Shown piece after piece: positions 1 to 64,000 of a DNA stretch of 64,000 bases. Position 1 is the first letter of the stretch; every line of letters begins with the position of its first letter. Origin of the DNA: Terriglobia bacterium. GTDB lineage: Bacteria > Acidobacteriota > Terriglobia > JAIQFV01. Below the pieces are notes generated by a model. The model worked only from the letters and a program-made list of their open reading frames with translations. It ran no database searches and was not told the DNA's origin. The DNA lies in the NCBI GenBank assembly GCA_020072965.1, contig JAIQFY010000009.1:9649-73648 (forward strand), in the 5' to 3' direction. The position numbers were made by a program, and so were the translations under genes.

Positions 1-1090
1 CACGCCATGAACCGTTCCCCTGTGAGTGAATAACGAGCCGATCAATCCCCGCTCCGAGCGCCGTCAAAACGGAGAGAACCAGAAACCCTTTGCGGATCAA
101 GCCTGAAAATTTTCTTTGAGTAGGGGCATGCGAGCTGGGCCCTCTTGCCACATGGGGTTCTGCAATAACACCGGCAAGCGGGCTATCAAGCCCCGGCTCC
201 GGGTGAAGCTGTTGTCTTAATTTCTTCAGGTCGTATAGCATTTCCTGGACTGAGTGATACCGCAGGTCGCGATCCTTACTCATCGCTTTCCTGACGATGC
301 TCTCCAACTCCAGGGGAGCGTCCTTCCGAAAGGTGCTGAGAGGGGGAGCCTCCCGGGTGAGAATTGCATGCAGGATCTCCGAAGTATCTTCCCCTTCGAA
401 CGGCCTTCGGGCACTGACCGCCTGATAGATCAAAACTCCGAGGGAGTAAATGTCAGTCCTGTCGTCGGGTGGATCGCCTCGCGCCTGCTCGGGAGACATG
501 AAACTGACTGTTCCGGAGATTCCAGGGGCACTAAGGAATGGAATTCCCGATCGTGAAGAGCCGGGATTGACATTCTCCAAGCCTGCTTCTCGGTCAACTT
601 CGCCCCGCTTTGGTGGCATCGGTGAAGTGAGAACGGCCAGGCCGAAATCAAGGACCTTTACCCGATCCTCTCCATCGAGCATGACGTTGGAGCTCTTCAA
701 GTCGCAATGAACAATACCGAGGGCATGGGCAGCATTCAGGGCTTCCGCCACCTGGATCGTAATATCGAGGGTTCTCCTGATCTCGAGGGGCCCATCCTTC
801 AATTCGCTGGCGAGGGTTCGTCCCTCGACATATTCCATCACAATGTAAGGTCGGCCTTCATCCTCGCCGAAGTCGTAAATGGTCGCGATGTTGGGGTGAT
901 TCAGGGCGGCTGCCCGCCGGGCTTCGCTTATCAGCTTCTCTCCTGCTTGGAGGTTTGACCGACCATCAGGAGGAAGAAACTTCAGGGCGACCGTCCGCCT
1001 CAGTCGCTGGTCTTCCGCCTTGTAAACTTCACCCAGCGAGCCCAGACCCAGACGCTCCAGGACGTGGAAATGAGCGAATTTTTGAACCAT
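1..1090 (-). CDS. Hanks-type Ser/Thr protein kinase; C-terminal end runs off the window start
   Basis: Reverse-strand translation from the ATG at 1088-1090 gives MVQKFAHFHVLERLGLGSLGEVYKA (Gly-rich loop), then HCDLKSSNV (catalytic loop) and VLDFGLA (DFG) near 700-640. No stop before position 1. This frame is absent from the ORF track because the gene is truncated by the window edge. Confidence 0.8.
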   Translation of the reverse strand, partial: MVQKFAHFHVLERLGLGSLGEVYKAEDQRLRRTVALKFLPPDGRSNLQAGEKLISEARRAAALNHPNIATIYDFGEDEGRPYIVMEYVEGRTLASELKDGPLEIRRTLDITIQVAEALNAAHALGIVHCDLKSSNVMLDGEDRVKVLDFGLAVLTSPMPPKRGEVDREAGLENVNPGSSRSGIPFLSAPGISGTVSFMSPEQARGDPPDDRTDIYSLGVLIYQAVSARRPFEGEDTSEILHAILTREAPPLSTFRKDAPLELESIVRKAMSKDRDLRYHSVQEMLYDLKKLRQQLHPEPGLDSPLAGVIAEPHVARGPSSHAPTQRKFSGLIRKGFLVLSVLTALGAGIDRLVIHSQGNGSWR

Positions 1091-1455
1091 TATTCTATCC
1101 ACAGGCGGCGAGGTACTTTGAACTCATGGACTTTCTATGAAAGTAGATAACTGCCTCCGAATTACCTGCTAGAAGTGTAACATTGTATGCATCACTTTTG
1201 CACTAGAAGTCCGGACATATATCTCAGAAAGATGAACCGGTTGAAGGTGTTTCTCGATTAGGCCCGGATTCCGGAGTACAGGCCGATCCCAGGGAATGGA
1301 CATTCGAAAGGTGTCCCAGCGATAGTTGATGGGCATAACAAGGGAGTGGAAGAACGGCAACCTCCTTCTGCCGATCTTTGGAATTTCCGCCTGTGTTTCC
1401 CTGAGTTCTGATAGTGTGAGGCAGGGTTCAAAATGAAGGCCGTAACTTTTGACGC

Positions 1456-1803
1456 GTGGAACTCGTCTCTAGGACCTTCACTTTCCTGGGATTCAAATCA
1501 TTTCAACGGTCAATTCATCTTGCGCTACCTGATCCGATCTCCAAGGTCTCACCTTCTATGCCTCAATTTCTAACTTCCACTGTAATCTCCTGCTTGAATC
1601 GCCAGGATGTTGAGGCTCTCATCAAAGATTTGCGCGCGCCTTCGCCTCAAGTAAAGCTCGACAAGGCCTGGGGCAGTACTGCAGAGGGCAAATTGATTTG
1701 CCTTTTTTCGACCGGTGATCGTGCCACGCTGCAACAGTTTCTGAAATTGAAGCACGTCCACACCGAATGGATCGTCAACGTCGAAACGGAGTGGAACCCT
1801 TAA
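1456..1803 (+). CDS. hypothetical protein (start may be the internal Met near 1558)
   Basis: 115-aa ORF divergent from the kinase. No recognisable motif; coding status uncertain. Confidence 0.3.
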   Translation: MELVSRTFTFLGFKSFQRSIHLALPDPISKVSPSMPQFLTSTVISCLNRQDVEALIKDLRAPSPQVKLDKAWGSTAEGKLICLFSTGDRATLQQFLKLKHVHTEWIVNVETEWNP

Positions 1804-1953
1804 CCACCGCTCCCCGAGGTCGGCACAATTCAAAGCGAGAAGCAGACTTCCGAAATCACTCGGTCCTTGCGATCAAACGCTCTCTAAGTCGACCTGGGCC
1901 ATTCAGTCATTGAATCAGATCCAACAGCTTTTAAACCCACGGAGGCATGACTC

Positions 1954-4239
1954 ATGAAGTTACTCAAAGGGATTTCTCTTGCGATTATTTTGCTCGGACC
2001 GGCCTCAGTCTTCTATTTTTCCCAGGAAGCCGAGGATCGGACACTTCTCTCCTGGCCGATCGTTCAGAAGATTGTGGACGAAGCCTCCGGGGACCGTGCT
2101 ATGCATACCCTTCTCGAAATTGCCCCATACCCCAGGCACCGCAGCAAAGAAGAGTATGAAAACAAATTCGCAGAGAGCGCTTACATTGAGCGAAAGGTTA
2201 GGGAATCCGGACTCGACGCAGTTTCCGTGGAGCGCTTTTCACCGGGAGGAGGCCCGGGGGGTGGAAGAGGAGACGGTGGAAACACACAGGCGCCCGCAAA
2301 TCCGTTTGCGGGGAAAGCATGGGAAGGTTCGACAGGCCAGCTCTGGATGGTGGAGCCCCGCCCTCATAAACTCCTCGACTATGCGGACGTTCCAACCATG
2401 CTCTGTGCGAACAGTGAAAATGGGGACTGGACAGCAGAGCTAATCGACGTTGGGGACGGGTCTCGCCCTGAAGATTACAAGGAAAAGGATATCAAAGGAA
2501 AAATCGTTCTCGGATCGGCCGGCCCCGGCGTGCTTCAGCGTATGGCGGTGTTTGAGCGGGATGCGATCGGGGTGATTTCGTACAATTCCTTGCGGCCGGA
2601 GTATGATGTCCAGCAGTCACTCTGGGAAAGCATTCAGCCCCAGCCTCCCAATCAACCCAGGTATGCGGGGAAGAAAGGAGGATTCGGGTTCAAGCTCAAT
2701 GCTGAGATGGGACACGGGCTGCGAACCCTGCTGGATCGAGGTACAAGAGTAAAGCTTCGGGCCGTCGTGCAGGCGGATTGGTATCCCAACACCATGGAAA
2801 CGGTGTTTGCCCGGATCGCAGGGGACGGATCGAGCGATCAGGAGATCATTCTCTCTGCACATCTCTACGAAGGCTACTTGAAACAAGGCGCCAACGATGA
2901 TGCCAGTGGCAGCGCTGCCATCCTCGAAGTGGCGCGAACACTGAACACTTTGATCCACAGTGGACAACTCCCCCGGCCCCGTCGAACCATCAATTTTCTA
3001 TGGGTGCCGGAAATCAGCGGTACCACGGCCTGGCTCCGCGCCCATGAGGAGATCCGCAAGAAACTCATCAACGACATCAATATGGACATGGTGGGGGAAG
3101 GACTACAGAAGAACAACGCCTCTTTTGTGCTGAGCCGGACGCCTGATACGACACCCAATTATCTGAACGATGTCATGCAGAGTGTTTTCGAGTTCATTGG
3201 AAACACCAACCGCGAACGGGTCCGCTATCGGGCCAACGGCTATGCCATGTCGTACCCAATCATTTCCTCAGTCGGTTCCGTCGAACCCTTCCACTTCAAT
3301 ATCGATAAACATTACGGGGCCTCGGACCATATCATTTACCTCAATAATGGAATCCCGGCTACGATGATGGGCGTGTGGCCGGACATGTGGTACCACTCCT
3401 CCGGCGATACTCCCGATAAGGCGGATCCCACTCAAATGAGACGCGCCGTGGTCCTCAGTGCCATGGGAGCTTACATCGTCGCTTCGGCGGACGATGCCGG
3501 GGCAGCCCGGATTGGCGCTGAGTCTCTGGCGAGAGGGGACGCCCGGATCGGCGACGCTCTTCGGAAGGGACTTGCTTATCTCGCCGATTGGAATTCAGAT
3601 CTGCTTCCCTCCGCCTACAAAGAAGCCATCAATACGGTCCGCCACCAGGGAAAGATCGAAAAAGGAACGATCGAGTCCTTGAAGATTCTGATGCCCCCTT
3701 CGATGACCGACATTGACAAGGGGAAAACCGTCGAACCGTTCCTTTCCCTCATCGATGAGAGAACCCGGGTGGCCGAGAAGGAGATCATGGAGTTTTATGT
3801 TGTCCGAACCAAACGGACTCCACCGGAGCTCACATTGACTGCGGAAGAGGCCAAGGCAGCGCGGTTGATCCCCGAGCGAACCGGAGGCCAGGGCGGGTTC
3901 GGAGGATTTGGAGGCGGGATCGCAAGGCTACTCGAGCAACAACCCGAAGCCGATCGTAAGGCCCTCGAGGAGGCGTTGAGAAAGGTTCCCCAGCACATGA
4001 CCGCGGAACTCAATGTGATGCTCACCCGAAACGGAAACAAGAATGATCCCCGCAAGTATTCGGTCCTGGATATCCGCGACTTTCTCTCGGGAGAATTTGA
4101 ACCGATCACCCTGGCTGACATGGTGACGTATTTCAATGCCCAGGAAAAACTCAAGGCGATCAAATTAATGGAAAGGGCGGAGGAACCAACGGCCCCGCCC
4201 CAAGGTCAGAAGGCTAAAGGGAAGAAGGCCAGAGCATAA
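1954..4239 (+). CDS. secreted M28-family zinc metallopeptidase with PA-like domain
   Basis: GGAGG ribosome-binding site 8 nt upstream. N-terminal signal peptide MKLLKGISLAIILLGPASVF. M28 metal-ligand motifs ANDDASGSAAILEVARTL and HSSGDTPDKADP. Gly-rich GGQGGFGGFGGG linker near the C-terminus. Confidence 0.8.
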   Translation: MKLLKGISLAIILLGPASVFYFSQEAEDRTLLSWPIVQKIVDEASGDRAMHTLLEIAPYPRHRSKEEYENKFAESAYIERKVRESGLDAVSVERFSPGGGPGGGRGDGGNTQAPANPFAGKAWEGSTGQLWMVEPRPHKLLDYADVPTMLCANSENGDWTAELIDVGDGSRPEDYKEKDIKGKIVLGSAGPGVLQRMAVFERDAIGVISYNSLRPEYDVQQSLWESIQPQPPNQPRYAGKKGGFGFKLNAEMGHGLRTLLDRGTRVKLRAVVQADWYPNTMETVFARIAGDGSSDQEIILSAHLYEGYLKQGANDDASGSAAILEVARTLNTLIHSGQLPRPRRTINFLWVPEISGTTAWLRAHEEIRKKLINDINMDMVGEGLQKNNASFVLSRTPDTTPNYLNDVMQSVFEFIGNTNRERVRYRANGYAMSYPIISSVGSVEPFHFNIDKHYGASDHIIYLNNGIPATMMGVWPDMWYHSSGDTPDKADPTQMRRAVVLSAMGAYIVASADDAGAARIGAESLARGDARIGDALRKGLAYLADWNSDLLPSAYKEAINTVRHQGKIEKGTIESLKILMPPSMTDIDKGKTVEPFLSLIDERTRVAEKEIMEFYVVRTKRTPPELTLTAEEAKAARLIPERTGGQGGFGGFGGGIARLLEQQPEADRKALEEALRKVPQHMTAELNVMLTRNGNKNDPRKYSVLDIRDFLSGEFEPITLADMVTYFNAQEKLKAIKLMERAEEPTAPPQGQKAKGKKARA

Positions 4240-4342
4240 ACCGATTGGGGCTGTAAGTTCTCTTGTTCGGAAAGGATTCATCCCCGGACCTGTAAGGGCG
4301 CACAGCCGTGCGCCCCAGCCTATCATGAAACGGAATGCATGC

Positions 4343-4373
4343 GGGGGGCACCCGCCGCGGCGGGTGCCCCTAC
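4343..4373. repeat. REP-like perfect palindrome (GGGGCACCCGCCGCGGCGGGTGCCCC), family copy 1; a second hairpin GGGCGCACagccGTGCGCCC lies at 4298-4317
   Basis: Read directly from sequence. Lies between the convergent gene ends at 4239 and 4400. The same core recurs at 10559-10576 and 17444-17475. Confidence 0.6.
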
Positions 4374-4399
4374 AAACGCGCTCGACCTCCGCCGCAATC

Positions 4400-4756
4400 T
4401 CAATTCCTCTTTTGTCTCTCCATTTCATGCAGTTTCTGGGCAACGAATCTTGCCCGGGCGTAACCATTGAGAGGCAGCCTTTGCCTCTCACACCAAGCGC
4501 GGAATTCTTCCACAGCCACGGGTGTTTTCCAGACCTCAATCCCGGCTCTCAATAATTCACCCATTTTCTCCTCGGCCATGAGGGCCCATTCCTCATAGGT
4601 GTTCTCAATGATCTCAGGGTCCACCGCAAGTTCTCGCAACCGCTCCCATTGTTCCGGCCGATACCACGTGACGCCAACGTCTTTCTTCTCCTCACTATCC
4701 TCTTCGTCTTCATGATCCATGAACATGGGGGCCGCTCCTTGACGAGTGAAGACCAC
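4400..4756 (-). CDS. hypothetical protein
   Basis: 118-aa ORF with an acidic N-terminus (DHEDEEDSEEKKD). No family recognised. Confidence 0.45.
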   Translation of the reverse strand: MVFTRQGAAPMFMDHEDEEDSEEKKDVGVTWYRPEQWERLRELAVDPEIIENTYEEWALMAEEKMGELLRAGIEVWKTPVAVEEFRAWCERQRLPLNGYARARFVAQKLHEMERQKRN

Positions 4757-4911
4757 TGTACCCTTGGATAAGGGGTTCGTCGACAGGCCTCAGGATAGGT
4801 CTAATCGTCGGGACCAGACTGCATAGATGTGTTTCTTATCGCCTGGGTATTGTAGCTTATTCGAATTCTTGAGGGGGACTGGCTGTCTTGAATCGGGGAA
4901 GGAATGATCCC

Positions 4912-6708
4912 TCAGGTAGCATTCATTGAATACTGGGTCTCCGCGTTTAAGTCCACCGGGATCAAGGGAAGGGTGATTCGGAAGGTGGCACCGCCTTTCA
5001 AATTATTCTCGGCGGTGATCTTCCCTCCGTAGTGCTGCAGGATGGAATGACTCACACTGAGCGCCATCCCTGTGCCCTTCCCCACTTCCTTCGTGGTGTA
5101 GAAGGGTTCGAAGATACGGTTGGGATCCTTGATTCCGGGTCCATCATCGGAAATGGACACGAACGTGTTGTCGCCATCTATCCCCGTCGTGATGGCGATG
5201 GTCCCGCCGTCTTTCACCTCACGGATGGCGTCCATGGCGTTTTTCAGGATGCTTTGGATCACTTGGACCAGGCGATCCCGATTGACATTGACCCACATGG
5301 GATCGTGTCCGAAGCGCAATTTTGTATTGATATGAAAGGTCTGAAAATCCTTTTCAAATGGACTTAAGGATTCCACGACGAGATCGTTGACCTCGATGGA
5401 TTCCACCGCATGCTCGGGAACCCGGACAAAGCTCTGGAGACTTTCGACAATCTTCTTTGAGCGCGCCGCCGCCTGGAGGATGCGGTCGAATCGCTGACGT
5501 AATTTCGGATCGAGCGCCTTATCCTGCAGCGAGAGTTCAGAAAATCCCATGACGGTTGTCAGCGGGTTGTTCAACTCGTGGGCCGCCCCCGAAATCATCT
5601 GGCCGAGAGCGATGAGTTTCTCAGCATGCTGAAGTTGCCGCTCCATGGTCTTCATTTCGGTCACATCGCGACCCACCGTGAGTACGCCTGAGACCTGGTT
5701 CTCGGCATCGCGTACGGGGGACATGGAGATTTGCATGGAGCAGAGCTTCCCCTGGGGTGCCTCAAGCTGAACTTCCAGAGACTGCGGCTTCCCTTGAAAC
5801 ACCAGGGCCGTCGCCAGTTCCACCAGGCCGCGATCCTTCCCCCGCAGGAACTCGCTATAGTTTTTTCCCTTCAGCTCCTCTGAAGTCAGGCCCAATCCTT
5901 GCTCACACTTCTTGTTGGCCCATTGAAATCGGCCATTCTGGCCGATTACAAAAATGGAATCATTTGCATTGTCTACCAGGCTTTGAATGAATTCATGTTG
6001 CCTCACGGCATCGTCCCGGTGTTGTTGCATTGCAATTTTTTCCCATTCGAAGAGGTGGATGAGCATGCCCACAGCGACCGCCAGTCGCGCAAAGTCAAGG
6101 AACTGGATAGTAAAGGGGAGGATGAAGTTCCACCTCAGTAGAGCGCCAAAAGCCATAAGGCCCAGTCCTATCATTAAGAAACCGCACGCGAGGATTTGAA
6201 TGCCAATGGAATGGGCCTTCCGTCCAGCTCGAAGAAACACTAACGCGGTGAAAAGAACCAGGATACCCAGCAACAGCCCGAACTCCGAGAAGCGGTAAGA
6301 AACCAGCACCATCCGGACGTTAGAAGCGGTATTGGAACCGACGAAATTAGGAGATGGAGCGGTCGCATGATAGATCTGGAAGTAGCTTGTGACGGTAAAA
6401 AGGCATCCGAGCGCTGCGATGAGAATCCGGGAGGTCCGCAGTCCTGCAAAGCTGCGTGCGCTGAGAAAGAACATGATGCCGGCAGATGCGAGCAGGACCC
6501 GGTCGATAAATATGACTGTGTGTGACCTCGCCGGATTGATCAGAACGGCGACTTGTGACAAATACTGAAGCGTCAGGAGAAGCCAACCCAGCGTCCAAAG
6601 CTTAAAGAATGTTTCGTGCAGCTCCCGCCGGGAAAATACAAGAAATACGACGGTAACCAGGACAATGGCCAGAAAAGTAGTCAGTGCGTCAGCGAGATAA
6701 AAGTCCAT
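4912..6708 (-). CDS. membrane-bound sensor histidine kinase (multi-TM N-terminus, PAS, HisKA, HATPase_c)
   Basis: N-terminal hydrophobic segments. PAS-like region (FVIGQNGRFQWANKKCEQGLG). H-box HELNNPLTTVMGFSELS. G-boxes DDGPGI and GTGMALSVSHSILQHYGG. Confidence 0.85.
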   Translation of the reverse strand: MDFYLADALTTFLAIVLVTVVFLVFSRRELHETFFKLWTLGWLLLTLQYLSQVAVLINPARSHTVIFIDRVLLASAGIMFFLSARSFAGLRTSRILIAALGCLFTVTSYFQIYHATAPSPNFVGSNTASNVRMVLVSYRFSEFGLLLGILVLFTALVFLRAGRKAHSIGIQILACGFLMIGLGLMAFGALLRWNFILPFTIQFLDFARLAVAVGMLIHLFEWEKIAMQQHRDDAVRQHEFIQSLVDNANDSIFVIGQNGRFQWANKKCEQGLGLTSEELKGKNYSEFLRGKDRGLVELATALVFQGKPQSLEVQLEAPQGKLCSMQISMSPVRDAENQVSGVLTVGRDVTEMKTMERQLQHAEKLIALGQMISGAAHELNNPLTTVMGFSELSLQDKALDPKLRQRFDRILQAAARSKKIVESLQSFVRVPEHAVESIEVNDLVVESLSPFEKDFQTFHINTKLRFGHDPMWVNVNRDRLVQVIQSILKNAMDAIREVKDGGTIAITTGIDGDNTFVSISDDGPGIKDPNRIFEPFYTTKEVGKGTGMALSVSHSILQHYGGKITAENNLKGGATFRITLPLIPVDLNAETQYSMNAT

Positions 6709-6951
6709 GAGTGCTCCTGGCGGAAGATGGTTCCCCGCCCCTTCTGTCTATTTCTTCGACAAACAGGGGGAAAACTTTAGCAAATAATCATCCACCCGGA
6801 GAAATTGCCTCAAGGCATCATCATTCGTCAGTGTTCCATTGCCCCCCACCCGCAATTTCTTTATTATAAAGACGAATTCGAACTCCCTATCAATTCTCAA
6901 GCGGGCTTTGGCGATCCCCCCGCTCAACGCGAATTACGAAAGGAAAAAGGA

Positions 6952-8247
6952 ATGAAACCGCGATATTGGGTAATCCCAGCGGCCATAATTGCCATCACCG
7001 CCCTGCTGATGAATTTTTCGGCAAAGGCGAGCTATTCGCTGAGAGGAGCAATTCTGGCCTCAGAGCAGGGTGAAAAACCGGTGCCGCTATTCAAGATCCG
7101 CGCCATTACGGCTTTTGTCTCCATCGACCCCGGCCAGGTCGAGGAGGCGGTATCCGGGACGGTCCAGTTCCTGGAGAGAGCCCGGGATCGATTTCAGGCG
7201 GCCGGGTTTGAGGTTCAAACCATTCGACTGGCAACCCAACCTTTTCCGGATTATACGAAAAACATGTCACACCGTGCGGCGCTTGAACTGATCCAAAAAC
7301 TGGATCGATTGGCGGTGCAACACCACCTCGATTTATCCATCGGACCGGGAATTCTGGAAGACCGCGACGATCCGGAAGTGGTGGCCTTGATTACCGATAT
7401 TCTGTCCCATACCAAAACCACCAATGCCAGCGTGACCGTGGCTACCCCGGAGCGCGGGGTCCAACCAAAGGCGGTTCGCGCGGCGGCGCAGATCATGAAA
7501 AGTCTTTCTACTGCCTCCAAGGGTGGAATCGGGAACTTCAGTTTTGCCGCGGCAGCAAACTGTCCCGCCGGGATTCCATTCTTCCCCACCGCTTACCACC
7601 GGGGAACACAGAAGCAATTTGCCCTCGCCATTCAGAGCGCCAGCCTCGTTCAGGAGGCTTTTGCCCATTCCCTCACTCCTGCTGAAGCTCGTGCCAACCT
7701 GAAGAAGATCTATGAAACGCAATTGCATCCGGTTGAAGCCATCGCTCAGGGATTGTCGGAGGAGACCCGTTGGAATTATGAGGGGATGGATGTTTCCACG
7801 GCACCGTTGAAGGATGTCTCGATCGGAGCAGCTATCGAAGCCCTTTCGGGAGTTCCGTTTGGAGACCATGGCACGCTCACCGTTGCCGCCATGATTACAG
7901 ACGTCCTGAAGAGTTTGAACTTAAGACGCACTGGATATTCCGGACTGATGATTCCGGTCATGGAAGACGCCACGATCGCACGACGGGCCGCCGAAGGAAG
8001 GTTGTCCCTTGACAAACTTCTGCTGTTCTCTTCGGTCTGTGCCACCGGCATCGATGTGGCGCCGATTCCGGGCGATACCCCGTCGAATGAAATCGAAAGA
8101 GTCATATTGGACGTGGCCTCCCAGTCCACCAAGTTGAAGAAACCACTTGCCGTCCGGCTCCTTGTGGTTCCAGGAAAACAGCAGGGAGCCATGACCGATT
8201 TTGAAGATCCGTTCCTCGTCAATACGAAAGTCATGTCTGTGAAGTGA
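6952..8247 (+). CDS. DUF711 / UPF0210-family protein
   Basis: AGGAAA ribosome-binding site before the ATG at 6952. The ORF track starts at 6805, but MKPRYW fits better. IRAITAFVSID resembles the conserved N-terminal IRTITMGISL block of UPF0210 proteins; family call is from memory. Confidence 0.55.
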   Translation: MKPRYWVIPAAIIAITALLMNFSAKASYSLRGAILASEQGEKPVPLFKIRAITAFVSIDPGQVEEAVSGTVQFLERARDRFQAAGFEVQTIRLATQPFPDYTKNMSHRAALELIQKLDRLAVQHHLDLSIGPGILEDRDDPEVVALITDILSHTKTTNASVTVATPERGVQPKAVRAAAQIMKSLSTASKGGIGNFSFAAAANCPAGIPFFPTAYHRGTQKQFALAIQSASLVQEAFAHSLTPAEARANLKKIYETQLHPVEAIAQGLSEETRWNYEGMDVSTAPLKDVSIGAAIEALSGVPFGDHGTLTVAAMITDVLKSLNLRRTGYSGLMIPVMEDATIARRAAEGRLSLDKLLLFSSVCATGIDVAPIPGDTPSNEIERVILDVASQSTKLKKPLAVRLLVVPGKQQGAMTDFEDPFLVNTKVMSVK

Positions 8248-8398
8248 GCTTGGTACAATGGAGGACCTGAACAGGTTTAATCGATAGGACACGGAGAAAC
8301 ACGGATCACACGGACCTTTGATTATTAATAGATCACGTCCGTGTCGTCCGTGTGTTCAGCGTCCAAAATTTATCGAAGGACTCTTGAGGTGAGGAAGC

Positions 8399-9397
8399 TC
8401 ATTTTGGATTGCGAAGCTCATTCAGCGCCTGTTCGACATAGGGGCGAACCATTTGCTTGCGCCAGTACATGAGGAAATCGGTGTTGTCGAGGGGCTTGGC
8501 GACAGCATGCGCTGCGGCGGCTGCGGCGCGGATGGCGTTCTCATCCAAGGGGCGACCGATCAGGAGTTTCTGCGCCTCCGTGGCTTCCAACGGATGCGGG
8601 GCGATGGCGCCCAGGATGAGTTTCGCGTCCCGAACAGTCGCGTGATCATCTTCAAACCAAACACAGGCCGCGACACCGAGCACTGGGAAGTCAAACGCGC
8701 CCCGCCGCCTTAGTTTCGCATAGCTGGCGCGCCAACCATTGGCCGGAGGAAGCAGGATTTCGGTCAACAGTTCATCGTGCTGTTTCGTTAAATAATGAAT
8801 CCCATCGAACCGGGAATAGAGTTGGGCGATGGGAATGACTCGTTCTCTCCCGGGGGAGACTAGTTTGACCCGAACGCCCAGAGCGATCAGGACCGGAACC
8901 TCATCAGCCGATTGAACGGCCCAGCAGATTTTGGATCCTGGCGCCACCCAGCAGGTATCGCCGTCTTTCTTCAGGCAGAAATGGACTCCCTTGCGCCATT
9001 CGTAGTTCTGGTCATAGTAATTGCAGCGGGTATCCAGGAGCAAATTGCCCCCGAGCGTGCCCATGTTTTGCAGGATCGGCGTCGAGATGAGTCTCGCCGC
9101 CTGAGCGATAACCGGATAATATTTCTGAATAGTCCGATTCTCAATCAGTTCGGTCAGTGTCACGCCAGCTCCGACGCTCACGCCCGTGGTCGAAGCGGAA
9201 CCTGTGATTTTCTTTAATGCGGCAATCCGGTGTAAACCAATCACGACCTTGGGAGTCTGCTGGCGGCGCTTCATGTTGGGATACAGATCCGTCCCCCCCG
9301 CGACGAACTGTCCCTCGCGACCGGCCTCTGCCATGAGCTTCACGGCATCTGCAATTTTCCGCGGCGCATGATACTCAAATTTTGGAAGTCGCATCAT
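8399..9397 (-). CDS. xanthine-dehydrogenase-family FAD-binding medium subunit with HcrB-type [4Fe-4S] insertion (4-hydroxybenzoyl-CoA reductase beta-like)
   Basis: FAD-binding fold (FVAGGTDLYPNMK). Contains the insertion LLDTRC-NYYDQNYEWRKGVHF-C-LKKDGDT-C-WVAPGSKI-C (Cys125, 141, 149, 158). Its spacing C-x15-C-x7-C-x8-C equals that of the HcrB [4Fe-4S] ligands as I recall them (C122, 138, 146, 155). Confidence 0.8.
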   Translation of the reverse strand: MMRLPKFEYHAPRKIADAVKLMAEAGREGQFVAGGTDLYPNMKRRQQTPKVVIGLHRIAALKKITGSASTTGVSVGAGVTLTELIENRTIQKYYPVIAQAARLISTPILQNMGTLGGNLLLDTRCNYYDQNYEWRKGVHFCLKKDGDTCWVAPGSKICWAVQSADEVPVLIALGVRVKLVSPGRERVIPIAQLYSRFDGIHYLTKQHDELLTEILLPPANGWRASYAKLRRRGAFDFPVLGVAACVWFEDDHATVRDAKLILGAIAPHPLEATEAQKLLIGRPLDENAIRAAAAAAHAVAKPLDNTDFLMYWRKQMVRPYVEQALNELRNPK

Positions 9398-9412
9398 AAG
9401 GCGAGCCGTTCA

Positions 9413-10393
9413 TTATCGCTTAAATGGCAAATGATCCAAATCCACGTTCCCGCCGGACAGAATAATTCCGATCCTCTTGTCCGCAAATCCCGCAGCCTTT
9501 TTGAAGATCGCCGCCGCGACCGCCACGGCGCCGGATGGTTCGACAATGATCTTCATCCGCTCCCAAATGTGACGCATGGCTTCGATGATCTCATCCTCGC
9601 TGACAGTGACGATGTCGTCGACCAGTTTCTGGATAATCGGAAACGTTTTATCTCCGAGGGACGACCGGAGGCCATCCGCAACGGTCTGCGGATGAGCCTG
9701 TAAAATGATTTTTCCGGCTTGCTTCGATTGAAACGCATCGTCAGCGCCCTTGGGTTCGCATCCAATGATCCAGGTTTCCGGAGAAAGACCTTTCATGGCC
9801 AGCGCGGTCCCGCTGATCAATCCCCCACCACCCACGGGGGCCAACAACAGGTCCAACCCTTCTTCAACCTGCTCAATGAACTCCAGGGCGCAGGTTCCCT
9901 GCCCGGCAATAACGCGGTAATTATTGTAAGGATGGATGAGGACGGCGCCGGTTCTGGCCACGAGTTCATCCGTCGTCGACTCCCGCGCCTCCAGGGTGGG
10001 CTTGCAAAAGGTGATCTCACCTCCATAGTTGCGGATCGCTCCCACCTTCGGCGCAGGCGCATTCGAAGGGACCACGATGTACGCTTTAATCCCCCGAATT
10101 CTGGCCGCCATGGAAAGCGCGGCTCCATGATTGCCGGAGGAGTGAGTGACGACTCCTTTCGCCGCGTCCGTTTCATCCAGTGAGAGGACCGCATTGATGG
10201 CCCCGCGCGCCTTGAAGGCGCCCCCCTTCTGCAGGTTTTCGCATTTGAAGAAGACCTGGGCGCCGGCCATCTCGTTCATCGTCCGGCTCGTCATGACGGG
10301 CGTGCGATGGATGTGTGGCCGTATCCTCTCGAGCGCCTCGCGAATCGTCTCCAGGCCAGGTTGGGTTTCAGCGTTTATGGTTGGAGTTGTCAT
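9413..10393 (-). CDS. PLP-dependent threonine/serine dehydratase or serine-racemase-like enzyme (fold type II)
   Basis: FKCENLQKGGAFKARGAINAV lysine motif. Gly-rich loops VGGGGLISG and SGGNV. Sits between the large and medium XDH-family subunits. Confidence 0.8.
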   Translation of the reverse strand: MTTPTINAETQPGLETIREALERIRPHIHRTPVMTSRTMNEMAGAQVFFKCENLQKGGAFKARGAINAVLSLDETDAAKGVVTHSSGNHGAALSMAARIRGIKAYIVVPSNAPAPKVGAIRNYGGEITFCKPTLEARESTTDELVARTGAVLIHPYNNYRVIAGQGTCALEFIEQVEEGLDLLLAPVGGGGLISGTALAMKGLSPETWIIGCEPKGADDAFQSKQAGKIILQAHPQTVADGLRSSLGDKTFPIIQKLVDDIVTVSEDEIIEAMRHIWERMKIIVEPSGAVAVAAAIFKKAAGFADKRIGIILSGGNVDLDHLPFKR

Positions 10394-10426
10394 ATGAATT
10401 CAATCACACTTTCTTTCTGTGTCTCC

Positions 10427-10625
10427 ATGGTTTGGTAGCCCCGGCGAGTATTCTTCTCGCCGGGGGATTCTCCAGTTTGGGTAGTCCCGGTCCGAGGCGG
10501 CGTCCGCCATTATTGCTGGCGGATCGCCGGGGGGGGGGCCAGCTTTGGTAGCCCCGGCGAGCCCGCCGCGGCGGGCCGGGGGATCTTCCCCGCGGCTCAC
10601 AGAAGCCCCGGTTTGCCATAGCGGG
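10427..10625. repeat. intercistronic cluster of GC-rich hairpins including a REP-like palindrome GAGCCCGCCGCGGCGGGC (family copy 2) and a TTTGGTAGCCCCGGCGAG direct repeat (3-4 copies)
   Basis: Hairpins read from sequence: CCCCGGCGAGtattcttCTCGCCGGGG (10436-10465) and CCGCCAttattgcTGGCGG (10504-10522). TTTGGTAGCCCCGGCGAG sits at 10430 and 10543, with variants at 10471 and 10603. The whole block lies between the large-subunit stop (10655) and the PLP gene start (10393). Confidence 0.5.
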
Positions 10626-10654
10626 ACAACGGGCTACTCGCTACCCAATCCTCC

Positions 10655-13339
10655 CTACTCCCGCGCGTGGACGGCTTCACGCAGAATTTCCTTTCCCGTC
10701 CCCCCGTCCCAGGGAGGCTTGACACGGACGGGTTCCGGCCAATCCACCTCAGGGACTGACTTTGGCCCGTAACGGTGAGGCTCTTCGACCCCCCGGGTAA
10801 TGCCTGTTCCCCCGCCGTTGGCCGATTCCCCCTCATCTTCTTGTTTTTCGTCCCGCTTCTGAATCGCGGACAGAACTTTGTCGGGCGTGATGGGGACCTC
10901 ATCGATGCGCACTTGGACCGCATCATAAACCGCGTTGGCAATAGCCGGTGGGACCGGCAGCAAGGGTCCCTGTCCGACTTCCTTGGCGCCAAACGGCCCG
11001 TTTGGATCCGGATCTTCAATCAAGAACGTCTTCACGTCGCACATTTCCAGGGTCGTGGGCGATTTGTATTCGAGGAGACTGGGAAATTTGTGCACGACAT
11101 TCCGATTAGTGCGGTAGCTCATTTCTTCCATGAGCGCTTCACCTAATCCCATGTATACCGAGCCCTCCACCTGTCCCAAGGTCAAGGCCGGGTTAATGGC
11201 GCGTCCAATATCGTGCGCAATCCAGATTCGCTCCACCCGCACAATCCCGGTGCGCGGGTCAACCTCAACTTCGGCGACCGCCGCATCGTAACTGTAAGCA
11301 GGAGAGGGACCGACTCCCGCTCCCTTGTATTTTCCTGCGGAGGGAGGCGGCGTATAACTGCCGACGGTCCCAATGGTCCCGAACCTCGCCTCGGCGATTT
11401 GCACCGCCTCGGCGAATGAGATGGACGTCTCGGGATTCTCCACGTCGAATAACCGGCCCCCTGAAAGGGAAAGACGAGTGGCGGGAATGTTCATTTTTTC
11501 CGAAACCGCGCGGATGAGCAGATCCCGGGCGCGCTCGGCTGCCTCCAGCGCCGCATTCCCGGTCATCAGCGTTACCCGGGAGGAATAACTTCCTAAATCC
11601 ACAGGTGTGAGATCGGTATCCGCCGTGAGAACTCGAATGTCGAAGGGATCAATCCCGAGCACCTCGGCAATAATGTAGGCCAAGACCGAATCGGAACCCT
11701 GTCCGATGTCGATCGATCCGCACATCACACACACGCCTCCCTGACGGTCCAGCCGGAGCTGCACCCCGGAATGCGGCATGTGGTTCCAATAAATGGGAAG
11801 CCCGGCGCCGCTCAGGTAGGAGGCACACGCCAGTCCTATGCCTTTTCCATAGGGGAGGTTTCGGAATTTGTTCTTGAAGTCGCTCGCCGTGACCACCTTG
11901 TCGATGCAGGCTGCCAGCCCCATCGAGCCAACCCTCAAGTAGTTTGAGGTGAGCGAATAGGGTTCCACCAGATGGTTCTTGCGTATTGCCACCGGATCGA
12001 GACGTAACTGTTCCGCGATTTTGTCGAGGTGAACCTCAAGGGCATAACGGGGCTGCGGGGTTCCGTGCCCTCGCTTGGGCCCGCAGGGCGGCTTGTTGGT
12101 GAACACACGGACGCCTTCAAACTTGTAATTCGGGATTTTGTAGGTCACCGTCTGCAACGCCCCGGTGTAATAAGTGGAAGCAACGCCATAACTGCCATAT
12201 GCCCCGCCATCGAGGAAGGAGCGGAAGTGCATCGCGGTAATGGCGCCATCTTTCTTCGCCCCCGTCTTCACCCACATGAGCACGGGATGTCGTCCCCGGT
12301 GGCAATAGAATACCTCTTCCCGCGTCAGGGTCACTTTCACGGGACGGCCCGTTAACAGGGCAAGTTTCGAGACAATCATTTCGTGGGGAAAAGGGTCACT
12401 CTTGCCGCCAAACCCGCCGCCATTGGGGGTCGCAATGACCCGGATACGGCTAGCCGGCATTTCCAGTACTTTCGCAAGTGCCCGGTGGACATAGTGCGGG
12501 GTCTGCGTGGAGCTCCATAAGCACAGCTTGCCGTCGCCATCGACCTGGGCCACGGCGGCGTGCTGCTCCATGGGAAGGTGCGTATTGCCTTCGTAAAAAA
12601 ATACATCCTCCCGAATCAGATCGGCCTGTTTGAATCCTTCTTCCACATCGCCAAACTCGAGGGCGACCATCTTGTGAACATTGCCGTGATCCCCATAGCC
12701 GTGAATGCGCCAGGCCTCTTTGTTCTCTCCGGCAAGCTGGGGGCCGCCGGTCCTTGAAGGATTATCGTCCATATGGGCGGAACCCGGACTTCTCAATGCA
12801 TCCTGTATCGAGGAAATGACCGGCAAGGGATCGTACTCCACTTCGATGGCATTCATCGCCTCAAATGCCGCGTCCTCATCGATGGCGGCCACGGCTGCCA
12901 CTGGATCACCGATCATGCGGACCTTGTCGAGGCACAGCGCGTGTTCGTCCTGGCTGACCGGTAAGATGCCATATGGAATCGGAAGAGACTTTCCCGTGAT
13001 CACCGCAACCACGCCGGGCATCGCTACGGCTTTGGACGTGTCAATTTTCCGAATGAGCGCATGGGGAACGTGACTGCGCAGGATCTTGCAGTAGAGCATA
13101 CGCGGCAACACGATGTCGTCGGCAAATTTCGTTTGCCCGGTTACTTTGGCCGAGGCATCCACCTTGCGAAACGGTTTGCCGACCACCTCGAGATGTTTTG
13201 AGCTTCCGTTTTTCATGAGATGAACCGGATAAGGTTTGGTAGCCGTGATCCGCCCGCTTTTTGGCGGATCACGGGTTCTTGTGACCTGCATACAAAAGCC
13301 CGCGATCTCCGCCACGGCGGACGGGATCACGGCTACCAA
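10655..13339 (-). CDS. xanthine-dehydrogenase-family molybdopterin-binding large subunit (HcrA/CoxL-like) with a ~85-aa low-complexity C-terminal tail
   Basis: 894 aa. N-terminal KHLEVVGKPFRKVDASAKVTGQTKFADD block and downstream a/b hammerhead and MoCo-binding blocks typical of CoxL/XdhB. The real start may be the internal MKNGSS. The tail DEKQEDEGESANGGGTG...PPWDGGTGKEILREAVHARE is atypical. Confidence 0.85.
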   Translation of the reverse strand: MVAVIPSAVAEIAGFCMQVTRTRDPPKSGRITATKPYPVHLMKNGSSKHLEVVGKPFRKVDASAKVTGQTKFADDIVLPRMLYCKILRSHVPHALIRKIDTSKAVAMPGVVAVITGKSLPIPYGILPVSQDEHALCLDKVRMIGDPVAAVAAIDEDAAFEAMNAIEVEYDPLPVISSIQDALRSPGSAHMDDNPSRTGGPQLAGENKEAWRIHGYGDHGNVHKMVALEFGDVEEGFKQADLIREDVFFYEGNTHLPMEQHAAVAQVDGDGKLCLWSSTQTPHYVHRALAKVLEMPASRIRVIATPNGGGFGGKSDPFPHEMIVSKLALLTGRPVKVTLTREEVFYCHRGRHPVLMWVKTGAKKDGAITAMHFRSFLDGGAYGSYGVASTYYTGALQTVTYKIPNYKFEGVRVFTNKPPCGPKRGHGTPQPRYALEVHLDKIAEQLRLDPVAIRKNHLVEPYSLTSNYLRVGSMGLAACIDKVVTASDFKNKFRNLPYGKGIGLACASYLSGAGLPIYWNHMPHSGVQLRLDRQGGVCVMCGSIDIGQGSDSVLAYIIAEVLGIDPFDIRVLTADTDLTPVDLGSYSSRVTLMTGNAALEAAERARDLLIRAVSEKMNIPATRLSLSGGRLFDVENPETSISFAEAVQIAEARFGTIGTVGSYTPPPSAGKYKGAGVGPSPAYSYDAAVAEVEVDPRTGIVRVERIWIAHDIGRAINPALTLGQVEGSVYMGLGEALMEEMSYRTNRNVVHKFPSLLEYKSPTTLEMCDVKTFLIEDPDPNGPFGAKEVGQGPLLPVPPAIANAVYDAVQVRIDEVPITPDKVLSAIQKRDEKQEDEGESANGGGTGITRGVEEPHRYGPKSVPEVDWPEPVRVKPPWDGGTGKEILREAVHARE

Positions 13340-13370
13340 ACCACTTCGGGATTGAAATGTCCCTGTACGT

Positions 13371-13916
13371 CTATGATTTCAGCCCGTACACAACTTCCTC
13401 GGCGACCTCTGCCTTTTCCCCGCGCATGTGGGCCGCTGCCAACTCGACCGCTTCGTAAATCTTGATGTAGCCCGTGCAACGGCACAGGTTGCCTGACAGC
13501 GCCTGGGCAATCTCTTCACGGGTCGGTTTTGGATTCTTTGCAAGTAATTCCAAGGCGGTCAGCAAGAATCCGGGGGTGCAGTAGCCGCACTGGGCGGCGC
13601 CGAGATCAGCAAACGTTTCCTGGAGCGGGTGCAAGCGGCCCTCCGGCAATTGCATTCCTTCCACTGTCGTGACCTCGCGGCCCTCGGCATCAAGCCCCAG
13701 GACGAGGCATGAGAGCACCGGCTTGCCGTCCAGGAGCACCGCGCAGGTCCCACATTCGCCCAGTTCACAACCGTGCTTGGTTCCGGTGAGATTCAGATCT
13801 TCGCGCAAAACTTCCAGCAGGGTCTTATGAGGTGCAAACGCAACTTCACACGGCTCCCCGTTCAGGACGAAGGCAATATGCGCTTTTTGTTTCCGAATCT
13901 TCCTTCTCTGTTTCAT
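13371..13916 (-). CDS. (2Fe-2S)-binding small subunit of the xanthine-dehydrogenase-family enzyme (HcrC/CoxS-like)
   Basis: Plant-type cluster motif GTKHGCELGECGTCAV and a second cluster motif CGYCTPG...CRCTGY. Confidence 0.9.
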   Translation of the reverse strand: MKQRRKIRKQKAHIAFVLNGEPCEVAFAPHKTLLEVLREDLNLTGTKHGCELGECGTCAVLLDGKPVLSCLVLGLDAEGREVTTVEGMQLPEGRLHPLQETFADLGAAQCGYCTPGFLLTALELLAKNPKPTREEIAQALSGNLCRCTGYIKIYEAVELAAAHMRGEKAEVAEEVVYGLKS

Positions 13917-13955
13917 CGTCTTTTGGTTCCCGGCCTCTTTGCGCCCCGGTCGTTT

Positions 13956-15371
13956 TCATAACCGAACATACTCGAATTCGAAGGGCTTGCCGCCGACGCC
14001 GCTCTTAGGGGGAGCAATCCAATTGGCAATCTTCCCCGGGTCGGTGACGGGTTTCATCAACTCGCGCACGTAAGCGCGGTCCTCTTGACCGGGCAGCCAG
14101 TGGGGGGCCTTCGCCTCATACTCTTCTTCCGAGATCAAGTTGCCCCCAAGATCGAAGTTATGGTTGGCGAATTCACCCTGATGGCGATGAAAACGGGTGG
14201 AGGGAAGGACCAACCTTGCGGAGATGCCTTCTTCCTCCAGCGCCTTGTTCCATCTTGCCAGACCGCGTTCGCAGTCTTTGACATATTCGCCACGCAGCAC
14301 TTCGTTCAACGCATTCCGGAGCGGAACCTCTTTCGTGGCAAGCTTTCCGTTCTCGATCACGGTCAGCGAATAGGTGGCGTCGCTGATCACGTGGTCCTCA
14401 TATTTCTTCTGTTCGAGATAGCGTCCTTTCAAGCCGGCCGAAAAGAAGTCCGCTGCGTTGGAAGAGATTTCTCCGCCGAAGAGGTCAAGTGAGTAGCTGT
14501 ACCAGAAATTGATGTAGCGCTGGATGATGGAGAGGGGGATGCCGTTGAGCGCCCTCACCTCGTCGTCGCCCTGATTCTTCGTCTGCTTCATCAGCTCCGC
14601 CGTCCGCTTCACAATGCGCTCCAGGCCTGACTCGCCCACAAACATGTGGTGCGCTTCTTCGGTCAGCATGAACTGGCAGGTGCGGGCCAGTGGCTCAAAA
14701 CCCGACTCCGCCAGGGACGCGAGCTGATACTTTCCGTCGCGGTCCGTGAACATGGTAAACGCGTAGAAGTTCAGCCAGTCATCACACGGCTGGTTGAAGG
14801 CGCCCAGGATCCGTGGCTTGTCGGTGTTGCCACTCCGGCGCTGGAGCAATTCTTCCGCTTCTTCACGGCCGTCGCGTCCGAAGTATTTTTGGAGGATGTA
14901 CACCATCGCCCACAAGTGTCGCCCCTCCTCAACATTCACCTGGAACAGGTTCCGCAAATCGTACATTGAAGGGCATGTGACACCCAGACGTCGTTGCTGC
15001 TCGACGGAGGCCGGCTCAGTATCGCCTTGGGTTACGACAATGCGCCGCAGCGCGTTGCGAAACTCCCCGGGGACTTCCTGGTACGCCGGATGGCCGCAAC
15101 CGTCTCCAAACCCGATGGTGGCGTTCGTCTTCGAAGGATTCAGGAAGATCCCCCAGCGATATTCCGGCATCTTGACATAACCGAAATGCGCCCAGCCTTC
15201 GGGTTCCACAGACACAGCGGTTCGAAGATAAACATCGTATCCCTGAAACCCCTCCGGCCCCATCTCGTTCCACCAGGACAGGAAATTCGGAAGCCATTTT
15301 TCCAGCGCGCGCTGAAGCTGGGGATCGTTGCTGAGATCGACATTGTTGGGAATTTTGTCAAATACGCTCAT
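13956..15371 (-). CDS. boxB: benzoyl-CoA 2,3-epoxidase (oxygenase) component B, diiron enzyme
   Basis: 471 aa. N-terminus MSVFDKIPNNVDLSNDPQLQRALEKWLPNFLSWWNEMGPEGFQGYDVYLRTAVSVEPEGWAHFGYVKM closely matches BoxB as I remember it. Two E-x-x-H diiron motifs: VEEGRHLW and TEEAHHMF. Confidence 0.85.
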   Translation of the reverse strand: MSVFDKIPNNVDLSNDPQLQRALEKWLPNFLSWWNEMGPEGFQGYDVYLRTAVSVEPEGWAHFGYVKMPEYRWGIFLNPSKTNATIGFGDGCGHPAYQEVPGEFRNALRRIVVTQGDTEPASVEQQRRLGVTCPSMYDLRNLFQVNVEEGRHLWAMVYILQKYFGRDGREEAEELLQRRSGNTDKPRILGAFNQPCDDWLNFYAFTMFTDRDGKYQLASLAESGFEPLARTCQFMLTEEAHHMFVGESGLERIVKRTAELMKQTKNQGDDEVRALNGIPLSIIQRYINFWYSYSLDLFGGEISSNAADFFSAGLKGRYLEQKKYEDHVISDATYSLTVIENGKLATKEVPLRNALNEVLRGEYVKDCERGLARWNKALEEEGISARLVLPSTRFHRHQGEFANHNFDLGGNLISEEEYEAKAPHWLPGQEDRAYVRELMKPVTDPGKIANWIAPPKSGVGGKPFEFEYVRL

Positions 15372-15442
15372 TGATGCTCCGTGTGAATCATTTCCTCTTG
15401 CCGGCGGCGTTTGAAGACTGCACGCGCCTTGCGTTCCGGCTC

Positions 15443-15552
15443 ACGAAGTCAGAGTTCAGAAGTCAAAAGTCGGAGGTCAGATATCAGAGATCGTGCTCCT
15501 TGCGCTCTTAAATCTGACTTCCGACTTCTGACTTCTGACTTCCGACCTCCTT
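15443..15552. repeat. imperfect ~45-nt-arm palindrome built from TCRRARG/GACTTCY heptamers, intercistronic between boxC and boxB
   Basis: Left arm GAAGTCAGAGTTCAGAAGTCAAAAGTCGGAGGTCAGAT. Right arm ATCTGACTTCCGACTTCTGACTTCTGACTTCCGACCTCC. Period 7, read from sequence. Confidence 0.6.
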
Positions 15553-15561
15553 TGAAAATCT

Positions 15562-17259
15562 TCATGTTCTTCGAAAATCGAATTTCGCTTTTGTCGGTTT
15601 CCCGTAATTCGTCAGCCCTCCATGTTCGCCAACGGCGTTGGGCCGCTGGAAGATCCAATTCTGCCACGCGGTGAGACGTCCATAGATCTTGGTCTCGGTG
15701 GTTTCCGGGCCGGCAAATCGCAACGAGGCTTCCATGCCGGTCAGGGCGTCGGGCGACAGCGAAGTGCGCTCTTCGATAGCAACGCGAATCTCATCGTCCC
15801 AGTCCAGGCCGTCGGGTGCCAGAGTCACGAGTCCACCTTCGAGCGCGGCGTCGGCAGAGAACCGAGCGGGAGGCTTCAACGCAGCCTCGATCCGGGCGTT
15901 ATCGTTGAGGAAACGGGATTCCAGGCGCGAAAGGCCATTCGACATGGGCAGCGCGCCGGCGTTCATCGAAGTAGTAGCGATTTTAATCGCTTGATCCGGG
16001 TCGTTTCGCATGTAGGTTCGATCCGAAGCGAGGGCAAGTTCCAACAGATTCCCCGCGAAGCAACTCCCCTCTTCAATTAAAGCAAAGAAACTCTTCGCGG
16101 TATGATCCATCCGGCGCAGGACGCGGCCCATGTGGAGAATTATCTCCCGCACCAATCCATGGTCCCGGTGGGATGAGAGCATTTCATCGATCCGATGGAT
16201 GGCGTCAATTTCGCCGTGAGTGCGGACAATCACCAGGCCGATTTCCGGCTCGTTGAAGCGCAAGTGTAGCAGCGCATCATCCAGCTCACGATAAGCCGCC
16301 AGGGCCCAGAACCGGTCTCCCCATTCCTGGATCCGCACGGCGGAATCGGGCTGGGGATCAGCGGGAGCACGCAGCGTCAGATTGGCGATCCGCGCCTTCC
16401 GGTTGAGCTGAAGGGAAACGTATCTGTATTCCCGGCCGCTCTCAGTAATCTGAACCTCAAGGGGATGCAGCTTGATTCCCTTGGGGGGCGTCGATCGAGA
16501 GGGCTCGTCGCTGGGACTGGATTGAATTTCAGCCAGTAGATGATCGATCCGGGAGGTCACCGCTTGGTCAAATTTGCTAGTCGGGAACGTGTCATCTATC
16601 AGGCCCCACTCTTTCGCACGCTTTCCTTTGATCCCTTCCGCGAGGGTGCAGAAAACATCAGCGCGGTCCCGGCGCACCTTGCGCTTATCCACCAGCCGGG
16701 TCAATCCTCCGGTCCCCGGCAGGACCCCCAGCAGAGGCACTTCCGGAAGCGAAACCGCCGAGCTGCCGTCGTCCACCAGGTAAATTGCGTCACACGCCAG
16801 CGCCAGCTCATATCCCCCACCCGCGCACGTCCCGTTGAGCGCGGCGACAAAACGGATGCCCGAAAACCGGGAGGCCTCTTCCATGGCGCAACGGGTCTCG
16901 TTGGTGAACTTGCAGAAATTGACCTTGAAGGGATGGGAAGAACTTCCGAGCATGTAGATATTGGCGCCGGCGCAAAACATGCGCGGCTTCAGGCTCTTCA
17001 CGACCACGACGCGCACCTCGGGGTGTTCGAAGCGGATGCGGTTAAGGGCATCGGCCAGCTCGATGTCGACGCCGAGGTCATAGGAATTCAATTTCAGCTT
17101 GTACCCCTCGCGCAGGGGCGAATCTTCCTGAACATCCAGTCCCAGCGTGGCGACTTCACCTTCCACGACCAAATTCCAGTGCCGGTACTGTCCCGGAGTA
17201 GCTTGAAACTCCACCGGCCGCTCGGCCGTCTGGGGTGGCGGGGTCACTGGAATCGGCAT
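15562..17259 (-). CDS. boxC: 2,3-epoxybenzoyl-CoA dihydrolase (benzoyl-CoA-dihydrodiol lyase), crotonase superfamily
   Basis: 565 aa. YRHWNLVVEGEVATLGLDVQEDSPLREGYKLKLNSYDLGVDIELADALNRIRFEHPEVRVVVV matches the BoxC N-terminal block. Two crotonase-like halves. Confidence 0.85.
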   Translation of the reverse strand: MPIPVTPPPQTAERPVEFQATPGQYRHWNLVVEGEVATLGLDVQEDSPLREGYKLKLNSYDLGVDIELADALNRIRFEHPEVRVVVVKSLKPRMFCAGANIYMLGSSSHPFKVNFCKFTNETRCAMEEASRFSGIRFVAALNGTCAGGGYELALACDAIYLVDDGSSAVSLPEVPLLGVLPGTGGLTRLVDKRKVRRDRADVFCTLAEGIKGKRAKEWGLIDDTFPTSKFDQAVTSRIDHLLAEIQSSPSDEPSRSTPPKGIKLHPLEVQITESGREYRYVSLQLNRKARIANLTLRAPADPQPDSAVRIQEWGDRFWALAAYRELDDALLHLRFNEPEIGLVIVRTHGEIDAIHRIDEMLSSHRDHGLVREIILHMGRVLRRMDHTAKSFFALIEEGSCFAGNLLELALASDRTYMRNDPDQAIKIATTSMNAGALPMSNGLSRLESRFLNDNARIEAALKPPARFSADAALEGGLVTLAPDGLDWDDEIRVAIEERTSLSPDALTGMEASLRFAGPETTETKIYGRLTAWQNWIFQRPNAVGEHGGLTNYGKPTKAKFDFRRT

Positions 17260-17322
17260 CTGGTCATCCTCCGGGATTATAGTGAGATACGCAGTATATT
17301 ACAATTTGACATCGGCAACAAG

Positions 17323-17340
17323 TGCAATATAATGCATGCG
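17323..17340. promoter_or_regulatory. candidate BoxR/BzdR operator: TGCA-N6-TGCA (TGCAATATAATGCATGCG) in the boxC/boxR divergent region
   Basis: TGCA repeats spaced by 6 nt. The embedded ATATAAT is a -10-like hexamer. BzdR-type regulators are reported to bind TGCA-containing repeats; function here is inferred. Confidence 0.35.
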
Positions 17341-17443
17341 TACCTTGAATCGCGGCCGTGCTGGATGCGGTCGGCGTCAGCGCCCAAAGACTAATACAAA
17401 CGTGGGAAATAGAGTTACATGGAGTAATGGTGGATTGTTCGCT

Positions 17444-17475
17444 GTAGGGGCGCCCGCCGCGGCGGGCGCCCCTAC
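17444..17475. repeat. REP-like perfect 32-nt palindrome GTAGGGGCGCCCGCCGCGGCGGGCGCCCCTAC, family copy 3
   Basis: Read from sequence. Located in the boxC-boxR divergent promoter region. Confidence 0.6.
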
Positions 17476-17541
17476 GTTGAATCATGCACGATGTTGTAGC
17501 ACTTTCAAGGGCGATCGAATTAGCCTCCAGAAAAGCGGGAC

Positions 17542-18342
17542 TTGGTCAACATGTCGAACCAAAGAGACTTCCTGTCAGCCATCGGAGAGCGCGTCCGTAA
17601 ATTGCGTCGCGCGCGCGGGTGGACCCAATCGCAACTGGCGGAGCGAGCCCAGCTTTCTCCCCGTTTTCTGGCCCAACTTGAGGCGGGAGATGGAAACATC
17701 TCCGTACTCCGTTTGGCGCAAGTGGCCGAGGCGTTGCACCAACCCTTGCGCGACCTGATCCCAAGTGTCTCCCTGACCGAAAGAAAGCCGGGCGGTCAAG
17801 TTCGTGGCCGCAAGCAGATCATCGCTTTGATTGGTCTCCGCGGAGCCGGAAAGACCAGTGTGGGCATTCAGTTGGCCGGACGACTCAAGCTGCCCTTCGT
17901 TGAATTGGACTCCCTCATTGAGAAAGCTGCGCTGATGCCACTGGCCCAGATCTTTTCTCTTCATGGAGAAGGCTACTATCGCCGGCTGGAGTATCAAACA
18001 TTGAAAGAGCTATTGCGGAATCCCAAGCCGATCGTACTCGCGACCGGGGGATCGCTCGTGACGGATCCGCGCACGTGGAGCCTCGTCAAGCAATCCTGCA
18101 CCTCGGTCTGGTTGAAGGCCACTCCCGAAGTTTATTGGAACCGCCTTCTCAAGCAAGGTGACACGCGGCCGATGAAGAACAACCCCTCCGCTATGACTGA
18201 GCTTCGTGCTCTGCTGGCGGCCAGGGAACCCCTCTACGGGCAGGCCGATCACATCATCGATACTTCGCGCCTCTCACTTGGTGAGGCTACGGAAGGCGCG
18301 CTTCACGCCCTTGGGATGGATGCGCTCAGTAAGGATGGATAG
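17542..18342 (+). CDS. boxR: BoxR/BzdR-family transcriptional regulator (N-terminal XRE HTH fused to shikimate-kinase-like effector domain)
   Basis: HTH block RKLRRARGWTQSQLAERAQLSPRFLAQLEAG. P-loop GLRGAGKTSVG and a shikimate-kinase fold. Divergent from boxCB. Confidence 0.8.
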   Translation: MVNMSNQRDFLSAIGERVRKLRRARGWTQSQLAERAQLSPRFLAQLEAGDGNISVLRLAQVAEALHQPLRDLIPSVSLTERKPGGQVRGRKQIIALIGLRGAGKTSVGIQLAGRLKLPFVELDSLIEKAALMPLAQIFSLHGEGYYRRLEYQTLKELLRNPKPIVLATGGSLVTDPRTWSLVKQSCTSVWLKATPEVYWNRLLKQGDTRPMKNNPSAMTELRALLAAREPLYGQADHIIDTSRLSLGEATEGALHALGMDALSKDG

Positions 18343-18575
18343 GGCGGGTGGACGGGGTGACGCACACATCGCGTTTTGTGTGATGTGTGCGAGTCATTAG
18401 ATTGAATGCAGTTCCGTCGTGGGTTCAGAAAGATGTCTCTGGAGATTCAAAGGAAACTGGTATAAGGAAATGAGTTGGTTCAGGAATGAAGGGCTTATGA
18501 CAAATGTTTCCCACAGAAGAAGGACCGCACACATGCCAAGAACGCCTATGTGCGCCACCCGGCCGATCCTACCGA
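18343..18575. repeat. copy A of a duplicated ~230-bp non-coding element (begins with hairpin CGCACACATCGCG..GATGTGTGCG and contains GATGTCTCTGGAGATTCAAAG)
   Basis: Aligns block-wise with 58075-58300. Shared hairpin, a shared 21-mer, and a shared ...CGCACACAYGC.AAGAAC.C.T.TGCGCCACCC segment. No conserved ORF between the copies. Confidence 0.5.
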
Positions 18576-18907
18576 CAAGCTGAGATGATATAACATGTTA
18601 TCGATGTGATTTCCCACACTCTTTTTGAGCTTCTTGTTATCTATTGCATCAATGGATTTCTTCGCAGGGAATGCAGGTTATTCTCCAACAACAGGCTTGG
18701 ACAGCAGTGGGGTGTATCTTATCGACTGGAATCCTCGAGACAAGCTCGGCGAGATGGCACGCGGAAAGGGAATCCATGACTCTGTTTGCCACATAGACCT
18801 GCTGAATGTGACAACCAAAACATGAGGGGTCAGGCACCACCATTCGACAATTGCGATAAAAAGAGAACGTAAGCTCGCTTGCTTCTCCCCTAAGAATTTG
18901 CTGAGTT

Positions 18908-19259
18908 GTCGAATGTCGGTGCCTGACCCGAATGGCGCTTAGACCCGAATGGCGCTTAGTTAAGAAATTGAGATGGAGATTGATCCGCTTCCCTGAAGGG
19001 GAAGTCTTCAATAGCCCAGGGTTGGCCGCCTTGCGGCCTACCCTGGGTGGGGATCGCCCGAAGAGAAGAAGGAACCCTGAAGGGGTTCCTTCCCCACGAG
19101 GATCTGGGTTCGATCCAGCCAAAATATGATCAAAGACTCCTCCGGCCCCCCCTGCGCGGTGACTGGGACTGTCATAAACCTGTTCTCTGGGATGGGGCTA
19201 GATCCGTTTTACCATTCTCTTAACTTAGCGCCATTCGGAGTCAGGCGCCGACATTCGAT
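18908..19259. mobile_element. MITE-like ~350-bp element with ~35-bp terminal inverted repeats and a highly structured interior
   Basis: Left end GTCGAATGTCGGTGCCTGACCCGAATGGCGCTTAG, followed by a duplicated ACCCGAATGGCGCTTAG. Right end CTAAGCGCCATTCGGAGTCAGGCGCCGACATTCGAT, its reverse complement. Interior hairpins: CTTCCCtgaaGGGGAAG, CCCAGGGT...ACCCTGGG, GGAACCCtgaaGGGGTTCC. Solo copies of the terminal-repeat core lie at 18826-18848 and 19949-19971. Confidence 0.45.
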
Positions 19260-19717
19260 TTTCCTGATGCAGCGTTCAATATTTCTTGAAGCTCCTCGAC
19301 GAGGGGATGGCGGGTAAACCCGTGAAAAAACCGAAAAGGCGGCATGAACACCACTTTCGTTCCGAACTCGGTGGGCCGTCGGAATCGGAGCCACATGAGC
19401 TCCGGGTTTACCAATAGACTCCCCGAGACCCGCTCAACGTCGCGGAGCGGCACCTCGATCTCGGTCTCGAAGTTGGAGATCAATAAAACGTCCCCACGAA
19501 GGCGAACTCGTTTGAGCCGCATGCAGGACCAGTAGAATAAAACGGTGCCGAAAACGGTCACGGCCAGGAAGACCCATCCAAGTTCTCGAAAATCTCTTAC
19601 TCCCCAGGAATTGGGCGCGATTATCATACTTAGCGAGATGGCGGCAAAACCACCGATCCATAGCGCTGGGAGTGCGAACTTGTAAAACCAAGTCCATTTA
19701 GACGAAAGGTCTCGCAT
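19241..19717 (-). CDS. hypothetical membrane protein
   Basis: 158-aa ORF with two or three hydrophobic helices (FYKFALPALWIGGFAAISLSMII and WVFLAVTVFGTVLFYW). Its 3' end overlaps the right end of the MITE-like element, so coding status is uncertain. Confidence 0.4.
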   Translation of the reverse strand: MRDLSSKWTWFYKFALPALWIGGFAAISLSMIIAPNSWGVRDFRELGWVFLAVTVFGTVLFYWSCMRLKRVRLRGDVLLISNFETEIEVPLRDVERVSGSLLVNPELMWLRFRRPTEFGTKVVFMPPFRFFHGFTRHPLVEELQEILNAASGKSNVGA

Positions 19718-19998
19718 AGTCTTCTTGTCGCCGACTAACTAATACAGGGAAAGATGAATTCTTTTCGGGTCAGATAACGACCTTAAATGATCCAACAAAT
19801 TTTTGATTGCCCCTTCAGGGCAAACCACGAATGAATGATGATCATCCCTCCCAGGGCGGCGCCCTGGGCTTTTGAAGGCCGCCCTTTCAGGGCAGGCGAA
19901 TAGGTATTGGCATCTCTGACACGGACAAGATCCGATAAAACATGGGGGGGCAGGCACCGACATTCCACGACTTCAGTCGTGCCTGCTCGGAACACCCC

Positions 19999-20031
19999 CC
20001 TCTTTCCCGGGCTTAAGCCCGGGAAAGAGGA
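19999..20031. repeat. perfect palindromic hairpin CCTCTTTCCCGGGCttaaGCCCGGGAAAGAGG
   Basis: Read from sequence. Lies in a repeat-rich intergenic zone next to hairpins sharing a CGACT-N3-AGTCG core. Confidence 0.4.
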
Positions 20032-20096
20032 AAATCCAAGAAGCCAGATTCGCCATCCTCGGCACGACTAAAGTCGTGCACTACCACCCGATCCCC

Positions 20097-20324
20097 TCAC
20101 TCTTCCGGCCAGATCTGTTCCCCCGTTTCGGCATCAATAATCGTGATGGCATCGGTAGGACAGGACCGGGCAGCTTCGATGATGGTGTCGTCGTCATTGC
20201 CCTCCGGATTCGTGACGATCGCCTTCGACCGCTCGTCCAGGGCAAAGGTTTCCGGCGCGGTTTCAATGCAATTGCCGGCCGCAATGCACTTGGGGCGATT
20301 GATGATGATGTTTAGCTGGGTCAT
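20097..20324 (-). CDS. small single-cluster ferredoxin
   Basis: 75 aa with the cysteine pattern CIAAGNC...CP typical of [3Fe-4S]/[4Fe-4S] ferredoxins of the P450-partner type. Confidence 0.75.
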   Translation of the reverse strand: MTQLNIIINRPKCIAAGNCIETAPETFALDERSKAIVTNPEGNDDDTIIEAARSCPTDAITIIDAETGEQIWPEE

Positions 20325-20422
20325 GGGTGAGTGAATAGTTTGGCCGATTCGTTTCCGCGGGCTTCACTTGGGCCCTGAGCGTCGTTCTACAACGTAACGA
20401 CTGAAGTCGTTACTACGGGATC

Positions 20423-22273
20423 TTACTCTGCGGCGAGCGCACGATCCACCACCGGGAGGGCGGGAGGACGCGGAAACAAAACGACCTTCCATTTTCGAAG
20501 AGAATCCACCAGGACAATGACTAGCGCGGTCATCATGATCGCGGTCAGGATGGCATCCAGCCAGCCCTGGAAGGCGGTGGCCGGATCCCGAGTAAGCGGA
20601 ATGAAGTTGCCGGTGATCGACAGCCATCCGGCGGTCATTGTCGTGGTGGCCACAAACGCCAGCGGCAGGAGGGTGACCCAAGCATACTTCGCGCGCTTGG
20701 AATTAATGATCACGGTCGTCCCGACGCACAGGGCAATCGATGCCAGCAATTGATTCGAAATCCCAAACATGGGCCAGATCGTGGAAATGGACCCGGTCAA
20801 AATAAAATAGGCCCAGGAAAAAACGATTACCGTTGTGGCGAGAATACTTCCCGGGATCCAGTCCGTTCGGCCCATCGGTTTCCATGCCTTGCCCAGCAGT
20901 TCCTGAAGGATGAATCGTCCCACGCGCGTGCCGGCATCGATCGTCGTCAGGATGAACAGGGCCTCAAACACAATGGCAAAGTGATACCAATAGGACATCA
21001 GATTTCGCAATCCGGGGATCGCGGTGAAGATCTGTGCCATGCCCACGGCGAGCGACACCGCCCCGCCCGTTCGGCCGGCAACTTTTTCTCCCACTTCGGC
21101 CTCCAGAAGGGGCAGGTTCTTCGGAACCAACTGGTCGGCAATGTCCGGGTTGGCCGCCCGAACCGCCGCCATCTTCTGCACCGGGACGTTGATGGTGTAA
21201 TAGTCTCCCGGGTACATGGAATTTGCTGCGACCAGGCACACGATCCCGACGATTCCCTCCACCAGCATGGCCCCGTATCCTATGGGACGGATGTGCGATT
21301 CCTTGGAAATCATTTTGGGCGTCGTGCCCGAACCAATCAAGGCATGAAAGCCAGAGATGGCCCCGCAGGCGATCGTGATAAAGACGAACGGGTACACCTT
21401 ACCGGGGATGATCGGACCTCCCCCATGGATAAATTTGGTGAGCGCCGCCATTTTCAAATCGGGATGAGCGATCATCACCCCCAGGATGAGCGCCACGACC
21501 ACTCCAATCTTCATGTACGAGCTAAGATAGTCGCGCGGGGAAAGCAACAGCCAGACCGGCAGCACGGAGGCGATAAAGCCATAGGCCGCCAATAACAGGG
21601 TGATCTGAGGCTGATTAAAAGAGAAGTAGCGTTCCAGCGCTGAGCCCGGGATCCATCGTCCCACAATCAAAGCGGCGAGTGTGAGCGTGACGCCGAAGAG
21701 GGTGGCCGGCACAACCCGCGGTTTCTTCCCCCGAAACATCCACAGGCCCATAACAATGGCGATCGGGATCGTCATGGCAATTGTGAATGTACCCCAGGAG
21801 CTTTCCCGAAGCGCATTGACGACCGCAAGTCCGACGCCTGCCATGGCAATCACCACTATCATCAGAATGGCAATTGCCGCCGTGTAACCCGAAAGGGAGG
21901 AAATCTCACCGCGCGCAATCTCCGCCAAGGACTTGCCGTCGCGGCGAACCGAGGCATACAGGATAATGATGTCGTGCACGGCGCCGCCCAGCACCACCCC
22001 GAACACCAGCCACAGCAACCCGGGAAGGTACCCGAATTGCGCCGCAAGCACCGGGCCGATCAGCGGACCCGGCCCGGCAATGGCGGCAAAGTGATGTCCG
22101 AACAGAACCCATTTGGGGGTGGGGAAATAGTTCTGTCCATCGTAGAATCGGAATGCCGGCGTCTGGCGCAAATCATCCAGCACCGCCACTTTCGTCACTA
22201 TAAACAAGGAGTAATACCGGTAGCCAATGGCGATCACGGCAAGGGCGCCAAGAATAATGGGCAGCGCATTCAT
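20423..22273 (-). CDS. cstA: carbon starvation protein A (CstA-family peptide/pyruvate transporter)
   Basis: 616 aa, polytopic. N-terminal block [66 protein letters not shown] is diagnostic of CstA. Confidence 0.9.
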
Positions 22274-22336
22274 GGAAACTCAGAGGAAAGGATTAATGAG
22301 CTGGGAACGCGATGAAGGCGCTCGATTCAGAGGGTC

Positions 22337-23185
22337 TCATCCTAAGCCGTCTTCGTCGGAGGCTCCACGAGCTTCGAACCCCGCCTCGCCCTTCCGCACA
22401 AACGATTCCAGACGGTCAAGAAAATCCGGCGATGAGAAGCATTCAAATTGAGCTTCCAGTTCCCGATCGAGCGCCTCTCGAAACGCCTCTTCAGAATAAC
22501 GTATCAGCGATTGTTTCATCAGCTTCAGGGAGAGTGCCGCGCGAGAGGCAACGATCTTTGAAAGCGAGACCGCAGCCGCGGGCAGTCCTTCCGCCGGGAC
22601 GACCCGACTGACCAAGCCAATCCGGTAGGCTTCCATCGCCGTGATCGTCTCCGCCGTAAAGAGCAATTCCCGGGCCTTCGATTCACCCACCAGCCGTGGC
22701 AAGAGGAATGAGGCGCCAAAGTCCGCATGGACCCCGACCTTGGCAAAGGCCTGGGTAAAAGTGGCGGATTCACTCGCAATACGGATGTCGCAGGCCATGG
22801 CGATGGATGCGCCGCCTCCGGCGGCGGGCCCGTTCACCGCGGCGATGACCGGCACGGGCAACTGTCTTAGAAACGTCACAACGCGACGGCCTCCTTCGAG
22901 AAGCCGATGGAACTCCTCCACTCGATTGTCTCGACGTAACGCCACCAGATAATCAAGGTCAGCTCCGGCGCAAAAACCGCGACCCGACCCCGTCAGCAGG
23001 ACACACCGAAGGGTCTTTTCCTCGTGCGAGAAAGAAGCGAGCGCCTCCCCCAGCGACTGAATCATCTCCGTATCGAAGGCATTCAACTTCGAAGGTCGAT
23101 TCAGGGTGATCGTGGCAACATGATCATGTTTTGCAATCAGGATTGAAGTTGCCTGCATTGGAACCATCTCCCACACCGCTCCCAC
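22337..23185 (-). CDS. enoyl-CoA hydratase/isomerase family protein
   Basis: Crotonase fold: GRGFCAGADL oxyanion-hole motif and AAVNGPAAGGGASIAMACD. Likely start at the internal MQATSIL. Confidence 0.8.
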   Translation of the reverse strand: MGAVWEMVPMQATSILIAKHDHVATITLNRPSKLNAFDTEMIQSLGEALASFSHEEKTLRCVLLTGSGRGFCAGADLDYLVALRRDNRVEEFHRLLEGGRRVVTFLRQLPVPVIAAVNGPAAGGGASIAMACDIRIASESATFTQAFAKVGVHADFGASFLLPRLVGESKARELLFTAETITAMEAYRIGLVSRVVPAEGLPAAAVSLSKIVASRAALSLKLMKQSLIRYSEEAFREALDRELEAQFECFSSPDFLDRLESFVRKGEAGFEARGASDEDGLG

Positions 23186-23374
23186 AGCTCATGACCGACC
23201 CGTCGACAGGTCCCATCCTCGAGTCATTGATGCAGACATCACAGAATGCAGGGAAAGCATAATTTCATCAGGATCAAACCTGTCCGCTGGTCCCCTTGGG
23301 CATCCGCTGTCAGATGTCCATTCCACGATCTAGCAACCTCCTGACTCACATCTCGATGACGGACGGATGGAGGC

Positions 23375-23707
23375 TCAAGGGGTCGGCGTCTCTTCCTCTT
23401 CAGGGATGCCCAACTGCTTCTTCGCCTCAGGGGACATCATTCGCGGGTGCCAGGGTGGTTCCCACACCACTTCGACGACGCAGTCTTTAACGCCATCGAC
23501 CGAAGTGAGAATCCGCATCCTCGCGTCTTCACTCATCATGACGTGAGAGGGGCATCCCGGCCCGGTGAGCGTCATCTTGACGTGGATTTTCCCTTCTTCG
23601 TTGTTGACATCGACGTCGTAGATGAGGCCCATGTCCACAATATTAATCGGGATCTCCGGGTCGTAGCAGTTTTTGAGTACCTCCATTACCCTTTCCTTAG
23701 TGATCAT
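23375..23707 (-). CDS. DUF59 (MIP18/PaaD-like) Fe-S cluster assembly domain protein
   Basis: Start chosen at MITKERVMEVL with a GAGGAG ribosome-binding site 6 nt upstream; the ORF track extends to 23821. Conserved YDPEIPINIVDMGLIYDVDV...GPGCP block. Confidence 0.75.
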   Translation of the reverse strand: MITKERVMEVLKNCYDPEIPINIVDMGLIYDVDVNNEEGKIHVKMTLTGPGCPSHVMMSEDARMRILTSVDGVKDCVVEVVWEPPWHPRMMSPEAKKQLGIPEEEETPTP

Positions 23708-23828
23708 AGATTTCTCCTCATTTCTTTCCCCGCAAGGGCGTACAGCCCGAACCGGCGGACGTCCTCGCAGAAAAATTCCTACACTTGAAAATTGCCCGGA
23801 TTCGACCCATCTGCGCCCCATGAGAGCA

Positions 23829-24644
23829 CTATTTCCCCGTGAATACCGGTTTCCTCTTCTCGATGTAGGCGCTCAATCCTTCCCGCGAATCCTCGCTCTC
23901 AAACAACTCCTGCTGCATCTCACGTTCCAAGGCGAGCCCTTCGTGAAAACCCACCTCCAGTCCTGAGATGATGCTGCGCTTGATGCGGCCCACAGCCATT
24001 GCCGCCTTATGTGGCGGACAGAAATCCCGGGCATATTGCTTCACATCATCCCAGAAATTCTCCTTCTCGAACACTTCGCTCACTAATCCAAGTCGTTTCG
24101 CCTCCTCGAAAGTGATGAGCTTTCCGGAGGCCATCAGCTCCAGAGCCCGGGTCCGGCCCAATACACGGGCGAGTCGTTGGGTCCCACCGGTCCCAGGCAG
24201 GACACCCAGCGAAACCTCAGGAAATCCCAGCTTGCCGGCGCCTTTGGACGCCAGTCGAAGGTCGGCAGCGAGGGCCACCTCCAACCCGCCCCCCACGCAG
24301 TGGCCGTTCAGCGCTGCAATAACTAGTTTGGGGGTTTGCTCCAGCCGGTTGAGGGTTTCATTGGCATGCAGACAGAAGTAATATTTATAAGTGGATGTCA
24401 TCTTGGAGAGCAAGTCGATATTGGCTCCAGCACAGAAGAACTTTTCCCCGGCTCCACGTAACACGATCACGTGGACGGCATCGTCCATCCGGGCCTCGAG
24501 GATCGCGGCGTCGAGCTGTTGCATCAAGGCATAAGAGTAAGTGTTTGCAGGCGGATCATTCAGTTCGATCACTGCAATGGCGTCTTCCAGACGATAATCC
24601 ACTAATCTGTTTTCCATTTCGACGGTTCCTGTTCCAGCACGCAA
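23829..24644 (-). CDS. enoyl-CoA hydratase/isomerase family protein
   Basis: Crotonase motifs GEKFFCAGANI and ALNGHCVGGGLEVALAAD. Confidence 0.8.
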   Translation of the reverse strand: MRAGTGTVEMENRLVDYRLEDAIAVIELNDPPANTYSYALMQQLDAAILEARMDDAVHVIVLRGAGEKFFCAGANIDLLSKMTSTYKYYFCLHANETLNRLEQTPKLVIAALNGHCVGGGLEVALAADLRLASKGAGKLGFPEVSLGVLPGTGGTQRLARVLGRTRALELMASGKLITFEEAKRLGLVSEVFEKENFWDDVKQYARDFCPPHKAAMAVGRIKRSIISGLEVGFHEGLALEREMQQELFESEDSREGLSAYIEKRKPVFTGK

Positions 24645-24847
24645 GTCAGGCGCATTGAGACCGGTTGGTAGCTTCGGAAAAAGAGATTAGACATCGCGGC
24701 ACCGAATCTGTCAAGGCGAGCGGGATCCCCTTCATAATGAAAGCTAACGGCCGCACACCGCCTGCTTATGAACCGCTTCCGGGAATTGTGCGCGCCATAA
24801 AGGGTAACCCGGCCCGATGGGAATAACAAAATATCCTGGGCCTCAAC

Positions 24848-24876
24848 TTGACAACCGGACCTCCCGATTTTACTTT
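24848..24876 (+). promoter_or_regulatory. sigma-70-like promoter TTGACA-N17-TACTTT upstream of hsp20
   Basis: Hexamers read from sequence, with correct spacing to the CIRCE element and the hsp20 ribosome-binding site. Confidence 0.4.
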
Positions 24877-24887
24877 TTGAATTGAAC

Positions 24888-24914
24888 ACAGCACTCCACT
24901 CGTTGGAGGGCTAG
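24888..24914 (+). promoter_or_regulatory. CIRCE-like HrcA operator (ACAGCACTC-N9-GAGGGCTAG)
   Basis: Matches the TTAGCACTC-N9-GAGTGCTAA consensus at 14 of 18 positions. Placed between the promoter and the hsp20 start. Confidence 0.5.
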
Positions 24915-24946
24915 AATTAAACGTTAGATTTTTTGGAGGTGGAACT

Positions 24947-25444
24947 ATGCTAATTCGATGGGCAGATCCTTTTCGCGACCTGCAGTTGTTTCAGGATCGC
25001 ATGAATCGTTTGTTTGACGAGGCGTATTCCGGGACGTCCCGACGAACGCTCGGTCAAGAGGGGCTTTCTTCATCGTGGTCCCCTGCGGTGGACATTTACG
25101 AAACCAACGAACAACTCTCTTTTGCGGTCGAAGTGCCGGGTTTCAAGCAGGAAGACCTCTCCATTTCAGTTGAGAATGGTGTGTTGACCATTCAGGGGGA
25201 GCGAAAATTCGAGGAGAAGAAGGACGAAAAGAATTATCACAGGCTGGAACGGGCCTACGGTCATTTCGTGCGCACCTTCACCCTTCCCGGCAACTTAAAC
25301 CCTGAGGCGATCAATGCCTCTTTGAATGACGGCGTTCTCAGCATCAATATTGCCAAGCGGGAGGAAGCCAAGCCGAAGACCATCCAGATCGGCGTCGGAG
25401 GCCCCAAGCAAATCCCCTTAAAGGCAGCGGCAGCCAAAGGATGA
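24947..25444 (+). CDS. Hsp20/alpha-crystallin-family small heat-shock protein
   Basis: GGAGGTGG ribosome-binding site. Alpha-crystallin domain block GVLTIQGERK...AYGHFVRTFTLPGNLNPEAINASLNDGVLSINIAK. Confidence 0.9.
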   Translation: MLIRWADPFRDLQLFQDRMNRLFDEAYSGTSRRTLGQEGLSSSWSPAVDIYETNEQLSFAVEVPGFKQEDLSISVENGVLTIQGERKFEEKKDEKNYHRLERAYGHFVRTFTLPGNLNPEAINASLNDGVLSINIAKREEAKPKTIQIGVGGPKQIPLKAAAAKG

Positions 25445-25486
25445 TATCGGAAAGACACGCCTGAGAAAGGCACTGTCGTAAAATTC

Positions 25487-25533
25487 AAAAGGCACTCCAC
25501 ATTGGCACCAGCAGACGTGGAGTGCCTTTTCTC
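25487..25533 (+). terminator. rho-independent terminator of hsp20
   Basis: AAAAGGCACTCCACattggcaccagcagacGTGGAGTGCCTTTTCTC: a GC-rich stem followed by a U-tract. Confidence 0.6.
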
Positions 25534-25969
25534 ATTAGGATGGATTTTGCAATTAAGAGAGTAAACAAAGCATCCCGCAGCGAGCGGGATACCTGTCCGC
25601 CCTCACGGGGATGGTTTGGAATTTCGGTTGAAGAATTCAAAAAATAGTGGCTGGCTTAGACCTGATTTCCGAATTTGCCAGCCATTCTCTTGTTCAGTTC
25701 GTTTGCATGGGGAAAGGTTGAAGTGATTCTGCCTTGGCACAAAGGGTGATGCCGCCCGCCAAGGCGGGCTGCGTGGTTGAAGGCTGGTGCCCTCCTGGGG
25801 CTCGCGCCCCAGGCTATTTCATTTCGCCGCTGTGCGGCTTTAAGTATGGATCCAACTCCGGAACGCGGGTTGAAATCCGAACACGCTTCGAACCCTTGAC
25901 TTCTCACCCTATGCCAATAATTAGCTGTCCCCCGTTGACGTGGTCTATACCTTGGCGCCGATTCCATTC

Positions 25970-28900
25970 CTACTTATTCTTTACCGGATAGGCCGGGCGA
26001 TTCACCTTCCCCGGAGGATTTTTGCTGAGTTCCTCCATGACGACTTGAATCGCCTTTTCCAGTTGCGGGTCACGCCCCTGGATAACATCCGCCGGTGTTT
26101 GCTCCACCTCGATATCCGGCGGAACGCCAATGTTCTCGACCACCCATCCTTCATCGGTCCAGATCGCGAGGTTGGGTGCAGTCACAAAACCCCCATCCAT
26201 CAGGACCGGAAATCCCAGGATTCCCACCAACCCACCCCAGGTCCGCTTGCCGATGAGCTTCCCGATATTGAATTTGCGAAACATCCAGGGCAGCAGATCT
26301 CCCCCCGAGCCGGCCGTCTCGTCAATGAGCATCACCTTTGGGCCCTGTATCGAAGCTGACGGAGTTTTGAGATCCGCTCCGTACCGCATGGCCCAGTAAG
26401 CGCTCACGGGTCGCCGCAGGATGTCAATGTAGTAATCCGCCACCGAACCACCGCCATTAAATCGCTCATCCACGATAATGGCGTCTTTGTGAGACTGTGG
26501 AAAAAAGTAGCGTTTAAAGTAGGTATGACCCAGGGTGCTGGTGTTCGGGACGTAGACATAGGCCACGCGGCCTCCTGTCGCTTCATCCACTTTCTTGAGG
26601 TTCCCTTCCACCCAGTCCCGATTGCGCAAGGCTCCTTCGTTGGCGATGGGGACCACAGAGACGGTGCGGGCTCCCGTCCCGTCGGGATTGGGCCCGACCG
26701 TGATCTCAATGATTTTTCCTGAGGTATTTTCAAACCGGCTGTAAAGATCCGTCGGCGGATGCAAATCCCTACCCTGCACGGCAAGCAAGTACTCTCCGGC
26801 CTTTACGTCCACACCCGGTTCGGTCAGGGGGGAACGGAGTTCCGGATTCCAGTTGAGACCCCCGTAGACCTTCATGAAGCGGTAGCGCCCTTTCTCGATG
26901 GAGTAATCGGCTCCCAGCAAGCCGCCCGGGACGTTCTTGGGCTGAAAGAGAAAGTCTCCACCGCCGACGCGATGGTGTCCGACTGAAAGCTCGCTGAACA
27001 TCCATTGCATCACCCGGTTCAAGTCGCTCCTCGTCACCGCGTGCGGCAGGAACGCCGCGTATTTCTCCCGCATCGCATTCCAATCCACCCCGTGCATGTG
27101 GGGATCGTAAAAGTAATCGCGATTGATCCGCCAGGCCTCATTGAAGATCTGGCTCCATTCTGCCCGGGGATCGATGCGCACCTCAATCGCATCCGTGTTC
27201 AGCTTTCCCTGGCCCGGCGTGATCTTGCCTGTCGTCGGGACAACGCCGTAACTCTCCTTCGAAGAATAGAGCAGTTTCTTCTTATCGAAGGAGAGCTGGT
27301 AGTCTCTCACGTCGGTCATGAAGGATTCGTCTTTTCGCTTGGTTAGATCGTATTGATGCAAGGTCGTCTTTTCGCTGTCCCCCGGCCCGAAAGCTGACTC
27401 TCCCCCGGGGGCGCCTTCAATAAAATAAATCTGCCCGGTTGTTCCGGCCTGCAGGTTGCGATAATTCCCCGCGGGAATCGGGAGGTTCAGGATGCGATGG
27501 TTGAGCCCTTCGAAATCAATGGAGAATGGTTCAGCGGGCTTGGTGGCCTCTTTGGGTTTCTCTTCTTTTGGCTTCTCTTCTTTCTGTGCTCCCTTCTCCT
27601 CATCACTCTCCTTGGCCAGCGGCGAGGGAAGGTCCTTGCGCAGGACCGCCAGGTAGAGCGACCGCGTGACGCGCATGTCGGCATTCGACAGGGCAAACCA
27701 TTCTTTCACCGGGCCGGCATCGGTGGAACTGAAGAAGTAGAGGTATTTTCCGCTCTCATCAAACACCGGCTCGCTGACTTCGCTCAACCCGTCCGTGATG
27801 GCGAAGGACTTGTCCTGATCGATGGAGTAAACGTAGACCGACTGAATGTACGCCTTGCTGTTCAAGGTATAGGCAATCCACTTGGAATCCGGAGACCAGA
27901 CGTGGTGAATGGTCTTCGCGCGGCCAGGCCCATAAAGATATTCCGAACCGATCTTCTTTGAGATGCCAGTTTTCAGATCCAGCCAGTACAAGCTCCACGA
28001 GTTGTCCGTGTAGGCAATTTTCTGATTGTCGGGAGACCACGCCAGGTCCTCGTAGAAGCCCGCCCCCGACAACTTGATTTTGCGGACCTCCCCCTTGCCG
28101 TCCTGATTGCGGATGTGAAGTTCATATTCACCCGATTCGTCCGACAGGTATGCGATGGATTTTCCGTCGGGAGACCAAGCGGGAGACCGCTCGTTGGCAG
28201 CGGCCGTATTGGTTAGATTGCGGGGATCCCCTTTCTCTGCGGGTACCGTAACGATTTCGCCGCGAAATTCAAATACGGCCCGGGCCCCCGAGGGAGAAAT
28301 GGCGGCGGCGTGAATGTACTTTGACCCCTTGACATAGCGCGGCCGCGTTTCCACCAGGTCCGCGGACACACCCACCGTCAGTCGGGTACTCTTCGAGGTT
28401 CCGGGATCATAAAGGTGGAGGTATCCGGCTTGTTCATAGATGATCTGCCCTCCTCCCATGGATGCCGCCAGTACCGGAAAGTCCTTATGAGAGGTCAGTT
28501 GCTTGATGGCCTTAGTCTTCAGATCATAGGAAAACAGGTTGAAATCCCCGTTCCGGTCGGAACGGAAATAGATCACGTCGCCCATCCACATCGGATCTAC
28601 GTCATTCGACCGGCCCTCGGGTTGAGGAATCTTTTCGATGGAATGGTCGCTGAACCGGTACAGCCAGATCGTAGACGCCGTTCCTCCCCGGTAATGCTTC
28701 CACTCATTGAAGGCCTCATAGAGGGGGTTGTAGGCCATGCGGCTGCCATCCGGCGAGTAAGTGGCCTTGAAGGCATGAGGGATCTCGAGCGGCTCTTCGA
28801 TTCCCCCTTTGACCGGGACGGTGAATAATTGGGTGTAGCGTCCGGTATAAACAGCGCGGGGAGAGATAAAAAGCACCTTCGAGCCATCGGGTGTGAAACC

Positions 28901-29329
28901 CTGGACGATGTCGGCCCCGGGATGCCAGGTGAGGCGTGTGGGGACTCCGCCGGTCACGGGGACCACATACACGTCCGTGTTGCCGTCGTATTGAGCGCTG
29001 AAGGCGAGCAGCGAACCATCGGGTGAAAACGCCGGGTTCGACTCCACTCCTTCATCGGTGGTAAGGCGCTGTACACTCCTTCCGTCCAGGCCTGCTACCC
29101 AAAGATCGCCGGCATAGACAAAGGCGATATGCGTCTTGCTGACAGCCGGTTGGCTCAGCAGTCTCGTGTCACGAATGTCCGGACCCTGGGCTGCGGAGAA
29201 AGTTGACAGGAGAAGTAAGAGGATCACGATGAACACCATGGAAAAAACACGAGCGGAAGCTGTTTGCGGGATTCTCTGCATGGTTTTTCCTTTCATGATT
29301 CCGCGCTCTGAGGTGAATGATAGCGGCAA
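25970..29329 (-). CDS. tricorn-protease-like S41 peptidase (N-terminal beta-propellers, PDZ, C-terminal S41 domain), secreted
   Basis: 1119 aa. Signal peptide. TolB-like repeat blocks (DGSLLAFSAQYDGNTDVYVV and SPDGKSIAYLSDESGEYELHI). C-terminal S41 block (DLRFNGGG...LIDETAGSGGDLL). Confidence 0.85.
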   Translation of the reverse strand: MPLSFTSERGIMKGKTMQRIPQTASARVFSMVFIVILLLLLSTFSAAQGPDIRDTRLLSQPAVSKTHIAFVYAGDLWVAGLDGRSVQRLTTDEGVESNPAFSPDGSLLAFSAQYDGNTDVYVVPVTGGVPTRLTWHPGADIVQGFTPDGSKVLFISPRAVYTGRYTQLFTVPVKGGIEEPLEIPHAFKATYSPDGSRMAYNPLYEAFNEWKHYRGGTASTIWLYRFSDHSIEKIPQPEGRSNDVDPMWMGDVIYFRSDRNGDFNLFSYDLKTKAIKQLTSHKDFPVLAASMGGGQIIYEQAGYLHLYDPGTSKSTRLTVGVSADLVETRPRYVKGSKYIHAAAISPSGARAVFEFRGEIVTVPAEKGDPRNLTNTAAANERSPAWSPDGKSIAYLSDESGEYELHIRNQDGKGEVRKIKLSGAGFYEDLAWSPDNQKIAYTDNSWSLYWLDLKTGISKKIGSEYLYGPGRAKTIHHVWSPDSKWIAYTLNSKAYIQSVYVYSIDQDKSFAITDGLSEVSEPVFDESGKYLYFFSSTDAGPVKEWFALSNADMRVTRSLYLAVLRKDLPSPLAKESDEEKGAQKEEKPKEEKPKEATKPAEPFSIDFEGLNHRILNLPIPAGNYRNLQAGTTGQIYFIEGAPGGESAFGPGDSEKTTLHQYDLTKRKDESFMTDVRDYQLSFDKKKLLYSSKESYGVVPTTGKITPGQGKLNTDAIEVRIDPRAEWSQIFNEAWRINRDYFYDPHMHGVDWNAMREKYAAFLPHAVTRSDLNRVMQWMFSELSVGHHRVGGGDFLFQPKNVPGGLLGADYSIEKGRYRFMKVYGGLNWNPELRSPLTEPGVDVKAGEYLLAVQGRDLHPPTDLYSRFENTSGKIIEITVGPNPDGTGARTVSVVPIANEGALRNRDWVEGNLKKVDEATGGRVAYVYVPNTSTLGHTYFKRYFFPQSHKDAIIVDERFNGGGSVADYYIDILRRPVSAYWAMRYGADLKTPSASIQGPKVMLIDETAGSGGDLLPWMFRKFNIGKLIGKRTWGGLVGILGFPVLMDGGFVTAPNLAIWTDEGWVVENIGVPPDIEVEQTPADVIQGRDPQLEKAIQVVMEELSKNPPGKVNRPAYPVKNK

Positions 29330-29409
29330 GTGTCCTTTAGCGCAGGACGGGCGAAGTGAGGGTGTCCCGTCCGTTGGGCGGCCGGATAGGCAGTGCTCCC
29401 GAATGAATC

Positions 29410-30393
29410 TTACCCCCGGGATTTGAACCAGGTCGCGTCCTCAAAATAGGGTTTCGTCTTTCCCTCCAACAGAGCAACCTCGGCTGGTTTCAGGGGTGAA
29501 AAGGATCGGGCAATCCGGATATTCTCTTCCAGGTGAGGAAGGGTATCAATGCCGATGATCACGGTCGACACCGGGAAGCTGAGCGTGTAACGCATCGCTT
29601 GCTCCATGGTGGTGAGACCGCCTTCCTTGAAGATGCGGCCCCGGGCCGGGATTTTCATCCCGATGATCCCCATTTTCTTCTCGACAGCCAGCGGGAGGAG
29701 ATTTTCGATGAAGCTGTTATGATGCCTGTCCGCCGCGTTGAGCGCCATGAGGATGGTATCGAATTCATACTGCTTGAGCGCTTTGGCCAGCACAAAGGGG
29801 TCGCGATGGCCGGTTATGCCGATGTACTTAATGATTTTTTCGGACCGCGCTTTTTCCATGGCCTTGATGACGCCGTCGGGGGCAAACATGCGATCGAGAT
29901 CTTCCTGTGATCCGACATGGTGAATCTGCCAGGCATCCAGGTGATCGGTCTGCAGGTTCTTCAACGTCCGATCCAGCAGACGCATGGAACCCTCGTAGCT
30001 GCGATCATGCGTCTTGGAGGCGAGATAGACCTCCTTCCGCCGGGACTTCATCACCTTTCCAATATAAGTCTCGCTGATGCCACTCCCGTAAGCGGCGGCG
30101 GTGTCGACATAGTTGACGCCGAGGTCGAGGGCTCGATTAATGATGGCCAGCGACACCTCCTCGGTTTCAGGCTGCTCCAGCGTCGATTGTCCGCCAAGAC
30201 TGAATAGGCACACGGAATGTCCGGTCTTGCCCAGAGGTCGCGTGGGCATTTTTGTTGAAGCGGGGCCGTCTGCCGCTTTCCCCCACACGCTCGACACTTT
30301 CCCTTCTCCCAATACGGTGATCCCCGCGACGGCTCCCGCTGTCGTTTTCAAAAACTTTCGACGATCCACTTTACGGCTCATGATTGCCTCCAA
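29410..30393 (-). CDS. aldo/keto reductase with twin-arginine (Tat) signal peptide
   Basis: SRKVDRRKFLKTTAGAVAG Tat motif. AKR blocks DTAAAYGSG and IKYIGITGH. Confidence 0.85.
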   Translation of the reverse strand: MEAIMSRKVDRRKFLKTTAGAVAGITVLGEGKVSSVWGKAADGPASTKMPTRPLGKTGHSVCLFSLGGQSTLEQPETEEVSLAIINRALDLGVNYVDTAAAYGSGISETYIGKVMKSRRKEVYLASKTHDRSYEGSMRLLDRTLKNLQTDHLDAWQIHHVGSQEDLDRMFAPDGVIKAMEKARSEKIIKYIGITGHRDPFVLAKALKQYEFDTILMALNAADRHHNSFIENLLPLAVEKKMGIIGMKIPARGRIFKEGGLTTMEQAMRYTLSFPVSTVIIGIDTLPHLEENIRIARSFSPLKPAEVALLEGKTKPYFEDATWFKSRG

Positions 30394-30412
30394 CGACCAT
30401 TTGAATTGTTGT

Positions 30413-30925
30413 TCAACGGATGATCGCGTACATCAGTTGATCAATATTTTCCCCATCCTTCACAACACTTTTTCTCAGCCGGCCTTCAAAGACGTAACCT
30501 GCCTTTTCGAGCGCCCGGGCCGACGCAGGATTCCACTCAAACACGCCGGCATAAAGACGCACAAGATTGAGGTGGGCAAAGGCATACTCTGTGGCTGCCT
30601 TCAGTGCCAGGGTGGCGATGCCTTTTCCCCAGAAGGGTTCGCCCACCCATAATCCGATCTCGGCCGATTGACGGTAGATGTCCCTCTGGGGGTAGAATCC
30701 AATCCCCCCGATGACCTCATTCGGAGAAGCGATGGCAAAGTGCGTTTCAGGCTTCTTTGCCAGGGCGTAGTGAATCCAACCCAGCGCGTCTTCCGTCGTG
30801 TATGGATGGGGAAAGCTATCCCAAAGGTTTCTGGCCACTTTCCAGTTGTTCGCGTACTTGACGAGCGCGACAACGTCCGTGATTTCAAAACTCCGGAGTT
30901 TCCATGGGTCGATTGGAATTTCCAT
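30413..30925 (-). CDS. GNAT-family N-acetyltransferase (RimJ/RimL-like)
   Basis: Acetyl-CoA binding block ...IGLWVGEPFWGKGIATLALKAATEYAF. Confidence 0.8.
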   Translation of the reverse strand: MEIPIDPWKLRSFEITDVVALVKYANNWKVARNLWDSFPHPYTTEDALGWIHYALAKKPETHFAIASPNEVIGGIGFYPQRDIYRQSAEIGLWVGEPFWGKGIATLALKAATEYAFAHLNLVRLYAGVFEWNPASARALEKAGYVFEGRLRKSVVKDGENIDQLMYAIIR

Positions 30926-31099
30926 GATTCTGCGTTTAAGGATGCGGAGGTTCGGGAGAGCCTTATAAAGATTTCAAAGATGTGAACTCCTCGCGCTGAC
31001 TCCCTCTTCCTTTGCCGCTCAGCCTTGCCTCCCCGCGATATGCTGGCGCGTCTTGATAGAAACGGCTGCAATGAATAGCGCTTGACGCGCCAAAGGCAC

Positions 31100-32335
31100 C
31101 TATTTAACACCTTTGAAGAGTAACCGCAACACTGGAGGGGTCATCAAGGTTGTGATCAATGTCATCACAATGACCACGGAATAGGCAGCAGCAGTAACGG
31201 TATGCAGTCGGAGCCCCACCAGCGCGACGATGATTCCCACCTCGCCCCTCGGAACCATTCCAAACCCGACGCGAACTGCGGCATGCACTCCCATCCGCCA
31301 GGCGCCCAGACTGCAACCAATGAGCTTGGTCGCGATAGCTATCCCCGAAATAACCAGGGCCGTGGTCATGATACCGCGATCCCGAAATGTTGTCAGGTTC
31401 AACTGTGCTCCCATGACCACGAAGAAAAAGGGAACGAGAAATTCGTAAAGGGCATGAGTTTTCTCTTCGATCCCCCAGGCCTCCCGTTGATCGGCGATGG
31501 CCAGCCCTGCCAGGAACGCGCCGATGATAGCCGCCATCCCAATATAACTGGCCGCGACGGAAAGCCCCAAACAGGCGAGCAGAGAAATGATGAACGCGGG
31601 GTTTCGCGAGTTCATCGAATCGAGGCGCGGCTTGATCCGACCGGCGACGCGACTGCCCCAGAACACCATGATCAGGGTAAAGGTCACAGCTTCCACGACA
31701 ACGAGTCCGATGGACAAATAGTTGACCTTGCCGTTGGACAGTGAACTCACGATCGCGAGCAGGATCATCCCCAGGATATCGTCAATGACGGCGGCCCCCA
31801 GGATGACGCGCGCCACTTCGGTGTCGAGGATATGCATATCGGCCATCACCCGAGCCGTGATTCCCACACTGGTAGCCACCAGGGCGGTCCCAATAAAAAC
31901 CGATTCGAGCGTGGAATGGCTCATCGCTTTCATGTAGACGAGGCCTCCCGCAAACGGGAGGACCACCCCCAGCACAGCGACCAGCGCTGCCCGCCCGCCG
32001 ACGCGAAACAATTCGCTCGGCCGGGTCTCCAGTCCCACTACGAACAGCAGAATGATGACTCCGATCTCCGCAATTCCCGTCGTCAGTTCCGAGGGCGAGA
32101 CGATCTTCAAGACGTAAGGACCCAGCAGGACCCCCGCCAGGATCTCCCCAATCACAGCGGGCTGCCGGACGCGCTCACACATCTCTCCGAATAGCTTTGC
32201 CGCGGCAAACATCAGGAAAAGCTCGAATAGGATTTGAGTTGAGTGTTCCACACAGCCCCTTTTAATGTGCGCTGCCGGCAATGACAGCGGCCTCAAAAGG
32301 CCTTGATTATCCTCACAGGTCTCCTCTTCGAACAA
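31100..32335 (-). CDS. cation:proton antiporter (CPA family Na+/H+ or K+/H+ exchanger)
   Basis: FAAAKLFGEMCERVRQPAVIGEILAGVLLGPYVL signature. 10-12 TM helices. Confidence 0.8.
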   Translation of the reverse strand: MFEEETCEDNQGLLRPLSLPAAHIKRGCVEHSTQILFELFLMFAAAKLFGEMCERVRQPAVIGEILAGVLLGPYVLKIVSPSELTTGIAEIGVIILLFVVGLETRPSELFRVGGRAALVAVLGVVLPFAGGLVYMKAMSHSTLESVFIGTALVATSVGITARVMADMHILDTEVARVILGAAVIDDILGMILLAIVSSLSNGKVNYLSIGLVVVEAVTFTLIMVFWGSRVAGRIKPRLDSMNSRNPAFIISLLACLGLSVAASYIGMAAIIGAFLAGLAIADQREAWGIEEKTHALYEFLVPFFFVVMGAQLNLTTFRDRGIMTTALVISGIAIATKLIGCSLGAWRMGVHAAVRVGFGMVPRGEVGIIVALVGLRLHTVTAAAYSVVIVMTLITTLMTPPVLRLLFKGVK

Positions 32336-32557
32336 GCGAATTCGGAGCCCTTGTCCTCAAGTCGAACGACGGACGCCAGAGCACTTGATCCAACCCGCCG
32401 CTGCTTATGAGGGGAAACATTCGCCGCCCAGCCATGGGAAAGTAGCATCTCTTGACCGCACATTCAGCTTGAGTCATTTCCGAGCAGGCAATTCGGGCCT
32501 TATCAGGAACGGCCCTTTTTTGACCTCTCCCAGGCATTTGGTTATAATGAGTAATAG

Positions 32558-34009
32558 TTGCTCCTGAGTTGGATTCCTCTTATGCTCTCTCCCATGAAAA
32601 AGCAGGCCCTGCTCGTTGATGATGAGGAGTCGATCCGGCATCTGCTGGTCGAGATCTTCAACGCTGAATTCGCGGACATCGAAACTGTGACGGCAGGGAA
32701 CGGCCAGGAAGCCATCGAAAAACTCCGCCAGAACGCCTACGACATCCTGGTGACCGACCTGAAAATGCCCGAGGTCGACGGCCTGCAGGTGCTTGAAGAA
32801 GCTCTCACACTGTATCCCGACATTGTAGCGATCGCGGTGACCGGATATGGCACCATCGAAACCGCCGTCCGGGCCATCAAGCTGGGAGCCTTCGACTACA
32901 TCACGAAACCCTTTGAAATAACCGATTTTCAGCTGACGCTCCGCAGGGCCATTGAGCAGAAGGAACTCCGTGAAGAGAATCTGGCGCTGCGAACACAGCT
33001 TAAGGAACGGTATAGTTTTTCCAACATCATCGGGAGCAGCCCGCCGATGCGAAAGATCTTCGACGCCATTGCGATGATTGGCCCCACCACCTCCACGGTG
33101 CTGATTACCGGCGAAACGGGGACCGGAAAGGAATTGATTGCCCGGGCGATCTATTACAACAGTTCCCGGCGGGAGCAGAAGTTAGTCTCCATCAACTGCG
33201 GCGCTATTCCGGAAACCCTGTTGGAGAGTGAGTTGTTCGGGCACGTGCGCGGCGCCTTCACGGGAGCGCATCAGAATCGAATCGGCAAATTCGAACAGGC
33301 TCACCGGGGAACGGTTTTTCTGGACGAGATTGGAAACATGAGCCCGATGCTTCAGGTGAAGCTGCTGAGGATCCTGCAGGAACGGGAATTTGAACGAGTG
33401 GGAGACAACCGCACCATTAAGGTAGATGTCCGCGTCATTGCCGCTACCAGCGCCGACCTGGCCACGCGCGTGGCGCAGGGAACCTTCCGTGAAGATCTTT
33501 ATTATCGGTTGAATGTGATTCCTATCGTTGTCCCGCCATTGCGAGAACGGCGGGAAGATATTCCCTTGCTCGCCCAATTCTTTTTGAAGAAGTATTCCGA
33601 CGGGCAGGGAGAACAGAAGGTCATCGCCCAGGATGCGATGCGCCTGCTCCAGAACTACCCGTGGCCCGGCAATGTGCGGCAACTGGAAAACGCCATCGAA
33701 CGGGCCGTGATGATGGTTCGTAATCGCAGCCAGATTCACATCGAGGATCTCCCGCCGGAGATTCAGGAGGCTCCCCTCGCTGCCACCGGGACTGTGTTCC
33801 AGATCCCTGAGGAGGGCATCTCGTTGGACCAGGTTGTGGAGGACACGGAGCGCCGTCTCATTATGGAAAGCCTTCAACGGCACCACGGAAACAAGCAGAA
33901 GGCCTCCGATTTTCTTCAGATGAACCGTACCACGCTCATCCAAAAGATGAAGCGCCTCGGAATCGAAACGCTCCCCGCAGATCCCCCCATTCCAGTAAAA
34001 AAAGACTAA
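32558..34009 (+). CDS. sigma-54-dependent Fis-family response regulator (NtrC-type)
   Basis: Receiver domain [13 protein letters not shown]...[16 protein letters not shown]+ domain [16 protein letters not shown] and GAFTGA. ESELFGH. C-terminal Fis HTH. The true start may be the internal [10 protein letters not shown]. Confidence 0.9.
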
Positions 34010-34070
34010 AGTTTTTCCCCGGCCTGGACGTAATGAAAGGTAAGGGTCATGCAAGGAACTTCGCAGCGGG

Positions 34071-34394
34071 ATGAAAGGTGTCTCGGACTTGGTGGAACCA
34101 GGTGACGGCACACGGCGCTGCCAAGAGATTCAGCAAGAGGGTCAGATCAGATGCCCTATTCGCCGTCAATGGATTATGAACCACAAACAAAAAGCAGCAA
34201 AGGCATTCACCATGTTGACTGAAGAAAAGGCAGGCCACCGGAGTGCAAACCGGTCAACCTTCATCACCCGGTTTGAAGAGGATCGCGCGCTCCGCATTGA
34301 AAGATTGCGTCGTGCCATCGCTGAGGGAACTTACGCCGTCTCAGGAGAAGATGTGGCCGAGAAAATAATCAATCGCTTTATGCGCCATTCCTGA
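34071..34394 (+). CDS. FlgM-like anti-sigma-28 factor domain protein (likely shorter; start perhaps at internal MLTEEK)
   Basis: C-terminal RIERLRRAIAEGTYAVSGEDVAEKII matches the FlgM C-terminal helix pattern (..LK.AI..G.Y.VD.E.VA.K.I). Confidence 0.5.
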   Translation: MKGVSDLVEPGDGTRRCQEIQQEGQIRCPIRRQWIMNHKQKAAKAFTMLTEEKAGHRSANRSTFITRFEEDRALRIERLRRAIAEGTYAVSGEDVAEKIINRFMRHS

Positions 34395-34487
34395 ACCCCG
34401 GGAACTTCGGAAGTGGATGTCTCTTCCAGGACTGAATCGGGCCGCGACGGGCCTCCGGGCAGGGCGGGCGTTCCAGAAATCCCCCCC

Positions 34488-36107
34488 CTAGTGTCTAAAA
34501 TGTCGAATCCCGGTGAACACCATGGCGAGGTTTTTCTCGTCGGCGGCGGCGATCACTTCTTCATCCCGGACCGAGCCGCCCGGCTGCATTACCGCAGTAG
34601 CACCCGCTTTCGCCGCTTCGTCGACCCCATCCCGAAAAGGGAAGAAGGCATCAGATGCAACCACGCTGCCTGCCAGCGGGTGTTGAGCTTTCATCACGGC
34701 GATCTTCACCGCATCCACCCGACTCATTTGGCCTGCTCCGATCCCCAGCGTTTGCTCGCCGCGGGAAAAGACGATGGCATTCGACTTAACGTGTTTGACG
34801 ACTCGCCAGGCAAAGCGCAGGCTCTGCCACTCTTGATCGTCCGGCAGACGCCGTGAGACCACTCTAATTAACGGCTCATCGAGAAGTTTCGTGTTGCCGG
34901 TCTGCGCAAGAAATCCTCCATCGATCTGCCGAAATTCAATGTCCCGACTGGCAGGGGGTGACCCGCTCGAGTCGGAGGGAGAAGATGAATCCGGGGGCCG
35001 GGACGCCCGCTCGATCAGGCGCAAATTCTTTTTCTTTGAGAAGACTTCGCGGGCCTCGCGGGAATACCCCGGGGCGACAATCGCCTCGACGAAGATCTTT
35101 GCAACCTCCTCTGCCAGGGATTGATCGACCGGACGGTTAAAGGAAAGCACCGATCCATATGCCGAGACGGGATCGCAGGCCAGGGCGAGCTGATAAGCGG
35201 CGAGGGCTGTTTCCGCGGACGCCACGCCGCAGGGATTGTTGTGCTTCATGATCACCGCATTCGGCCGGTCAAACTCGGTCGATAATCGCCATGCCGAGTC
35301 AAGGTCCAAGAGGTTATTGTAAGAGAGCTCTTTGCCCTGGAGCGGCTCCGCGGTGGCGATAACGGAGCGCGCCTCCCTTCCGCTCCGGTAGACAGCCGCG
35401 CGCTGATGGGGATTTTCACCGTAGCGCAACTCACGGACCTTGTGCAATCCAATGAAACGGATCGCCGGAAACTCCCGGGGGTGACGTTTAATCCCTTCGC
35501 TGTCCTCCTCGCCGCTCCAATCGCTCAGCTCTTCCACTATCGCCGCATCGTAGCGGGCGACCTCCTCGTAGGCCTGTCGAGCCAGATGCAGGCGCGTTCC
35601 CAGGGAAAGGTGTCCCCCGGTCCTCTCCAGTTCCAGCAAAACATCGCCATACTGTTCGGGTGAAACCACCACCGCCACGTGACGAAAGTTTTTCGCCGCC
35701 GCACGCAGGAGCGCGACCCCGCCGATGTCGATATTTTCAACGAGTTCCTCCGGAGTCGCCCCGAGTTGCTCCGTCACGGACTCGAAGGGATAGAGGTTCA
35801 CCACCACAAGATCGATCGGGTCGATTCCCCGTTCCTTCAGGGTCCTCATGTGATTCGGATCATTTCGATCGGCCAGCAACGCCCCGTGAATGTGGGGATG
35901 CAGCGTCTTGACGCGCCCTCCCAGCATCTCCGGGGAACCGGTGACTTCGGAAACATCCCGGACTGCAAGGGAAGCACTACGGATCATCTGCGCCGTTCCC
36001 CCGGTCGAAACGATCCGGATTCCCTGGGCGGCCAGTCCGCGGGCCAAATCCACCAATCTGGTTTTGTCATGGACACTGATCAGCGCGCTGGATATTCGTG
36101 TTTGCAT
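34488..36107 (-). CDS. purH: bifunctional AICAR transformylase / IMP cyclohydrolase
   Basis: N-terminal [32 protein letters not shown] (MGS-like IMPCH domain). C-terminal AICARFT blocks. Ser/Pro-rich linker insertion. Confidence 0.9.
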
Positions 36108-36161
36108 GGCTGCAGCCTCGGGGTGAAGGGTTGGTGTTGAAGAGTGTCAAGTTGGGAAGAG

Positions 36162-36782
36162 TTATGATTTGACCGGTTCGTTCGGAGCCGAATCCGTGCT
36201 CCGAACGGGGGCGGCTTGAAATTTGACGCGGTCGTCAACCAGCACAATCATGAAGGCAACACTGCTGCAGCGTTCCGATTTCTTGAGTTGTTCCGCCTTC
36301 TGGCTCACGAACTGCTCGAAAGCACCGAGGGACGGCAGACTGGAAGTATCGTGATAGGTCTCCCTGCAGTCCTTGAGATTCTCGTAGAGTTTCAGGATCT
36401 TGTTGTGCTCCTCTTCCGGCTTAAGAATCACCTCTTTGAAGAGGACCTCTTGGCCTCCGGAGGGTTTGGGCGGAGGAGGCGGGGCTGGGGCCTCCTGGAT
36501 CTCCTCGATGTGGATTCGTCTGTCGTTCCCCTCCTCCCGAGCCCGCATCCGGTTTCGCCACAGATCGCAAAAAAGCGAGAATCGCGAGGCCAATGTGTTG
36601 TAGCGGAAGCGTTGATGGGAGTTCAGTTTCTGGGTGTCGCCGTACTTCTTCAGAATTTTCTCGACACGTGAGCGCAGATCGACAGGAGGCTTCTTAGAGC
36701 CCCCATTGAAGAAAATCTCATATTCGATTTTAAGTTTGCGGATGTCGTCGGTCAACAAATCCAAATCTTCTTCGACAGTCAT
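36162..36782 (-). CDS. hypothetical protein with central poly-proline (APAPPPPPKPSGG)
   Basis: 206-aa ORF, charged, no family recognised. Divergent from selA. Confidence 0.5.
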   Translation of the reverse strand: MTVEEDLDLLTDDIRKLKIEYEIFFNGGSKKPPVDLRSRVEKILKKYGDTQKLNSHQRFRYNTLASRFSLFCDLWRNRMRAREEGNDRRIHIEEIQEAPAPPPPPKPSGGQEVLFKEVILKPEEEHNKILKLYENLKDCRETYHDTSSLPSLGAFEQFVSQKAEQLKKSERCSSVAFMIVLVDDRVKFQAAPVRSTDSAPNEPVKS

Positions 36783-36854
36783 AATCAGTTCAAAGTCTAG
36801 AATCTCGACCCCTTGGCGTCAATCAAAAAGTTGACACCTGAAATTTCAATATGA

Positions 36855-38336
36855 TTGAATGGTCAGATGCCCATAACCCTTTCTCCTGCAATAAAAAAGA
36901 AGACCTCGACGCAATCCGCTGGAACAGCGGCCACTCTGCTGCGGAGGATTCCCTCAATCGACCAGTTGCTGCTGACCGCGGAGCTCCAGCGAAGCTTAAG
37001 CAGCTTCCCTCATGAGGCGGTTGTGGACGAGTTGCGTCACGCGGTTCAAACCCTTCGAAACCAGACCCTGACCGGACGTCTGTCAGACCCCGTCTTCACG
37101 CAAGCCCTGGCGGAGATCCCCGACAAGGTCCACACCATTTTGGGACGCCGCTTTGCGCCCTCTCTCGGAAAAGTGATCAATGCGACCGGCGTGGTGTTGC
37201 ACACGAATCTTGGTCGCGCGCCGCTTTCGCGTGCAATCCTGGAGCGCATCCGCGAAGTGGCCGCCGGGTACTCCAACCTGGAATTCGATTTAGCGAAAAA
37301 TACACGGGGAAATCGTGACGTTCACGCGGAGCGCCTGTTAACATCGCTGCTCCGTTGCCAGGCCGCGCTGGTGGTAAACAACTGCGCCGCCGCAGTTCTG
37401 TTGACGCTCAATTCACTGGCGGAGGGTGGCGAGGTCCTTGTCTCCCGGGGAGAGCTTGTGGAAATCGGGGGATCGTTTCGAATCCCTGAAATCATGGCGA
37501 AAAGCGGTGCCGTGTTACGCGAGGTGGGAACCACCAATCGCACCCGGGTCAGCGATTATGCCCGGGCCATCAACGCTCAAACAAGACTCATCCTTAGGGT
37601 CCATCGGAGTAACTTCAAGATGGTCGGCTTTTCGGAACAGCCGTCGCTGGAGGAATTGGTCCGGCTGGCACACCGCAAGCACCTGCCCCTGGTTGAGGAC
37701 CTCGGCTCCGGGTGCGTTGTCGATTTGAGCCCGACCGGAATCACCGGCGAACCTACCGTCGCTGCCAGCCTGAAGGCGGGCGTCGATGTCATCACCTTCA
37801 GCGGCGATAAGCTGCTCGGCGGACCCCAGGCGGGCATCCTGTTGGGCCGCAAGAAAATCCTGGCGCAGCTTCGGACGAATCCCCTTTACCGGGCCTTTCG
37901 CGTCGACAAGCTGACGGTGGCAGCCCTTGAGGCCACAATCCTTTCCTACCTCCGACATGAAGAGCGCACACAAGTCCCGGCACTTAAGATGATCTTCGAA
38001 ACACGCGACCAAATTGAATCTCGGGCAAAGCGGCTGGTTCAGCGCGTGGACGAGGAAACAAAGCCGGGTGGTATGCTCTTGCTCCAGCTTATTCCTGGAA
38101 ATTCCGTGATCGGCGGAGGGTCCACGCCGGGGCAGGAAATCTCCACCATGCTGATATCCATCGGTTCTACCCGAGATTCCGCCCGGGCGATTGAAGCCCG
38201 CCTGAGGGGTTCTCCCATTCCCATTCTGGCAAGGGTGGAAGGGAACCGCGTGCTTGTCGATTTGAGAACCGTGGATGTAAGCGAGGAGGAAGAGATCGTT
38301 CGCGCCCTGGTGAGCCTGGGGAAGCCGGTGGTATAA
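36855..38336 (+). CDS. selA: L-seryl-tRNA(Sec) selenium transferase
   Basis: GKVINATGVVLHTNLGRAPLS block. PLP-lysine context FSGDKLLGGPQAGILLGRK. Confidence 0.85.
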   Translation: MNGQMPITLSPAIKKKTSTQSAGTAATLLRRIPSIDQLLLTAELQRSLSSFPHEAVVDELRHAVQTLRNQTLTGRLSDPVFTQALAEIPDKVHTILGRRFAPSLGKVINATGVVLHTNLGRAPLSRAILERIREVAAGYSNLEFDLAKNTRGNRDVHAERLLTSLLRCQAALVVNNCAAAVLLTLNSLAEGGEVLVSRGELVEIGGSFRIPEIMAKSGAVLREVGTTNRTRVSDYARAINAQTRLILRVHRSNFKMVGFSEQPSLEELVRLAHRKHLPLVEDLGSGCVVDLSPTGITGEPTVAASLKAGVDVITFSGDKLLGGPQAGILLGRKKILAQLRTNPLYRAFRVDKLTVAALEATILSYLRHEERTQVPALKMIFETRDQIESRAKRLVQRVDEETKPGGMLLLQLIPGNSVIGGGSTPGQEISTMLISIGSTRDSARAIEARLRGSPIPILARVEGNRVLVDLRTVDVSEEEEIVRALVSLGKPVV

Positions 38337-38496
38337 GGTCGAGGATCAGGGGGAGCTTGAATTCGAACGCCCACAGCCTTGGCGCAGTTCGTCGCAAAGC
38401 ACTTGTTCTCACGCCAGAACGCGAAACCGGCAGAGCATATCAATGATCCGCTGCCCCCTTGTATGCTTCCGGGCCTTTGCGTGAGGTATTCGTTCT

Positions 38497-39060
38497 TTAA
38501 CGTACCCGCTCCAGGTACTTCCCCTCTTCTGTGTCGACGCGGATCACTTCACCCGCATCGATGAACGCGGGAACAAGAACGGTAAGCCCCGTTTCAAGTT
38601 TTGCGGGCTTCCCGACGTTCGAGACAGTGGCGGACTTCAACCCTGGCTCTACTTCCACCACCTTGAGGTCTACCGTCGGAGGCAACTCGATGCCGATGGG
38701 GCGCCCCTCAAAGACCATGATCTGGACTTTGAGATTGGGGGTGAGAAAGTTCGCGTCCTCACCGAGCATATCCTCGGAAATGTTGGTCTGCTCGTAATTC
38801 TGCGTGTCCATGAAAAAGTAATTCGTTCCATCCTTGTACAAGTATTCCATCTCGGACTCATCCACATTAACCTTCTCGACGGAATCCTGTGAGCGGAAAC
38901 GGTGTTCGAACATGGCGCCGGTCCGCACATTTCGGATCTTGGCCTGCACAAAAGCCCGCAGGTTCCCCGGGGTGCGATGTTCCACGCTGAACACCTTGTG
39001 CAGCTCATTATTATGCCTGATCAGCATCCCCCGCCGTAAATCGTTCCCCATAATAAACAT
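38497..39060 (-). CDS. efp: translation elongation factor P
   Basis: 187 aa. GMLIRHNNELHKVFSVEHRTPGNLRAFVQAKIRNVRTG, including the KPG-loop region typical of EF-P. Confidence 0.9.
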   Translation of the reverse strand: MFIMGNDLRRGMLIRHNNELHKVFSVEHRTPGNLRAFVQAKIRNVRTGAMFEHRFRSQDSVEKVNVDESEMEYLYKDGTNYFFMDTQNYEQTNISEDMLGEDANFLTPNLKVQIMVFEGRPIGIELPPTVDLKVVEVEPGLKSATVSNVGKPAKLETGLTVLVPAFIDAGEVIRVDTEEGKYLERVR

Positions 39061-39139
39061 ATATTAAAATTCCTCCCTTGAATTGAATCTAAACCTGAAG
39101 TCCCTGGCCGCACCCCTGGGAGACAGACACCTCGTCTGC

Positions 39140-40534
39140 TTATCGGCCTTTCGGGGTCGCTCCCGACATCGAACGCTCAACTTCCTGAATCGAACTGGGG
39201 AGCCGTGATGAAAGCTTAACGATCTTTCCTTCACCATTGACCATGTAATCATCTTCGATTCGGACACCCAGGTTCTCTTCCGGGATATAGAGTCCGGGCT
39301 CGATGGTAAAAATCATGTTCTTGTCAATCGGCCGATTGTAGTCGCCCACGTCGTGGACCGCCAAGCCAAGCCAATGCCCGGTCCCGTGGATGAAGTAATG
39401 ATCCAAGGTATCGTCCTCGCCCTTTGGCCCACGCAAGGGGCTCTTCTTGAAATAATCTTTCACAACCTGGGTCAAACCCCGCAACAGGGTCTTGCCCGGC
39501 ACGATGGCATTGACAGCCTCCTCCTGGGCCCCCAGCACCAATTCGTAAATCTGCTTTTGTCGTTCTGTAAATTTTCCGCTGACCGGGTAGGTCCGGGTGA
39601 TGTCGGCGGCATATCCGCTGAATTCGCCGGCCGCGTCAACGACCACCGTTTGACCACTCAGCATCGGCTGGTCATCCTGGTTGTAATGCAGCACCGTAGA
39701 GTCGAACCCTGAGCCGACGATCGGAGCATAGGCGGCCCGTTCGCAACCTGCATTTTCCCATGTGTACTTGAGCAGCGCCGCCACCTGATATTCAAAAACC
39801 CCCGGTTTGATCGCTTTCATTGCCGCCAGATGCGCATCCACGGACGCGTCAACAGCCTTCTGTAAAAAAGCAACCTCCGATTTGCCTTTGACCTGACGGA
39901 GATTGTCGATGCTGCTCCGGGCGTCATGAATCTCGGCAAAAGGAGCTAAGGCCTTCAATTGCTCCGCTTTTTCCTGTTCGCGGGAGAGTCTCAGGTTTGC
40001 CGTCGCCAGTGGAAGAATCGTGTAAATAGTCTGACCCGCGCTCAGGGCATTGCTCATCTCGATGGGAAAGCGGTCCAGAGGCAGCACCAGGGGGAAGCCT
40101 GTCAGGGTGGCAGTCTGTTTGTCCACCGGGCCCAGCTTCGGCCCGGTCCATCGTTCCCGGACGGGATCCCGGTTGGCGAGGAAGAGGATCTCCCGGTTGG
40201 TCTGCTCGCCCGGAAACATGGCTGTGGCGATATTCTGGCGTCCCTTGGGGAGCAGCATCAGAATGGCCCCGGGTTCATCCCATCCTGAAAGGTAATAGAA
40301 GTAATCATCCTGCCGAAACCGGGTCAAATCCGCATCGGATTGCTCCGATTCCTTCAATCCAAAGATGACGATCACCCCGTCCTTCAGCTTATCCATGACC
40401 GCCGCACGCCGCGCCCGATAAACCTCCATCGGCTCTTTTTCCAATCCCCAGTTCAACGTGGACATCACCGTCAAGAGAAGAAAAGATCCGGCCATCCCTG
40501 CGCAGGCCAACCGTGCCTTAGAGTTGAGTAGCAT
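39140..40534 (-). CDS. secreted M24B Xaa-Pro aminopeptidase
   Basis: Signal peptide. HGTGHWLGLAVHDVGDY and IEPGLYIPE metal-ligand blocks of the M24 pita-bread fold. Confidence 0.85.
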   Translation of the reverse strand: MLLNSKARLACAGMAGSFLLLTVMSTLNWGLEKEPMEVYRARRAAVMDKLKDGVIVIFGLKESEQSDADLTRFRQDDYFYYLSGWDEPGAILMLLPKGRQNIATAMFPGEQTNREILFLANRDPVRERWTGPKLGPVDKQTATLTGFPLVLPLDRFPIEMSNALSAGQTIYTILPLATANLRLSREQEKAEQLKALAPFAEIHDARSSIDNLRQVKGKSEVAFLQKAVDASVDAHLAAMKAIKPGVFEYQVAALLKYTWENAGCERAAYAPIVGSGFDSTVLHYNQDDQPMLSGQTVVVDAAGEFSGYAADITRTYPVSGKFTERQKQIYELVLGAQEEAVNAIVPGKTLLRGLTQVVKDYFKKSPLRGPKGEDDTLDHYFIHGTGHWLGLAVHDVGDYNRPIDKNMIFTIEPGLYIPEENLGVRIEDDYMVNGEGKIVKLSSRLPSSIQEVERSMSGATPKGR

Positions 40535-40585
40535 TCCTGGTTTCTCCTGATACCTTCCTGAGTGAACGGTTCAGGCAAAGGTGCA

Positions 40586-40623
40586 ATAAAAAACCCAGCG
40601 CAGCTGATCGCATTGCTGGGGGA
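40586..40623 (-). terminator. rho-independent terminator of the GT2 gene (minus strand)
   Basis: Minus-strand RNA CCCAGCaatgcgatcagctgcGCTGGG followed by UUUUUUAUU. Confidence 0.45.
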
Positions 40624-40762
40624 TCTTTCAAACACTCCGAGAGGCTACGCGAACTGAGAAAGGGATCGGACCGCTCCGTCCCCTCGCCCGGGGTCGATGA
40701 CCCGCTGTTGTTCTCGAATCAGCGTGCACGCTTAAGCACCTCTTCGTTCATCCCGCATGGGT

Positions 40763-42403
40763 TCATCCGACCTTCGCGGTCCGCTTGGGGAATAAGGCCA
40801 CGAACTGTTCGACGAGAGCTTGCCGCATGGCTCGCAAATTCTCCACGTAGGTCTGCATCAACGACATGAACCCCGTGTACAGGTATCCGATTACAAAGAG
40901 GATCAAGAAGGGCGTCACGGCGTAATCTTCGTTCATAATCAGGTAGTACACCGTCAACGCGAAATAGAACCCCAGGAGCAGCTCGATATAGGGGGTATAC
41001 CCGCTGCGGCGACGATATTTTTTCACCGTCCACCTGTCGCGCTGGCTTTCAATGCGGTACTTCGGCGTCCGCTTGAAGCTGGTCTGAATCCCCAGCAGGG
41101 CCTCCACGACGGCCCGGGAATTCGACACGGACAGCCCGATACCGGTCGCCATCAAGAAGGGGAGATACTTGATTTTTCGCCACCACGAATCAGGGAACAA
41201 CTCGCGCTGCGAGACAAGGTAGAAAGAGGAAACAGAGAACGTGGAAGCCAAAAACAAGGGGAGATCGATCCACAGCATCTGGGTCCACCCCTGGTAAAAC
41301 CGGACAATGGTCGCCGGGAGCAACACCAGGGAGAGAACGACCATGAGGGGGTAGGCGATGTTGGCAGTGAGGTGGAAGAAGGCTTCAATCTTCACCCGCA
41401 GCGGCAGCTTGGCCCTCAGAATCATGGGCAAGTCCTTTTTCGCGCATTGAATCAGCCCCTTGGCCCACCGGAACTGCTGCACCTTGAATGAGGTCATCTC
41501 CACAGGCAGTTCGGCATCGCACACTACTTCCGGGATGTACACGAACTTCCAGCCACGCATTTGGGCGCGATAGCTCAAGTCGGTGTCTTCGGTGAGCGTG
41601 TCGTGCTCCCAGCCCCCCGAGGTCTCGATCGCCTTGCGACGCCAGATGCCCGCCGTCCCGTTGAAGTTGAAAAACCGCTCCGCCACGTAACGAGCGCCAT
41701 GCTCGATCACAAAATGGCCATCCAGCAGAATCGATTCCACCTGGGTGAGAAAAGAATAGTCCCGGTTGATGTGTCCCCACCGGGTCTGCACCATGCCCAC
41801 TTCCGAGCTGGTGAAATAGTGAATAGTCTGATTGAGAAACTCGGGGGGGGGGATAAAATCAGCGTCGAAAATGGCGATGAATTCGCCGCTGGCCGACTTC
41901 AACCCTGCCTCGAGCGCCCCGGCCTTGAATCCTGCCCGATTCTCGCGGTGGTGATAAGAGATATTCAAGCCGGTCTTGCGGTAACGTTCCACTACGTCCG
42001 CTGCGATCTGCTGCGTATCGTCGGTGGAGTCATCCAGGACCTGGACCTCTAATAATTCCGCCGGATAATTCATGCGGCTTGTCACTTCCACGAGGCGTTC
42101 CACGACGTACCGCTCGTTAAAGATCGGCAGTTGAATAGTCACCCGCGGAAGCTCCGTAAAGTGCTCCTTGATCCTGGCCCGGTTGGCGCGATGCTTGAAA
42201 TAAAGATATACGAGGTGGTACCGGTGGAGTCCATACATCGCCAGTATGACCAGCACCGTGAAATAGGGGATGAGGAACGCCAGGTCAAACCAGTTGGTCT
42301 GATACAACCCGACGAAGCGATCGCGAGGGAAAAACTGCCGCAACGTCTTTTGCCACGGCGTCAGCGGAGCCGCCGCCAAAAACAACCAGAGTTGGAGCCA
42401 CAT
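40763..42403 (-). CDS. membrane-embedded processive family-2 glycosyltransferase (cellulose/beta-glucan synthase-like)
   Basis: 546 aa. D, DxD, D motifs and QQFRWAKG (the Q-x-x-R-W motif). TM helices at both ends. Confidence 0.85.
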   Translation of the reverse strand: MWLQLWLFLAAAPLTPWQKTLRQFFPRDRFVGLYQTNWFDLAFLIPYFTVLVILAMYGLHRYHLVYLYFKHRANRARIKEHFTELPRVTIQLPIFNERYVVERLVEVTSRMNYPAELLEVQVLDDSTDDTQQIAADVVERYRKTGLNISYHHRENRAGFKAGALEAGLKSASGEFIAIFDADFIPPPEFLNQTIHYFTSSEVGMVQTRWGHINRDYSFLTQVESILLDGHFVIEHGARYVAERFFNFNGTAGIWRRKAIETSGGWEHDTLTEDTDLSYRAQMRGWKFVYIPEVVCDAELPVEMTSFKVQQFRWAKGLIQCAKKDLPMILRAKLPLRVKIEAFFHLTANIAYPLMVVLSLVLLPATIVRFYQGWTQMLWIDLPLFLASTFSVSSFYLVSQRELFPDSWWRKIKYLPFLMATGIGLSVSNSRAVVEALLGIQTSFKRTPKYRIESQRDRWTVKKYRRRSGYTPYIELLLGFYFALTVYYLIMNEDYAVTPFLILFVIGYLYTGFMSLMQTYVENLRAMRQALVEQFVALFPKRTAKVG

Positions 42404-43017
42404 GAGGACTATCCTTGCTAAATTCGCTGGATTCTGGGTTACGAGCCCGGGGAGTCAACTGCCCACACCGCTCGTACTAAGTATTGCGAAGGAAAACTAT
42501 CGGCCCGCAAGGAAGCTCATCCAACAATAATACAGAAAACGAAGGCCCGAGAAACAAGACTCCCATCTCTCATCCCTTGCGTCATTCGATGAGCTGATTG
42601 CATTGTCCCCCAGATGGCCGAAAACCTCTTGATTATATTGAATCCAGTCAAATTGTCAATCGAACCGACCGGGGACAGAATGGTTCTGAACAGACCTATG
42701 AACACAGTTGCTACTTGAATGTGCAGCGGTGCCGGGGAACGCAAACCTCCCGTAAACTAGAGGGCTGATTTTCACGGGTATTCCTCGGATCGATTTTAGG
42801 ACCCGGATCCCCATCCCCGTTCGTCTGTGTTTGTCAGTCTCCAATCCCAGAGATCATGTCCAAAATTGTCTCTCCGCAAGTCCAGGTGAACACCGTCGTG
42901 TCTCCTTGCCAAAGTCCACCAAACCCCTAAAAAATAAGTACAGGAATGACAACCCAGGACTTATAATCTACATCTAGGCGAGTAGGGCAGGACAAGAGCC
43001 CGAGGGGGTGGCTAGAG

Positions 43018-45393
43018 ATGAAACGGCTAACATCGAAATTAATTACGAACAGCGTTTTAATCCTTGCCTTTTTGCTTTTCGCAACCGGGTTTTCCTGGAC
43101 TCAGGATGACTCCTATCCCCAGAACGGACAGAATGGGGATCAGGGTTATCAGGGCCGCGTTTTGCGCCTCAGCCTGGTGGAAGGTGACGTTTCACTCCAG
43201 CATGGACCCAATGACCAATGGCTGGATGCCACCATCAACGCTCCCCTTTTAGTGGGGGACCGATTGTGGGTAGGGGATCAAGGCCGAGCGGAAATCGAGT
43301 TTGACGACGGCTCCTATGTCCGGCTGGCTTCCAACAGCGTTTTCGAAATCCAGCAGCTCGACCAGTCTTCGAACGGTCGATACACTCAAGTCTTTCTGAG
43401 CCAGGGACTCGCCTACTTCAATGTTCGTCAGAGCTATAACGACACCTTTCGAGTGACTACCCCCGCGCTGGCGGCTGATGCCTATAATGGAGGCGCCCGT
43501 TTCCGCCTGGAAGTCGACGGCCGGAATGATTTGACAGTATTCCAGGGGGAAATTCAGATAAACAGCCACGCCGGCAGTGCGACGGTGCGCGCCAACGAGC
43601 TGTTCTCGCTTCCTAATGGCGAAAATAGCCAATATTACCTGGGCCGGGCCGGCAACCGCGATGATTGGGACCGCTGGAACTCCGAGCGGGATGATTACCT
43701 TTCTCGAGCGAGCAGCTATCATTATCTGCCGTCTTCGGTCAACTATGGGGCCTACGATCTCGATCACTATGGCCACTGGGTCTACCAGAATGGCTACGGT
43801 TACGTGTGGTTCCCTTATAACGTCGATGATGGATGGGTTCCGTACAGCTACGGCCGTTGGGCGTGGTACCCGAACATGGGCTATTCCTGGGTATCCTATG
43901 AGCCGTGGGGATGGCTCCCCTATCACTATGGCGGTTGGGATTGGTTCGCGGGCTTCGGGTGGGCCTGGTGCCCTGGGACATCGTTCGGGTTCTTTAGCCC
44001 CCACCGGGCATTTTTTTTCAACTTTGGAACCTTTGTGGGATGGTGCCCGTTTTCACCCTTTGACCGCTTCTTTTTTGGGACCTCATTCTTCAGCATCCAC
44101 ACATTCCGCCCTCACAATTTTTTCAACAACCGGATTGTTGTGGTGAACAATAATGATTTCAACCATAATGTCATCACGCGGCAGAGCATGGTGCGGAATC
44201 GTGAGGTCATCTCGCAGGCGACCTCCAACAGCAACCTGCAACTGGGGGTGCGACCACGAGTGGAACGGGTTTCGGGCTCAGAAGTGTTGAGGCCATCCTC
44301 ATTCGCCAACAGCTCAGCAGCGCGAATCTCTACCGATACGAAGGGATGGACTCGTCAGGACGGAATTCGCGGTACCGGCGCGCGACCCGCTGAAACTTTG
44401 CGAACCGGTCAACCTTTGGGAGGCGCGGCAGGGGCGAATCGTGATGCGATCCGGGCCGGCTCGGGAAACAACGGCGCCGTCATTAATAATCGAGAGAACA
44501 CGGGACGGCGGGGTGAAGTGATTAATCCTGCCGGGACCGCGGCCGAGGCGGCTTCAGGTGTGCGTGGAGAAAGGGTCAACCGCGGAACGTCTCAGGCGCC
44601 AGCAATGCGGGTACCCTATTCAGGAAATAGTGGGGGTGCCAACGGACGCTCTGAGATTCGCAACCAGGGTGTTCCAAATCCAGCGTCGGTCAATGGATCC
44701 CGGGGTGAGGGAGTCCGGCCGCAAGCACCTGCAGTCCAGGCGCCTCGCAACAACGACTCTCGTGGGACAGCACCTCGACAGGAAGTGATCCGTCCGGAAT
44801 CGAGGCCTGTCGCTCCGTCCTCACCGTCGCGAAGTGAGAATAAGACGACCGGGACTGATAAACCCAAGACAACCTCTTCGCTGCGCAATGAGTCAGGGTC
44901 GCAGTGGAGAAATTATGCGGAACAGAATCCGGGAGCGCGCGATAGTGCGCGCTCTTCATTTGACAGCACCCGCCCCAGTTATAATTCCGAGGGGACAGGA
45001 CGAATCGAGCGGGTGGGACCCAACTCATATACATCAACCTATAACGCACCGCCCGCCAGTCGGAACGATGTGCGATCCGCTTATACGCCATCGGCGGGAA
45101 GATCCAGTTACTCAGCTCCTTCGCCAAGAACCGAAGCGCCGCGCTATTCTGCTCCTTCACCTGTCGCGCCCCGGTATGCAGCGCCCAGTCAGAGCTTTTC
45201 AGGGCCGCGTCAGAGCTACTCCGCACCCTCCATGCCACGACAAGAATCTTCAAGGCCAAGCTACTCCGCTCCTCACTATTCGGCCCCTTCCCCCACATTC
45301 CGCAGCGCCCCCGCACCTCGTGGCGAATCCCGCTCGAGTGGTGGCGGTAGCAGTGGACGCACCTCCGGCTCTCCAAGATCCGCCCGGCGATAA
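43018..45393 (+). CDS. secreted FecR-domain protein with Trp/Tyr/Gly-rich core and ~400-aa Ser/Pro/Arg-rich disordered tail
   Basis: Signal peptide. FecR-like block LSLVEGDVSLQHGPNDQWL...GDRLWVGDQGRAEIEFDDGSYVRLASNSVFEI. Core WVYQNGYGYVWFPY...GWDWFAGFGWAWCPG. Tail repeats of (S/P)YSAPS and PRYSAPSP. Confidence 0.65.
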   Translation: MKRLTSKLITNSVLILAFLLFATGFSWTQDDSYPQNGQNGDQGYQGRVLRLSLVEGDVSLQHGPNDQWLDATINAPLLVGDRLWVGDQGRAEIEFDDGSYVRLASNSVFEIQQLDQSSNGRYTQVFLSQGLAYFNVRQSYNDTFRVTTPALAADAYNGGARFRLEVDGRNDLTVFQGEIQINSHAGSATVRANELFSLPNGENSQYYLGRAGNRDDWDRWNSERDDYLSRASSYHYLPSSVNYGAYDLDHYGHWVYQNGYGYVWFPYNVDDGWVPYSYGRWAWYPNMGYSWVSYEPWGWLPYHYGGWDWFAGFGWAWCPGTSFGFFSPHRAFFFNFGTFVGWCPFSPFDRFFFGTSFFSIHTFRPHNFFNNRIVVVNNNDFNHNVITRQSMVRNREVISQATSNSNLQLGVRPRVERVSGSEVLRPSSFANSSAARISTDTKGWTRQDGIRGTGARPAETLRTGQPLGGAAGANRDAIRAGSGNNGAVINNRENTGRRGEVINPAGTAAEAASGVRGERVNRGTSQAPAMRVPYSGNSGGANGRSEIRNQGVPNPASVNGSRGEGVRPQAPAVQAPRNNDSRGTAPRQEVIRPESRPVAPSSPSRSENKTTGTDKPKTTSSLRNESGSQWRNYAEQNPGARDSARSSFDSTRPSYNSEGTGRIERVGPNSYTSTYNAPPASRNDVRSAYTPSAGRSSYSAPSPRTEAPRYSAPSPVAPRYAAPSQSFSGPRQSYSAPSMPRQESSRPSYSAPHYSAPSPTFRSAPAPRGESRSSGGGSSGRTSGSPRSARR

Positions 45394-45529
45394 GTCAGCC
45401 GGCGTCGGTCTTCACACCCTTCATTTCCAAGAATGTCAACCGCTCCGGAATGCCGGAGTGATTCTTATTTTTACCAGGATTCCTAAGTTGGCCCCTGTTT
45501 TAAGCCGCGCAGCGGCGAAATAAAGTAAC

Positions 45530-46262
45530 CTGGGGCGTGAGCCTCAGGACCGGGCGACAAGAATAGAATGACAGTCCGCCTTGGCGGACGAAAGAGCGCG
45601 ACAGGAGCGTGGATGCCAACCTAAATCAGTGTTACAATTCAGTGGCGTGATTCCCCCCAGAAGGTCTCAGTAAACCCACATCCCCCGAACAGAGGTCCTC
45701 ACATGGCCACGAGTTATACATCCCTGCGTTTTCACGTTCTCTTCAGTACCAAGAATCGTATGAGATGGATTACAAAAGAATGGGAAGAGGAGCCCTACTC
45801 CTACCTCGCGGGCATCCTTCGGGAAGAACGAGGCCGGCTTCTGAGGGGAACGGAATGGACGACCATGTTCATCTTCTCCTCGTGCTCAGGGCTGACCAGT
45901 CCCTCACCGAGATCATGCGGATCTTGAAATCAAATTCCTCGAGGTGGATTCATGAAAAATCGAGGGAGCGCTGGAGGTTTGAATGGCAACGTGGATATTT
46001 CGGGGTCACAGTGACCAAGTCCCAGGTGGAGCGAGTCCGGCAATACATCAAAAATCAAAAGCAGCACCACCAGCGAGTCAGTTTTCAGGAGGAATTTTTG
46101 AGGTTGCTCAAGGCACATCAAATTGAATTCGACGAACGTTATGTTTGGAAATAATGATCCGGGCATAACTGTCGTCCGCCAAGGCGGACTCAATCTTCTC
46201 CTATTGCACCGAAACCTGAGGCTCACGCCTCAGGCTACGAATAGGCCGTCCGCACAAGGCGG
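45530..46262. mobile_element. IS200/IS605-type (RAYT-like) element: tnpA flanked by inverted hairpin-containing ends
   Basis: Upstream GCGTGAGCCTCAGG...AGTCCGCCTTGGCGGACGAAAG. Downstream GTCGTCCGCCAAGGCGGACT...CCTGAGGCTCACGCC, its reverse complement. An extra GTCCGCACAAGGCGGAC hairpin lies at 46246. Confidence 0.5.
45703..46154 (+). pseudogene. tnpA: IS200/IS605-family Y1 (HuH) transposase TnpA, interrupted by an apparent frameshift near 45840-45860
   Basis: Frame 1 gives SLRFHVLFSTKNRMRWITKEWEEEPYSYLAGILREERG. Frame 2 gives GMDDHVHLLLVLRADQSLTEIMRILKSNSSRW...WQRGYFGVTVTKSQVERVRQYIKNQ, carrying the HuH and catalytic Tyr motifs. Together they cover a complete TnpA. Confidence 0.6.
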
Positions 46263-46315
46263 ACTCTAAACCGACATGTTCAAATGTCTATCACCCTCAA
46301 GAGATTACGCACTCT

Positions 46316-47260
46316 TCAGGAGTTTTGTCGATTGGTGTGCAGCTTCCGAAACGCAACCGGAGGGAATTGATACTCAGAAGCCAGCTCCGGGTGAATCATC
46401 ACTGCCAGCATCTCGAGGCTGTCGATGATGCGCGGTCCCGGGCGGCTGAAGTACTGGTTTCCGTCGGCGATGAAGACGTGCTGGTTGAGAACGGCCGGTA
46501 GACATTGCCACTCCCTGACACTCTTCAACTGCGCGACTTCGCGGAGAGTCCGGTCGATCGAGAATCCGCAGCAGCTGATGACAACGATTTCTGCGGCAAA
46601 ATCGAGGATCTCCTGGCACTCCACACGCCGCGAGGGTTGACCCGACTTCGCGATTCGATCCACTCCGCCGGCAATCTCAACCAATTCACCATTCCAGTGT
46701 CCACCGGAAAACGGCGGATGGAGCCACTCCATCAGGAAGGTCCGCGGGCGCGTGTCAATCCGCGAAACCAGTGATCTCACCCGTTCGACACGGCGCTGGA
46801 GCAAGCTGATGACCGCTTCGCCTTGTTCAGAGCACCCAGTCATTCGGGCTACGGTCCGGATGTTCTCAAAGATATCCTGCAACCGCATCGGCTCCAGATT
46901 GACCACCCGGGGCGAATGGACCAACCCTTTGACTGCATCTTTCACATAATCGTACGAAACCGCGCACACGCTGCAAAGCTGTTGAGTCAGGATCAGATCC
47001 GGCTGAAGGCGCTTCAGTAATTCAAAATCCAAATCATAGAGCGTTCCCGCCTCGTGCAACTTTTCCCTGACCTCATGGTCGATCGTTTCGCTCGGCTGGT
47101 CCGAATCCACCAGCGCCCGGGTAATCCGGGGCTTGCTTCGAGCCTCAACCGGAAAGTCGCACTCGTGGGACACGGCGACCAGGTCATCGCCTAAACCAAG
47201 GGCGTACACAATTTCAGTGGCACTGGGAAGCAGGGAGACGATTTTCATGGCTTGGGGCAA
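46316..47260 (-). CDS. BtuF/FecB-like (class III periplasmic-binding-fold) cobalamin/iron-complex binding protein, no obvious signal peptide
   Basis: MKIVSLLPSATEIVYALGLGDDLVAVSHECDFP N-terminal block typical of BtuF-type binding proteins. Confidence 0.7.
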   Translation of the reverse strand: MPQAMKIVSLLPSATEIVYALGLGDDLVAVSHECDFPVEARSKPRITRALVDSDQPSETIDHEVREKLHEAGTLYDLDFELLKRLQPDLILTQQLCSVCAVSYDYVKDAVKGLVHSPRVVNLEPMRLQDIFENIRTVARMTGCSEQGEAVISLLQRRVERVRSLVSRIDTRPRTFLMEWLHPPFSGGHWNGELVEIAGGVDRIAKSGQPSRRVECQEILDFAAEIVVISCCGFSIDRTLREVAQLKSVREWQCLPAVLNQHVFIADGNQYFSRPGPRIIDSLEMLAVMIHPELASEYQFPPVAFRKLHTNRQNS

Positions 47261-47454
47261 ATCCCATTCTAATCACGAACCCGGATTCGCGAAATTCTTT
47301 TTTTATATGTTTGGGCTATGGAAGAGCTATTTCAGTCCACAGATTACGCCGATCACACCGAGTAAAATCAAGATTTAAAGCAGTCGTTGTTTTTGATATC
47401 CTCACGATTCATCGAAGACGAGATATTTCAAAGACCGGGGACATCAAGGGCAGA

Positions 47455-48288
47455 ATGGCCATTTCAGTCAGCGGCATTTTTCATCATCCGGTGAAATCTG
47501 CCAAGAGCAAGCCGCTAAACCGTGCAGAGATTGGTGTGCGCGGAATTTTGCACGACCGCGAATGGATGGTGGTCGATGAGCGGGGAATGTTCGTGGCGCA
47601 GCGCCAATCTTCGGAGGCTGGTGTCGAAGTCCGGACCATGTGTTTGGTGGACGCCGCCCTCCAGGACAGGCGCCTGGTCCTCACAGCCCCCGGCCTGAGC
47701 TCAATCTCGGTTCCCCTCAGTGGCCCCGATACCCCGGAAGAAGAGGTGCGGGTCTGGGAGCATCAAGCCCGCGGCATCGATCAAGGCGAAGAGGTCTCCC
47801 GTTGGTTGAGTGAACTGCTCGGAAGGGAGAGACCCGGGAAATATCGCCTCATACGAATGTCAAACCATCACGTTCGCCGCGCCAAACAGGGAGATTCACA
47901 GCTGGCCTTCGCCGATGGCTATCCGTTCCTCATTATCTCTCAGGCTTCGCTGGATGATCTGAACAGCCGCCTTTCAGAAGCCCTTCCTATGAACAGGTTT
48001 CGCCCCAACCTCGTTCTTGACGGGTGCGCGCCGTACCAGGAGGATCAAATGGCCTTGATCCGGATCGGCCGAGTCCTTCTCGAGGGCCAGGGGCTATGCG
48101 CACGCTGTCCAACCACGGCCACCAATCAGGAAACCGCCGAGCGCGGCAAGGAGCCGCTCCGCACCCTGGCGACCTACCGCCGGCACCCCAGCGGCGAAGA
48201 CGGTGTCGTGTTCGGGCGTAATTTCAATCATTTGAATCTCGGGACGATCGCGATGGGGGATACCGTTGAAATTCTAGCTGCTGACTGA
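47455..48288 (+). CDS. MOSC-domain protein (YcbX-like: MOSC_N beta-barrel plus MOSC)
   Basis: Start chosen at MAISVSGIFHHPVKS; the ORF track starts at 47311. MOSC block with conserved Cys: LEGQGLCARCPTTATNQETAERGKEPLRTL. Confidence 0.7.
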   Translation: MAISVSGIFHHPVKSAKSKPLNRAEIGVRGILHDREWMVVDERGMFVAQRQSSEAGVEVRTMCLVDAALQDRRLVLTAPGLSSISVPLSGPDTPEEEVRVWEHQARGIDQGEEVSRWLSELLGRERPGKYRLIRMSNHHVRRAKQGDSQLAFADGYPFLIISQASLDDLNSRLSEALPMNRFRPNLVLDGCAPYQEDQMALIRIGRVLLEGQGLCARCPTTATNQETAERGKEPLRTLATYRRHPSGEDGVVFGRNFNHLNLGTIAMGDTVEILAAD

Positions 48289-48515
48289 CTCGCGTCGCCT
48301 CAATGGCACGAGCAACCGGAAATGGTGTTGTCCCGCAAGATCTTCGGAGACCCGTTTAACCGCAAAGATCGCAATGGCGGCCCAAAGATCGCATAAATGC
48401 CTGTGCCTTATTGCGGAGGCATTCTTTTTGCGCTCTTGGCGCCTACTTAGCGAACTCTGCGGTTCGTCTTTAATCCGAATTCCGCACTCCGAAATCCGCA
48501 ATTGATGACCCGCAT

Positions 48516-50834
48516 TCATCTCTTCAGATGGAGTCCGTTTTCTCCACCCAGATTCACCCGCACCCCGGAGACAAAATTCAAACGATAGGCGGGGAATCCG
48601 AGGACCTCTTCATATCGCTGATTCAGCAAATTGTTTATCCTTGCATACCAGGTGACCCCACTGGAGAAGTCGTACGATCCCCCGACGTTGGCAACAACAA
48701 AGCCGGGATTCTTGAGAATGCAGGGGAGCCCCAGATCGCAGGCAAACGTGCCCAAGTTCGGATCCGTGTCGGTCGTCCTCCCCCGCATCAACGCATCGAG
48801 CGAAAGAACCCACCGCCGATGCGTCCACGTCGCAAAGAAAGAGCCGGAATGAGCCGGGCGGCGGATCAACGGATCCCCAACTTTGAAGATCGATTGGGCG
48901 CGGCCGGGATCGCCGTTCAGCGAGAGAATTTCGGAATTCAGATAAGTATACTGGCCGCCCAAACGGATCTTTGAACTGGGCTGCATCGTCACAGAAACCT
49001 CCATGCCTTGCGCGCGAGCATTGCCCAGGTTGTCGGAGCTGAACGTGGAAAGCTGGCGCAAATCCCCCGTCAGGGTGACGATCTGGTCCTCGAACCGATT
49101 GTAGAAGTACGTAACGTCGAAGAGTGCCCGCGAGTTCCACAAGGACACCTCGGCGCCCGTGTCAAAACTCAAGGACCGCTCAGGACGAAGCCTGGGATTG
49201 CTGGTAAATGCGAGCTCAAATCCATTCGGAGCGCGGATCCCGGTCCCCGCCGAACCGTGCAGCCTGACATAGCTGAACGCGTGATCCATCGACCCTGGCC
49301 GGATGAAATAAGCGGCCGACACTCTCGGGTTGGTTGAGACAATGGAGGACGCCGGAAAATTCTGGTCGTGTGAAAAAGGGACGGCAAGGATATCCTCCGT
49401 CCTGAAGTTTTCGATTCGCACGCCAGCCGTTAGAAAGAGCCGCTGCTGCCAATTCCACTGATTCTCGGCAAAGTATCCAAAATTGTTCCGATGAAGAGCG
49501 AAAATCTGGCCCGTCGGATCTGTCACAAAATTATTCAAAAACCTCTCCCGCTGGTATTCAAACCCGAAGGCGAGGGTGTCACCGGGGAAAAGGAGGAGAT
49601 CACTTTCGCTGCGCAAGGTTCCACGAAAGTTATCGCTAAACGAATCTCCCAGGGAAGGGCTTAAGAATCGAAAATTGCGCGAGAGGAAATTTCCCTCAAA
49701 GCGCTGCCTGAATTTTGAAGAGAACTCGTGCTCGAAGTCCAGCCCATAAACATAGTCATTGTTCTTATCGCGGGACTGAAGATCGAGACCGAAGAAGGTG
49801 CTGTTGGGATCGCTTCCGTATGCCCCCGGGGCGCCTGCGTCGTTGGCATTAAGATTGAAATGGAACGCAGCGTGGGTCCGGGGAGACAGGTCCATGCCGA
49901 TTCGCCCGGAAGCATTCTGGTCGCGGTAGTTGTCGTTAAAATTGGCCCCGTCGGAGTCCATGCGCGACAGGTTCAAGGCCCAATTCACGCTCCGCGTCAG
50001 GCCGTTCGCACCCGCGGCCCAGCGCCGCAACATGTAGCTGCCCCCTTCGGCTTGAAACGAGTACCGGGGGGTCCCTTCCCCGCGCTGCGTAATGACATTA
50101 AGGGTTGCCCCCACGGCCTCCGATCCATAGAGGGCGCTCTGCGCACCGCGCACGACTTCGATGCGATCCACATCATCCGCCACCAGATGCGCGAAATCGT
50201 ATCCCAGCCCTCCCCCAAAGTCGTTGAGCTTCACCCCGTCCAACAGCACCAGGTCGTAATTAGCGTCCCCCCCCCGCGCGAAAATCGAGGTCGTCCCACC
50301 ACGGCGGCCGGCCGAACTCACCGTGAGACCCGGGATCCCTCGCAGCGCATCCTGGATGAGGGGAGCGGCAGAGTTTTTCAAGTCCTCCCCCGTAATAATG
50401 CTGACGGAGCTTCCTACTTGCGCCATCGGCTGGTCGATCAACGACGCGCTGACCAGAACGCTATCAGTTCGGGCACTCAGTTGAAGGCCGATCTCAATAG
50501 ATCGCGTCTGACCGGGCTTCAATGGACCGGTGGGCACTGTTCCTGACGAGAATCCGGGCTGACTGACGATCAACTGGTACTCGATCCCTGCCGAAACTTC
50601 AAAGCGGAACCGCCCCTGGCCGTCGCTCCAGTGGGAAAGGGTGGTCCCCAGGGCATCGATGCAACTGATTTGAGCGCCACGAATAACGGCGCCGGATGGA
50701 TCCTTGATCTGACCCTCGATCACGCTGGTCTGAGCGATCAGGGAAAGATGCAAACCCGTCCATAAAATACAGAAGGCGAAGAGACGCACTGCGCGCTTCG
50801 AAACGCTTTGGCTGTGATTCATCAGTTCCTCCAA
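48516..50834 (-). CDS. TonB-dependent outer-membrane receptor with N-terminal carboxypeptidase-regulatory-like domain
   Basis: Signal peptide. CarboxypepD_reg block QTSVIEGQIKDPSGAVIRGAQI...GRFRFE. Plug domain VSASLIDQPMAQVGSSVSII...DALRGIPG. Long beta-barrel. Confidence 0.85.
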   Translation of the reverse strand: MEELMNHSQSVSKRAVRLFAFCILWTGLHLSLIAQTSVIEGQIKDPSGAVIRGAQISCIDALGTTLSHWSDGQGRFRFEVSAGIEYQLIVSQPGFSSGTVPTGPLKPGQTRSIEIGLQLSARTDSVLVSASLIDQPMAQVGSSVSIITGEDLKNSAAPLIQDALRGIPGLTVSSAGRRGGTTSIFARGGDANYDLVLLDGVKLNDFGGGLGYDFAHLVADDVDRIEVVRGAQSALYGSEAVGATLNVITQRGEGTPRYSFQAEGGSYMLRRWAAGANGLTRSVNWALNLSRMDSDGANFNDNYRDQNASGRIGMDLSPRTHAAFHFNLNANDAGAPGAYGSDPNSTFFGLDLQSRDKNNDYVYGLDFEHEFSSKFRQRFEGNFLSRNFRFLSPSLGDSFSDNFRGTLRSESDLLLFPGDTLAFGFEYQRERFLNNFVTDPTGQIFALHRNNFGYFAENQWNWQQRLFLTAGVRIENFRTEDILAVPFSHDQNFPASSIVSTNPRVSAAYFIRPGSMDHAFSYVRLHGSAGTGIRAPNGFELAFTSNPRLRPERSLSFDTGAEVSLWNSRALFDVTYFYNRFEDQIVTLTGDLRQLSTFSSDNLGNARAQGMEVSVTMQPSSKIRLGGQYTYLNSEILSLNGDPGRAQSIFKVGDPLIRRPAHSGSFFATWTHRRWVLSLDALMRGRTTDTDPNLGTFACDLGLPCILKNPGFVVANVGGSYDFSSGVTWYARINNLLNQRYEEVLGFPAYRLNFVSGVRVNLGGENGLHLKR

Positions 50835-50976
50835 ATTTCAAAAGGCCGTTCTCATTTAAAACACATGAGCCTGCATGGCTAATGGCCGTACCAGAATTCG
50901 TTCAACATCGAACCTCGGAATTCACGGGTTTTACCAATAGCGCTTTTCTCTGTGTCCTCCGCGCGGTGAAATCGTC

Positions 50977-51834
50977 TTACTCATTAATCTCTGATCTCTT
51001 CCCCCTCAGAAGTGTCACCCGGGCCGCGCCGGAGATAGGATTAAGGTCGACCAGGAGATCGGAATCAAAGACCTTGCGAAGCCGCTCTTCGGTCAGCACC
51101 TCAGCGGGCGGTCCAACCGCCAGGGGCACACCGGCATTCAAAAGCAGAATGTGATCCGCGAATTCGGCGGCGAGGTTGAGTTCGTGGGTGACCATGAGGA
51201 CGGCCATGCCGTGCTCCCGCGCCAACCGTTCAACCAGCTCAAGTAGCCCCATCTGAAACGCCACGTCGAGGTTGAGGGTCGGCTCATCCAGCAGGAGCAA
51301 TCCTGGGGTTTGCGCCAGGGCACGGGCCAAAATGACCCGCTGGCGCTCACCGCCCGAAAGTTCGTTCATCCATCGCCGCTCGAAGACCGACGCCTCCGTC
51401 ATCTCGAGAGACCGGCGCACGATGGTCAGGTCTTCGTGCGACGCCAGCTGCAATCCATCGAGGAAGGGATGGCGTGCCAGCAGGCAGTATTCAAGGACGG
51501 TCATGGGAAAATGCAACGAGCTTTCCTGGGCCACCACTGCAATTTGCCTCGCCCGCTCGCGATGCCTCATTCGATGGATGTCCACCCCGTTCCATCGGGC
51601 CCATCCGGAGGTGGGCCGGAGCGTCCCGCTCACCAGCTTGAGCAAGGTCGACTTCCCGGAGCCGTTCGGGCCCACAATTGCCGTTACTTCGGAAGTGCGC
51701 ATGGAAAAGGAAACGGGGTGAAGTTGAAATTTGCCCACTTTCACACCCACATCGTGCAGTTCGAGGCATGAAACGCCGGCAGCGGGCGGTTGCGCATCCA
51801 TCCGGGGTTGTGAATGGGAAGAGATCACTGTCAA
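50977..51834 (-). CDS. ABC transporter ATP-binding protein (FecE/BtuD/HmuV type)
   Basis: Walker A GPNGSGKST. Signature LSGGERQRV. Walker B LLLDEP. Confidence 0.85.
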   Translation of the reverse strand: MTVISSHSQPRMDAQPPAAGVSCLELHDVGVKVGKFQLHPVSFSMRTSEVTAIVGPNGSGKSTLLKLVSGTLRPTSGWARWNGVDIHRMRHRERARQIAVVAQESSLHFPMTVLEYCLLARHPFLDGLQLASHEDLTIVRRSLEMTEASVFERRWMNELSGGERQRVILARALAQTPGLLLLDEPTLNLDVAFQMGLLELVERLAREHGMAVLMVTHELNLAAEFADHILLLNAGVPLAVGPPAEVLTEERLRKVFDSDLLVDLNPISGAARVTLLRGKRSEINE

Positions 51835-52847
51835 TCCTCCGCCCGATCGCGTCTTAACAGGTAAATGAACACCGGGGCTCCCGCCAGCGCTGTAATGGCC
51901 CCGACCGGAAGTTCTGTCGGTGCGACGATGGTTCGTGCAATCAGATCGGCCAGCAAAGTCAGCATGGCCCCCAGGATGGCCGTCGATGGCAGCAGCAGTC
52001 GATAATCATTGCCGAAAAGCATTCGTGCGATGTGCGGAACGATTAACCCCACAAAACCGATGGAGCCGCTGAGGGAGACCGCCAGGCCGGTCAGCAGGGC
52101 CGCCAATACAAAGATCGCCCGCTTCACCCATTCGACAGGCACCCCCAGGTGGGCGGCTTCCTGCTCGCCGATGAGCATGACATTGAGATCGCCTGCAAAG
52201 CGGTAGATCAAGACTACCGTCGTGAGCGTTACCAGCGAAATCCATTTCATCGAGGGGACGTGGACACTGTTGAAGTTACCGGTGAGCCAGAAAGTCGTCT
52301 CGCGCAACTGGCCCCCGCTGAGAAAGGGTTGAATGAAAATGATGACGGATGAAAAGAATGACGCCACGATGATCCCTGCGAGAATCAAGGTGTGCGCGGA
52401 GACTCTTCCCTTCCGGCTTCCCAGGGTGTAAACGAGCACAATGGTGATCAAACCCCCGACAAATGCGGCGGCCGGAGTAGGAATTCCCCATTGACCCGCA
52501 AATGCGATCGATAGAATCGCCGCCAGCGCGGCACCACTGGAAACACCCAGGATATGGGGGTCGGCCAGGGGGTTTCTCAAGAGGGCTTGAAAACTGGCGC
52601 CCGCCACCGCCAGGGCCATCCCGACCAGCATGGCGAGATAAATCCTCGGCATCCGCAGGCTGAAGAGTATCGTGGAAGTCTCCGAGGCCGGGTACTCGCC
52701 GGGATGTGTCAATCGGGTCGAAACACTTTCGAGCACGGTGACAAGCGGGATGTGTGTGCTGCCGATGGACAACGCAACCCCCATCATCCCTGCCAAGAGC
52801 AAGAGCAGCAGAATCAAACGCACCGCCATTTTTTTTCGAGTCAGCAT
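51831..52847 (-). CDS. FecCD-family ABC transporter permease (BtuC-like)
   Basis: 338 aa, about 9 TM helices. Stop/start overlap with the ATPase gene. Confidence 0.85.
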   Translation of the reverse strand: MLTRKKMAVRLILLLLLLAGMMGVALSIGSTHIPLVTVLESVSTRLTHPGEYPASETSTILFSLRMPRIYLAMLVGMALAVAGASFQALLRNPLADPHILGVSSGAALAAILSIAFAGQWGIPTPAAAFVGGLITIVLVYTLGSRKGRVSAHTLILAGIIVASFFSSVIIFIQPFLSGGQLRETTFWLTGNFNSVHVPSMKWISLVTLTTVVLIYRFAGDLNVMLIGEQEAAHLGVPVEWVKRAIFVLAALLTGLAVSLSGSIGFVGLIVPHIARMLFGNDYRLLLPSTAILGAMLTLLADLIARTIVAPTELPVGAITALAGAPVFIYLLRRDRAED

Positions 52848-52958
52848 CCGAAGTCTTGTTCACCGCAGAGGCGCCGGGCAAATTGGGGACAGACACCTTG
52901 CTCTGACAAACCTCGAAAATCCATAAGAGTTGGTGTCTGTCCCATCGCTTTTCGTCCC

Positions 52959-53996
52959 TTAATTCGTCTTCTGATGAAAATATTTTGCAAACTGTTCCAA
53001 GGCGTCAAAGAGCCGCGGGCCCGGGCGGCTGGCATTGTCCTCGACTTTGAAGATCCGGTTCGTCTGTACCGCCGTCGTGTGGCTCCAGCCCGGCCAGGAT
53101 CTCATTTGTTCGATCGCGGGAGAGTTTCCGTTATTTTTCGGGAGAAGGATGATTTCCGGGTCGCGCCTTACAATTTCCTCCAGCGACAATTGCGCCCAGT
53201 CCTGTTTTAGATCGCCGCTGATCGATTCGCCCCCCGCAAGCGAAATCAGATCTGTAATATAGGCCCCGCGTCCCGGCACGCTGATCGGGTTGTACCAAAC
53301 CAGGTAGAGCACCCGAGGCCGGGGCCGTCCCGCCACTTGATTCACGACCGCGTCCCGGCGTTCCCGAAGTGAACGAACGAGGGCGTCCGCTTGGGCCTGG
53401 TTTCCGGTCAACGCGCCGACATCCTCCAAGGCTCGGAAGACATCGTCGACAGACGTCGTGTGCACCCCGTAGAGAGGAATGCCAAAGTGCATCAGCTCGT
53501 CCGCCACAGCAATCTTGTTAATCTCAGGCGTTCCAATCACCAGGTCCGGATGCAGAGAGACGATCACTTCGATGTTGGGATCGATCAATCCCCCCACGCT
53601 GGGCTTCTGCCGGACCTCCGGGGGGTAATCACAATAATCGCTGCGGCCCACCACTCTCTGAGCCAAACCGAGGGCATAGAGAAGTTCGGTGACACTCGGG
53701 GCGATGGAAATGATGCGCTGGGGATGCTCGGGAACCATCACCGTCCGGCCGGTTTCGTCGATGACTTTGCGGTTGGCGGCGGGAGCGAGTATTGGAAAAA
53801 TCAACAGTAACCAGAGTGGGAGGAGAAGTTGCCAGTTGCCAGTGGCCAGTTGCCTAAGTGCAGTTGTCAGTTGTCGGTTCTCAGTTCTCAGTTCCAGGTA
53901 GTCAGTTGCCAGTGGCCAGAAAGACCAGGAGCGGGACTTCGAAGGAATACTGTCAACTCTTGAGCTTCTCATTCTGATGATATTCAATGGAGACAT
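52959..53996 (-). CDS. periplasmic substrate-binding protein of the BtuF/FecB type; true start uncertain because the N-terminal 50 codons are encoded by a heptamer repeat
   Basis: Binding-protein blocks IISIAPSVTELLYALGL and VIVSLHPDL. Signal-like LLLPLWLLLIFPILAPAA follows the repeat-encoded WPLATDYLELRTENRQLTTALRQLATGNWQ. Confidence 0.7.
   Translation of the reverse strand: MSPLNIIRMRSSRVDSIPSKSRSWSFWPLATDYLELRTENRQLTTALRQLATGNWQLLLPLWLLLIFPILAPAANRKVIDETGRTVMVPEHPQRIISIAPSVTELLYALGLAQRVVGRSDYCDYPPEVRQKPSVGGLIDPNIEVIVSLHPDLVIGTPEINKIAVADELMHFGIPLYGVHTTSVDDVFRALEDVGALTGNQAQADALVRSLRERRDAVVNQVAGRPRPRVLYLVWYNPISVPGRGAYITDLISLAGGESISGDLKQDWAQLSLEEIVRRDPEIILLPKNNGNSPAIEQMRSWPGWSHTTAVQTNRIFKVEDNASRPGPRLFDALEQFAKYFHQKTN
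53828..53919. repeat. CAGTTSY heptamer-repeat block with internal direct repeat CAGTTGCCAGTGGCCAG (x2)
   Basis: Read from sequence. A related GCTGAT repeat lies at 54041-54082. Confidence 0.55.
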
Positions 53997-54294
53997 GGCA
54001 CATCCAAGAATAAAGGAGCAAGCCTTTCAGCCGGGACTTGCTGAAAGCTGATTGCTGATAGCTGATCGCTGACAGCTGTTCACTTCAAAAAAATACCCCA
54101 TGCATCTTCGTTGGAAAACGCACGGGGCAATAAACTTTGTCCACGGGCCCTTTGACGCGAAGAGCACAACTTTGGAGTCGTGAACCTGAAGGAACAAAGC
54201 CGTTGAGCATCGCTATGGATGCCAGTCCTTCGGCTTCAATCCCTGGGTTTCGCTGGTTCCAGGCAGGTCTCCTGACTTGACCACTCTCGGTTGC

Positions 54295-54445
54295 GTTCTC
54301 GCCTTCCCATCCCGCTGAAGCGGGGCAGTGGTTTTGAACCCGGAAGCGTGGTCTCACAGTGGCGCGACCGTCGCCGACTTTCACGGCGTTCCCTTTTTGA
54401 CTCCGACCTTTCGGAGTGCCTGAAACCGCTGAGAAAGATCACAGT
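54295..54445 (-). ncRNA. cobalamin (B12) riboswitch leading the btuF-permease-ATPase-TonB-receptor operon
   Basis: Minus-strand RNA contains GGGAAcgccGTGaAAgTCggcgacgGTCGCGCCACTGTGA. This matches the GGGAAnnnGGTGnAAnTCC...CCCGCnACTGT core. Further 3' it contains CCACTG...GGGAAGGC (B12 box and 3' element). Position is appropriate for a B12-uptake operon. Confidence 0.5.
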
Positions 54446-54676
54446 GCTTTTTCACGCTACCAAAAATCGGCTCGGGGTGTCAAATGTTTAAAACACTCTA
54501 CCGCGAAAAAAATCAGAGAAGAGTCCTCATTCCTTAAATCGACAAATTGTGAAAAGCGTCTCATGCGCGGATTCGCTCGACATCCCCCCCGGCTGGTGGC
54601 AGAGTGTTGTCGTTTTACGATATATCTTCCCCTCAACCGTTGGAGACTTACAAAACATATTGAACCGGAGGCGTCT

Positions 54677-57331
54677 ATGACGACCATATCCTTCGGGCCC
54701 CTCAAAACTCTCGCTTTGGGAGCGCTATTGGTGGCTGCGCTTTCAAGCAATATCAATGCGGTGTCCCAAACCCGTCAGCTCCCGCGCGAACTCGACTTCG
54801 CTTATTATTCCTTGCGGGACGGTTTTCTCTCCAGCCTCTCTCTCGTCAACAATTCTCCTACCGCTCTATCTTTCGCAGTTACGATCTTCAGCCGTTCCGG
54901 CCAGAGTGTGGTAGGACCGACAACAGATCTCCCTCCTCAAGCAAACACGTCGGTGGATCTTTCTTCGATTCTGCAGGCGGCCTCCATCGATGCAACCGGC
55001 GATTTTTCGGAGGGCAGCGTGGCCGTGCATTATACGGGCAACGGCTTCAAGCCGCTCGTGGGGCAGTTGGTGATTTCCAATGCCGCCACGGGTGCAGCCT
55101 TTACTTCCGAAATGTTTCAAAACCAGGGAGGAAGCGCAAACGGTCCCCCAGCATTGAATTTCATGTGGTGGGAATTCGATCGGGGAGAAACCGCTCGCAT
55201 CGCCGTGACCAACATTTCCGGCAGCCCGGTGGTGGCTGACATTGTGCTCGAATTCAATGGAAGGCATCGACCGGGTTCGGTGCTCTATTTCAGCGCTCAC
55301 CAGACGATGGTGCTTTTGATGTCGGACATCCTGGACAGCCTCGGCGAAACCTCCGGTTCGGCTCCTCAGGGGGGCATCACCATTGTGCCACGAGGCCCCG
55401 GTTCGCCCCTCATCGCCACGGGTTTGTTGAGTAATCCCATCACTGAATCCGCGACTCCCTTGCCCGTTGCGCACCCGGATCGGCAGTTTGTCAGTGCCCA
55501 GCATGCGATCGGCATCCCGGTGGGCGTCCCCTCTCCCGATTCGCCATATGTAGGTTTGGGAACCTTTGAGCCTCACGTGGTCCTCCGAAACCTCGCCGCT
55601 GCTCCACAAAACGTCACACTCACCGTCGAGTATCCCGGCAACGAAGGCACACAGCAACTCGTGCTGCTGCCATTTCCAGTCGAGGCCAACAATACTAAGG
55701 ATGTTTCTTTGGCTTCGGCCCTGCCTCAGTTGCCGGCGCCGCTGCCTTTTGCTTCGGTTCGCATTCAATACGATGGCGCTCCGGACTCCCTGATGGGCCA
55801 GGTGGAGAGCCGCGAGCAGCAAGGGAGATTGGTGGTAAGCAGCCCTCTGGTCAATGAGGGCGATGGGCAGGCAGGGGCGGGCGCCCATCCCTGGCAGGTC
55901 GATCACGGCACGAATTCCTTTCTGTTCTTGACCAACATGGGCGAGAAACCCAGCCGAATCGGTTTTCAGGTGCAGGCCAAAGGAGTAAACTACTATTTGA
56001 CGAATCTGACGCTCCAGCCGCACGAAACCCGCGCCATCGGTATGCGCGAGCTACGGGATCAGCAGCAGGAAGACTTCCAGAAGAACAAGATTCCGGCGGA
56101 CGCCACGGAAGGCTCGGTGCGCTGGGTGCGGTTGGATAATGTGCCGGTCATGGGGCGGTTGGTGGTATTAAAAGGTCAAGAGCACGAAATTGTCAGTCTG
56201 GGCAAACGGGCAGGTGGGACAGCAAGCGGTAGTGGCCAAGCTCCCCCCACGCCGGTCAACTTCATTTGCCTGGACTGTTTTTGCAACTGTCCTGCCGGCT
56301 TGCAGAGTTTGGGCTACGATGCGGGATGTGACGTCTTGAACGTGATTTCCGGCCAGATCTGTGGAATTTCATTTCTGGGCAATTACGCGGACTGCAATGG
56401 GAATTCCAGCTTCTTTGACGATACGCTGTTCTCGATCCTATCGTTGAGTGATACTTCCGTCGCTACCATTTCCAATTCCACGGACCCGGCATCCCTTACC
56501 GGGGTGGGTCCGGGAACCGCTGACCTCATTGCAGCCTTCACAGACAACTCATACCCGTTTGCTCCCAACAGCTGCTCGCCTTTACTGCATACTGTGCGAG
56601 TCGTACCGCGGGTGATCGTAAAACCAAAGGTCGCATTTGTGGGGGGGAATAGGTTCATGTTTGTTGGAAATGACTCCTCTCTAACAAATGCTAACAGCCA
56701 ATCAGTACAAGGAACCCCTCCTGGAGGACAATACGCTTGGAGTTCGAGCAAGACCTCAATCTCTTTTCAGCCCTATCCGAATATACCCGAGATCACCATC
56801 TTGACCGCTCCGAGCTCTGCTGTTAGCAGTTCGCTGTTGGATACAACCATTACCGTAACGTACACGCTGAATCAACAAACCTCCGCTCCTGCCTCAAAGG
56901 CGATTACGGTGCGAAAGTTCAAGTTCGTAACGAACCAGAGCCCTACTGTGCTCCAGCAAAGCAATGGTTACACGGCTTATGCGATATACACTATTTACAC
57001 AAGCCCTTCTGGACAAAAGCTCGAGGAAGGGCTTAGAGATATTTCCGTCGAAGAGAGTGTCAGCACACAGAGCGCAACTCTCAACGGAACACCGTTAACC
57101 CAAGCGCAATTTAACGCCATTTCCTTCGGTCAGGGACCGGGTGCCACCGATGACCACAGCCAGTTCAAAGATGACTTGAGCTTTACCACGCAGTCAGGCA
57201 CTGCATTACTATCCGGACTTGTGATCACTCAAGCCCAAGACCTCCTTGTTACGGGGTGTTTTGTGCGCCACAACACCCTTCAGTACACTTCAAGCACTGT
57301 GACACTCACAAACGGAGGACCGACGAATTAA
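54677..57331 (+). CDS. large secreted hypothetical protein with C-terminal bacterial Ig-like (Big-type) region
   Basis: Start chosen at MTTISFGPLKTLALGALLVAALSSNINA (signal peptide); the ORF track starts at 54416. Beta-rich. Cys-rich patch FICLDCFCNCPAG. Big-like block SVATISNSTDPASLTGVGPGTADLIAAFTD. Confidence 0.6.
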   Translation: MTTISFGPLKTLALGALLVAALSSNINAVSQTRQLPRELDFAYYSLRDGFLSSLSLVNNSPTALSFAVTIFSRSGQSVVGPTTDLPPQANTSVDLSSILQAASIDATGDFSEGSVAVHYTGNGFKPLVGQLVISNAATGAAFTSEMFQNQGGSANGPPALNFMWWEFDRGETARIAVTNISGSPVVADIVLEFNGRHRPGSVLYFSAHQTMVLLMSDILDSLGETSGSAPQGGITIVPRGPGSPLIATGLLSNPITESATPLPVAHPDRQFVSAQHAIGIPVGVPSPDSPYVGLGTFEPHVVLRNLAAAPQNVTLTVEYPGNEGTQQLVLLPFPVEANNTKDVSLASALPQLPAPLPFASVRIQYDGAPDSLMGQVESREQQGRLVVSSPLVNEGDGQAGAGAHPWQVDHGTNSFLFLTNMGEKPSRIGFQVQAKGVNYYLTNLTLQPHETRAIGMRELRDQQQEDFQKNKIPADATEGSVRWVRLDNVPVMGRLVVLKGQEHEIVSLGKRAGGTASGSGQAPPTPVNFICLDCFCNCPAGLQSLGYDAGCDVLNVISGQICGISFLGNYADCNGNSSFFDDTLFSILSLSDTSVATISNSTDPASLTGVGPGTADLIAAFTDNSYPFAPNSCSPLLHTVRVVPRVIVKPKVAFVGGNRFMFVGNDSSLTNANSQSVQGTPPGGQYAWSSSKTSISFQPYPNIPEITILTAPSSAVSSSLLDTTITVTYTLNQQTSAPASKAITVRKFKFVTNQSPTVLQQSNGYTAYAIYTIYTSPSGQKLEEGLRDISVEESVSTQSATLNGTPLTQAQFNAISFGQGPGATDDHSQFKDDLSFTTQSGTALLSGLVITQAQDLLVTGCFVRHNTLQYTSSTVTLTNGGPTN

Positions 57332-58047
57332 TGGAGACCCCAGCCATGTCCATCCAATACGGATTCTGCGCTGTACTGATGCTCTGGTTTCTTTCACCAT
57401 TGGGACTCAGGGGACAGGGCTCAAAGCCAAATGAGTCGACGGTGGATCTTTTACAGCAGCCCATTCAAGAGCTAACCCTCAAGGACCAATATTTCATGGA
57501 CGGGATCGTGAAACTTGACAGTCTGGCTTCAGGATTGGGTTTCTCTGTGGAATATATCCTTCCCTCACCCGAGGCGCCACGGCCCGTTGACCCTAGATTT
57601 ACAGCCAAAATCACTGCAGTTACTCTATCGGAAGCGCTGGACTGGTTGTGCAGATTGGATCCTCGATACACTTGGTCGCGGGATGGAACCACGATCAACG
57701 TCTTTCCGCGAGCAAGCCTGGAGGAAAAAAATTACTATTTCACCCGAAAGTTGTCGAATCTTGTCTTCCGCGACGAGCGAAATGCTTATCATGCTCTTCC
57801 CAAAATCCTCAAACCCATTTCATCGCCCAAGGAGGCGGTCATTACATGGTCTGGGGTGAGGGATTATCAGACTCCTTTTAATGCCAGTCTTACAAACATT
57901 ACTGTGCGAGAGGCGTTGAATCGCCTGATACAGCATCTTTCACCCACTGAAGGGTGGATGGTGACTGGGAATCAAGAGGTCATGCTGCTCGTTGTCTACG
58001 ATACCATCACTCTTCGACCGCCGACAAGCAACGCAGAAAGGCCGTGA
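57322..58047 (+). CDS. secreted hypothetical protein
   Basis: Start at METPAMSIQYGFCAVLMLWFLSPLGLRG (signal peptide). Overlaps the upstream gene end by a few nucleotides. Confidence 0.5.
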   Translation, partial: DELMETPAMSIQYGFCAVLMLWFLSPLGLRGQGSKPNESTVDLLQQPIQELTLKDQYFMDGIVKLDSLASGLGFSVEYILPSPEAPRPVDPRFTAKITAVTLSEALDWLCRLDPRYTWSRDGTTINVFPRASLEEKNYYFTRKLSNLVFRDERNAYHALPKILKPISSPKEAVITWSGVRDYQTPFNASLTNITVREALNRLIQHLSPTEGWMVTGNQEVMLLVVYDTITLRPPTSNAERP

Positions 58048-58074
58048 CGTCAAGCTGCGTGTGTAAAATCACCT

Positions 58075-58300
58075 GGGGCGGGGTGGCGCACACATCGCGT
58101 TGGATGCGATGTGTGCGAGTCATCTGAGGAAGGGAGTTCCACTGCCGGTTTAGAACGATGTCTCTGGAGATTCAAAGAAAATGGCTCCATCGAGATGAGT
58201 TGCTGTTGGGACGAAATGATTCACGTTAAATGTCTGCCAAAAAAAAGAAACGCACACACGCAAAGAACACGTGTATGCGCCACCCAGCCCATATGGCACT
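58075..58300. repeat. copy B of the duplicated ~230-bp non-coding element (see 18343-18575)
   Basis: Shares the CGCACACATCGCG..GATGTGTGCGAGTCAT hairpin, GATGTCTCTGGAGATTCAAAG, and the ...TGCGCCACCC segment with copy A. Lies directly after a gene stop, as copy A does. Confidence 0.5.
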
Positions 58301-58602
58301 TCACTCTTTCAATGCCAAAAGAGAAATGAAAACGTGGAAGTAAGAAGGGGTCAACCCGGGACATTGGACAAATGGAAGTTCCAGAAACGATAAACAGAAT
58401 GAATGGGTCAGGCACTCGTATTACAATCACACTTGTTATCCAGCTCATCAAGTCAAAGTGAACGGAAGGGTAGTTTATAATTACACTCCAACGAGAAATG
58501 ATCTTGTTTATATTGTACAGTGCCTTACTGGACTGCTCCCCACGATCAGCAACCAGACAGGGCCCGTTCCGGTTCCGACCCGATTGGGGGTAGGAGTAAT
58601 CA

Positions 58603-60132
58603 ATGATCAGACCCTCGCTGACAAAGAGCTTAGGCTGGGTCTTCATTCTGTTGAGCTATGCTTCGGCCACCGTCCATAGCCAGATGGCGACTCCTCAGAA
58701 CAAGGGTGTAGAACCCCTTGAGAGTTTCTTCCGAGCATCAGTGGTGGAAGCCAAGAATTCTTCTGTGCCCGTAGAACGAAAAGTCTTGGAATTAAACGAC
58801 AGGATTACAGCCGCCAGTCCCGAAGAGATTCATACGGCTCTACCCTCGATTTTGACAGCGTTGAAATCTCCAGACAAAGAGGTGAAGAGGCTTGCCACTG
58901 CGGCCTTAATGACAATCAGTCTGCGGACCGATGGCGGGAGGATTCTCGGGAGCCACGTCACTGAAATCAGCGATCTATTCAACTCGCCGGAGTATTATTT
59001 CCAGCGCGGCGCCGCAGTTATTCTCGGTGTGCTCCGACCATCTCCTCCCCCAGAGGCGATTCCGCCTATGGTAAGCTTTCTGGAACGGACCGACCGGGAT
59101 CTTCCAGCCCAGAGGACTACCCTCGGCACCCTCGCCCGATTTGGAGGAGAAAACCCACAGGCCCGAAGGGCCATTCTGGACTTCCTCTCTCGGCCCATGA
59201 ATGTTGCCGAACGCATCGATGCCCTCAATGCGATGGGAGACCCTCGGGTCAAAGATCCAATTCTCATAAATAAAATCGTCGCGTCTCTTCATGATCCCGA
59301 TCCCCAAGCCAGGCTTGCCGCAATCAATGTGATCACGCGCATTGGGAAGCTTGCTCTGTCGCGGGCAGAGCCTGATTTGCATCGACTGGCCGAGGGCACT
59401 GACGAACCGCAGGAGGTGAAAGCGGCTGCACAGGAGGCCCTTCGGGAGATACAACGCGCCGGCCTTAGCGAACAGATCAACCGGGCAGGCGCCAATGAAA
59501 TCGGCAGATTGTTGCCCTCGATCGTCGCGGCCTTGGCGAATCCGGACGACGCGGTCAAGCTTGACGCGACCATTGCCCTGAGTCAAATCAGCGCGCGACC
59601 GGATAGTGCTGCCCTCCTGACGCCATTCATCAGTGACATCGCCGGTCTCTTGAAGCTGCCCGATAGGAGCTTGCAGCATATGGGAGCCTTTTTGCTGAGT
59701 AGCTTGAAGCCTTCTTCTCCCCCTGAGGTCGTTCCTCCTTTACTGGCATTTCTTAAGCGAACGGACTGTGACACCGAAGAACAGGCGGACCTCATCTTCG
59801 TGCTGGCCCATTATGTTCGCGACTATCCCGAAGTGGGAGACGCCATCGAACGCTTCCTGGCACGACCCTTGGAAGTAAAGGCGAGAATAGTCGCTTTAAC
59901 TGGTCTAGGCAGCTCCCACATCAGCAGCGGCCCGATCCTGGACGAGGTGATTCTGTCTTTGCGTGATCCGAATCAGGACATTAGGCTTGCCGCCATAGAA
60001 ACCCTCACGCGCCTGGGACCGCAGGCGTTGCCTCGCGCTGAGCCGGATCTGCAGCGGATTGCCAACCGAGCCGATGAGTCGCCCGATGTAAGGGAGGCAG
60101 CCAAGCGAGCCTTCAATGCTACACGCCGTTGA
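58603..60132 (+). CDS. secreted HEAT/PBS-lyase-repeat protein
   Basis: Signal peptide. Repeated alpha-helical units, such as IVASLHDPDPQARLAAINVITRIG and ILSLRDPNQDIRLAAIETLTRLG. Confidence 0.7.
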   Translation: MIRPSLTKSLGWVFILLSYASATVHSQMATPQNKGVEPLESFFRASVVEAKNSSVPVERKVLELNDRITAASPEEIHTALPSILTALKSPDKEVKRLATAALMTISLRTDGGRILGSHVTEISDLFNSPEYYFQRGAAVILGVLRPSPPPEAIPPMVSFLERTDRDLPAQRTTLGTLARFGGENPQARRAILDFLSRPMNVAERIDALNAMGDPRVKDPILINKIVASLHDPDPQARLAAINVITRIGKLALSRAEPDLHRLAEGTDEPQEVKAAAQEALREIQRAGLSEQINRAGANEIGRLLPSIVAALANPDDAVKLDATIALSQISARPDSAALLTPFISDIAGLLKLPDRSLQHMGAFLLSSLKPSSPPEVVPPLLAFLKRTDCDTEEQADLIFVLAHYVRDYPEVGDAIERFLARPLEVKARIVALTGLGSSHISSGPILDEVILSLRDPNQDIRLAAIETLTRLGPQALPRAEPDLQRIANRADESPDVREAAKRAFNATRR

Positions 60133-60543
60133 ACTGCTCGAGTAGATCGCCCAAAAGTACTTTCGATTGCCGTTCCAGGTATACAATGACATCCATCTCG
60201 CCGTCCATCAGATCCCACATGTTGAGCGAGACGTCCTCCCACTCGACAATTGCTTCGCAGCGATAAGGCGGGCTATAACCCTTCTTCGACTCGGCGATAA
60301 AGCAGATGGGACGGGCGAATCAGTGAGCCGATCACTGCCTGATTACCGCCTTGGATCTCCCCCTTCATTACCCTCGCTGCCCCTCCGGTCTGTTCATTCC
60401 CCTGTTAGAGAAATCTGACACCAGCGAATGACAACCTCGTCGATTTGTGACACGGTCAAGCCCCCGACCCTCAGAGTCTGCTTGACCCTTTGAGTAACAT
60501 TCGTTATTCTATGTAACGACTGTTACGTCCATATATTTTTATT

Positions 60544-61587
60544 ATGCGCTGGCTCTTCCTTGTGCATCAGATTCCCCCGCAACCGTCGCAGGCCCGCGTC
60601 AAGACCTGGCGCGCCCTGAAGAAAATGGGGGCGGTGCTGCATCGCAACTCGGTTTACGTCCTTCCCTATTCCAAAGACCAGCATGAAGACTTCGAATGGT
60701 TGTCGCAGCAGATTCGCGACAGCGGGGGCGAGGCGTCGGTGTTTCTTTCGGAGGCTTTGAGCGAGCAGGAGAATCACGAATTGGTTCGACAGTTCCAGAC
60801 GGCCCGGGTCGCTGACTACGCGGATTTGTTACGGCAGTCCGGGATCCTGGGGCAAAAACTGGACGCCAGCCGGGACCGCGCGCATCTCTCCCCGCAGCGC
60901 ATGAAGAAGATGCTTTCAGGTTGGGATGATCTGAAGTCGTCGCTCGAACGGATACGCCGTGTGGATTTTTTTCACTCGAACCGGGCTCGCGTGGTGGAGG
61001 AGCAGGTGGCCCGCCTCGGACGGCAACTGCAGGCGCTGCGCAGCCCGACCCCCGAGGGCTCCCCACCTCCGCTCTCCAGCGGCCGCTGCTCCCCGAAGCA
61101 ATTTCACGGCAAAACCTGGGTGACGCGCCGCGACCTGCATATTGACCGGCTGGCGTCGGCCTGGCTGATCCGCCGTTTCATCGACCCGAAGGCAAAAATC
61201 AAGTTTGCACCGGAAGGCCGAATTCCCCGCGGCCCAATCCCCTTCGATTGCTTTGGCGCGGAATTCAGTCATCACGGGGAGGATTGCACCTTTGAGACCT
61301 TCATCAAGCGATTTCAATTGCACTCCGATTCAGCCCTCGCGGATATTGCCGAAATCGTCCATGACGTCGATCTCAAAGACGAGAAGTTTGGCCGGGCGGA
61401 AGCGACAGGATTCGACCTCGTCATCCAATCGCTCTGTTCGCCAGTCATAGACGATTCCAAGAGGCTGGAAGAGGGGCTCCGGCTGTTCAACCAGCTTTAC
61501 GAATACTTGAAGCAAAAGCACAAGTCTAAAGGGGGGCACGTCCCGGGACGAGTCAACCATCCGTCATCCGGAAGAGTGCCGAAGTGA
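60544..61587 (+). CDS. ChrB-family protein (ChrB N-terminal domain plus C-terminal chromate-resistance domain)
   Basis: WLFLVHQIPPQPSQARVKTWRALKKMGAVLHRNSVYVLP (ChrB_N-like). C-terminal VTRRDLHIDRLASAWLIRRFIDPKAKIKF (Chrome_Resist-like). Confidence 0.7.
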   Translation: MRWLFLVHQIPPQPSQARVKTWRALKKMGAVLHRNSVYVLPYSKDQHEDFEWLSQQIRDSGGEASVFLSEALSEQENHELVRQFQTARVADYADLLRQSGILGQKLDASRDRAHLSPQRMKKMLSGWDDLKSSLERIRRVDFFHSNRARVVEEQVARLGRQLQALRSPTPEGSPPPLSSGRCSPKQFHGKTWVTRRDLHIDRLASAWLIRRFIDPKAKIKFAPEGRIPRGPIPFDCFGAEFSHHGEDCTFETFIKRFQLHSDSALADIAEIVHDVDLKDEKFGRAEATGFDLVIQSLCSPVIDDSKRLEEGLRLFNQLYEYLKQKHKSKGGHVPGRVNHPSSGRVPK

Positions 61588-62795
61588 ACACGGTGAATTC
61601 CCTGAGCCTGCGGAAATCGTCTTCCATCGAGCGCAACGTCATCATCCTGTCAATCGCTGTTTTTCTGGTCGCGTTTGGCGAAGAACTTTGGAACAGTTTT
61701 CTCCCGAAGTACCTGGAAGCGCTAGGCGGTTCCATCGCCCTGATTGCCGTCTTTGGCACCTTCAAAGACTTCCTCGATGCCATTTATCAATACCCCGGAG
61801 GAGTCCTGTCCGACCGACTGGGTGAACGACAGGCCCTGACCTTATTCGCCGGGATGGCGGCCTGCGGTTATGCTATTTACTTAGTGAGCTCGCGACCATG
61901 GATGCTTTTCATCGGAGTTTTATTTGTCATGAGTTGGTCGTCTCTGGCGTCTCCCGCCCTCTTCGCCATGATCGGCGCGACCCTTCCCAGCGAGCGCAGG
62001 ACGCTGGGGTTTTCCTGGCAATCGCTGTTGAAACGACTCCCCATCATCATTGCCCCCGCCCTGGGGGGACTCCTGATCGCTCATGAGGGAATAATTCGCG
62101 GAGTCCGGACAGGGCTGGCCATCGCCATCCTGATGGCTATATTAACGATGATCCTACAACAAAGGTTCTACATTCAAACTCCGACCGCGCCTATCAGTCC
62201 CCCCGGGGGGATGGCCCTGCTCTTCCGGAGTTTTTCACCAGTCCTCAAGCAGCTCCTGTTTTCGGACATCCTCGCGAGGCTCGCTGAGGGGATCGCCGAG
62301 ATCTTCATCGTAATTTATGCCATCAACTTCATCGGCCTGAATCCGAAACAGTTTGGACTGCTCGTCGGCGTCCAAATGACCACCGCCATCGTGGGGTATC
62401 TCCCGGCGGCTGCCCTGACGGTCCGGATCGGACGGAAGCCGCTCGTTTTTTTCACGTTCGTTTGCTTCGCACTTTTCCCCTTGATGGTTGCGTATGCCCA
62501 GAGCTTTCCGCAGATGCTCGGAGCGTTTGTTGTTGGAGGCCTCCGAGAGTTCGGGGAACCCGCGCGGAAAGCGATGATTGTGAACTTTGCGGGTGAACAA
62601 TCCCGGGGGCGCCATGTCGGGCTCTACTATTTAATCCGGAATATTTCAGTGACTCCGGCTGCCGCGGTGGGAGGATGGCTTTGGCATGTTCTATCACCAA
62701 ACGCCACTTTCCATGCTGCCTTCCTGTGCGGGGTGGCCGGAGCCCTCTTCTTCCTTTTTTCTGTTCATGATAAGACACCGGAGGTGAATGCATGA
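61584..62795 (+). CDS. MFS transporter (12 TM)
   Basis: 403 aa, hydrophobic throughout. Start overlaps the upstream stop (ATGA). Stop overlaps the downstream start. Confidence 0.85.
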   Translation: MNTVNSLSLRKSSSIERNVIILSIAVFLVAFGEELWNSFLPKYLEALGGSIALIAVFGTFKDFLDAIYQYPGGVLSDRLGERQALTLFAGMAACGYAIYLVSSRPWMLFIGVLFVMSWSSLASPALFAMIGATLPSERRTLGFSWQSLLKRLPIIIAPALGGLLIAHEGIIRGVRTGLAIAILMAILTMILQQRFYIQTPTAPISPPGGMALLFRSFSPVLKQLLFSDILARLAEGIAEIFIVIYAINFIGLNPKQFGLLVGVQMTTAIVGYLPAAALTVRIGRKPLVFFTFVCFALFPLMVAYAQSFPQMLGAFVVGGLREFGEPARKAMIVNFAGEQSRGRHVGLYYLIRNISVTPAAAVGGWLWHVLSPNATFHAAFLCGVAGALFFLFSVHDKTPEVNA

Positions 62796-63223
62796 GGTGG
62801 ATTACTCGAGAAAATGTGAAAGTTGATCGTGTGGCCTGCCCCTGGTTGATTAAGCGTTTTATCGATTCGAGCGCGGAATTTATCTTTTGTCCAGAAGACC
62901 GTATCGTGGATCGGGCCAGCGAACTACAAGCGACACCTTTTGACGTCCCCAAAAACCCTGCGATTAAATTGAATCATCGCGATGGAAAATGTTCATTTGA
63001 AACTATCCTCGAAGAATTCCACTTAACTGGGAATCCCGCACTGGCGCGACTCGCTCTCATCGTGCATGGGGCCGATATCCCCAGTGAAATGCATGTCGCC
63101 CCCGAAAGCGCGGGGCTCTACGCGATTGCCAATGGATTTTCCAAAACCTGCACCTCCGATGATGAGCGCCTGGAAAAGCAATTTCCGGTTTATGATGCGT
63201 TGTATGAATTCTGCAAGAAGTGA
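62792..63223 (+). CDS. stand-alone chromate-resistance (ChrB C-terminal-like) domain protein
   Basis: MRWITRENVKVDRVACPWLIKRFIDSSAEFIF parallels the C-terminal domain block of the 60544 gene. Confidence 0.65.
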   Translation: MRWITRENVKVDRVACPWLIKRFIDSSAEFIFCPEDRIVDRASELQATPFDVPKNPAIKLNHRDGKCSFETILEEFHLTGNPALARLALIVHGADIPSEMHVAPESAGLYAIANGFSKTCTSDDERLEKQFPVYDALYEFCKK

Positions 63224-63230
63224 GAAGAAG

Positions 63231-63494
63231 TTGTCAGTTCTCAGTTGCCAGTTGCCAGAAGGCAGTTGTCAGTTCTCAGTTCTCAGTTGTCAGTTGAAGT
63301 ACTCCCGCGCTCCGTGACTCTCCAATCTGGCTGCATACGCAACTCACATCCAGTCTGGCGCGACATCGAAAGAAAGGAATTGAGTGGTCAGTTGTGATTG
63401 AGGTCCACTTCCGTTCTCTGACCTCTGGCTATTCTTTCAAACCACTGAAGTCTCTCTCTTCACTGATAACTGAGAACTGAGAACTGACAACTGC
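63231..63494. repeat. CAGTTSY heptamer-repeat arms in inverted orientation flanking ~160 bp
   Basis: Left arm 63231-63297 (GTTGTCAGTTCTCAGTTGCCAGTTGCCAG...CAGTTCTCAGTTCTCAGTTGTCAGTTG). Right arm 63461-63494 (CACTGATAACTGAGAACTGAGAACTGACAACTGC). Confidence 0.55.
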
Positions 63495-63514
63495 TCTTAA
63501 ACAAGGAGCCCAAT

Positions 63515-64000
63515 ATGAAATCCATGAAAAGATTCACAACGAGGTTCGGTTTTCTTAGTATCGTCACCTTCATCACCCTTTTGATCCTCCCCCAGGCCCT
63601 CACCCTGGCAGCAGGTGACGACTCCTCCTGGAAAAAAGTTGAAGCGATCTTCGGGAGGACCGGAACCTACAGCGGAAGCATAGCCAAGTTCGGATTTCCC
63701 CGCACCGACCTGAAGGTGACGCTGGGAGGGGTGACGCTCAAGCCGGGGCTGGCCCTTGGTTCCTGGGCGGCGTTCGCCGGGACTGAAGAGTCCGCCACCA
63801 TGATGGGAGACCTGGTGCTCTTGCCGAGTGAAATCGAAGGGGTTGTTGACCGGCTTGAAGCGGGCGGCGTTATGATCTCCGCTCTCCACAACCATCTTCT
63901 CGGCGAGACCCCTCACGTGATGTATCTGCATTACATGGGGCATGGCAATGCCGAAACACTTGCAAAAGCCCTGAAGACCGCGCTCTCAACAACAGCTACT
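63515..64000 (+). CDS. DUF1259-family secreted protein, 3'-truncated by window end
   Basis: AAGGAG ribosome-binding site. Signal peptide. FPRTDLKVTLGGVTLKPGLALGSWAAF and MISALHNHLLGETPHVMYLHYMGHG blocks. Confidence 0.65.
   Translation, partial: MKSMKRFTTRFGFLSIVTFITLLILPQALTLAAGDDSSWKKVEAIFGRTGTYSGSIAKFGFPRTDLKVTLGGVTLKPGLALGSWAAFAGTEESATMMGDLVLLPSEIEGVVDRLEAGGVMISALHNHLLGETPHVMYLHYMGHGNAETLAKALKTALSTTAT

Follow-up and report, generated by a model that had tools for sequence, protein, structure and literature searches.

The three subunit genes of the 4-HBCR (for 4-hydroxybenzoyl-CoA reductase) of Thauera aromatica (hcrCAB; PDB 1rm6) lie in the order gamma-alpha-beta, i.e., small-large-medium, and the box genes are grouped in clusters of the type boxABC(D)/BoxR. 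Enzymes of the serine racemase (SR) type, the third point of reference for the locus described here, form an external aldimine on their Schiff-base lysine, and the family racemises or beta-eliminates serine, threonine or 3-hydroxyaspartate, with elimination yielding a 2-oxo acid and ammonium. A literature search for serine-racemase-like genes tied to 4-HBCR or box clusters turned up nothing relevant.

In the stretch of Terriglobia DNA analyzed here (64 kb, from a soil acidobacterium; hereafter, the window), a PLP-dependent gene of this family lies within an operon that also holds boxC, boxB and the genes of a 4-HBCR-like molybdenum (Mo) enzyme. We consider it probable (roughly 0.55) that this PLP gene is an anciently captured, co-transcribed and functionally autonomous amino-acid lyase or racemase, and that its product is neither a subunit nor a required partner of the Mo enzyme. 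An exact-sequence look-up of the PLP protein matched no contig, and relatives were used in the comparisons.

Organization of the operon

The operon runs boxC-boxB-small-large-PLP-medium, with a BzdR/BoxR-type regulator gene divergent beside the boxC end (positions in the window):

8399..9397, minus strand: medium FAD subunit gene (FAD_binding_5 + CO_deh_flav_C; 4-HBCR-type [4Fe-4S] loop)
9413..10393, minus strand: PLP-dependent serine-racemase / beta-hydroxy-amino-acid ammonia-lyase family gene (326 aa, ATG start, intact ORF)
10394..10654, minus strand: spacer from large subunit stop to PLP start, 261 nt, with three REP-like hairpin units
10655..13216, minus strand: large molybdopterin subunit gene (Ald_Xan_dh_C + MoCoBD_1 + MoCoBD_2; 4-HBCR-alpha clade); the ORF spans 10655..13339, with the likely ATG at 13216
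13371..13916, minus strand: small 2x[2Fe-2S] subunit gene (Fer2 + Fer2_2)
13956..15371, minus strand: boxB, benzoyl-CoA 2,3-epoxidase subunit B (TIGR03225, 748.8 bits, cut-off 499)
15562..17259, minus strand: boxC, 2,3-epoxybenzoyl-CoA dihydrolase (TIGR03222, 787.5 bits, cut-off 712)
17542..18342, plus strand: divergent BzdR/BoxR-type regulator gene (PRK08154, 290 bits, cut-off 204; Pfam HTH_3 and the shikimate-kinase-like SKI)
20097..20324, minus strand: single-cluster ferredoxin gene, 75 aa (Fer4_13/15/19)
20423..22273, minus strand: cstA (CstA, E 1e-209)

The Pfam domains of the flanking genes confirm that the PLP gene lies between the large and medium subunit genes, as the preliminary description had stated, and that it interrupts the small-large-medium order known from 4-HBCR; the trio has the gamma-alpha-beta order of hcrCAB except that the PLP gene sits between alpha and beta.

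Profile and structure comparisons support 4-HBCR as the closest known relative of the trio. The large subunit matches 1rm6_A with 580 bits (next match, 264), and the top PDB match of the medium subunit is the 4-HBCR beta chain 1rm6_B, with C125, C141, C149 and C158 all aligned; these residues form the extra four-Cys [4Fe-4S] loop of the 4-HBCR FAD subunit, and the loop is invariant across the aligned orthologues. All three subunits score below the NCBIfam 4-HBCR equivalog cut-offs (alpha, TIGR03194, 808 versus 995; beta, 252 versus 405; gamma, 168 versus 258). Furthermore, while 1rm6_A keeps the catalytic Glu of the family, the alpha subunit of the window has a Gln in its place (codon 10970..10972), its 'GAKEVGQGP' aligning to the Glu of 4-HBCR, CoxL, 7dqx and Qor. 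This Gln is invariant in 77 orthologues; among 136 cluster representatives, the active-site position is Glu in 121 and Gln in 7.

As in box clusters, boxB and boxC score above their equivalog cut-offs and a BzdR/BoxR-type regulator gene is divergent; the difference is that in the window the Mo enzyme trio and the PLP gene come after boxB. No boxA, boxD or benzoate-CoA ligase gene was detected in the 64-kb window (ORFs of at least 200 aa and selected smaller ones scanned). The aldehyde dehydrogenase encoded downstream in one relative (L166) is not BoxD. While the trio is tied to the aerobic boxCB in the window, its counterpart in the Blastocatellia has a housekeeping neighborhood.

The PLP gene is on the same strand as its neighbors and is separated from them by short gaps, its order is conserved, and the coding strand has no terminator-like site, a scan for promoters and terminators having yielded nothing above shuffles. 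The distance from the PLP stop to the start of the medium subunit gene is 15 nt in the window and 3–176 nt in relatives. We therefore infer that the PLP gene shares a transcript with the Mo enzyme genes: given that the start of the medium subunit gene follows it by 3–176 nt, it would be read through with the operon.

Identity and active site of the PLP protein

The preliminary description had read the product as a PLP enzyme of fold type II, complete and similar to serine/threonine dehydratases, and this holds. Residues 24–314 align with the Pfam PALP profile PF00291 from end to end (1–295 of 295; E 9.3e-86, 288 bits, cut-off 35), placing the protein among the fold-type-II PLP enzymes, and PALP is its sole Pfam domain. 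The closest solved structures are the serine racemases 6lut, 5cvc and 3l6b (297–355 bits over nearly the whole protein), and all of the nearest structures are of fold type II. The top NCBIfam model is BhcB (NF045641; 458 bits, equivalog cut-off 550), followed by threo-3-hydroxy-L-aspartate ammonia-lyase (NF005454; 385 bits, cut-off 452). The likeness to these two families extends end to end (residues 12–324 to profile positions 2–312 of 312); both equivalog models remain below their cut-offs, and the activity is a predicted one. Among the other window ORFs scanned, none matched an enzyme family of the beta-hydroxyaspartate cycle.

Like the serine racemases of human (3l6b), Dictyostelium (6lut), maize (5cvc) and S. 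pombe (1v71), the protein is about 320 aa long and consists of a single fold-type-II domain, with the Schiff-base Lys in a G(A/S)FKxRG motif, the second-face Ser in HSSGNHG, a tetraglycine phosphate loop, an E-x3-A-x-D site for a divalent metal, an Arg equivalent to R135, which contacts the side chain of the substrate, and a Ser at the pyridine nitrogen (SGGN). The Schiff-base lysine, K61, lies in the (A/S)FKxRG motif within residues 49–64 (FKCENLQKGGAFKARG) and aligns with human SR K56. The HSSGNHG loop (H84-S85-S86-G87-N88-H89-G90) aligns with human SR H82-G88, with S85/S86 opposite S83/S84; R137 aligns with R135, the GGGG loop (188–191) with the human tetraglycine loop, the metal-site residues E213/A217/D219 with E210/A214/D216, and S313 with S313. 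K61, the HSSGNHG loop, R137, the GGGG loop, the metal site and S313 are all invariant in alignment A2. A difference from human SR is found at T52, which we take to lie near the ATP site and which is G57 here; the window gene also differs from the SR genes in being bacterial and embedded in a catabolic operon. Together, profiles and alignments show a member of the serine-racemase / 3-hydroxyaspartate-dehydratase (BhcB-like) family whose catalytic residues are intact as judged from the alignment.

An assignment as an IlvA-type threonine deaminase was rejected. Biosynthetic IlvA proteins have one or more C-terminal ACT-like regulatory domains and are about 420–515 aa long, while the PLP protein has 326 residues and no regulatory domain; IlvA models match the catalytic part only (residues 29–324), with scores far below their cut-offs.

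Conservation of the gene position in Terriglobia

In about ten Terriglobia lineages, with PLP proteins that are 69–86% identical (L001/L002/L007, L003/L004/L009, L005, L006, L008, L166, L168, L173 and L174), we determined that the PLP gene lies directly 5' of the medium subunit gene. Every locus that extends far enough has the large subunit gene before the PLP gene, and in the loci reaching far enough upstream small-large and boxB/boxC precede it. The clade comprises 12 PLP clusters and 13 medium-subunit clusters, is monophyletic for the PLP protein in 295 of 300 bootstraps, and has stand-alone acidobacterial genes as its sisters. The PLP gene of the window is inconspicuous in composition: its GC (0.575), GC3 (0.685) and codon usage (correlation of 0.87 with the remainder of the window) fall inside the span covered by the other genes there. 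Its dN/dS versus L001 is 0.118 (operon neighbors, 0.058–0.102).

By these comparisons, the gene is shown to be native in composition, old and fixed; measured against the order in which the subunit genes originally stood, it is still an insertion. The preliminary description had named a recent insertion as one possibility, and would have regarded the gene as an incidental insertion if orthologous operons never contained it and if GC and codon usage marked it as foreign. Neither is the case: all recovered Terriglobia orthologous operons carry the gene and its composition is native, so that the insertion stands while its recency does not. The question of the gene's origin is thus settled in favor of an old, fixed, native operon member.

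Loci without the PLP gene or without the Mo enzyme

Conversely, among the matches listed, none of 76 orthologous Blastocatellia/Pyrinomonadaceae operons contains a PLP gene; the loci of the medium subunit gene viewed were the best 80 of at least 559 genome loci. The large subunits of the Blastocatellia operons are 71–76% identical to that of the window and have the same invariant Gln. Homologues of the PLP protein outside the operon clade (52–65% identical) stand alone; in a control set obtained by a metagenome scan with alignment A2, in which the matches listed were 52–62% identical and included no close relatives, at least 80 loci had no XDH (xanthine dehydrogenase) or box genes nearby.

A third arrangement was identified in three independent assemblies (L167, L171 and L172), where the PLP orthologue directly follows cstA, at a locus from which the ferredoxin gene, boxR, boxCB and the genes of the small and large subunits are all absent. 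In the tree, this lineage branches from within the operon clade; it took the basal position in no more than 2 of 300 bootstraps. Compared with the PLP gene of the window, that of this lineage has a dN of 0.207 and a ratio of 0.057, which is only indicative because dS is saturated. The spacers around the L167 cstA-PLP junction have no detectable homology with the window, leaving the deletion end points unmapped. All three assemblies break 115–240 bp past the PLP gene and the lineage may hold box and Mo genes elsewhere in its genome, so that loss of the Mo enzyme in this lineage is putative.

The large|medium junction as an insertion site

The junction at which the PLP gene is found is also a site of insertion in the Blastocatellia, where 37 of 46 loci (80%) have more than 300 bp between the large and the medium subunit gene; at the six remaining junctions of this operon, the share of such gaps is 0–23%. 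The cargo, which always shares the strand of the operon, consists of HicAB, DUF6883/DUF4926, Uma2, ParA-like and nuclease genes, and around some of the cassettes the large subunit gene has its 3' end duplicated. No convincing duplicated 3' end follows the PLP gene in the Terriglobia loci, the best local matches being 16–20 nt, and since the PLP insertion lacks this duplication, a mechanism shared with the Blastocatellia cassettes is not shown. The junction acts as a cargo slot, which toxin-antitoxin and nuclease genes have entered on many occasions and a metabolic gene on one; for the operon of a multi-subunit enzyme, such internal gene capture is unusual.

The 76 Blastocatellia operons without the gene, the L167 locus without box and Mo genes, and the insertion-prone junction argue against an obligate role of the PLP protein for the Mo enzyme. 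In the reading that we prefer, the ancestor of one Terriglobia lineage would have acquired, in a single capture, a copy of a normally stand-alone acidobacterial gene, which landed at the large|medium junction of a BoxR-controlled boxC-boxB-(4-HBCR-like Mo enzyme) operon and would since have been inherited vertically under purifying selection. The enzyme would work on its own, as a deaminase or racemase expressed alongside aromatic-acyl-CoA catabolism, probably on a substrate of the serine/threonine/3-hydroxyaspartate type: the Schiff base at K61 would form the external aldimine, with S86 on the opposite face and the Mg2+/Ca2+ site E213/A217/D219 completing the active site. Two observations count on the other side, as an exceptionless position across about ten Terriglobia lineages would also be expected from a functional link, and the tight spacing of PLP and medium subunit genes in several lineages (3–15 nt) would couple expression of the PLP gene to that of the Mo enzyme.

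The enzyme family is large and the PLP gene an ordinary representative of it, so that its identification in itself changes little. The widespread acidobacterial 4-HBCR-like molybdoenzyme with Gln for the catalytic Glu, and its Terriglobia link to boxBC without boxA and boxD, may matter more, as may the cargo slot between its large and medium subunit genes.

Possible roles in the pathway

That the PLP enzyme is instead a working member of the operon's pathway is, in our view, a doubtful proposition. It could deaminate a beta-hydroxy amino acid, possibly an aromatic, phenylserine-like one, whose skeleton enters benzoyl-CoA catabolism; or it could provide pyruvate or oxaloacetate to a 2-oxoacid:ferredoxin oxidoreductase that, with the nearby ferredoxin, passes electrons of low potential on to BoxB or to the Mo enzyme with its [4Fe-4S] cluster. 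Such a role would account for the constant position, which is kept even in L166 with its different downstream flank, and for a purifying selection comparable to that on the neighboring genes. Furthermore, an operon without boxA and boxD leaves electron supply unexplained; CstA-family proteins include pyruvate transporters, and a ferredoxin gene and cstA adjoin the cluster, just as the PLP gene of L167 lies beside cstA. However, no 2-oxoacid:ferredoxin oxidoreductase was detected among the window ORFs scanned (at least 200 aa and selected smaller ones), and pyruvate is already supplied by central metabolism. The Blastocatellia orthologues of the Mo enzyme manage without the PLP gene, the stand-alone homologues are not accompanied by XDH or box genes, and in the L167 lineage the gene persists at a locus that lacks the operon. 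We also found no active-site change that separates the PLP protein from its stand-alone homologues: only six residues are specific to the operon clade, and none of these is catalytic. The same three observations, on the undetected oxidoreductase, the unchanged active site and the Blastocatellia enzymes, leave without support the earlier suggestions that the enzyme supplies 2-oxoacids or reducing equivalents or acts on amino-substituted aromatics.

A more specific proposal, which we consider improbable, would make the PLP enzyme the dedicated fourth component of a benzoyl-CoA epoxide pathway of a type not yet described, with neither BoxA nor BoxD. BoxB and BoxC would work with the Glu-to-Gln 4-HBCR-like molybdoenzyme and the small ferredoxin, and the PLP enzyme would provide or remove a nitrogen-containing or 2-oxo-acid co-substrate that this system requires.

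Very unlikely, in our view, is a role in maturation of the Mo enzyme, in which the PLP protein would be the source of the sulfur that becomes the molybdenum cofactor's sulfido ligand, a task that PLP-dependent NifS-type cysteine desulfurases perform together with XdhC. Accessory genes are often found inside XDH-family operons; no xdhC or mocA was seen in the Terriglobia operon, and in the Blastocatellia a putative nucleotidyltransferase gene, MobA/MocA-like in sequence, is located right after the medium subunit gene. Sulfuration of the cofactor does require a PLP enzyme, but the known sulfurases belong to the fold-type-I NifS family and carry the persulfide on a catalytic Cys (PMC2997495). The PLP protein is of fold type II and of the serine racemase type, with PALP where NifS-type enzymes have an aminotransferase class V domain and with no clade-specific Cys, and a NifS-type sulfurase or cysteine desulfurase role was rejected on grounds of fold type. 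Furthermore, the Blastocatellia orthologues mature without the gene, and the L167 lineage retains it at a locus devoid of Mo genes.

The repeat-bearing spacer

The preliminary description had also noted a REP-rich spacer of 260 bp following the PLP gene. The spacer is real, with a length of 261 nt, but in the direction of transcription it precedes the PLP gene. Its unit is CCCCGGCGAG-N7-CTCGCCGGGG, followed by CTACCAAA; two of the three hairpin units are exact 18-mers (chance expectation, 0.06), and this 18-mer occurs within the window only in these two copies. The spacer folds better than shuffled sequences (z = -3.4). An Rfam scan matched the spacer to no RNA family, riboswitches included; three matches to microRNA families, all far below their gathering cut-offs, lay outside the spacer in the range scanned.

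That the PLP gene is a passenger brought in recently by these repeats and not yet purged would fit the interrupted subunit order, the adjoining repeat-rich spacer and the foreign cassettes taken up at the same junction in the Blastocatellia, but is hardly tenable. Synteny that is conserved in lineages with as little as 69% protein identity, where dS is saturated, contradicts it, as do the native composition and codon usage; a dN/dS of 0.12, a monophyletic clade with acidobacterial sister groups and the lack of the repeat spacer in most gene-carrying lineages stand against it as well. Nor is there support for the suggestion that the spacer itself hints at insertion. A homologous spacer with one unit fewer is found in L001/L007, and the array is confined to the sublineage that these form with the window, being absent from L003, L005, L008, L166 and L168; in the other lineages, the gap between the large subunit and PLP genes is 9–90 bp. 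The repeat unit is also present in another intergenic region of L008.

The PLP gene within the box/molybdoenzyme operon

The minus-strand run comprises, in transcription order, boxC, boxB, the small and large subunit genes of a Mo enzyme, the PLP gene and the medium subunit gene:

17542..18342, +, BzdR/BoxR-type regulator gene, divergent from the operon (PRK08154, 290 bits against a cut-off of 204)
15562..17259, -, boxC (TIGR03222, 787 bits against a cut-off of 712)
13956..15371, -, boxB (TIGR03225, 749 bits against a cut-off of 499)
13371..13916, -, small subunit gene, 2x[2Fe-2S]
10655..13216, -, large subunit gene, molybdopterin
9413..10393, -, PLP gene, ATG start, 326 aa including FKCENLQKGGAFKARG (Pfam PALP, PF00291, end to end, E = 9.3e-86)
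8399..9397, -, medium subunit gene, FAD

The PLP reading frame of the preliminary description, with the motif quoted there, is real and matches PALP; its stop codon lies only 15 nt from the start of the medium subunit gene. The spacer reported beside it also exists (10394..10654, 261 nt), but with respect to transcription it is upstream of the PLP gene, not downstream. Elsewhere, the window encodes a selenocysteine synthase (SelA; 36855..38336, +) and a protein with MOSC_N and MOSC domains (47311..48288, +), MOSC domains being related to the domain that carries sulfur in the Moco sulfurases of eukaryotes (PMC2997495).

Family and functional residues of the PLP protein

The top curated model for the PLP protein is that of the beta-hydroxyaspartate dehydratase BhcB (458 bits, under the cut-off of 550), and the score for the threo-3-hydroxy-L-aspartate ammonia-lyase model is also under its cut-off (385 against 452 bits). 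The closest solved structures are serine racemases (SR): 6lut of Dictyostelium with 355 bits, 5cvc of maize with 345 and the human 3l6b with 297. Next come 1ve5, a threonine deaminase of Thermus, and an aspartate racemase. In the alignment with human SR, all functional residues are kept: K61 corresponds to the Schiff-base lysine K56, S85/S86 to S83/S84, R137 to R135, S313 to S313, and E213, A217 and D219 to the metal ligands E210, A214 and D216; the GGGG phosphate loop is present in both proteins. These SR-equivalent residues are invariant across an alignment of 15 homologues. The intact functional residues, together with the absence of an IlvA-type regulatory domain, argue that the PLP protein is, judged by its sequence, a competent enzyme of the SR/beta-hydroxy-amino-acid ammonia-lyase family. 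Relative to 190 outgroup homologues, the operon-embedded clade has only six clade-specific residues (G57, P115, I120, T141, K224 and F297), none of them at a catalytic position, and this comparison gives no sign of an altered reaction. The family itself is a known one; the position of the PLP gene is unusual yet stable.

A native gene kept at one position

With a GC content of 0.575, a GC3 of 0.685 and a synonymous codon usage that correlates with that of the window's 27 other genes at r = 0.87, the PLP gene falls within the range of those genes on all three measures; its composition is native. Nor is it absent from the orthologous Terriglobia operons: all recovered related Terriglobia loci have it (69–86% identity), each time immediately before the medium subunit gene, and contigs reaching further upstream have small–large and boxB/boxC before it.

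PLP identity to the window in related Terriglobia loci
L001, L002, L007: 85–86%
L006 (partial locus): 86%
L174 (partial locus): 84%
L008: 74%
L005: 73%
L166: 73%
L173: 72%
L003, L004, L009: 70%
L168: 69%

The downstream flank of L166 differs (sigma-54 activator, TPP enzyme, TonB receptor), so that the conserved core is more than mere synteny of the whole region. Protein-database clusters of the Terriglobia clade number 12 for the PLP protein (69–100% identity) and 13 for the medium subunit (75–100%), each set marked off from its next relatives by a clear gap. The window's own PLP protein is 100% identical to P0001, which belongs to an Acidobacteriia/Terriglobia MAG. Between the window and L001, dN/dS is 0.118 for the PLP gene, 0.102 for boxC, 0.101 for the medium subunit gene, 0.071 for the large subunit gene and 0.058 for boxB; dS is saturated in deeper comparisons.

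The surrounding Mo enzyme

The subunit trio is closest to 4-hydroxybenzoyl-CoA reductase, abbreviated 4-HBCR. The alpha chain of the Thauera aromatica structure (1rm6_A) matches the large subunit with 580 bits, the next structure with 264; the medium subunit best matches the beta chain (1rm6_B), and the four Cys of the extra [4Fe-4S] loop are all aligned. All three subunits nevertheless score under the NCBIfam cut-offs, and the trio is not a clean 4-HBCR member. Furthermore, the xanthine oxidase family's conserved catalytic Glu, found in 4-HBCR (1rm6_A), CO dehydrogenase, quinoline oxidoreductase and 6-hydroxypseudooxynicotine dehydrogenase, is replaced by Gln in the large subunit (codon 10970..10972, -; motif 'GAKEVGQGPLLP'). 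The 77 acidobacterial orthologues all share this Gln. In the wider family, sampled by 136 cluster representatives, Glu occurs in 121 and Gln in only 7, most of the latter being the nearest clusters. The chemistry of this Mo enzyme may, on these sequence grounds, differ from that of both the hydroxylases and 4-HBCR. The label 'aroyl-CoA reduction' applied in the preliminary description is plausible but unproven. Just one other reductive dehydroxylase of 4-HBCR's molybdoenzyme family has been shown so far (PMC12771579).

At its C-terminus (10655..10850, -; '...PEVDWPEPVRVKPPWDGGTGKE...'), the large subunit runs on for about 65 aa after both the 4-HBCR alpha model and 1rm6_A have ended; as tblastn alignments of most orthologues, Blastocatellia included, reach to at most one codon from the stop, this tail is conserved in the subfamily.

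Among the ORFs scanned in the 64-kb window (all of at least 200 aa and selected smaller ones), there is no BoxA-type reductase, CoA ligase (benzoate-CoA ligase) or boxD-type aldehyde dehydrogenase. As an electron carrier, only a 75-aa ferredoxin with a single cluster (20097..20324) is encoded nearby. Between a 158-aa ORF (19241..19717) and the ferredoxin/cstA genes, the non-coding DNA has a match to the Acido-Lenti-1 RNA motif (RF01687; 19850..19894, +; E = 8e-6), whose 38.2 bits exceed the gathering score of 37.

Trio and PLP gene apart from one another

The Mo enzyme probably does not need the PLP gene. Among the matches listed, 76 Blastocatellia/Pyrinomonadaceae loci (L010–L085) encode clear trio orthologues (small subunit about 80% identical to that of the window, large 71–76%, medium 63–67%), and none of these trios has PLP or box genes within 10 kb. 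Their conserved context is folK-panB-panC-small-large-medium, then a MobA/MocA-like nucleotidyltransferase gene and a thioredoxin-like gene and, further along, a short conserved ORF and gatA, the housekeeping gene names having been read off representative sequences and not from a family-library run. No aromatic-catabolism genes lie near this trio, an odd setting for a supposed 4-HBCR.

In three independent assemblies of one Terriglobia lineage (L167, L171 and L172), a PLP orthologue of 70% identity follows cstA after 110 bp (cstA-PLP at 8041..10993 in L167). The region is otherwise syntenic with the window at 20–32 kb (Na/H exchanger, aldo-keto reductase, tricorn protease, enoyl-CoA hydratase, cstA), and between cstA and the PLP gene it lacks the ferredoxin, boxR, boxC, boxB, small and large subunit genes. 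No medium subunit start is found in the 115–240 bp before the assemblies end; that all three break there suggests a repeat just past the PLP gene. Because this lineage is nested within the operon clade, being sister to all others in only 2 of 300 bootstraps, its arrangement is a derived one, in which the box/Mo genes have disappeared from that locus, by loss or relocation, and the PLP gene has stayed intact.

The large–medium junction and the origin of the PLP gene

In the orthologous Blastocatellia operon (L010–L085), the large–medium junction is a hot spot for insertions. The gap there has a median of 654 bp and a maximum of 2.1 kb, and 37 of 46 loci have one of more than 300 bp, compared with 0–23% at the other six junctions; it lies just upstream of the medium-subunit match (10001 in full-flank loci). 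Its cargo consists of small genes of various kinds, each oriented like the operon: the toxin-antitoxin pairs HicA/HicB and DUF6883 + DUF4926, and genes for Uma2 nuclease, a ParA-like ATPase, Exo_endo_phos nuclease, HNH-like proteins and a cyclase-like protein. In 7 of 51 insert-bearing loci, the final ~45 nt of the large gene recur, together with native spacer, as a decaying second copy directly before the medium subunit gene, so that direct repeats flank the insert on both sides. L053 has a further copy of the large-gene 3' end at another place in the locus, as may L085. The pattern resembles site-specific capture of cassettes, with no recombinase gene in cis. The Terriglobia PLP gene sits at exactly this junction. 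No duplicated large-gene 3' end is seen around it, which would fit an old event; an insertion mechanism shared with the Blastocatellia is not implied.

PLP homologues of 52–65% identity are very numerous and span many phyla. Near 80 metagenomic homologue loci among the matches listed, no XDH-family or box genes occur in the recovered flanks (at most 9 kb per side, less where contigs are short). The closest sister group of the operon clade is acidobacterial (clusters P0053, P0034, P0030 and P0016), and its PLP genes, where examined, stand alone amid unrelated housekeeping genes. This sister group, together with the monophyly of the operon-embedded genes in 295 of 300 bootstrap replicates, points to a single event in which the ancestor of this lineage of Terriglobia captured a resident acidobacterial gene.

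We favor, with a probability of roughly 0.55, an anciently captured, co-transcribed and functionally autonomous enzyme of the serine-racemase/dehydratase type. It would turn small beta-hydroxy amino acids into 2-oxo acids and ammonium, or racemise them, and would be expressed under the BoxR-type regulator solely because of where its gene landed. A true pathway role, to which the invariable retention of the position wherever the trio is seen in Terriglobia would lend weight, is a distinctly less probable alternative. Our literature search found no link of such a PLP gene to 4-HBCR or box clusters. A role in Moco sulfuration is very unlikely, as the known sulfurases are fold-type-I NifS enzymes (PMC2997495). 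A recent incidental insertion, as the preliminary description had considered, is contradicted by the native composition and the position shared among related Terriglobia loci, and deserves next to no credence.

The repeat spacer

The spacer between the large subunit and PLP genes had been taken as a hint of insertion. It contains three hairpin units, CCCCGGCGAG-N7-CTCGCCGGGG then CTACCAAA, and folds better than shuffled sequences (z = -3.4); it has no match to an Rfam family and no terminator-like site on the coding strand. Homologous spacers with one unit fewer (two against three) occur in L001 and L007, to which, with the window, the array is confined among the loci compared: the corresponding gaps of L003, L005, L008, L166 and L168 measure 39, 27, 9, 36 and 90 nt and have no repeats of this type. 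The REP-like hairpin unit (…GCCGGGGCTACCAAA; 10431..10581 in the window) also occurs twice in L008 (8477..8491 and 9216..9230), in an intergenic region downstream of the medium subunit gene. Given these short, repeat-free gaps and the unit's presence in another intergenic region, the array is a later, lineage-specific addition and no scar of PLP insertion; the unit itself is a dispersed repeat, of low copy number in these Terriglobia, that expands and contracts.

Follow-up and report, generated by a model that had tools for sequence, protein, structure and literature searches.

The cyanobacterial STRR heptamers were reportedly described from Calothrix PCC 7601 by Mazel et al. in 1990, and to our knowledge no function has been demonstrated so far for any heptanucleotide repeat. 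Among the long simple repeats of many bacteria, those with a 7-nt unit are the most abundant, and later authors, citing Mrazek 2007, report that slippage of the polymerase has been given as their origin (PMC4679880, PMC4692102). The TAACTGA direct repeats of marine Beggiatoaceae, Cyanobacteria and Bacteroidetes point toward start codons (MacGregor 2015, PMC4679880); nearly all of them are direct, in 2-6 copies within a few nucleotides of the start codon, and one inverted case has been described (PMC4679880). The GGGAATC arrays of Xanthomonas are sometimes inverted repeats and differ in length between species (Rehm et al. 2015, PMC4692102), and these arrays and the GGGGA(C/T)T repeats of Nostoc were studied as formers of G-quadruplexes (PMC4692102). 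A literature search found no description of inverted, fixed-polarity arrays with a TCAG core as a class, and no paper about palindromes of heptamers in Acidobacteria or about the polarity of such palindromes.

Effects attributed to REP elements include stabilisation of upstream mRNA and an influence on the termination of translation or transcription. Hairpins recognised by RNase III lie between the cistrons of phage T7, and the Correia elements of Neisseria are cleaved by RNase III. The REP/BIME elements of enterobacteria are imperfect intergenic palindromes that are often located just past stop codons and inside operons (background in PMC3733652).

The palindrome between boxC and boxB

The window, which is the whole 64,000-nucleotide stretch of DNA that was analysed, encodes on its minus strand BoxC at 15562-17259 (profile match to TIGR03222, 787 bits) and BoxB at 13956-15371 (TIGR03225, 749 bits), so that the assignment of these two genes in the initial annotation is borne out by the profile matches. 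The boxB and boxC genes are benzoate-degradation genes, and BoxB is an essential partner enzyme. The BoxB protein is 100% identical to one recorded as 'MAG: Acidobacteriia bacterium', and the window also contains three Acido-Lenti-1 RNAs (described below), both in line with its origin from an uncultured member of the Acidobacteriia/Terriglobia. A gene for a BoxR/BzdR-type regulator, with HTH and shikimate-kinase-like domains, is located upstream of boxC in the divergent orientation, and genes resembling those of 4-hydroxybenzoyl-CoA reductase come after the boxB/boxC pair. The intercistronic spacer (15372-15561, minus strand) is 190 nt long, between the BoxC stop codon at 15562-15564 and the BoxB start codon at 15369-15371, and its last 30 nt (15372-15401) include a GGAG Shine-Dalgarno sequence at 15377-15380. 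A promoter scan of the spacer found no sigma-70-type promoter.

A repeat search of the spacer found an inverted repeat with arms at 15445-15489 and 15505-15549, each 45 nt long and 82% complementary, with 15 nt between them, together with further arm registers shifted by 7 nt, and Tandem Repeats Finder reported five copies of a period of 7 at 15516-15550. On the plus strand, the left arm is made of the units TCAGAGT, TCAGAAG, TCAAAAG, TCGGAGG and TCAGATA, and the right arm of the units TCTGACT and TCCGACT. In the sense of the mRNA (minus strand), the 5' arm (15505-15549) is a series of heptamers with a TCRG core (GGAGGTC, GGAAGTC, AGAAGTC, AGAAGTC, GGAAGTC, then AGAT...); the centre (15490-15504, 15 nt) is folded by RNA prediction as a larger unpaired apical region with a small apical stem; and the 3' arm (15445-15489) is a series of heptamers with a CTGA core (CTGATAT, CTGACCT, CCGACTT, TTGACTT, CTGAACT, CTGACTT), in which TGA stop codons can be read in all three frames. 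The predicted fold of the spacer has an energy of -79.2 kcal/mol on the mRNA strand (z = -6.0, with none of 200 shuffled sequences as good) and -73.9 kcal/mol on the opposite strand (z = -5.4), and the predicted stem begins 12 nt past the boxC stop codon and finishes 73 nt before the boxB start codon. The repeat search and the fold thus agree with what had been noticed from the sequence, a 190-bp spacer holding an imperfect inverted repeat with heptamer arms of about 45 nt. A second, smaller stem (GCCGG ... CCGGC) at 15400-15440 (minus strand) is located downstream of the main hairpin; its ends are kept in the related locus L008 (described below) and its interior varies. Over the heptamer hairpin region, no Rfam family reached its gathering threshold, and at E values up to 10 there were only chance-level miRNA and snoRNA matches, far under threshold.

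The boxC-boxB element resembles the heptanucleotide long simple repeats and STRR sequences in its intergenic tandem 7-nt units, the dominance of period 7 and its 7-nt length steps between relatives, and differs from them in that its arrays form inverted pairs of fixed polarity with a recurrent TCAG core, found in Acidobacteriota and many other phyla. Its head-to-tail 7-nt units exceed chance, occupy a non-coding site and change as whole units between relatives. Like the TAACTGA repeats, the 3' arm consists of intergenic heptamers with a CTGA core and stops in three frames that face forward toward the downstream start codon (PMC4679880); unlike them, the CTGA array has a TCAG array upstream as its partner, is located 73 nt from the start codon and has another variable triplet (units CTGACTT and CTGATAT). 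Assignment of the array to the TAACTGA type was rejected, since nothing beyond a CTGA core and a forward orientation is common to both. The Xanthomonas unit GGGAATC can be rotated to TCGGGAA, which fits the TCRGNNN pattern of the class described below; however, the units of the window are not prone to form G-quadruplexes, and the palindrome is the rule in this class but the exception among GGGAATC and GGGGA(C/T)T repeats (PMC4692102). The element is, like REP/BIME, an imperfect intergenic palindrome just past a stop codon and inside a presumed operon, but it has neither a GTAG/CGTC head nor a conserved family sequence, and its arms are much longer and internally periodic. The T7 RNase III hairpins and the Correia elements resemble the class in their long, almost perfect stems separating the cistrons of a common transcript; they show no similarity to it in sequence, and cleavage by RNase III, as in T7 and Correia, would be a candidate property of the class.

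Other heptamer arrays in the window

Six tandem arrays of period 7 were found in the window, compared to one array (of period 4) for all other periods from 4 to 12, and three successive TCRGNNN units occur 13 times compared to an expectation of 0.13. The heptamer arrays of the window have a common YCRG core, and their units differ among loci. A second palindrome, in the spacer between the ChrB_C and DUF1529 genes, is formed by a 5' array of CAGTTGT, CAGTTCT and CAGTTGC units at 63229-63296 (plus strand) and an inverted 3' array of ACTGATA, ACTGAGA and ACTGACA units at 63462-63493 (plus strand), with the next start codon 21 nt further on; these arrays are predicted to pair across 165 nt (z = -5.3). 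A solo array of 13 units of the CAGTTGC type, with no inverted partner, is located at 53827-53919 (plus strand), and another solo array, of GCTGATA, GCTGATC and GCTGACA units, at 54040-54078 (plus strand), between a cobalamin riboswitch (54245-54438, minus strand; RF00174, 99 bits) and the downstream ORF. Pairing of these two solo arrays was considered and rejected, the region of 53827-53919 folding no better than shuffled sequences (z = 0.48). A short array of period 7/14 (TCCGAAT, TCCGCAC, TCCGAAA, TCCGCAA) is located between convergent ORFs at 48474-48502 (plus strand). The further heptamer blocks that had been placed at 53828-53919 and 63231-63494 were recovered at 53827-53919 and as the pair 63229-63296 and 63462-63493.

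In the minus-strand ORF at 52959-53996, downstream of the cobalamin riboswitch, the 13-unit array separates the sole in-frame ATG, at 53996, from a segment resembling a signal peptide (LLLPLWLLLIFPILAPAA), and no in-frame ATG, GTG or TTG comes after the array. Should the array be translated, gain or loss of a single unit would put this ORF out of frame, which is the classical layout of phase variation.

A widespread class of heptamer palindromes

The boxC-boxB element is one member of a pan-bacterial class of heptamer palindromes that is especially common in Acidobacteriota. The architecture of the class is 5'-(TCAGNNN)n-loop-(NNNCTGA)n-3', for which the scan pattern was TCAGNNNTCRGNNNTCRG-N(3-33)-CYGANNNCYGANNNCYGA. 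This TCAG-first pattern has at least 120 matches in species-representative genomes, compared to approximately 4 by chance (calculated for equal base frequencies). Among the species-representative matches listed, 43 of 120 are from Acidobacteriota (counted from record titles) and the rest are from more than 15 phyla, the other matches listed being from Gemmatimonadota, Planctomycetota, Chloroflexota, Bacteroidota, Nitrospirota, Verrucomicrobiota, several proteobacterial classes, Firmicutes, CPR and others. Isolates in culture that carry such palindromes include Geothrix alkalitolerans SG263 (L275), Cerasicoccus maritimus NBRC 105382 (L302) and Desulfotruncus alcoholivorax DSM 16058 (L365). Viral contigs contain at least 120 matches to five successive TCRGNNN units and at least 120 to the TCAG-first palindrome; the mirror image, in which CTGA comes first, was found in only 23 stretches by a complete scan of the viral contigs. 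With the same palindrome in so many phyla and in viruses, the initial annotation's description of the class as genus-specific no longer holds.

The polarity of the class is fixed. Among loci that were picked for direct arrays only, 168 arrays were solo, 45 had an inverted partner downstream and none had one upstream (45:0). Outside the matches that had served for selection, the period was 7 in 105 of 133 arrays at genome loci and 276 of 319 at viral loci. TCAG/CTGA was the commonest tetramer of the consensus unit (9/14, 31/105 and 138/276 arrays, compared to an expected frequency of about 5.5%). A keto-rich or G-rich 5' arm was considered as the true rule of polarity and rejected as a partial tendency (more G than C in 82 arms versus 29, and in 55 versus 39). 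The rare CTGA-first palindromes (L240-L262) have strongly G-rich left arms, with units such as GGCTGAA, GGACTGA and GTGCTGA, and suggest that placing the G-rich arm first is a second, weaker rule. The orientation of solo arrays with respect to start codons was discarded as a measure because the stop-to-stop limits of the ORFs are set by the TGA codons of the arrays themselves, which makes the distance an artefact.

Hairpins of the class have a median stem of 24 bp and a median loop of 9 nt. In tandem gene pairs, the median distance from the upstream stop codon to the hairpin is 5 nt at genome loci and 18 nt at viral loci, and approximately 40 nt separate the end of the hairpin from the next start codon. 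A tract of at least five T within the 9 nt past the stem was found in 7-12% of hairpins, and no conserved flanking motif was found beside the hairpins of the class. The intergenic contexts of the palindromes (75 tandem, 22 convergent and 16 divergent, by a home-made ORF/GC3 heuristic that assigns these classes approximately) are in roughly ordinary proportions. Comparison of sense and antisense stability in 148 class hairpins revealed no bias (24 versus 26 and 39 versus 40; Wilcoxon p = 0.64 and 0.21), and six orthologous boxC-boxB spacers gave no consistent signal of a strand bias in G-U pairs, only L008 being biased.

Phages provide a distinctive setting for the class. On the phage contig L181, heptamer hairpins are located between the genes for the head-tail adaptor, the head-closure protein and the tail terminator. 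These genes form a module that is usually co-transcribed, and hairpins between phage structural genes are compatible with read-through transcription. On L181 (1863-4955) and three other phage contigs (L186, L104 and L187, which is IMGVR_UViG_3300045936_000120), nearly every short gap between structural genes contains a heptamer palindrome, all palindromes of a contig being of one unit type; on L181, every palindrome is followed by a conserved GGAGCGCAGCG(A/C)C(C/G)ATG. Another phage contig has about 14 heptamer palindromes in 34 kb.

Conservation and evolution of the arms

Loci with boxC and boxB were taken over a graded range of BoxB identity to the window, the spacer of which is 190 nt long with 5 units per arm. 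In the sister species (locus L005, GCA_020073085.1; BoxB 95% identical), the spacer is 180 nt long and the unit is AGAAGCC/GGCTTCT; in L008 (91%), it is 169 nt long with 4 units and 32 uninterrupted base pairs. The spacer of L012 (85%) is 129 nt long with a long hairpin that is not made of heptamers (-54.9 kcal/mol), that of L011 (84%) is 99 nt long with weak GGTGTCA arrays, and that of L013 (81%) is 74 nt long with no clear hairpin. L014 (78%), also with a spacer of 74 nt, has a TTGGTCA/GTGGTCA palindrome, the first unit of which we take to be that of STRR2, and a second palindrome downstream of boxB. In L015 and L016 of the Blastocatellia (76%), the long spacer is replaced by a gene for a NADAR-domain protein (9525-9977) between boxC and boxB. 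Of 62 loci at a greater distance, four contain period-7 arrays in the spacer that precedes boxB; three of these arrays, at the acidobacterial loci L392 (TTTGGTC), L393 and L403 (GGGGAGT), are palindromes with other units, and several more of the 62 loci have long hairpins not made of heptamers. A metagenome scan with BoxB found, among the matches listed, relatives only at 77% identity or below. A search for exact matches to the protein encoded at 51831-52847 of the window returned no record.

The spacers of the window and L008 align from end to end, with one indel of 7 nt in the 5' arm, one of 14 nt in the 3' arm and no others, which argues for vertical descent. Their identity is 90% in the 5' arm, 85% in the 3' arm, 77% (20/26) in the loop segment (approximately 15485-15511 of the window) and 93% in the last 30 nt, compared to 54-61% at the four-fold sites of boxB and boxC. 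Thus, the spacer has changed more slowly than near-neutral sites between the window and L008, the identity of the arms being partly inflated by the ease with which repeats align. All five non-Watson-Crick pairs of the L008 hairpin are G-U pairs on the mRNA strand, with a predicted energy of -62.2 kcal/mol on this strand compared to -46.6 kcal/mol on the other; in the hairpin of the window this bias is small (three G-U versus two A-C).

In L005, GTC has become GCC in every unit of the 5' arm, and new GGC units of the 3' arm pair with these, leaving the old GAC units unpaired. The ancestral boxC-boxB spacer of L005 has been largely replaced: the spacer region (3099-3298, approximately 200 bp) is an 86%-identical inverted copy of 1132-1324, upstream of boxC, so that boxC is flanked in this species by two inverted copies of one heptamer-palindrome element. 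In the ChrB_C-DUF1529 spacer, both inverted arrays are kept in two relatives at a similar distance, and the arms have changed together from CAGTTCT/AGAACTG to the CAGTGGG/CCACTG type. From these alignments, the element can be seen to evolve, apparently by slippage, through gain and loss of whole 7-nt units with the arms staying complementary, and the position and pairing of the predicted hairpin persist in related species. The idea of a class of tandem-heptamer palindromes is upheld in this respect, with several members in the window and changes of whole heptamers (7 and 14 nt) between species.

Possible role of the palindrome and alternative explanations

The preferred reading, to which a probability of about 0.5 is assigned, is that the element is a slippage-evolving palindrome that acts as a REP-like stem-loop in the intercistronic mRNA and is neither a terminator nor a phase-variation switch. 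The two inverted heptamer arrays with TCAG/CTGA cores form a palindrome inside a boxC-boxB transcription unit (both genes being presumably co-transcribed), and the transcript would fold into the predicted stem-loop of approximately 40 bp, 12 nt past the boxC stop codon. The stem-loop may block 3'-to-5' exonucleases, serve as a processing site for a double-strand-specific enzyme of the RNase III type, or both, and might be an obstacle to ribosomes terminating at boxC as well. Through any of these effects, the expression of BoxC relative to BoxB would be determined while transcription continued.

Such an RNA stem-loop role is plausible for the modelled hairpin. Retention of a hairpin at the same spacer in L008, L005, L014, weakly in L011 and in a non-heptamer form in L012 counts in its favour, as do the concerted changes of the arms in L005 and at the ChrB_C-DUF1529 locus, and the palindromic form keeps its position and arm pairing where synonymous sites have diverged by approximately 40%. 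The stability of the predicted fold, the high identity between the window and L008 spacers relative to four-fold sites, the scarcity of U-tracts and the short distance of class hairpins from the upstream stop codon also speak for it. Other observations count against it: selection on one RNA strand should favour G-U pairs on that strand, and the class has no sense/antisense bias; a pure 3'-end element should avoid divergent regions, and the intergenic contexts are in ordinary proportions; L013 has no clear hairpin, and the ancestral spacer of L005 has been largely replaced. Because the class has no strand-specific G-U signature, two other explanations, a neutral origin and a DNA-level function, stay serious rivals.

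The neutral explanation has an appreciable chance of being correct, although it is considered unlikely. The arrays would grow by replication slippage, a partner arm would be made and kept matching by intrastrand template switching (quasipalindrome correction), and the spacer would tolerate the element without selected function. Slippage, to which the abundance of heptanucleotide repeats has been ascribed (Mrazek 2007 as cited in PMC4679880 and PMC4692102), would account for the indels in 7-nt steps; the 148 hairpins without a stability bias and the ordinary mix of intergenic contexts are as a neutral element would have them; and the location next to a stop codon could merely reflect the absence of any required sequence there. 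This account has to contend with a spacer whose rate of change, in the non-repetitive loop (20/26) and the 3' flank too, is two to three times lower than that of four-fold sites, with a position that stays the same in different lineages in spite of turnover of the unit sequence, with co-variation that persists between arms 165-200 nt apart, and with the 45:0 polarity and recurrent TCAG core, which are beyond what slippage alone predicts. If the element is neutral, it is a clean natural system for the study of slippage and palindrome homogenisation.

A DNA-level element, double-stranded or cruciform, is quite improbable, for example an array of phased sites to which gyrase, a nucleoid protein or a replication factor binds, of the kind proposed for REP/BIME. 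The features of the class that are symmetric between strands (the polarity is the same on both, and there is no sense-strand G-U bias) would be expected of such an element, as would the presence of palindromes in divergent as well as tandem regions, and three heptamers span 21 bp, which would be about two helical turns. Against this, the class has no known binding protein and no conserved flanking motif was found, the G-U pairs of L008 favour the mRNA strand, and locations just past stop codons and between phage genes of a usually co-transcribed kind fit an RNA role better.

Insertion into the spacer of a small mobile element akin to MITEs or REPINs is very improbable. The inverted copy of 1132-1324 that constitutes the L005 spacer (3099-3298, 86% identity) could have arisen in this way, and the palindromes of one genome or contig often have one common unit type; but the spacers of the window and L008 are homologous from end to end with only 7- and 14-nt indels, no target-site duplication or flanking direct repeat is visible around the hairpin, neither a GTAG/CTAC nor a CGTC/GACG tetranucleotide is present at either hairpin end, the 64-kb window contains no second GAAGTCR array, and the units differ between loci of the window. 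Termination or attenuation of transcription downstream of boxC by an intrinsic terminator, as the high stability of the hairpin and its place right behind a stop codon could suggest, is also highly improbable: the mRNA strand has no U-tract after the stem, where the sequence is CGUGAGCCGG, a terminator scan of 15300-15650 was empty, U-tracts are rare throughout the class, the same hairpins are located between phage structural genes, and the gene downstream encodes BoxB, the essential partner enzyme, with no sigma-70-like promoter detected between. Phase variation by slippage, which had been put forward as a candidate role, is scarcely credible at boxC-boxB even with heptamer tracts being prone to slippage, unit numbers differing between species and a short-read contig breaking inside one array, for the tract is intercistronic between complete ORFs, located neither in coding sequence nor between promoter elements (no sigma-70-type promoter being found in the spacer), gain or loss of a unit would merely shift the register of a periodic stem, and there is no length variant of the spacer, which is identical within each set of near-clonal assemblies (99.99-100%) from three populations (four of the window population, and four and three of two sister species, 11 in all), or of 63224-63514 in three further near-clonal assemblies, the near-clonality giving this last observation little weight.

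To return to the stem-loop reading, if hairpins of this class set the stability or processing of mRNA segments, they would amount to a so far overlooked level of operon tuning in soil phyla without classical REP biology. A broader proposal, which must be called decidedly unlikely as it stands, is that palindromes of TCAG-core heptamers are pan-bacterial, polarity-constrained functional elements, located after stop codons and read by conserved machinery (a ribonuclease, a terminating or initiating ribosome, or a DNA-level factor), and would play in Acidobacteriota, Gemmatimonadota, Planctomycetota and their phages the part that REP elements have elsewhere, the 45:0 order and the tetramer core reflecting recognition and not mutation bias. 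The location of the class inside operons just after stop codons, those of phage structural operons included, and the recurrence of its polarity and TCAG core across phyla make the question of function testable. Heptamer palindromes also matter for annotation and assembly, in that short-read contigs break at them: a contig of Logan SRR15677233 (L466) ends 34 nt into the heptamer array at 63229, which implies that such arrays break short-read assemblies.

Other repeats and motifs in the window

Three Acido-Lenti-1 motifs (RF01687) are located at 25794-25839 (plus strand), 45503-45548 (minus strand) and 19850-19894 (plus strand); they were considered as kin of the heptamer class and ruled out, being small, unrelated elements of two hairpins. 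Upstream of boxC and next to the divergent gene for the BoxR/BzdR-type regulator, the sequence TGCATTATATTGCA at approximately 17324-17337 (minus strand) resembles the TGCA-N6-TGCA operators of BzdR/BoxR regulators. A GC-rich palindrome with a perfect 15-bp stem (GTAGGGGCGCCCGCC-GC-GGCGGGCGCCCCTAC) is located at 17444-17475, between the regulator gene and boxC, and a second copy near 4343-4373 differs by a compensatory change from G-C to A-T. With GTAG/CTAC ends in the first copy and a CTAC end in the second, these look like a GTAG-tagged family of the REP type that is distinct from the heptamer palindromes. A perfect tandem duplication of 17 nt (GACCCGAATGGCGCTTA, 2.1 copies) is located at 18925-18959 of the window.

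Follow-up and report, generated by a model that had tools for sequence, protein, structure and literature searches.

Two intergenic sequences in the stretch of Terriglobia DNA analyzed here (64,000 nucleotides, hereafter the window) belong to a clade-restricted, apparently low-copy composite repeat that ends in hairpins and is placed directionally at gene 3' ends. We consider it probable, with modest confidence, that this composite palindromic repeat of the Terriglobia, which resembles REP dimers and REPINs, is a cis-acting, directional gene-3'-end module, and a gene-end or terminator module is the most likely explanation rather than a new structured RNA gene. Such a module would act on transcripts, with its transcription, termination, and processing all predicted from sequence. 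Terriglobia are abundant, mostly uncultured soil bacteria, and to our knowledge almost nothing is known of their non-coding elements.

Two inverted pairs of hairpin units in the window

The two sequences, copy A and copy B, are stretches of ~213 bases each that are 75% identical by pairwise alignment, the check proposed by the first-pass annotation when it reported similar stretches at these two places. The window has exactly two occurrences of the 21-mer GATGTCTCTGGAGATTCAAAG (18432-18452 and 58157-58177), whereas none of 100 shuffles gave two occurrences, and GGGTGGCGCAYA is found at 18355(+), 18560(-), 58081(+), and 58285(-), a set of four that no shuffle among 100 reproduced. Because both ends are inverted repeats, a property that the first-pass annotation had missed, the limits of the element can be placed from tag to tag at approximately 18355-18560 for copy A and 58081-58285 for copy B. 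The resulting layout is a tag and hairpin 1, a purine-rich spacer of ~134 nt, and hairpin 2 followed by a second tag.

Copy A (18355-18560, plus strand) begins 12 nt past the TAG stop codon (18340-18342) of a gene encoding an HTH and shikimate-kinase protein (17542-18342). Its left unit (18355-18391, plus strand) is assembled from the tag GGGTGA (18355-18360) and hairpin 1 (18361-18391), which reads CGCACACATCGCG-TTTTG-TGTGATGTGTGCG and has a folding energy of -19.7 kcal/mol. The spacer (18392-18525, plus strand; 134 nt, purine fraction 0.61, C fraction 0.13) contains the core 21-mer on the plus strand at 18432-18452, within which AGATTCAA is invariant wherever copies keep the spacer core, and closes with the purine tract CCCACAGAAGAAGGAC (18510-18525), a U/C-rich tail on the minus strand. 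The right unit (18526-18560, minus strand) comprises hairpin 2 (18526-18554) and the tag CCACCC (18555-18560), so that a minus-strand reading gives GGGTGG and the hairpin, then GUCCUUCUUCUGUG.

Copy B (58081-58285, plus strand) begins 33 nt past the TGA stop codon (58045-58047) of a gene for a 233-aa hypothetical protein (57346-58047) and is followed by a HEAT-repeat gene that starts at 58603, 318 nt beyond the copy. The left unit (58081-58117, plus strand) carries the tag GGGTGG (58081-58086) and hairpin 1 (58087-58117; -22.7 kcal/mol), the spacer (58118-58250, plus strand; 133 nt) includes a core 21-mer with the same letters as that of copy A (58157-58177, plus strand) and ends in an A-rich tract (58237-58250), and the right unit (58237-58285, minus strand) reads as the tag GGGTGG, hairpin 2 (58279-58251), and then UUUCUUUUUUUUGG, an arrangement that resembles an intrinsic terminator.

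Much of what the first-pass annotation had described was recovered: the start of each copy just past a gene stop codon, with the tags at 18355 and 58081; a hairpin common to both copies, CGCACACATCGCG...GATGTGTGCGAGTCAT; the shared segment ...CGCACACAYGC.AAGAAC...TGCGCCACCC; and the motif GGGTCAGGCAC downstream of both, at 18827 and 58405. An nhmmer profile detected neither a third copy nor a lone unit in the 64-kb window, which leaves a total of two elements, or four units. The window also holds three Acido-Lenti-1 motifs and one cobalamin riboswitch, as identified by an Rfam scan. Its proteins are identical to those of a MAG listed as an Acidobacteriia/Terriglobia bacterium, and four metagenome contigs (L005-L008) match it at 100% identity and brought nothing new.

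An apparently low-copy family at the 3' ends of genes

Further copies were sought with an exact 20-mer scan of two large collections, one of genome contigs and one of metagenome contigs, followed by walking to the orthologs of the flanking genes. The exact scans returned one true extra copy, located after a DinB-like gene (L003), together with three chance matches in coding sequence. Most copies differ in the 20-mer, making the exact query too strict, and ortholog walking was far more productive. The family assembled in this way has 13 copies at five kinds of locus, all in Terriglobia metagenomes related to the window. The first-pass annotation had named the lack of further copies, of a transcript, and of compensatory substitutions as what would refute its proposal; further copies do exist.

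The five upstream genes encode the shikimate-kinase regulator, the 233-aa hypothetical protein, its 25%-identical paralog, the DinB-like protein, and a CarboxypepD_reg protein. The distance from stop codon to copy is 8-190 nt, mostly under 80 nt, and all 13 copies have the orientation of the upstream gene; the probability of co-orientation arising by chance at five independent kinds of locus is about 1/32. The suggestion in the first-pass annotation of a 3'-UTR element therefore agrees with the data as regards placement, since the element lies shortly past the stop codon, oriented like that gene, at five of five kinds of locus.

At the shikimate-kinase locus, the element directly follows the gene in each of the five relatives with 79-86% protein identity (L009, L012, L015, L017, and L018). 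In L009 a truncated copy is fused in tandem to a full copy, and in both L009 and L015 the stop codon falls inside or just past hairpin 1. The L015 copy has the appearance of a recombination product of the two copies in L009. At the locus of the 233-aa gene, full copies are present in L026 (L026b) and L027 (L027a), and L022 retains the first unit only. The element is absent after the ortholog in L021 (79% identity), and it is also absent from the available flank of more distant orthologs of the flanking genes in L019 (63%) and L031 (64%), so that related genomes are polymorphic for its presence, as expected of a miniature inverted-repeat transposable element (MITE). L026 additionally carries a 5' half-copy after the 25%-identical paralog of the 233-aa gene. 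The copy after the CarboxypepD_reg gene, L027b, occupies a new locus and is 92.9% identical to L027a, with an 8-nt insertion in common, indicating a recent duplication to this locus. A BLAST search of plasmids and phages with copy B gave no match. The family thus spreads by occasional duplication and decays by truncation, while given copies are retained after the same genes in different species.

Slow change relative to silent sites

We compared the identity of orthologous copies with that of four-fold degenerate sites in the neighboring genes. At the shikimate-kinase locus, the window and its relatives share element identities of 0.75-0.81 versus 0.51-0.56 at four-fold sites, and the comparison of L009b with L012 gives 0.93 versus 0.74. 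At the copy B locus with the 233-aa gene, the corresponding values are 0.82-0.85 and 0.68-0.72. The copies change more slowly than the silent sites of neighboring genes, a pattern indicative of purifying selection, and the best-conserved part is the 5' half of the spacer, with an identity of 0.89 within loci. Slower change than silent sites at the same gene ends across species implies a role at the level of the host and not just selfish copying.

The copies cluster by locus and not by genome, which indicates that most of their similarity is vertical and constrained. Similarly, the identity between paralogs A and B (0.75) does not exceed that between orthologs, consistent with old paralogs under constraint as opposed to recent insertions. 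A second pattern is superimposed on this history: within the window and within L027, and to some extent within L026, separate loci have derived 21-mer states in common, and the type of hairpin-2 tip, along with some 21-mer states, goes with the genome and not with the locus. The two L009 copies provide a counter-example, differing at four positions of the 21-mer. Copying and sequence exchange are still under way in the family.

Hairpins at the ends and a weakly structured spacer

In single-sequence folds the two ends pair with each other on either strand, with z-scores of -3.0 to -6.8. The only helices kept across the 10 full copies are the tag-tag stem, hairpin 1, and hairpin 2; these three are paired at 90% (plus strand) and 92% (minus strand) of positions, versus 18-62% when the partners are slid by one to three columns. 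Hairpin 1 is 93.3% paired on the plus strand and 88.2% on the minus strand across the 10 copies, and hairpin 2 is 84.3% and 98.6% paired, respectively. Each hairpin is therefore predicted to form best on the strand that is read from the outside inwards, a preference that derives from about four independent substitutions. Compensatory changes include a C-G to G-C exchange in L003 and a double change in the lone hairpin of L021, and the tip of hairpin 2 is swapped as a whole between two self-complementary versions. No U tract accompanies hairpin 1, which in L017 and L018 is degenerate (-7.5 kcal/mol).

No helix within the spacer was supported by an exhaustive column-pair scan of both strands or by RNAalifold, which recovered only arm-arm pairs, and a candidate spacer hairpin around GGCATGA..TCATGCC was rejected as it is not kept across copies. 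The covariation analysis with further copies that the first-pass annotation had recommended gave no net support (RNAalifold covariation term +1.01), leaving only the terminal hairpins and the end-to-end stem. The window yielded no relevant Rfam match at the gathering score; copy A had no match at E<=10 and copy B had chance-level matches only. Neither a tRNA nor a tmRNA was found. A structured non-coding RNA would be recognized by a covariation-supported structure or a match to a curated model, and neither was obtained here. In composition the plus-strand spacer is purine-rich and C-poor across copies (purine 0.56-0.62, C 0.13-0.20), so a minus-strand RNA would be pyrimidine-rich with C exceeding G, and the G+C content of the spacer is 41-46% versus 55.7% for the window.

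A one-way terminator-like end

The defining feature of the right end is the asymmetry of hairpin 2. On the minus strand, this hairpin (-13 to -24 kcal/mol) precedes a tail in which 7-11 of the first 14 nt are U in every one of the 10 full copies, whereas the tail on the plus strand has 0-3 U. The combination of a GC-rich hairpin and an immediate U-rich tract that characterizes intrinsic terminators is thus predicted on the minus strand of 10 of 10 full copies. Because its plus-strand flanks are an A-rich tract upstream and a downstream tail lacking a U tract, hairpin 2 is not a bidirectional terminator. The terminator-like site of copy B, with 14 pairs and TCTTTTTTTT, is among the strongest listed in the 44-64 kb portion of the window, alongside the riboswitch terminator; copy B passes a terminator consensus scan and copy A does not. 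In L003, the arm adjoining the U tract is exchanged for another GC-rich palindrome, such that the hairpin and U tract are kept. This genome does employ U-tract terminators, an example being that of the cobalamin riboswitch.

Hairpin 2 on the minus strand shares with intrinsic terminators a GC-rich stem of 10-12 bp and a U-rich tract in every full copy. Unlike plain intrinsic terminators, it is embedded in a larger conserved repeat and faces away from the preceding gene. Each full copy thus has a one-way terminator-like end, at which termination itself would occur only on the minus strand.

No sigma-70-like promoter and no conserved coding frame

The first-pass annotation had offered a structured non-coding RNA or sRNA as one explanation, a proposal that the missing Rfam match and the lack of a sigma-70-like promoter inside either copy A or copy B do not bear out. 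The sigma-70 consensus is used in this genome, with a perfect TTGACA-16-TATAAT at 17306-17333, 1 kb from copy A. Sigma-54, ECF-type, and IHF motifs fit the element poorly when compared by eye, and a hand count of CsrA-type GGA motifs was not above expectation. A trans-acting sRNA would be expected to have its own promoter and a 3' terminator on the same strand; the sigma-70 scan found no such promoter and the terminator-like feature is located on the minus strand, on the 5' side of any RNA read from it.

The statement that copy A has no open reading frame (ORF) is correct for ORFs of at least 60 aa, but mechanical ORFs of 54 aa (plus strand) and 53 aa (minus strand) do exist. In the same way, the 72-aa ORF of copy B had been described as not conserved in A; it shares its frame with the 54-aa plus-strand ORF of copy A, yet the frame is broken in other copies. 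That this common frame, ...GSERCLWRFKGN..., is a small protein gene has next to no probability and is effectively refuted. In A, B, and L003 this frame stays open across the core, with several synonymous differences, but a stop codon interrupts it in L003, 1-nt indels separate A from B, L027a and L027b carry the 8-nt insertion, and L009a and L026b have lost the candidate ATG. Moreover, the open frame of the element matched none of 5.8 billion predicted proteins, and no gene is called at the element in four assemblies. The coding frames ERCLWRFK and MSLEIQRK were likewise rejected on the basis of stops, indels, and loss of the ATG.

Relationship to REPs, REPINs, and MITEs

The repeating unit of the family is a tag, GGGTGG, followed by a 12-13 bp stem-loop, CGCAYACA...UGUGUGCG, and the element is a head-to-head dimer of such units with the tags outermost. 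Lone hairpins occur in L021 and L022. A scan of viral contigs with the tag and arm identified a phage contig (L030) with one lone unit and one short dimer between structural genes, the latter spanning ~93 bp (9865-9957) with its tags outside and without the 134-nt spacer. The unit therefore exists alone, as a short dimer, and as a long dimer. These forms, together with the truncated, tandem, and recently duplicated copies, favor the composite repeat among the options of the first-pass annotation.

The element resembles REP dimers, REPINs, and the BIMEs of Escherichia coli in several respects: in both cases a short tagged palindrome occurs singly or as an inverted pair with the tags outside, and the pair folds as two hairpins or one long hairpin (PMC3733652). 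REPs are imperfect palindromes of 20-40 bp that form stem-loops, and hairpin 1 (31 nt) and hairpin 2 (28-35 nt) conform to this description, as do the singletons of L021, L022, and L030 and the end-to-end pairing of the long dimer. REP head-to-head dimers also have conserved spacers, lie downstream of ORFs, between co-directional or convergent genes, and probably act as RNA elements (PMC3733652). The literature on these repeats also describes long vertical inheritance with rare duplication, which is the history seen here (PMC3733652). In the REP superfamilies, one end of the palindrome bears a defining conserved tetranucleotide, GTAG or CGTC (PMC3733652). The tag of the Terriglobia element is instead GGGTGG (GTGG), with GTAG appearing only in L012 through a single substitution, and the element is therefore not filed in either superfamily. 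It further differs from described REP dimers in its spacer, which at 134 nt exceeds the usual 20-100 bp, is conserved better than any other part, and carries its own one-way U-tract terminator. Its apparent copy number is low, with two elements in the 64-kb window, where REPs number tens to hundreds per genome, and its copies are strictly co-oriented with the upstream gene. REP families have a cognate RAYT (Y1 transposase) gene that the repeats usually flank, and no RAYT or other transposase gene flanked by a matching tag and hairpin was found in ~300 kb of fetched loci.

The Correia/NEMIS repeats of Neisseria, the enterobacterial ERIC, and the pneumococcal RUP and BOX are MITE-like repeats that are transcribed into mRNAs. 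They share with the present element a size of 100-250 bp, terminal inverted repeats, a lack of coding capacity, and an intergenic location with co-transcription from neighboring genes; their copies are modular or mosaic, and they can make long duplexes that are cut by RNases. The element has the terminal inverted repeats, the 50-500 bp length, and the non-coding nature of a MITE. Inspection of copies A, B, and L003 revealed no flanking direct repeat, although with ends uncertain by a few bases a 2-bp duplication could escape notice; Correia elements, in comparison, have a TA duplication. None of the IS110, IS1595, and IS4/5-type transposase genes of the fetched loci, a small sample, belongs to an insertion sequence with the ends of the element. 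Correia, ERIC, RUP, and BOX repeats are present in tens to hundreds of near-identical copies with no orientation bias, whereas copies of the Terriglobia element are few, old, locus-specific, and constrained. Integron attC sites, Tn3-type inverted repeats with a 5-bp duplication, IS200/IS605-type ends, retron ncRNA, and 6S/Y RNA were dropped on architecture or context.

Alternative explanations

The resemblance to mobile repeats raises the possibility of a purely selfish MITE or REPIN without a host role, in which copies are similar through copying and not through selection. Such an element would be expected to have terminal inverted repeats, this size, and no coding capacity, to leave truncations, tandem copies, and a recent duplicate of 93% identity, to travel as a unit in a phage contig (L030), to break contigs, and to be missing from orthologous sites, as in L021, L019, and L031. 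We nevertheless regard this as distinctly unlikely, since orthologous copies are far more similar than the silent sites of adjacent genes, the copies cluster by locus and not genome, five of five loci are co-oriented with the upstream gene, and the fetched DNA contained neither a target-site duplication nor an autonomous partner with these ends. The constraint could alternatively operate on DNA, with the spacer core and short palindromes (GGAGTTCC and GTTCAGAAC) binding a nucleoid, recombination, or transposition protein. E. coli BIME-1/RIP elements contain an IHF site, and the Terriglobia spacer combines conservation of primary sequence without RNA helices, short dyad-symmetric motifs with loops too short for RNA hairpins, and a composition richer in AT than the window. 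This explanation is very unlikely, as some copies lack the dyads (GCAGTTCC and GGGTCAGAAC), no match to the IHF consensus was apparent by eye, and the asymmetry of the strands, in the form of G-U versus C-A pairs in the hairpins, the U tract, and the purine skew, points to a single-stranded form.

A further alternative is a family of paralogous regulatory RNAs, which would be independent sRNAs or sRNAs processed from the 3' UTR of the upstream mRNA; the near-invariant 21-mer and 5' spacer would act as a single-stranded seed or as a site for protein binding, and the end hairpins as protective stems. Purifying selection on the whole element, and above all on the 5' spacer, the constant orientation with the upstream gene, and the predicted weak structure of the spacer, like that of seeds, agree with this proposal, and the 21-mer states common to loci of one genome could reflect co-evolution with a partner. 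It remains unlikely given that no sigma-70-like promoter lies inside the element, the plus-strand 3' end lacks a terminator (0-3 U after hairpin 2), and the sole terminator-like feature would be at the 5' end of a minus-strand RNA; there is also no Rfam match or covariation beyond the arms, the L009 copies differ at four positions of the 21-mer, and truncated or tandem copies, like the lone hairpins, resemble the products of repeat dynamics. In a related and tentative proposal, which we consider rather doubtful, the hairpins only frame the element, and the 134-nt spacer with its core ..GGTTCAGAACGATG.NTC.G.AGATTCAAAGGAA.. would constitute a new cis- or trans-acting Terriglobia RNA module, for example an sRNA seed or protein docking site. 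With a co-evolving partner, this would explain the derived core states common to different loci of one genome and, if true, the family would exemplify the domestication of a mobile palindromic repeat as a regulatory element.

A proposed directional gene-end module

A cis-acting module at the gene 3' end, the explanation we favor, would operate differently on the two strands. The sense transcript of the upstream gene would enter hairpin 1 a few nucleotides past the stop codon, which may protect the 3' end. Were both arms transcribed, they could form a ~40-bp end-to-end duplex, a possible substrate for RNase III. Polymerase arriving from the opposite direction would meet hairpin 2 and its U-rich tract, a predicted intrinsic terminator, and beyond it a weakly structured, pyrimidine-rich stretch with C exceeding G that could load Rho. 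We propose that the minus-strand terminator and the Rho-friendly tract together would halt antisense or convergent transcription before it reaches the gene. If this directional design is confirmed, a sense hairpin paired with an antisense-facing terminator would amount to a compact natural transcription insulator.

Several observations weigh against the module. The copy B locus has no convergent gene, and its downstream gene is co-directional, leaving the minus-strand terminator without an obvious transcript to stop; hairpin 1 is degenerate in two orthologs; and the strand preference of the hairpins rests on approximately four independent substitutions. The module also does not account for the near-invariant spacer core (21-mer) or for the superior conservation of the 5' half of the spacer, and it is because of this core conservation that we retain a regulatory-RNA or protein-site reading at a low but appreciable probability.

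The element has a practical consequence for genome analysis that is separate from its function. Several contigs terminate in or beside it, indicating that metagenome assemblies are broken by it; the annotated gene end also extends into the element in some genomes, such that knowledge of the repeat will help the annotation of metagenome-assembled Terriglobia genomes (MAGs).

Distribution of the tag + hairpin unit

The tag + hairpin unit of the main element, the hairpin-ended composite repeat, is also borne by a phage contig that has genes for capsid and morphogenesis proteins (L030; IMGVR_UViG_3300031862_000769). Shorter relatives of the form GGNTGG-CGCAGAC..GTCTGCG are likewise present in this contig, between structural genes, and together the unit and its relatives are found at 4645, 4717, 7067, 9865-9957 and 10545-10583. 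Their occurrence in a phage contig suggests that the unit family is common to host and phage.

The main element also extends into annotated coding sequence. In two metagenome contigs of related Terriglobia, the annotated 3' end of the shikimate-kinase regulator gene enters it (L009, 10751-10803; L015, 8312-8371), with the stop codon lying inside the hairpin 1 loop in L009 and 10 nt past hairpin 1 in L015. The final ~10-15 codons of the gene in these contigs are therefore repeat-derived.

Other repeats and palindromes

Besides the main element, a second repeat, GGGTCAGGCACCGACATTCGA, occurs in the window and in the related contigs L015 (8604 and 9133) and L018 (4334). At several loci the main element is followed by this repeat after 100-260 nt. 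Two window copies, at 18827-18847 on the plus strand and 18909-18929 on the minus strand, form an inverted pair of ~100 bp (18827-18929), while two further copies, both on the plus strand (19238-19258 and 19947-19967), flank a 158-aa ORF without a Pfam match (19241-19717, minus strand). The orthologous 160-aa ORF of L015 is bracketed by the same motif, there as direct repeats. A partial copy is present at 58405-58415. Immediately 3' of the inverted GGGTCAGGCAC pair is a short tandem duplication, GAATGGCGCTTAGACCC GAATGGCGCTTAG (18930-18960).

The GC-rich palindrome GGGGCRCCCGCCGCGGCGGGYGCCCCTAC is present twice in the window, at 4345-4373 and 17447-17475. In L003, at ~85-100, one hairpin 2 arm of the main-element copy is replaced by a related palindrome, CCCGCCGCGGCGGG, and this replacement makes the GGGGCRCCCGCCGCGGCGGGYGCCCCTAC/CCCGCCGCGGCGGG palindrome a possible further palindromic unit, mobile or recurrent. 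A separate repeat family, D1, comprises tracts of 74-88 nt at 53820-53907 and 63222-63295 that share 84% identity and are composed of 7-nt CAGTTGC/CAGTTCT-like repeats.

Neighboring genes and regulatory signals

The 233-aa gene upstream of copy B (57346-58047) belongs to a family without a Pfam match, with further sites in related Terriglobia contigs (L021 10001-11696, L026 842-2524 and L022 2620-4926). The gene is found in tandem with a paralog of 25% identity, its neighborhoods differ between genomes, and in L022 an IS1595 transposase adjoins the family member.

Rfam matches in the window include three to Acido-Lenti-1 (RF01687), at 19850-19894 and 25794-25839 on the plus strand and 45503-45548 on the minus strand. 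A hairpin resembling this motif, CCCAGGG...CCCTGGGCT, lies ~40 nt 3' of the L003 main-element copy and also close to those of L015 and L018. Rfam further identified a minus-strand cobalamin riboswitch (99 bits, 54245-54438), whose terminator (54129-54094, minus strand) is strong and has a U tract. The riboswitch lies upstream of minus-strand genes for a TonB-dependent receptor and ABC/FecCD/periplasmic-binding-protein transport. The enoyl-CoA hydratase gene and the HTH + shikimate-kinase gene are divergent, and the space between them holds back-to-back sigma-70-type promoters (17276-17333). The plus-strand promoter, TTGACA-16-TATAAT, is perfect, and the minus-strand one reads TTGTAA-17-TATAAT.

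Follow-up and report, generated by a model that had tools for sequence, protein, structure and literature searches.

Our analysis indicates that positions 18947 to 19236 of the 64-kb window, the whole stretch of DNA analysed here, very probably represent one copy of a 290-bp MITE with ends of the IS4-subgroup type, nested in a second repeat family. The flagged segment is real, ordinary selfish DNA, a non-coding transposon relic with IS4-like ends; the element, which we call MITE-A, is previously undescribed, and its host is an uncultured soil acidobacterium (Terriglobia). MITE-A is non-autonomous and lies on the minus strand relative to two further copies on another contig, and similarity stops exactly at its two limits.

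A preliminary description of this segment had reported inverted repeats, solo copies of the repeat end, serial hairpins and a AAAACATGRGGGG prefix, and each of these was found in place, far beyond chance. The 19-mer core TCGAATGTCGGTGCCTGAC has four matches with at most two mismatches in the 64-kb window (18829-18847, minus strand; 18909-18927, plus strand; 19240-19258 and 19949-19967, both minus strand), against a shuffle expectation of 0.02, and four matches were reached in 0 of 100 shuffles. A fifth, decayed copy of the core, absent from the earlier list, lies at 19767-19787. The inverted arms (18909-18939 and 19258-19227) match at 94% over 32 nt with one gap, and their pairing extends to about 45 nt at roughly 90%; the upstream solo copy (18827-18850) likewise pairs with the left arm (18906-18929) at 92% over 24 nt. 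The prefix occurs only at 18817 and 19937, immediately 5' of each solo copy. Two hairpins with tgaa loops lie at about 18988-19004 and 19073-19091, and the folding of 18800-19270 gives z = -10.2 on the plus strand and -9.1 on the minus strand. The motif GGTTCGATCC at 19108-19117 had been likened to a T-loop; because neither ARAGORN nor the Rfam tRNA and tmRNA models detect a tRNA or tmRNA, it is unsupported as a relic of either, and its hairpin, as read off the sequence, has a 4-bp stem and the loop GUUCGAU, out of T-loop register.

The proposal of a non-autonomous element also stands in that a mobile element is present, while the limits given for it, 18908-19259, were wrong, the true unit apparently being 18947-19236. 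Its terminal inverted repeats (TIRs) are imperfect and about 24 bp long (GAATGGCGCTWAGTTAAGA... and GAATGGCGCTWAGTTAAGARAWTG), the two ends agreeing at 20 to 22 of 24 positions in each of three copies, and the true end sequence is GAATGGCGCTWAGTTAAG. The left TIR (18947-18970, plus strand, GAATGGCGCTTAGTTAAGAAATTG) equals the other end at 20 of its first 24 positions, and the right TIR (19213-19236, minus strand, reverse complement GAATGGCGCTAAGTTAAGAGAATG) is identical over 22 nt to the matching ends of both other copies. The 35-bp TIR of the preliminary description thus dissolves into two parts, as the TIR of MITE-A takes in only its inner 14 to 16 nt and the outer 19 to 21 nt are the other repeat.

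Three copies of MITE-A were seen as DNA, in differing gene contexts, one in the window and two on L164 (contig k141_593211), which derives from the same metagenome sample as the window contig; from the common sample and the repeat families we infer a common genome. The L164 copies at 6105-6398 and 1740-2029 are 92.2% and 85.7% identical to the window copy, and in both the similarity ceases exactly at GAATGG... and ...CCATTC. One of them has the direct flanks AAGCCTGACCC / AAGCCTGACCC (11/11) and the other AGACCCGACCC / AGACCTGACCC (10/11), so that 11-bp target-site duplications, which had been suggested as a check, do accompany the two copies on the other contig, whereas the window copy has no direct one and is flanked instead by inverted copies of the 21-nt repeat described below and a 17-bp junction duplication. 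A fourth copy with a different flank is suggested by protein P0162 (94% amino acid identity). Since the copies differ by 8 to 14%, the family may be inactive now.

As criteria for a MITE we took a length of roughly less than 600 bp, no transposase gene, TIRs, a target-site duplication, several unrelated sites and presence/absence variation. MITE-A has 290 bp, its inner open reading frames have neither a Pfam match nor a codon-position GC signature, and its interior is non-coding and rich in hairpins. The refuting condition named in the preliminary description, repeats peculiar to this locus and no presence/absence polymorphism, does not hold: the repeats recur elsewhere, and related genomes show presence/absence. 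L003 and L006 keep the adjoining 158-aa gene and its terminal repeat M1 but are without 18562-19233; where the gap here spans 898 bp, its orthologue has 229 bp in L003 and about 200 in L006, and in L152 to L155 the site is empty. The other copies suggest transposition as the way in which MITE-A would have reached the window site. A perfect tandem duplication of 17 bp, GACCCGAATGGCGCTTA x2 (18925-18941 and 18942-18958, plus strand), spans the junction between the repeat copy M2 and the MITE-A end; it is missing from both L164 copies and marks a rearrangement after MITE-A insertion. No target-site duplication beyond 3 to 5 nt was found at the boundaries originally assigned (18909-19258), at the 18827-18929 pair, at the L029 pair or at the edges of the whole gap, and local alignment of the MITE-A interior with the sequence that follows the orthologous gene in L005/L158 scored at shuffle level.

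The second repeat is a 21-nt sequence, GGGTCAGGCACCGACATTCGA, scattered in low copy number through this Terriglobia lineage. The presumed solo repeat-end copies belong to it and not to MITE-A, and its polarity is the opposite of what had been assumed, as the GGG end faces outward in elements formed by GGGTCAGGCACCGACATTCGA alone. M2 (18909-18929, minus strand), the outer part of the former left TIR, is a perfect copy, and 21-mers identical to it occur at unrelated loci of a related MAG (L090, L102). M1 (19237-19258, plus strand, GGAGTCAGGCGCCGACATTCGA), the outer part of the former right TIR, ends the 158-aa gene on the minus strand, supplying its final six codons (KSNVGA) and its stop; the C-terminal tail of the protein varies among homologues. 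Orthologues of M1 lie at the corresponding gene end in L003 and L006, both without MITE-A; M1 is the ancestral 3' end of the gene and did not arrive with MITE-A. The upstream solo copy, M3 (18827-18847, plus strand), forms with M2 an inverted pair of 103 bp (18827-18929) whose GGG ends face out; the pair looks like a small second-family MITE and folds on the minus strand at -52 kcal/mol (z = -5.7); a comparable 60-bp inverted pair lies at L029 208-265. Contig L002 breaks at window position 18873, in the loop of the M3/M2 hairpin, which may reflect strain variation. The downstream solo copy, M4 (19947-19967, plus strand), is preceded by AAAACATGGGG, and its orthologues in L006 (15-35) and L156 (1988-2008) have an identical prefix, while the decayed copy M5 (19767-19787, plus strand, GGGTCAGATAACGACCTTAAA) is orthologous to better-kept copies at L003 9931-9951 and L156 1807-1827.

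On its TCGA side the 21-nt repeat runs on as conserved sequence, ...ATCCACAGATTTCGCGGATG, in L090, in L113 and at two sites on L164; this continuation, together with the pairs whose GGG ends point outward, argues that the GGG end and not the TCGA end is the terminus. Single copies and outward-facing inverted pairs of GGGTCAGGCACCGACATTCGA, together with an 80-bp palindromic element on L164, make up a second small-element family, confined to the lineage. A scan of 185,579 genomes, a set that does not include the source genome, returned 107 matches to GAATGTCGGYGCCTGAC against roughly 140 estimated by chance, and the five real ones lie in two related Terriglobia MAGs, OBJ2_061818_110_62 (3 contigs) and MFD05911 (2 contigs). 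Among metagenome contigs GGTCAGGCRCCGACATTC gave 38 matches, nearly all of them chance matches in coding sequence, with L122, L133 and L151 as matches that may be real. The viral-contig scan gave two matches, both by chance in coding sequence, and so no phage link.

Several known kinds of site were considered for the 21-nt repeat and rejected. Read off the sequence, it has no GC at -12 as a sigma-54 promoter would, no dyad as a dif/Xer site would, no GTTRRRY core as an attC would, and the wrong spacing to a TAAG-like inner end for a Tn3-type 38-bp end. An integron cassette array was likewise discarded, as there are no RYYYAAC...GTTRRRY cores, the cargo is of mixed orientation and no integrase domain occurs among the scanned ORFs and called genes of the window. 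REP sequences are defined as short palindromes with a GTAG or CGTC tag, mobilised as REPINs by RAYTs (PMC3733652); GGGTCAGGCACCGACATTCGA has neither an internal dyad nor such a tag, and its inverted pairs recall REPINs in outline only.

The flagged segment lies inside a gene-poor gap of 1.5 kb (18562-20058) that differs between close relatives and is bordered by a conserved element of about 210 nt after a boxR/bzdR-like gene and by a REP-like hairpin adjoining a ferredoxin gene. The site measures 9 nt in L152/L153, has one extra hairpin in L154/L155, holds unit U (19764-19967 in the window, kept whole at L156 1804-2006 with 86%) and a BrnTA toxin-antitoxin pair in L156, and has other contents, such as small repeats, in L003, L006 and L158/L005. 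The 158-aa hypothetical protein gene (19241-19717, minus strand) has 40 homologues and no Pfam family; it is missing at this site in L152 and L154, and in L156 BrnTA takes its place. Its transcript would run into MITE-A and is likely extended by about 400 nt of strongly structured 3' sequence. The M2/M3 hairpin, followed by CUCAUGUUUUGG on the gene strand, could act as a terminator, a role that a simple consensus scan did not support. The 265 nt at 18562-18826 were considered as a gene remnant and rejected, having no coding signature, no Pfam match and no similarity to the compared loci.

The ends of MITE-A suggest that it arose by deletion from an insertion sequence in subgroup IS4 of the IS4 family. 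The survey by De Palmenaer, Siguier and Mahillon (2008, PMC2266710) gives -AATR--------WTW---- as the end signature of this subgroup, and the ends fit that pattern in all copies as G|AATG|GCGCTAAG|TTA|AGAG, with the termini set by the duplications. The ends of E. coli K-12 IS4 agree with those of MITE-A, in the window copy with the right one, at 14 of 22 positions (TAATGCCGATCAGTTAAGGATC against GAATGGCGCTAAGTTAAGAGAA), and that E. coli copy has a 12-bp flanking duplication. The assignment is based on about 20 nt of end sequence and the duplication length, with no protein involved: no transposase or integrase domain was detected in the Pfam-scanned ORFs of at least 180 aa or among the genes called on L001 and L164/L165, and no autonomous partner with MITE-A ends was detected in the window or in the related loci examined. 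An IS256-like transposase fragment adjoining the repeat in L102 was dismissed as a partner, being truncated at that site and unmatched by any inverted copy.

In 3 of 3 cases MITE-A sits exactly where a repeat end beginning GGGTCAGG has its outer (GGG) boundary, and its insertion, judging from the flanks, duplicates the last 11 nt of the target repeat. The target of the window copy is M1, that of L164 copy c1 is a diverged 21-nt repeat in which 19 of 24 flank positions (counted by hand) equal the repeat consensus, and that of copy c2 is one end of the palindromic 80-bp element, which matches itself at 96% over 25 nt. We suggest that MITE-A would be moved in trans by the DDE transposase of a parent IS4-like element, by cut-and-paste with 11-bp staggered cuts, and that it would have hit M1 once M1 already formed the last six codons and the stop of the 158-aa gene. 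The inverted M2/M1 flanks and the 17-bp duplicated junction imply at least one later local rearrangement, in which either the duplicated 11 nt were perhaps lost from a short palindromic junction or two neighbouring MITE-A copies might have recombined; the inverted M2 and M1 flanks around MITE-A produce the apparent inverted repeat of 35 to 45 bp. A wider conjecture, which we consider doubtful, is that MITE-A and its presumed IS4-like parent home to the outer 11 nt of GGGTCAGG-ended repeats, which would serve as landing pads that steer insertions into harmless sites directly behind genes, and that paired hairpins of the Acido-Lenti-1 type, at present catalogued as a candidate small RNA, are at least partly a module spread by mobile repeats and not a free-standing RNA gene.

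The Acido-Lenti-1 RNA motif (Rfam RF01687; Weinberg et al. 2010, PMC2864571) is indeed represented in the neighbourhood. Within the window, matches above the RF01687 gathering score of 37 start at 19850, 25794 and 45503, the first of them (19850-19894, plus strand, 38.2 bits) lying between M5 and M4. Inside MITE-A, a pair of hairpins at 18989-19047 (minus strand) scores 19.9 bits (E = 0.14), below that threshold, and is kept in both L164 copies, while a free-standing version at L164 8410-8468 scores 24.5 bits. The structured RNA gene that the preliminary description offered as an alternative is left with this sub-threshold likeness as its sole match. A reading of the segment chiefly as a structured non-coding RNA gene, or as a functional 3'-UTR domain, with the repeats as structural helices and not transposon ends, would account for the very stable folding of both strands (z about -10 and -9), for the hairpin pair in the interior and for the position immediately behind a gene, on the strand expected to be transcribed; in addition, as read off the alignment, one pair of a hairpin has changed from C-G to U-A in copy c2, and the inner hairpin is remodelled yet kept. 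We nevertheless judge this reading improbable, since DNA inverted repeats give equal stability on the two strands, all Rfam matches within 18900-19240 stay below their gathering scores, searches for tRNA and tmRNA are negative, and a consensus scan yields neither promoter nor terminator; copies in unrelated contexts with target duplications behave as mobile DNA, and the orthologous loci of close relatives are without the region.

Two further readings concern the repeats as DNA. If the mobile unit were the 352-bp interval 18908-19259 of the preliminary description, with TIRs of 35 to 45 bp and with 18826-18848 and 19949-19971 as its solo ends, the pairing of the arms over about 45 nt at roughly 90% would follow directly; moreover, the true MITE-A end, GAATGGCGCT, agrees with the outermost 10 nt of the 21-nt repeat, GAATGTCGGT, at 8 of 10 positions, so that one transposase could conceivably recognise both. 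Against this, GAATGG... and ...CCATTC delimit the two L164 copies, whose flanks are direct and not inverted repeats, the right outer arm is found at the corresponding gene end in relatives without the element, 18909-19258 has no target-site duplication, and both the conservation beyond the TCGA side and the outward orientation of the pairs suggest that the GGG end, not the TCGA end, is a terminus, which together render such a unit highly improbable. Alternatively, small cassettes, namely the 158-aa gene, the Acido-Lenti-1 unit and, in relatives, BrnTA, might be arrayed in the gap and exchanged by site-specific or short-homology recombination at the 21-nt repeat, with the inverted structure as a by-product. 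Direct copies do flank the 158-aa gene, with M1 and M5 on its two sides, and unit U, with M5 and M4, a BrnT/BrnA pair lies between two direct copies in L113, the site is empty or carries other cargo in relatives, and homologues of the 158-aa gene occur in unrelated contexts. We regard this as extremely unlikely all the same: the gene is antisense to the repeat in the window whereas the genes in L113 are co-directional with it, in L156 BrnTA is bordered by the repeat on just one side, and a neighbouring module is cut short by the BrnTA insertion, M5 has decayed at a roughly neutral rate, the repeat, as read off the sequence, has no dyad symmetry of the kind typical of tyrosine recombinase core sites, and no recombinase was found among the scanned ORFs or called genes of the window and related loci. 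A MITE with IS4-type ends that is nested in the 21-nt repeat family remains our preferred reading.

While our findings leave the present understanding of transposons unchanged, they provide correct boundaries for MITE-A in uncultured Terriglobia, and they show that what looks like a long TIR may consist of two repeat families, one nested in the other, which calls for caution with automated MITE callers. The gap between the boxR/bzdR-like regulator and ferredoxin/CstA also emerges as a fast-changing spot, set in a benzoyl-CoA gene cluster that is conserved elsewhere. Should additional copies bear it out, insertion at a fixed point of GGGTCAGG ends would clearly exemplify the targeting of one small repeat family by another, and the hairpin module of MITE-A would bear on the nature of the Acido-Lenti-1 motif.

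Insertion of one mobile element into the repeats of another family is known from IS1397, ISKpn1 and several IS110-family elements, which insert into REP/BIME sequences. Mosaic intergenic regions of interleaved repeat families have been described in Neisseria (PMC3733652). With IS1397/ISKpn1, the IS110-type elements and the Neisseria mosaics our locus shares the nesting of one repeat family at a fixed position in another near gene 3' ends, and with repeat-targeting systems it shares repeats that can overlap coding ends and provide stop codons. In contrast to IS1397, ISKpn1 and the IS110-family elements, the target here is the non-palindromic end of a 21-nt repeat and not a GTAG- or CGTC-tagged palindrome, and what inserts is a MITE whose ends are IS4-like, not a member of the IS3 or IS110 families. 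The hairpin pair of MITE-A shares with Acido-Lenti-1 the two hairpins and the linker type CUAUUGAAG but its first hairpin is enlarged by 17 nt and its score lies below threshold, so that it resembles the motif and is not a member of it.

Within the IS4 family, MIC231 of Bacillus cereus is a mobile insertion cassette derived from IS231 (subgroup IS231), with ends that begin CAT and often with passenger genes. MITE-A resembles it in being non-autonomous, in having kept only IS4-family ends and in its presumed mobilisation in trans, and differs in having subgroup-IS4 ends and hairpins as its sole cargo. A duplication of 10 to 12 bp is given in a table row of PMC2266710 that appears to be that of subgroup IS231. 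For subgroup IS4 the survey describes elements of 1400 to 1650 bp with a DDE transposase carrying a Y(2)R(3)E(6)K (YREK) motif, direct repeats of 10 to 13 bp and, for some members, strong target specificity. MITE-A, with its 290 bp, its lack of a transposase gene and its uncultured Terriglobia host, departs from these elements, while the 11-bp duplication at both L164 copies falls inside their range and its strong target preference recalls that of some members of the subgroup.

The window comes from the chromosome of a Terriglobia (Acidobacteriia) bacterium that has not been cultured, and an ENA contig (ERZ27247940:k141_599397) matches it except at one homopolymer base. The segment singled out in the preliminary description (18908-19259) lies within a gap of 898 bp. 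The genes on either side converge on it: a regulator of the boxR/bzdR-like HTH-shikimate-kinase type (17551-18342, + strand) and a hypothetical gene (19241-19717, - strand) whose 158-aa product matches an NCBI MAG protein at every residue; a second gap (19718-20096) lies between the 158-aa gene and a ferredoxin gene plus cstA. ORFs scanned with Pfam, like the gene calls on contig L001, are ordinary metabolic and housekeeping genes, with no transposase or integrase domain among them. The general idea of a transposable element was right, but its anatomy differs from that proposed, the segment being a MITE of IS4 type that is nested, at a variable place between genes, within the ends of another repeat family that is restricted to the lineage. 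Every one of the sequence features reported earlier was reproduced: the 19-nt core is present four times against 0.02 expected, the inverted arms show 94% pairing along 32 nt and can be followed to about 45 nt, the upstream solo copy (18827-18847) pairs with the left arm in a stem of 24 bp, the AAAACATGRGGGG prefix occurs solely ahead of the two solo copies (the downstream one at 19947-19967), and each strand of 18800-19270 folds about 10 standard deviations better than shuffled sequences. A perfect tandem duplication of 17 bp also lies within the left arm, and a decayed fifth core copy is found at 19767-19787.

The limits of the MITE were set by translating spurious ORFs through the interior and running them against protein collections, which include mis-called ORFs of this kind. 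One match, P0161, is encoded on L164, another contig of the same sample, which holds two copies of the element: c1 (6105-6398; 294 bp, 92% identity to the window copy), flanked by AAGCCTGACCC on both sides, and c2 (1740-2029; 290 bp, 86% identity), flanked by AGACCCGACCC and AGACCTGACCC. Since resemblance to the window ends precisely at GAATGGCGCT... and ...AGCGCCATTC, the element, here termed MITE-A, comprises the 290 bp at 18947-19236, with terminal repeats of about 24 bp and 11-bp target duplications. A second protein search returned P0162 (94% aa identity), whose different flank implies a fourth copy.

The outer repeat does not belong to this element. Homologues of two proteins, the 158-aa one and the regulator, led to orthologous loci; in L003, at 90% aa identity, and in L006, the sequence TCGAATGTCGGTGCC(T/C)GAC occupies the equivalent place as the final codons of the gene, with no counterpart of 18562-19233 after it; the right "terminal repeat" is therefore older than the insertion. 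The C-terminal tail that it encodes, KSNVGA, is variable across homologues. The 21-nt sequence GGGTCAGGCACCGACATTCGA was also found at unrelated loci, as solo copies (L048, L102, and L090), as direct pairs around a BrnT/BrnA operon (L113), and as an inverted pair forming a 60-bp hairpin (L029). A 17-mer scan of 185,579 representative genomes gave 107 matches against a rough chance estimate of about 140, five of them at these loci, which come from two related MAGs (three contigs in one, two in the other), and extending the scan to JGI metagenomes and to viral contigs contributed next to nothing. Orthologous copies decay at about the rate of their surroundings, and the window copy at 19767 has 7 changes relative to the repeat consensus, a pattern that suits mobile-DNA relics better than a conserved functional site. 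The TCGA end had been taken as the outward end of the repeat. However, the inverted pairs at window 18827-18929 and in L029 have their GGG ends outward, and the TCGA side runs on into a conserved ...ATCCACAGATTTCGCGGATG tract at four places (L090, L113, and two L164 sites), which together point to GGG as the outward end. In L102 (5289-5362 and 5529-6242), from a related MAG, a repeat copy 165 nt past a tRNA gene's 3' end adjoins a truncated IS256-like transposase ORF with nothing between them, and so marks a further junction of variable DNA. BrnT/BrnA toxin-antitoxin pairs adjoin repeat copies in two relatives (L156 2048-2597 and L113 1268-1852) with no similarity between them at the DNA level; the L156 pair holds the position of the window's 158-aa gene.

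With targets written as ...CCTGACCC|MITE, the insertion point of all three MITE-A copies is the outer boundary of a repeat end beginning GGGTCAGG on the opposite strand. The target is the gene-end copy (19237-19258) in the window, a diverged 21-nt repeat for c1 (by our own count, 19 of 24 flank positions equal the consensus), and a solo end of an 80-bp palindromic element for c2. This palindromic element, which has ends GGGTCAGGTCTAAATTTTCAATTG and represents the GGGTCAGG-ended family in a second form, has two full copies on L164 (345-424 and 4058-4137). Orientation relative to the target is the same in all three, a number too small for significance. In L006 (around 556-585), the orthologue of the gene-end repeat adjoins a tandem duplication, TACCGGGGTC-CAT-TACCGGGGTC, which could, with some uncertainty, be the footprint of an excised element, 5 to 6 nt off the usual insertion point.

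The window copy has odd flanks, with a reverse repeat copy (18909-18929) and then the duplicated 17-bp junction on its left and the forward gene-end copy on its right. These flanks are inverted and no 11-bp direct repeat surrounds the element, yet both junctions resemble the usual junction of repeat end and MITE end, so this copy must have been altered after insertion. MITE-A might have inserted into the gene-end copy where it abutted the reverse copy, the duplicated 11 nt then being lost from the resulting short palindrome, or two MITE-A copies that had landed in the two repeats might have recombined. By either route, the 35-bp terminal repeat first described is a composite of 19 to 21 nt of the second family and 14 to 16 nt of true MITE end. 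Contig L002, from a second sample (ERZ27248265) and otherwise identical, ends at window 18873, in the loop of the hairpin formed by the reverse and upstream solo copies, possibly a sign of structural variation between strains at this spot.

Read on the 158-aa gene's strand, this hairpin (-52 kcal/mol) is followed by CUCAUGUUUUGG, and a similar one precedes CAUGUUUUAUC at 19937-19998, so the AAAACATG prefix, which is conserved, may serve as the U-tract of a putative terminator; a simple terminator scan flagged neither site. The MITE-A interior holds an Acido-Lenti-1-like hairpin pair below the Rfam threshold. The Acido-Lenti-1 match at 19850-19894 belongs to a conserved unit of about 200 bp (window 19764-19967; L156 1804-2006; L003 9823-9955) that has direct 21-nt repeat copies at both sides and contains a GCCCCTTCAGGGC hairpin. 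The other window copies of Acido-Lenti-1 (25794-25839, +; 45503-45548, -) are without the 21-nt repeat, but a CCGCCAAGGCGG hairpin precedes each of them by about 25 nt.

Two features border the variable site: a conserved element of about 210 nt that follows the regulator gene, and a REP-like hairpin beside the ferredoxin gene. Between these borders lie 9 nt in L152/L153, one additional hairpin in L154/L155, the 200-bp unit (21-nt repeat, hairpin, Acido-Lenti-1, 21-nt repeat) plus BrnTA in L156, the 158-aa gene with differing small repeats in L003, L006, and L158/L005, and 1.5 kb in the window; more distant homologues of the 158-aa gene occur in unrelated contexts without the 21-nt repeat. The gap can thus be described as a mosaic made up of small cargo genes and small repeats nested in one another. 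The 210-nt element (window 18352-18562, +) is non-coding and follows the boxR/bzdR-like gene in every syntenic relative, with a second window copy 40 kb off (58072-58283, +; 79% identical) and others in L152 (4767-5107, a tandem pair), L164 (about 4145-4217), and L113 (1928-1968). Its ends pair over 12 bp (GGTGGCGCACAC...GTGTGCGCCACC) with one compensatory C-G to U-A change, its core GGGTTCAGAACGATG..GAGATTCAAAGGAAA is invariant, Rfam gave no match, and the element is a further MITE or else a structured RNA not described before. Hairpins of REP-like type, (TG)CACGACTNNAGTCGTG(C), lie at window 19966-19981, 20063-20078, and 20396-20411, and a GTAG tag beside the stem is present at 20059-20085 and in L006. 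Two of these hairpins around a perfect 32-bp palindrome (19999-20030) form a 127-nt module (19966-20091) that is 86% identical in L006 (608-733), where it lies on the opposite side of the 158-aa gene, so the module, too, has moved. Elsewhere in the window, a cobalamin riboswitch (54245-54438, -; 99 bits) precedes a TonB-receptor/ABC-transporter/periplasmic-binding-protein cluster, an ordinary arrangement.

Mosaic intergenic regions of nested small repeats are known from other bacteria (PMC3733652). No transposase of the IS4-subgroup type was seen, and the kinship of MITE-A is read from its ends. For the IS4 subgroup of the IS4 family, the table in PMC2266710 lists the conserved terminal bases as -AATR--------WTW---- and the direct repeats as 10 to 13 bp, and striking target specificity is noted there for some members. 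The MITE-A end, G-AATG-GCGCTAAG-TTA-AGAG, fits the signature given there exactly. In the RefSeq record of E. coli K-12, the IS4 ends read TAATGCCAGTCAGTTAAGCAAC and TAATGCCGATCAGTTAAGGATC, the duplication is 12 bp long, and the ends agree with that of MITE-A at 14 of 22 positions, AGTTAAG among them. From this fit and this match, we infer an origin in that subgroup, in which MITE-A would have derived from an IS4-subgroup IS and been moved by the transposase of that IS.
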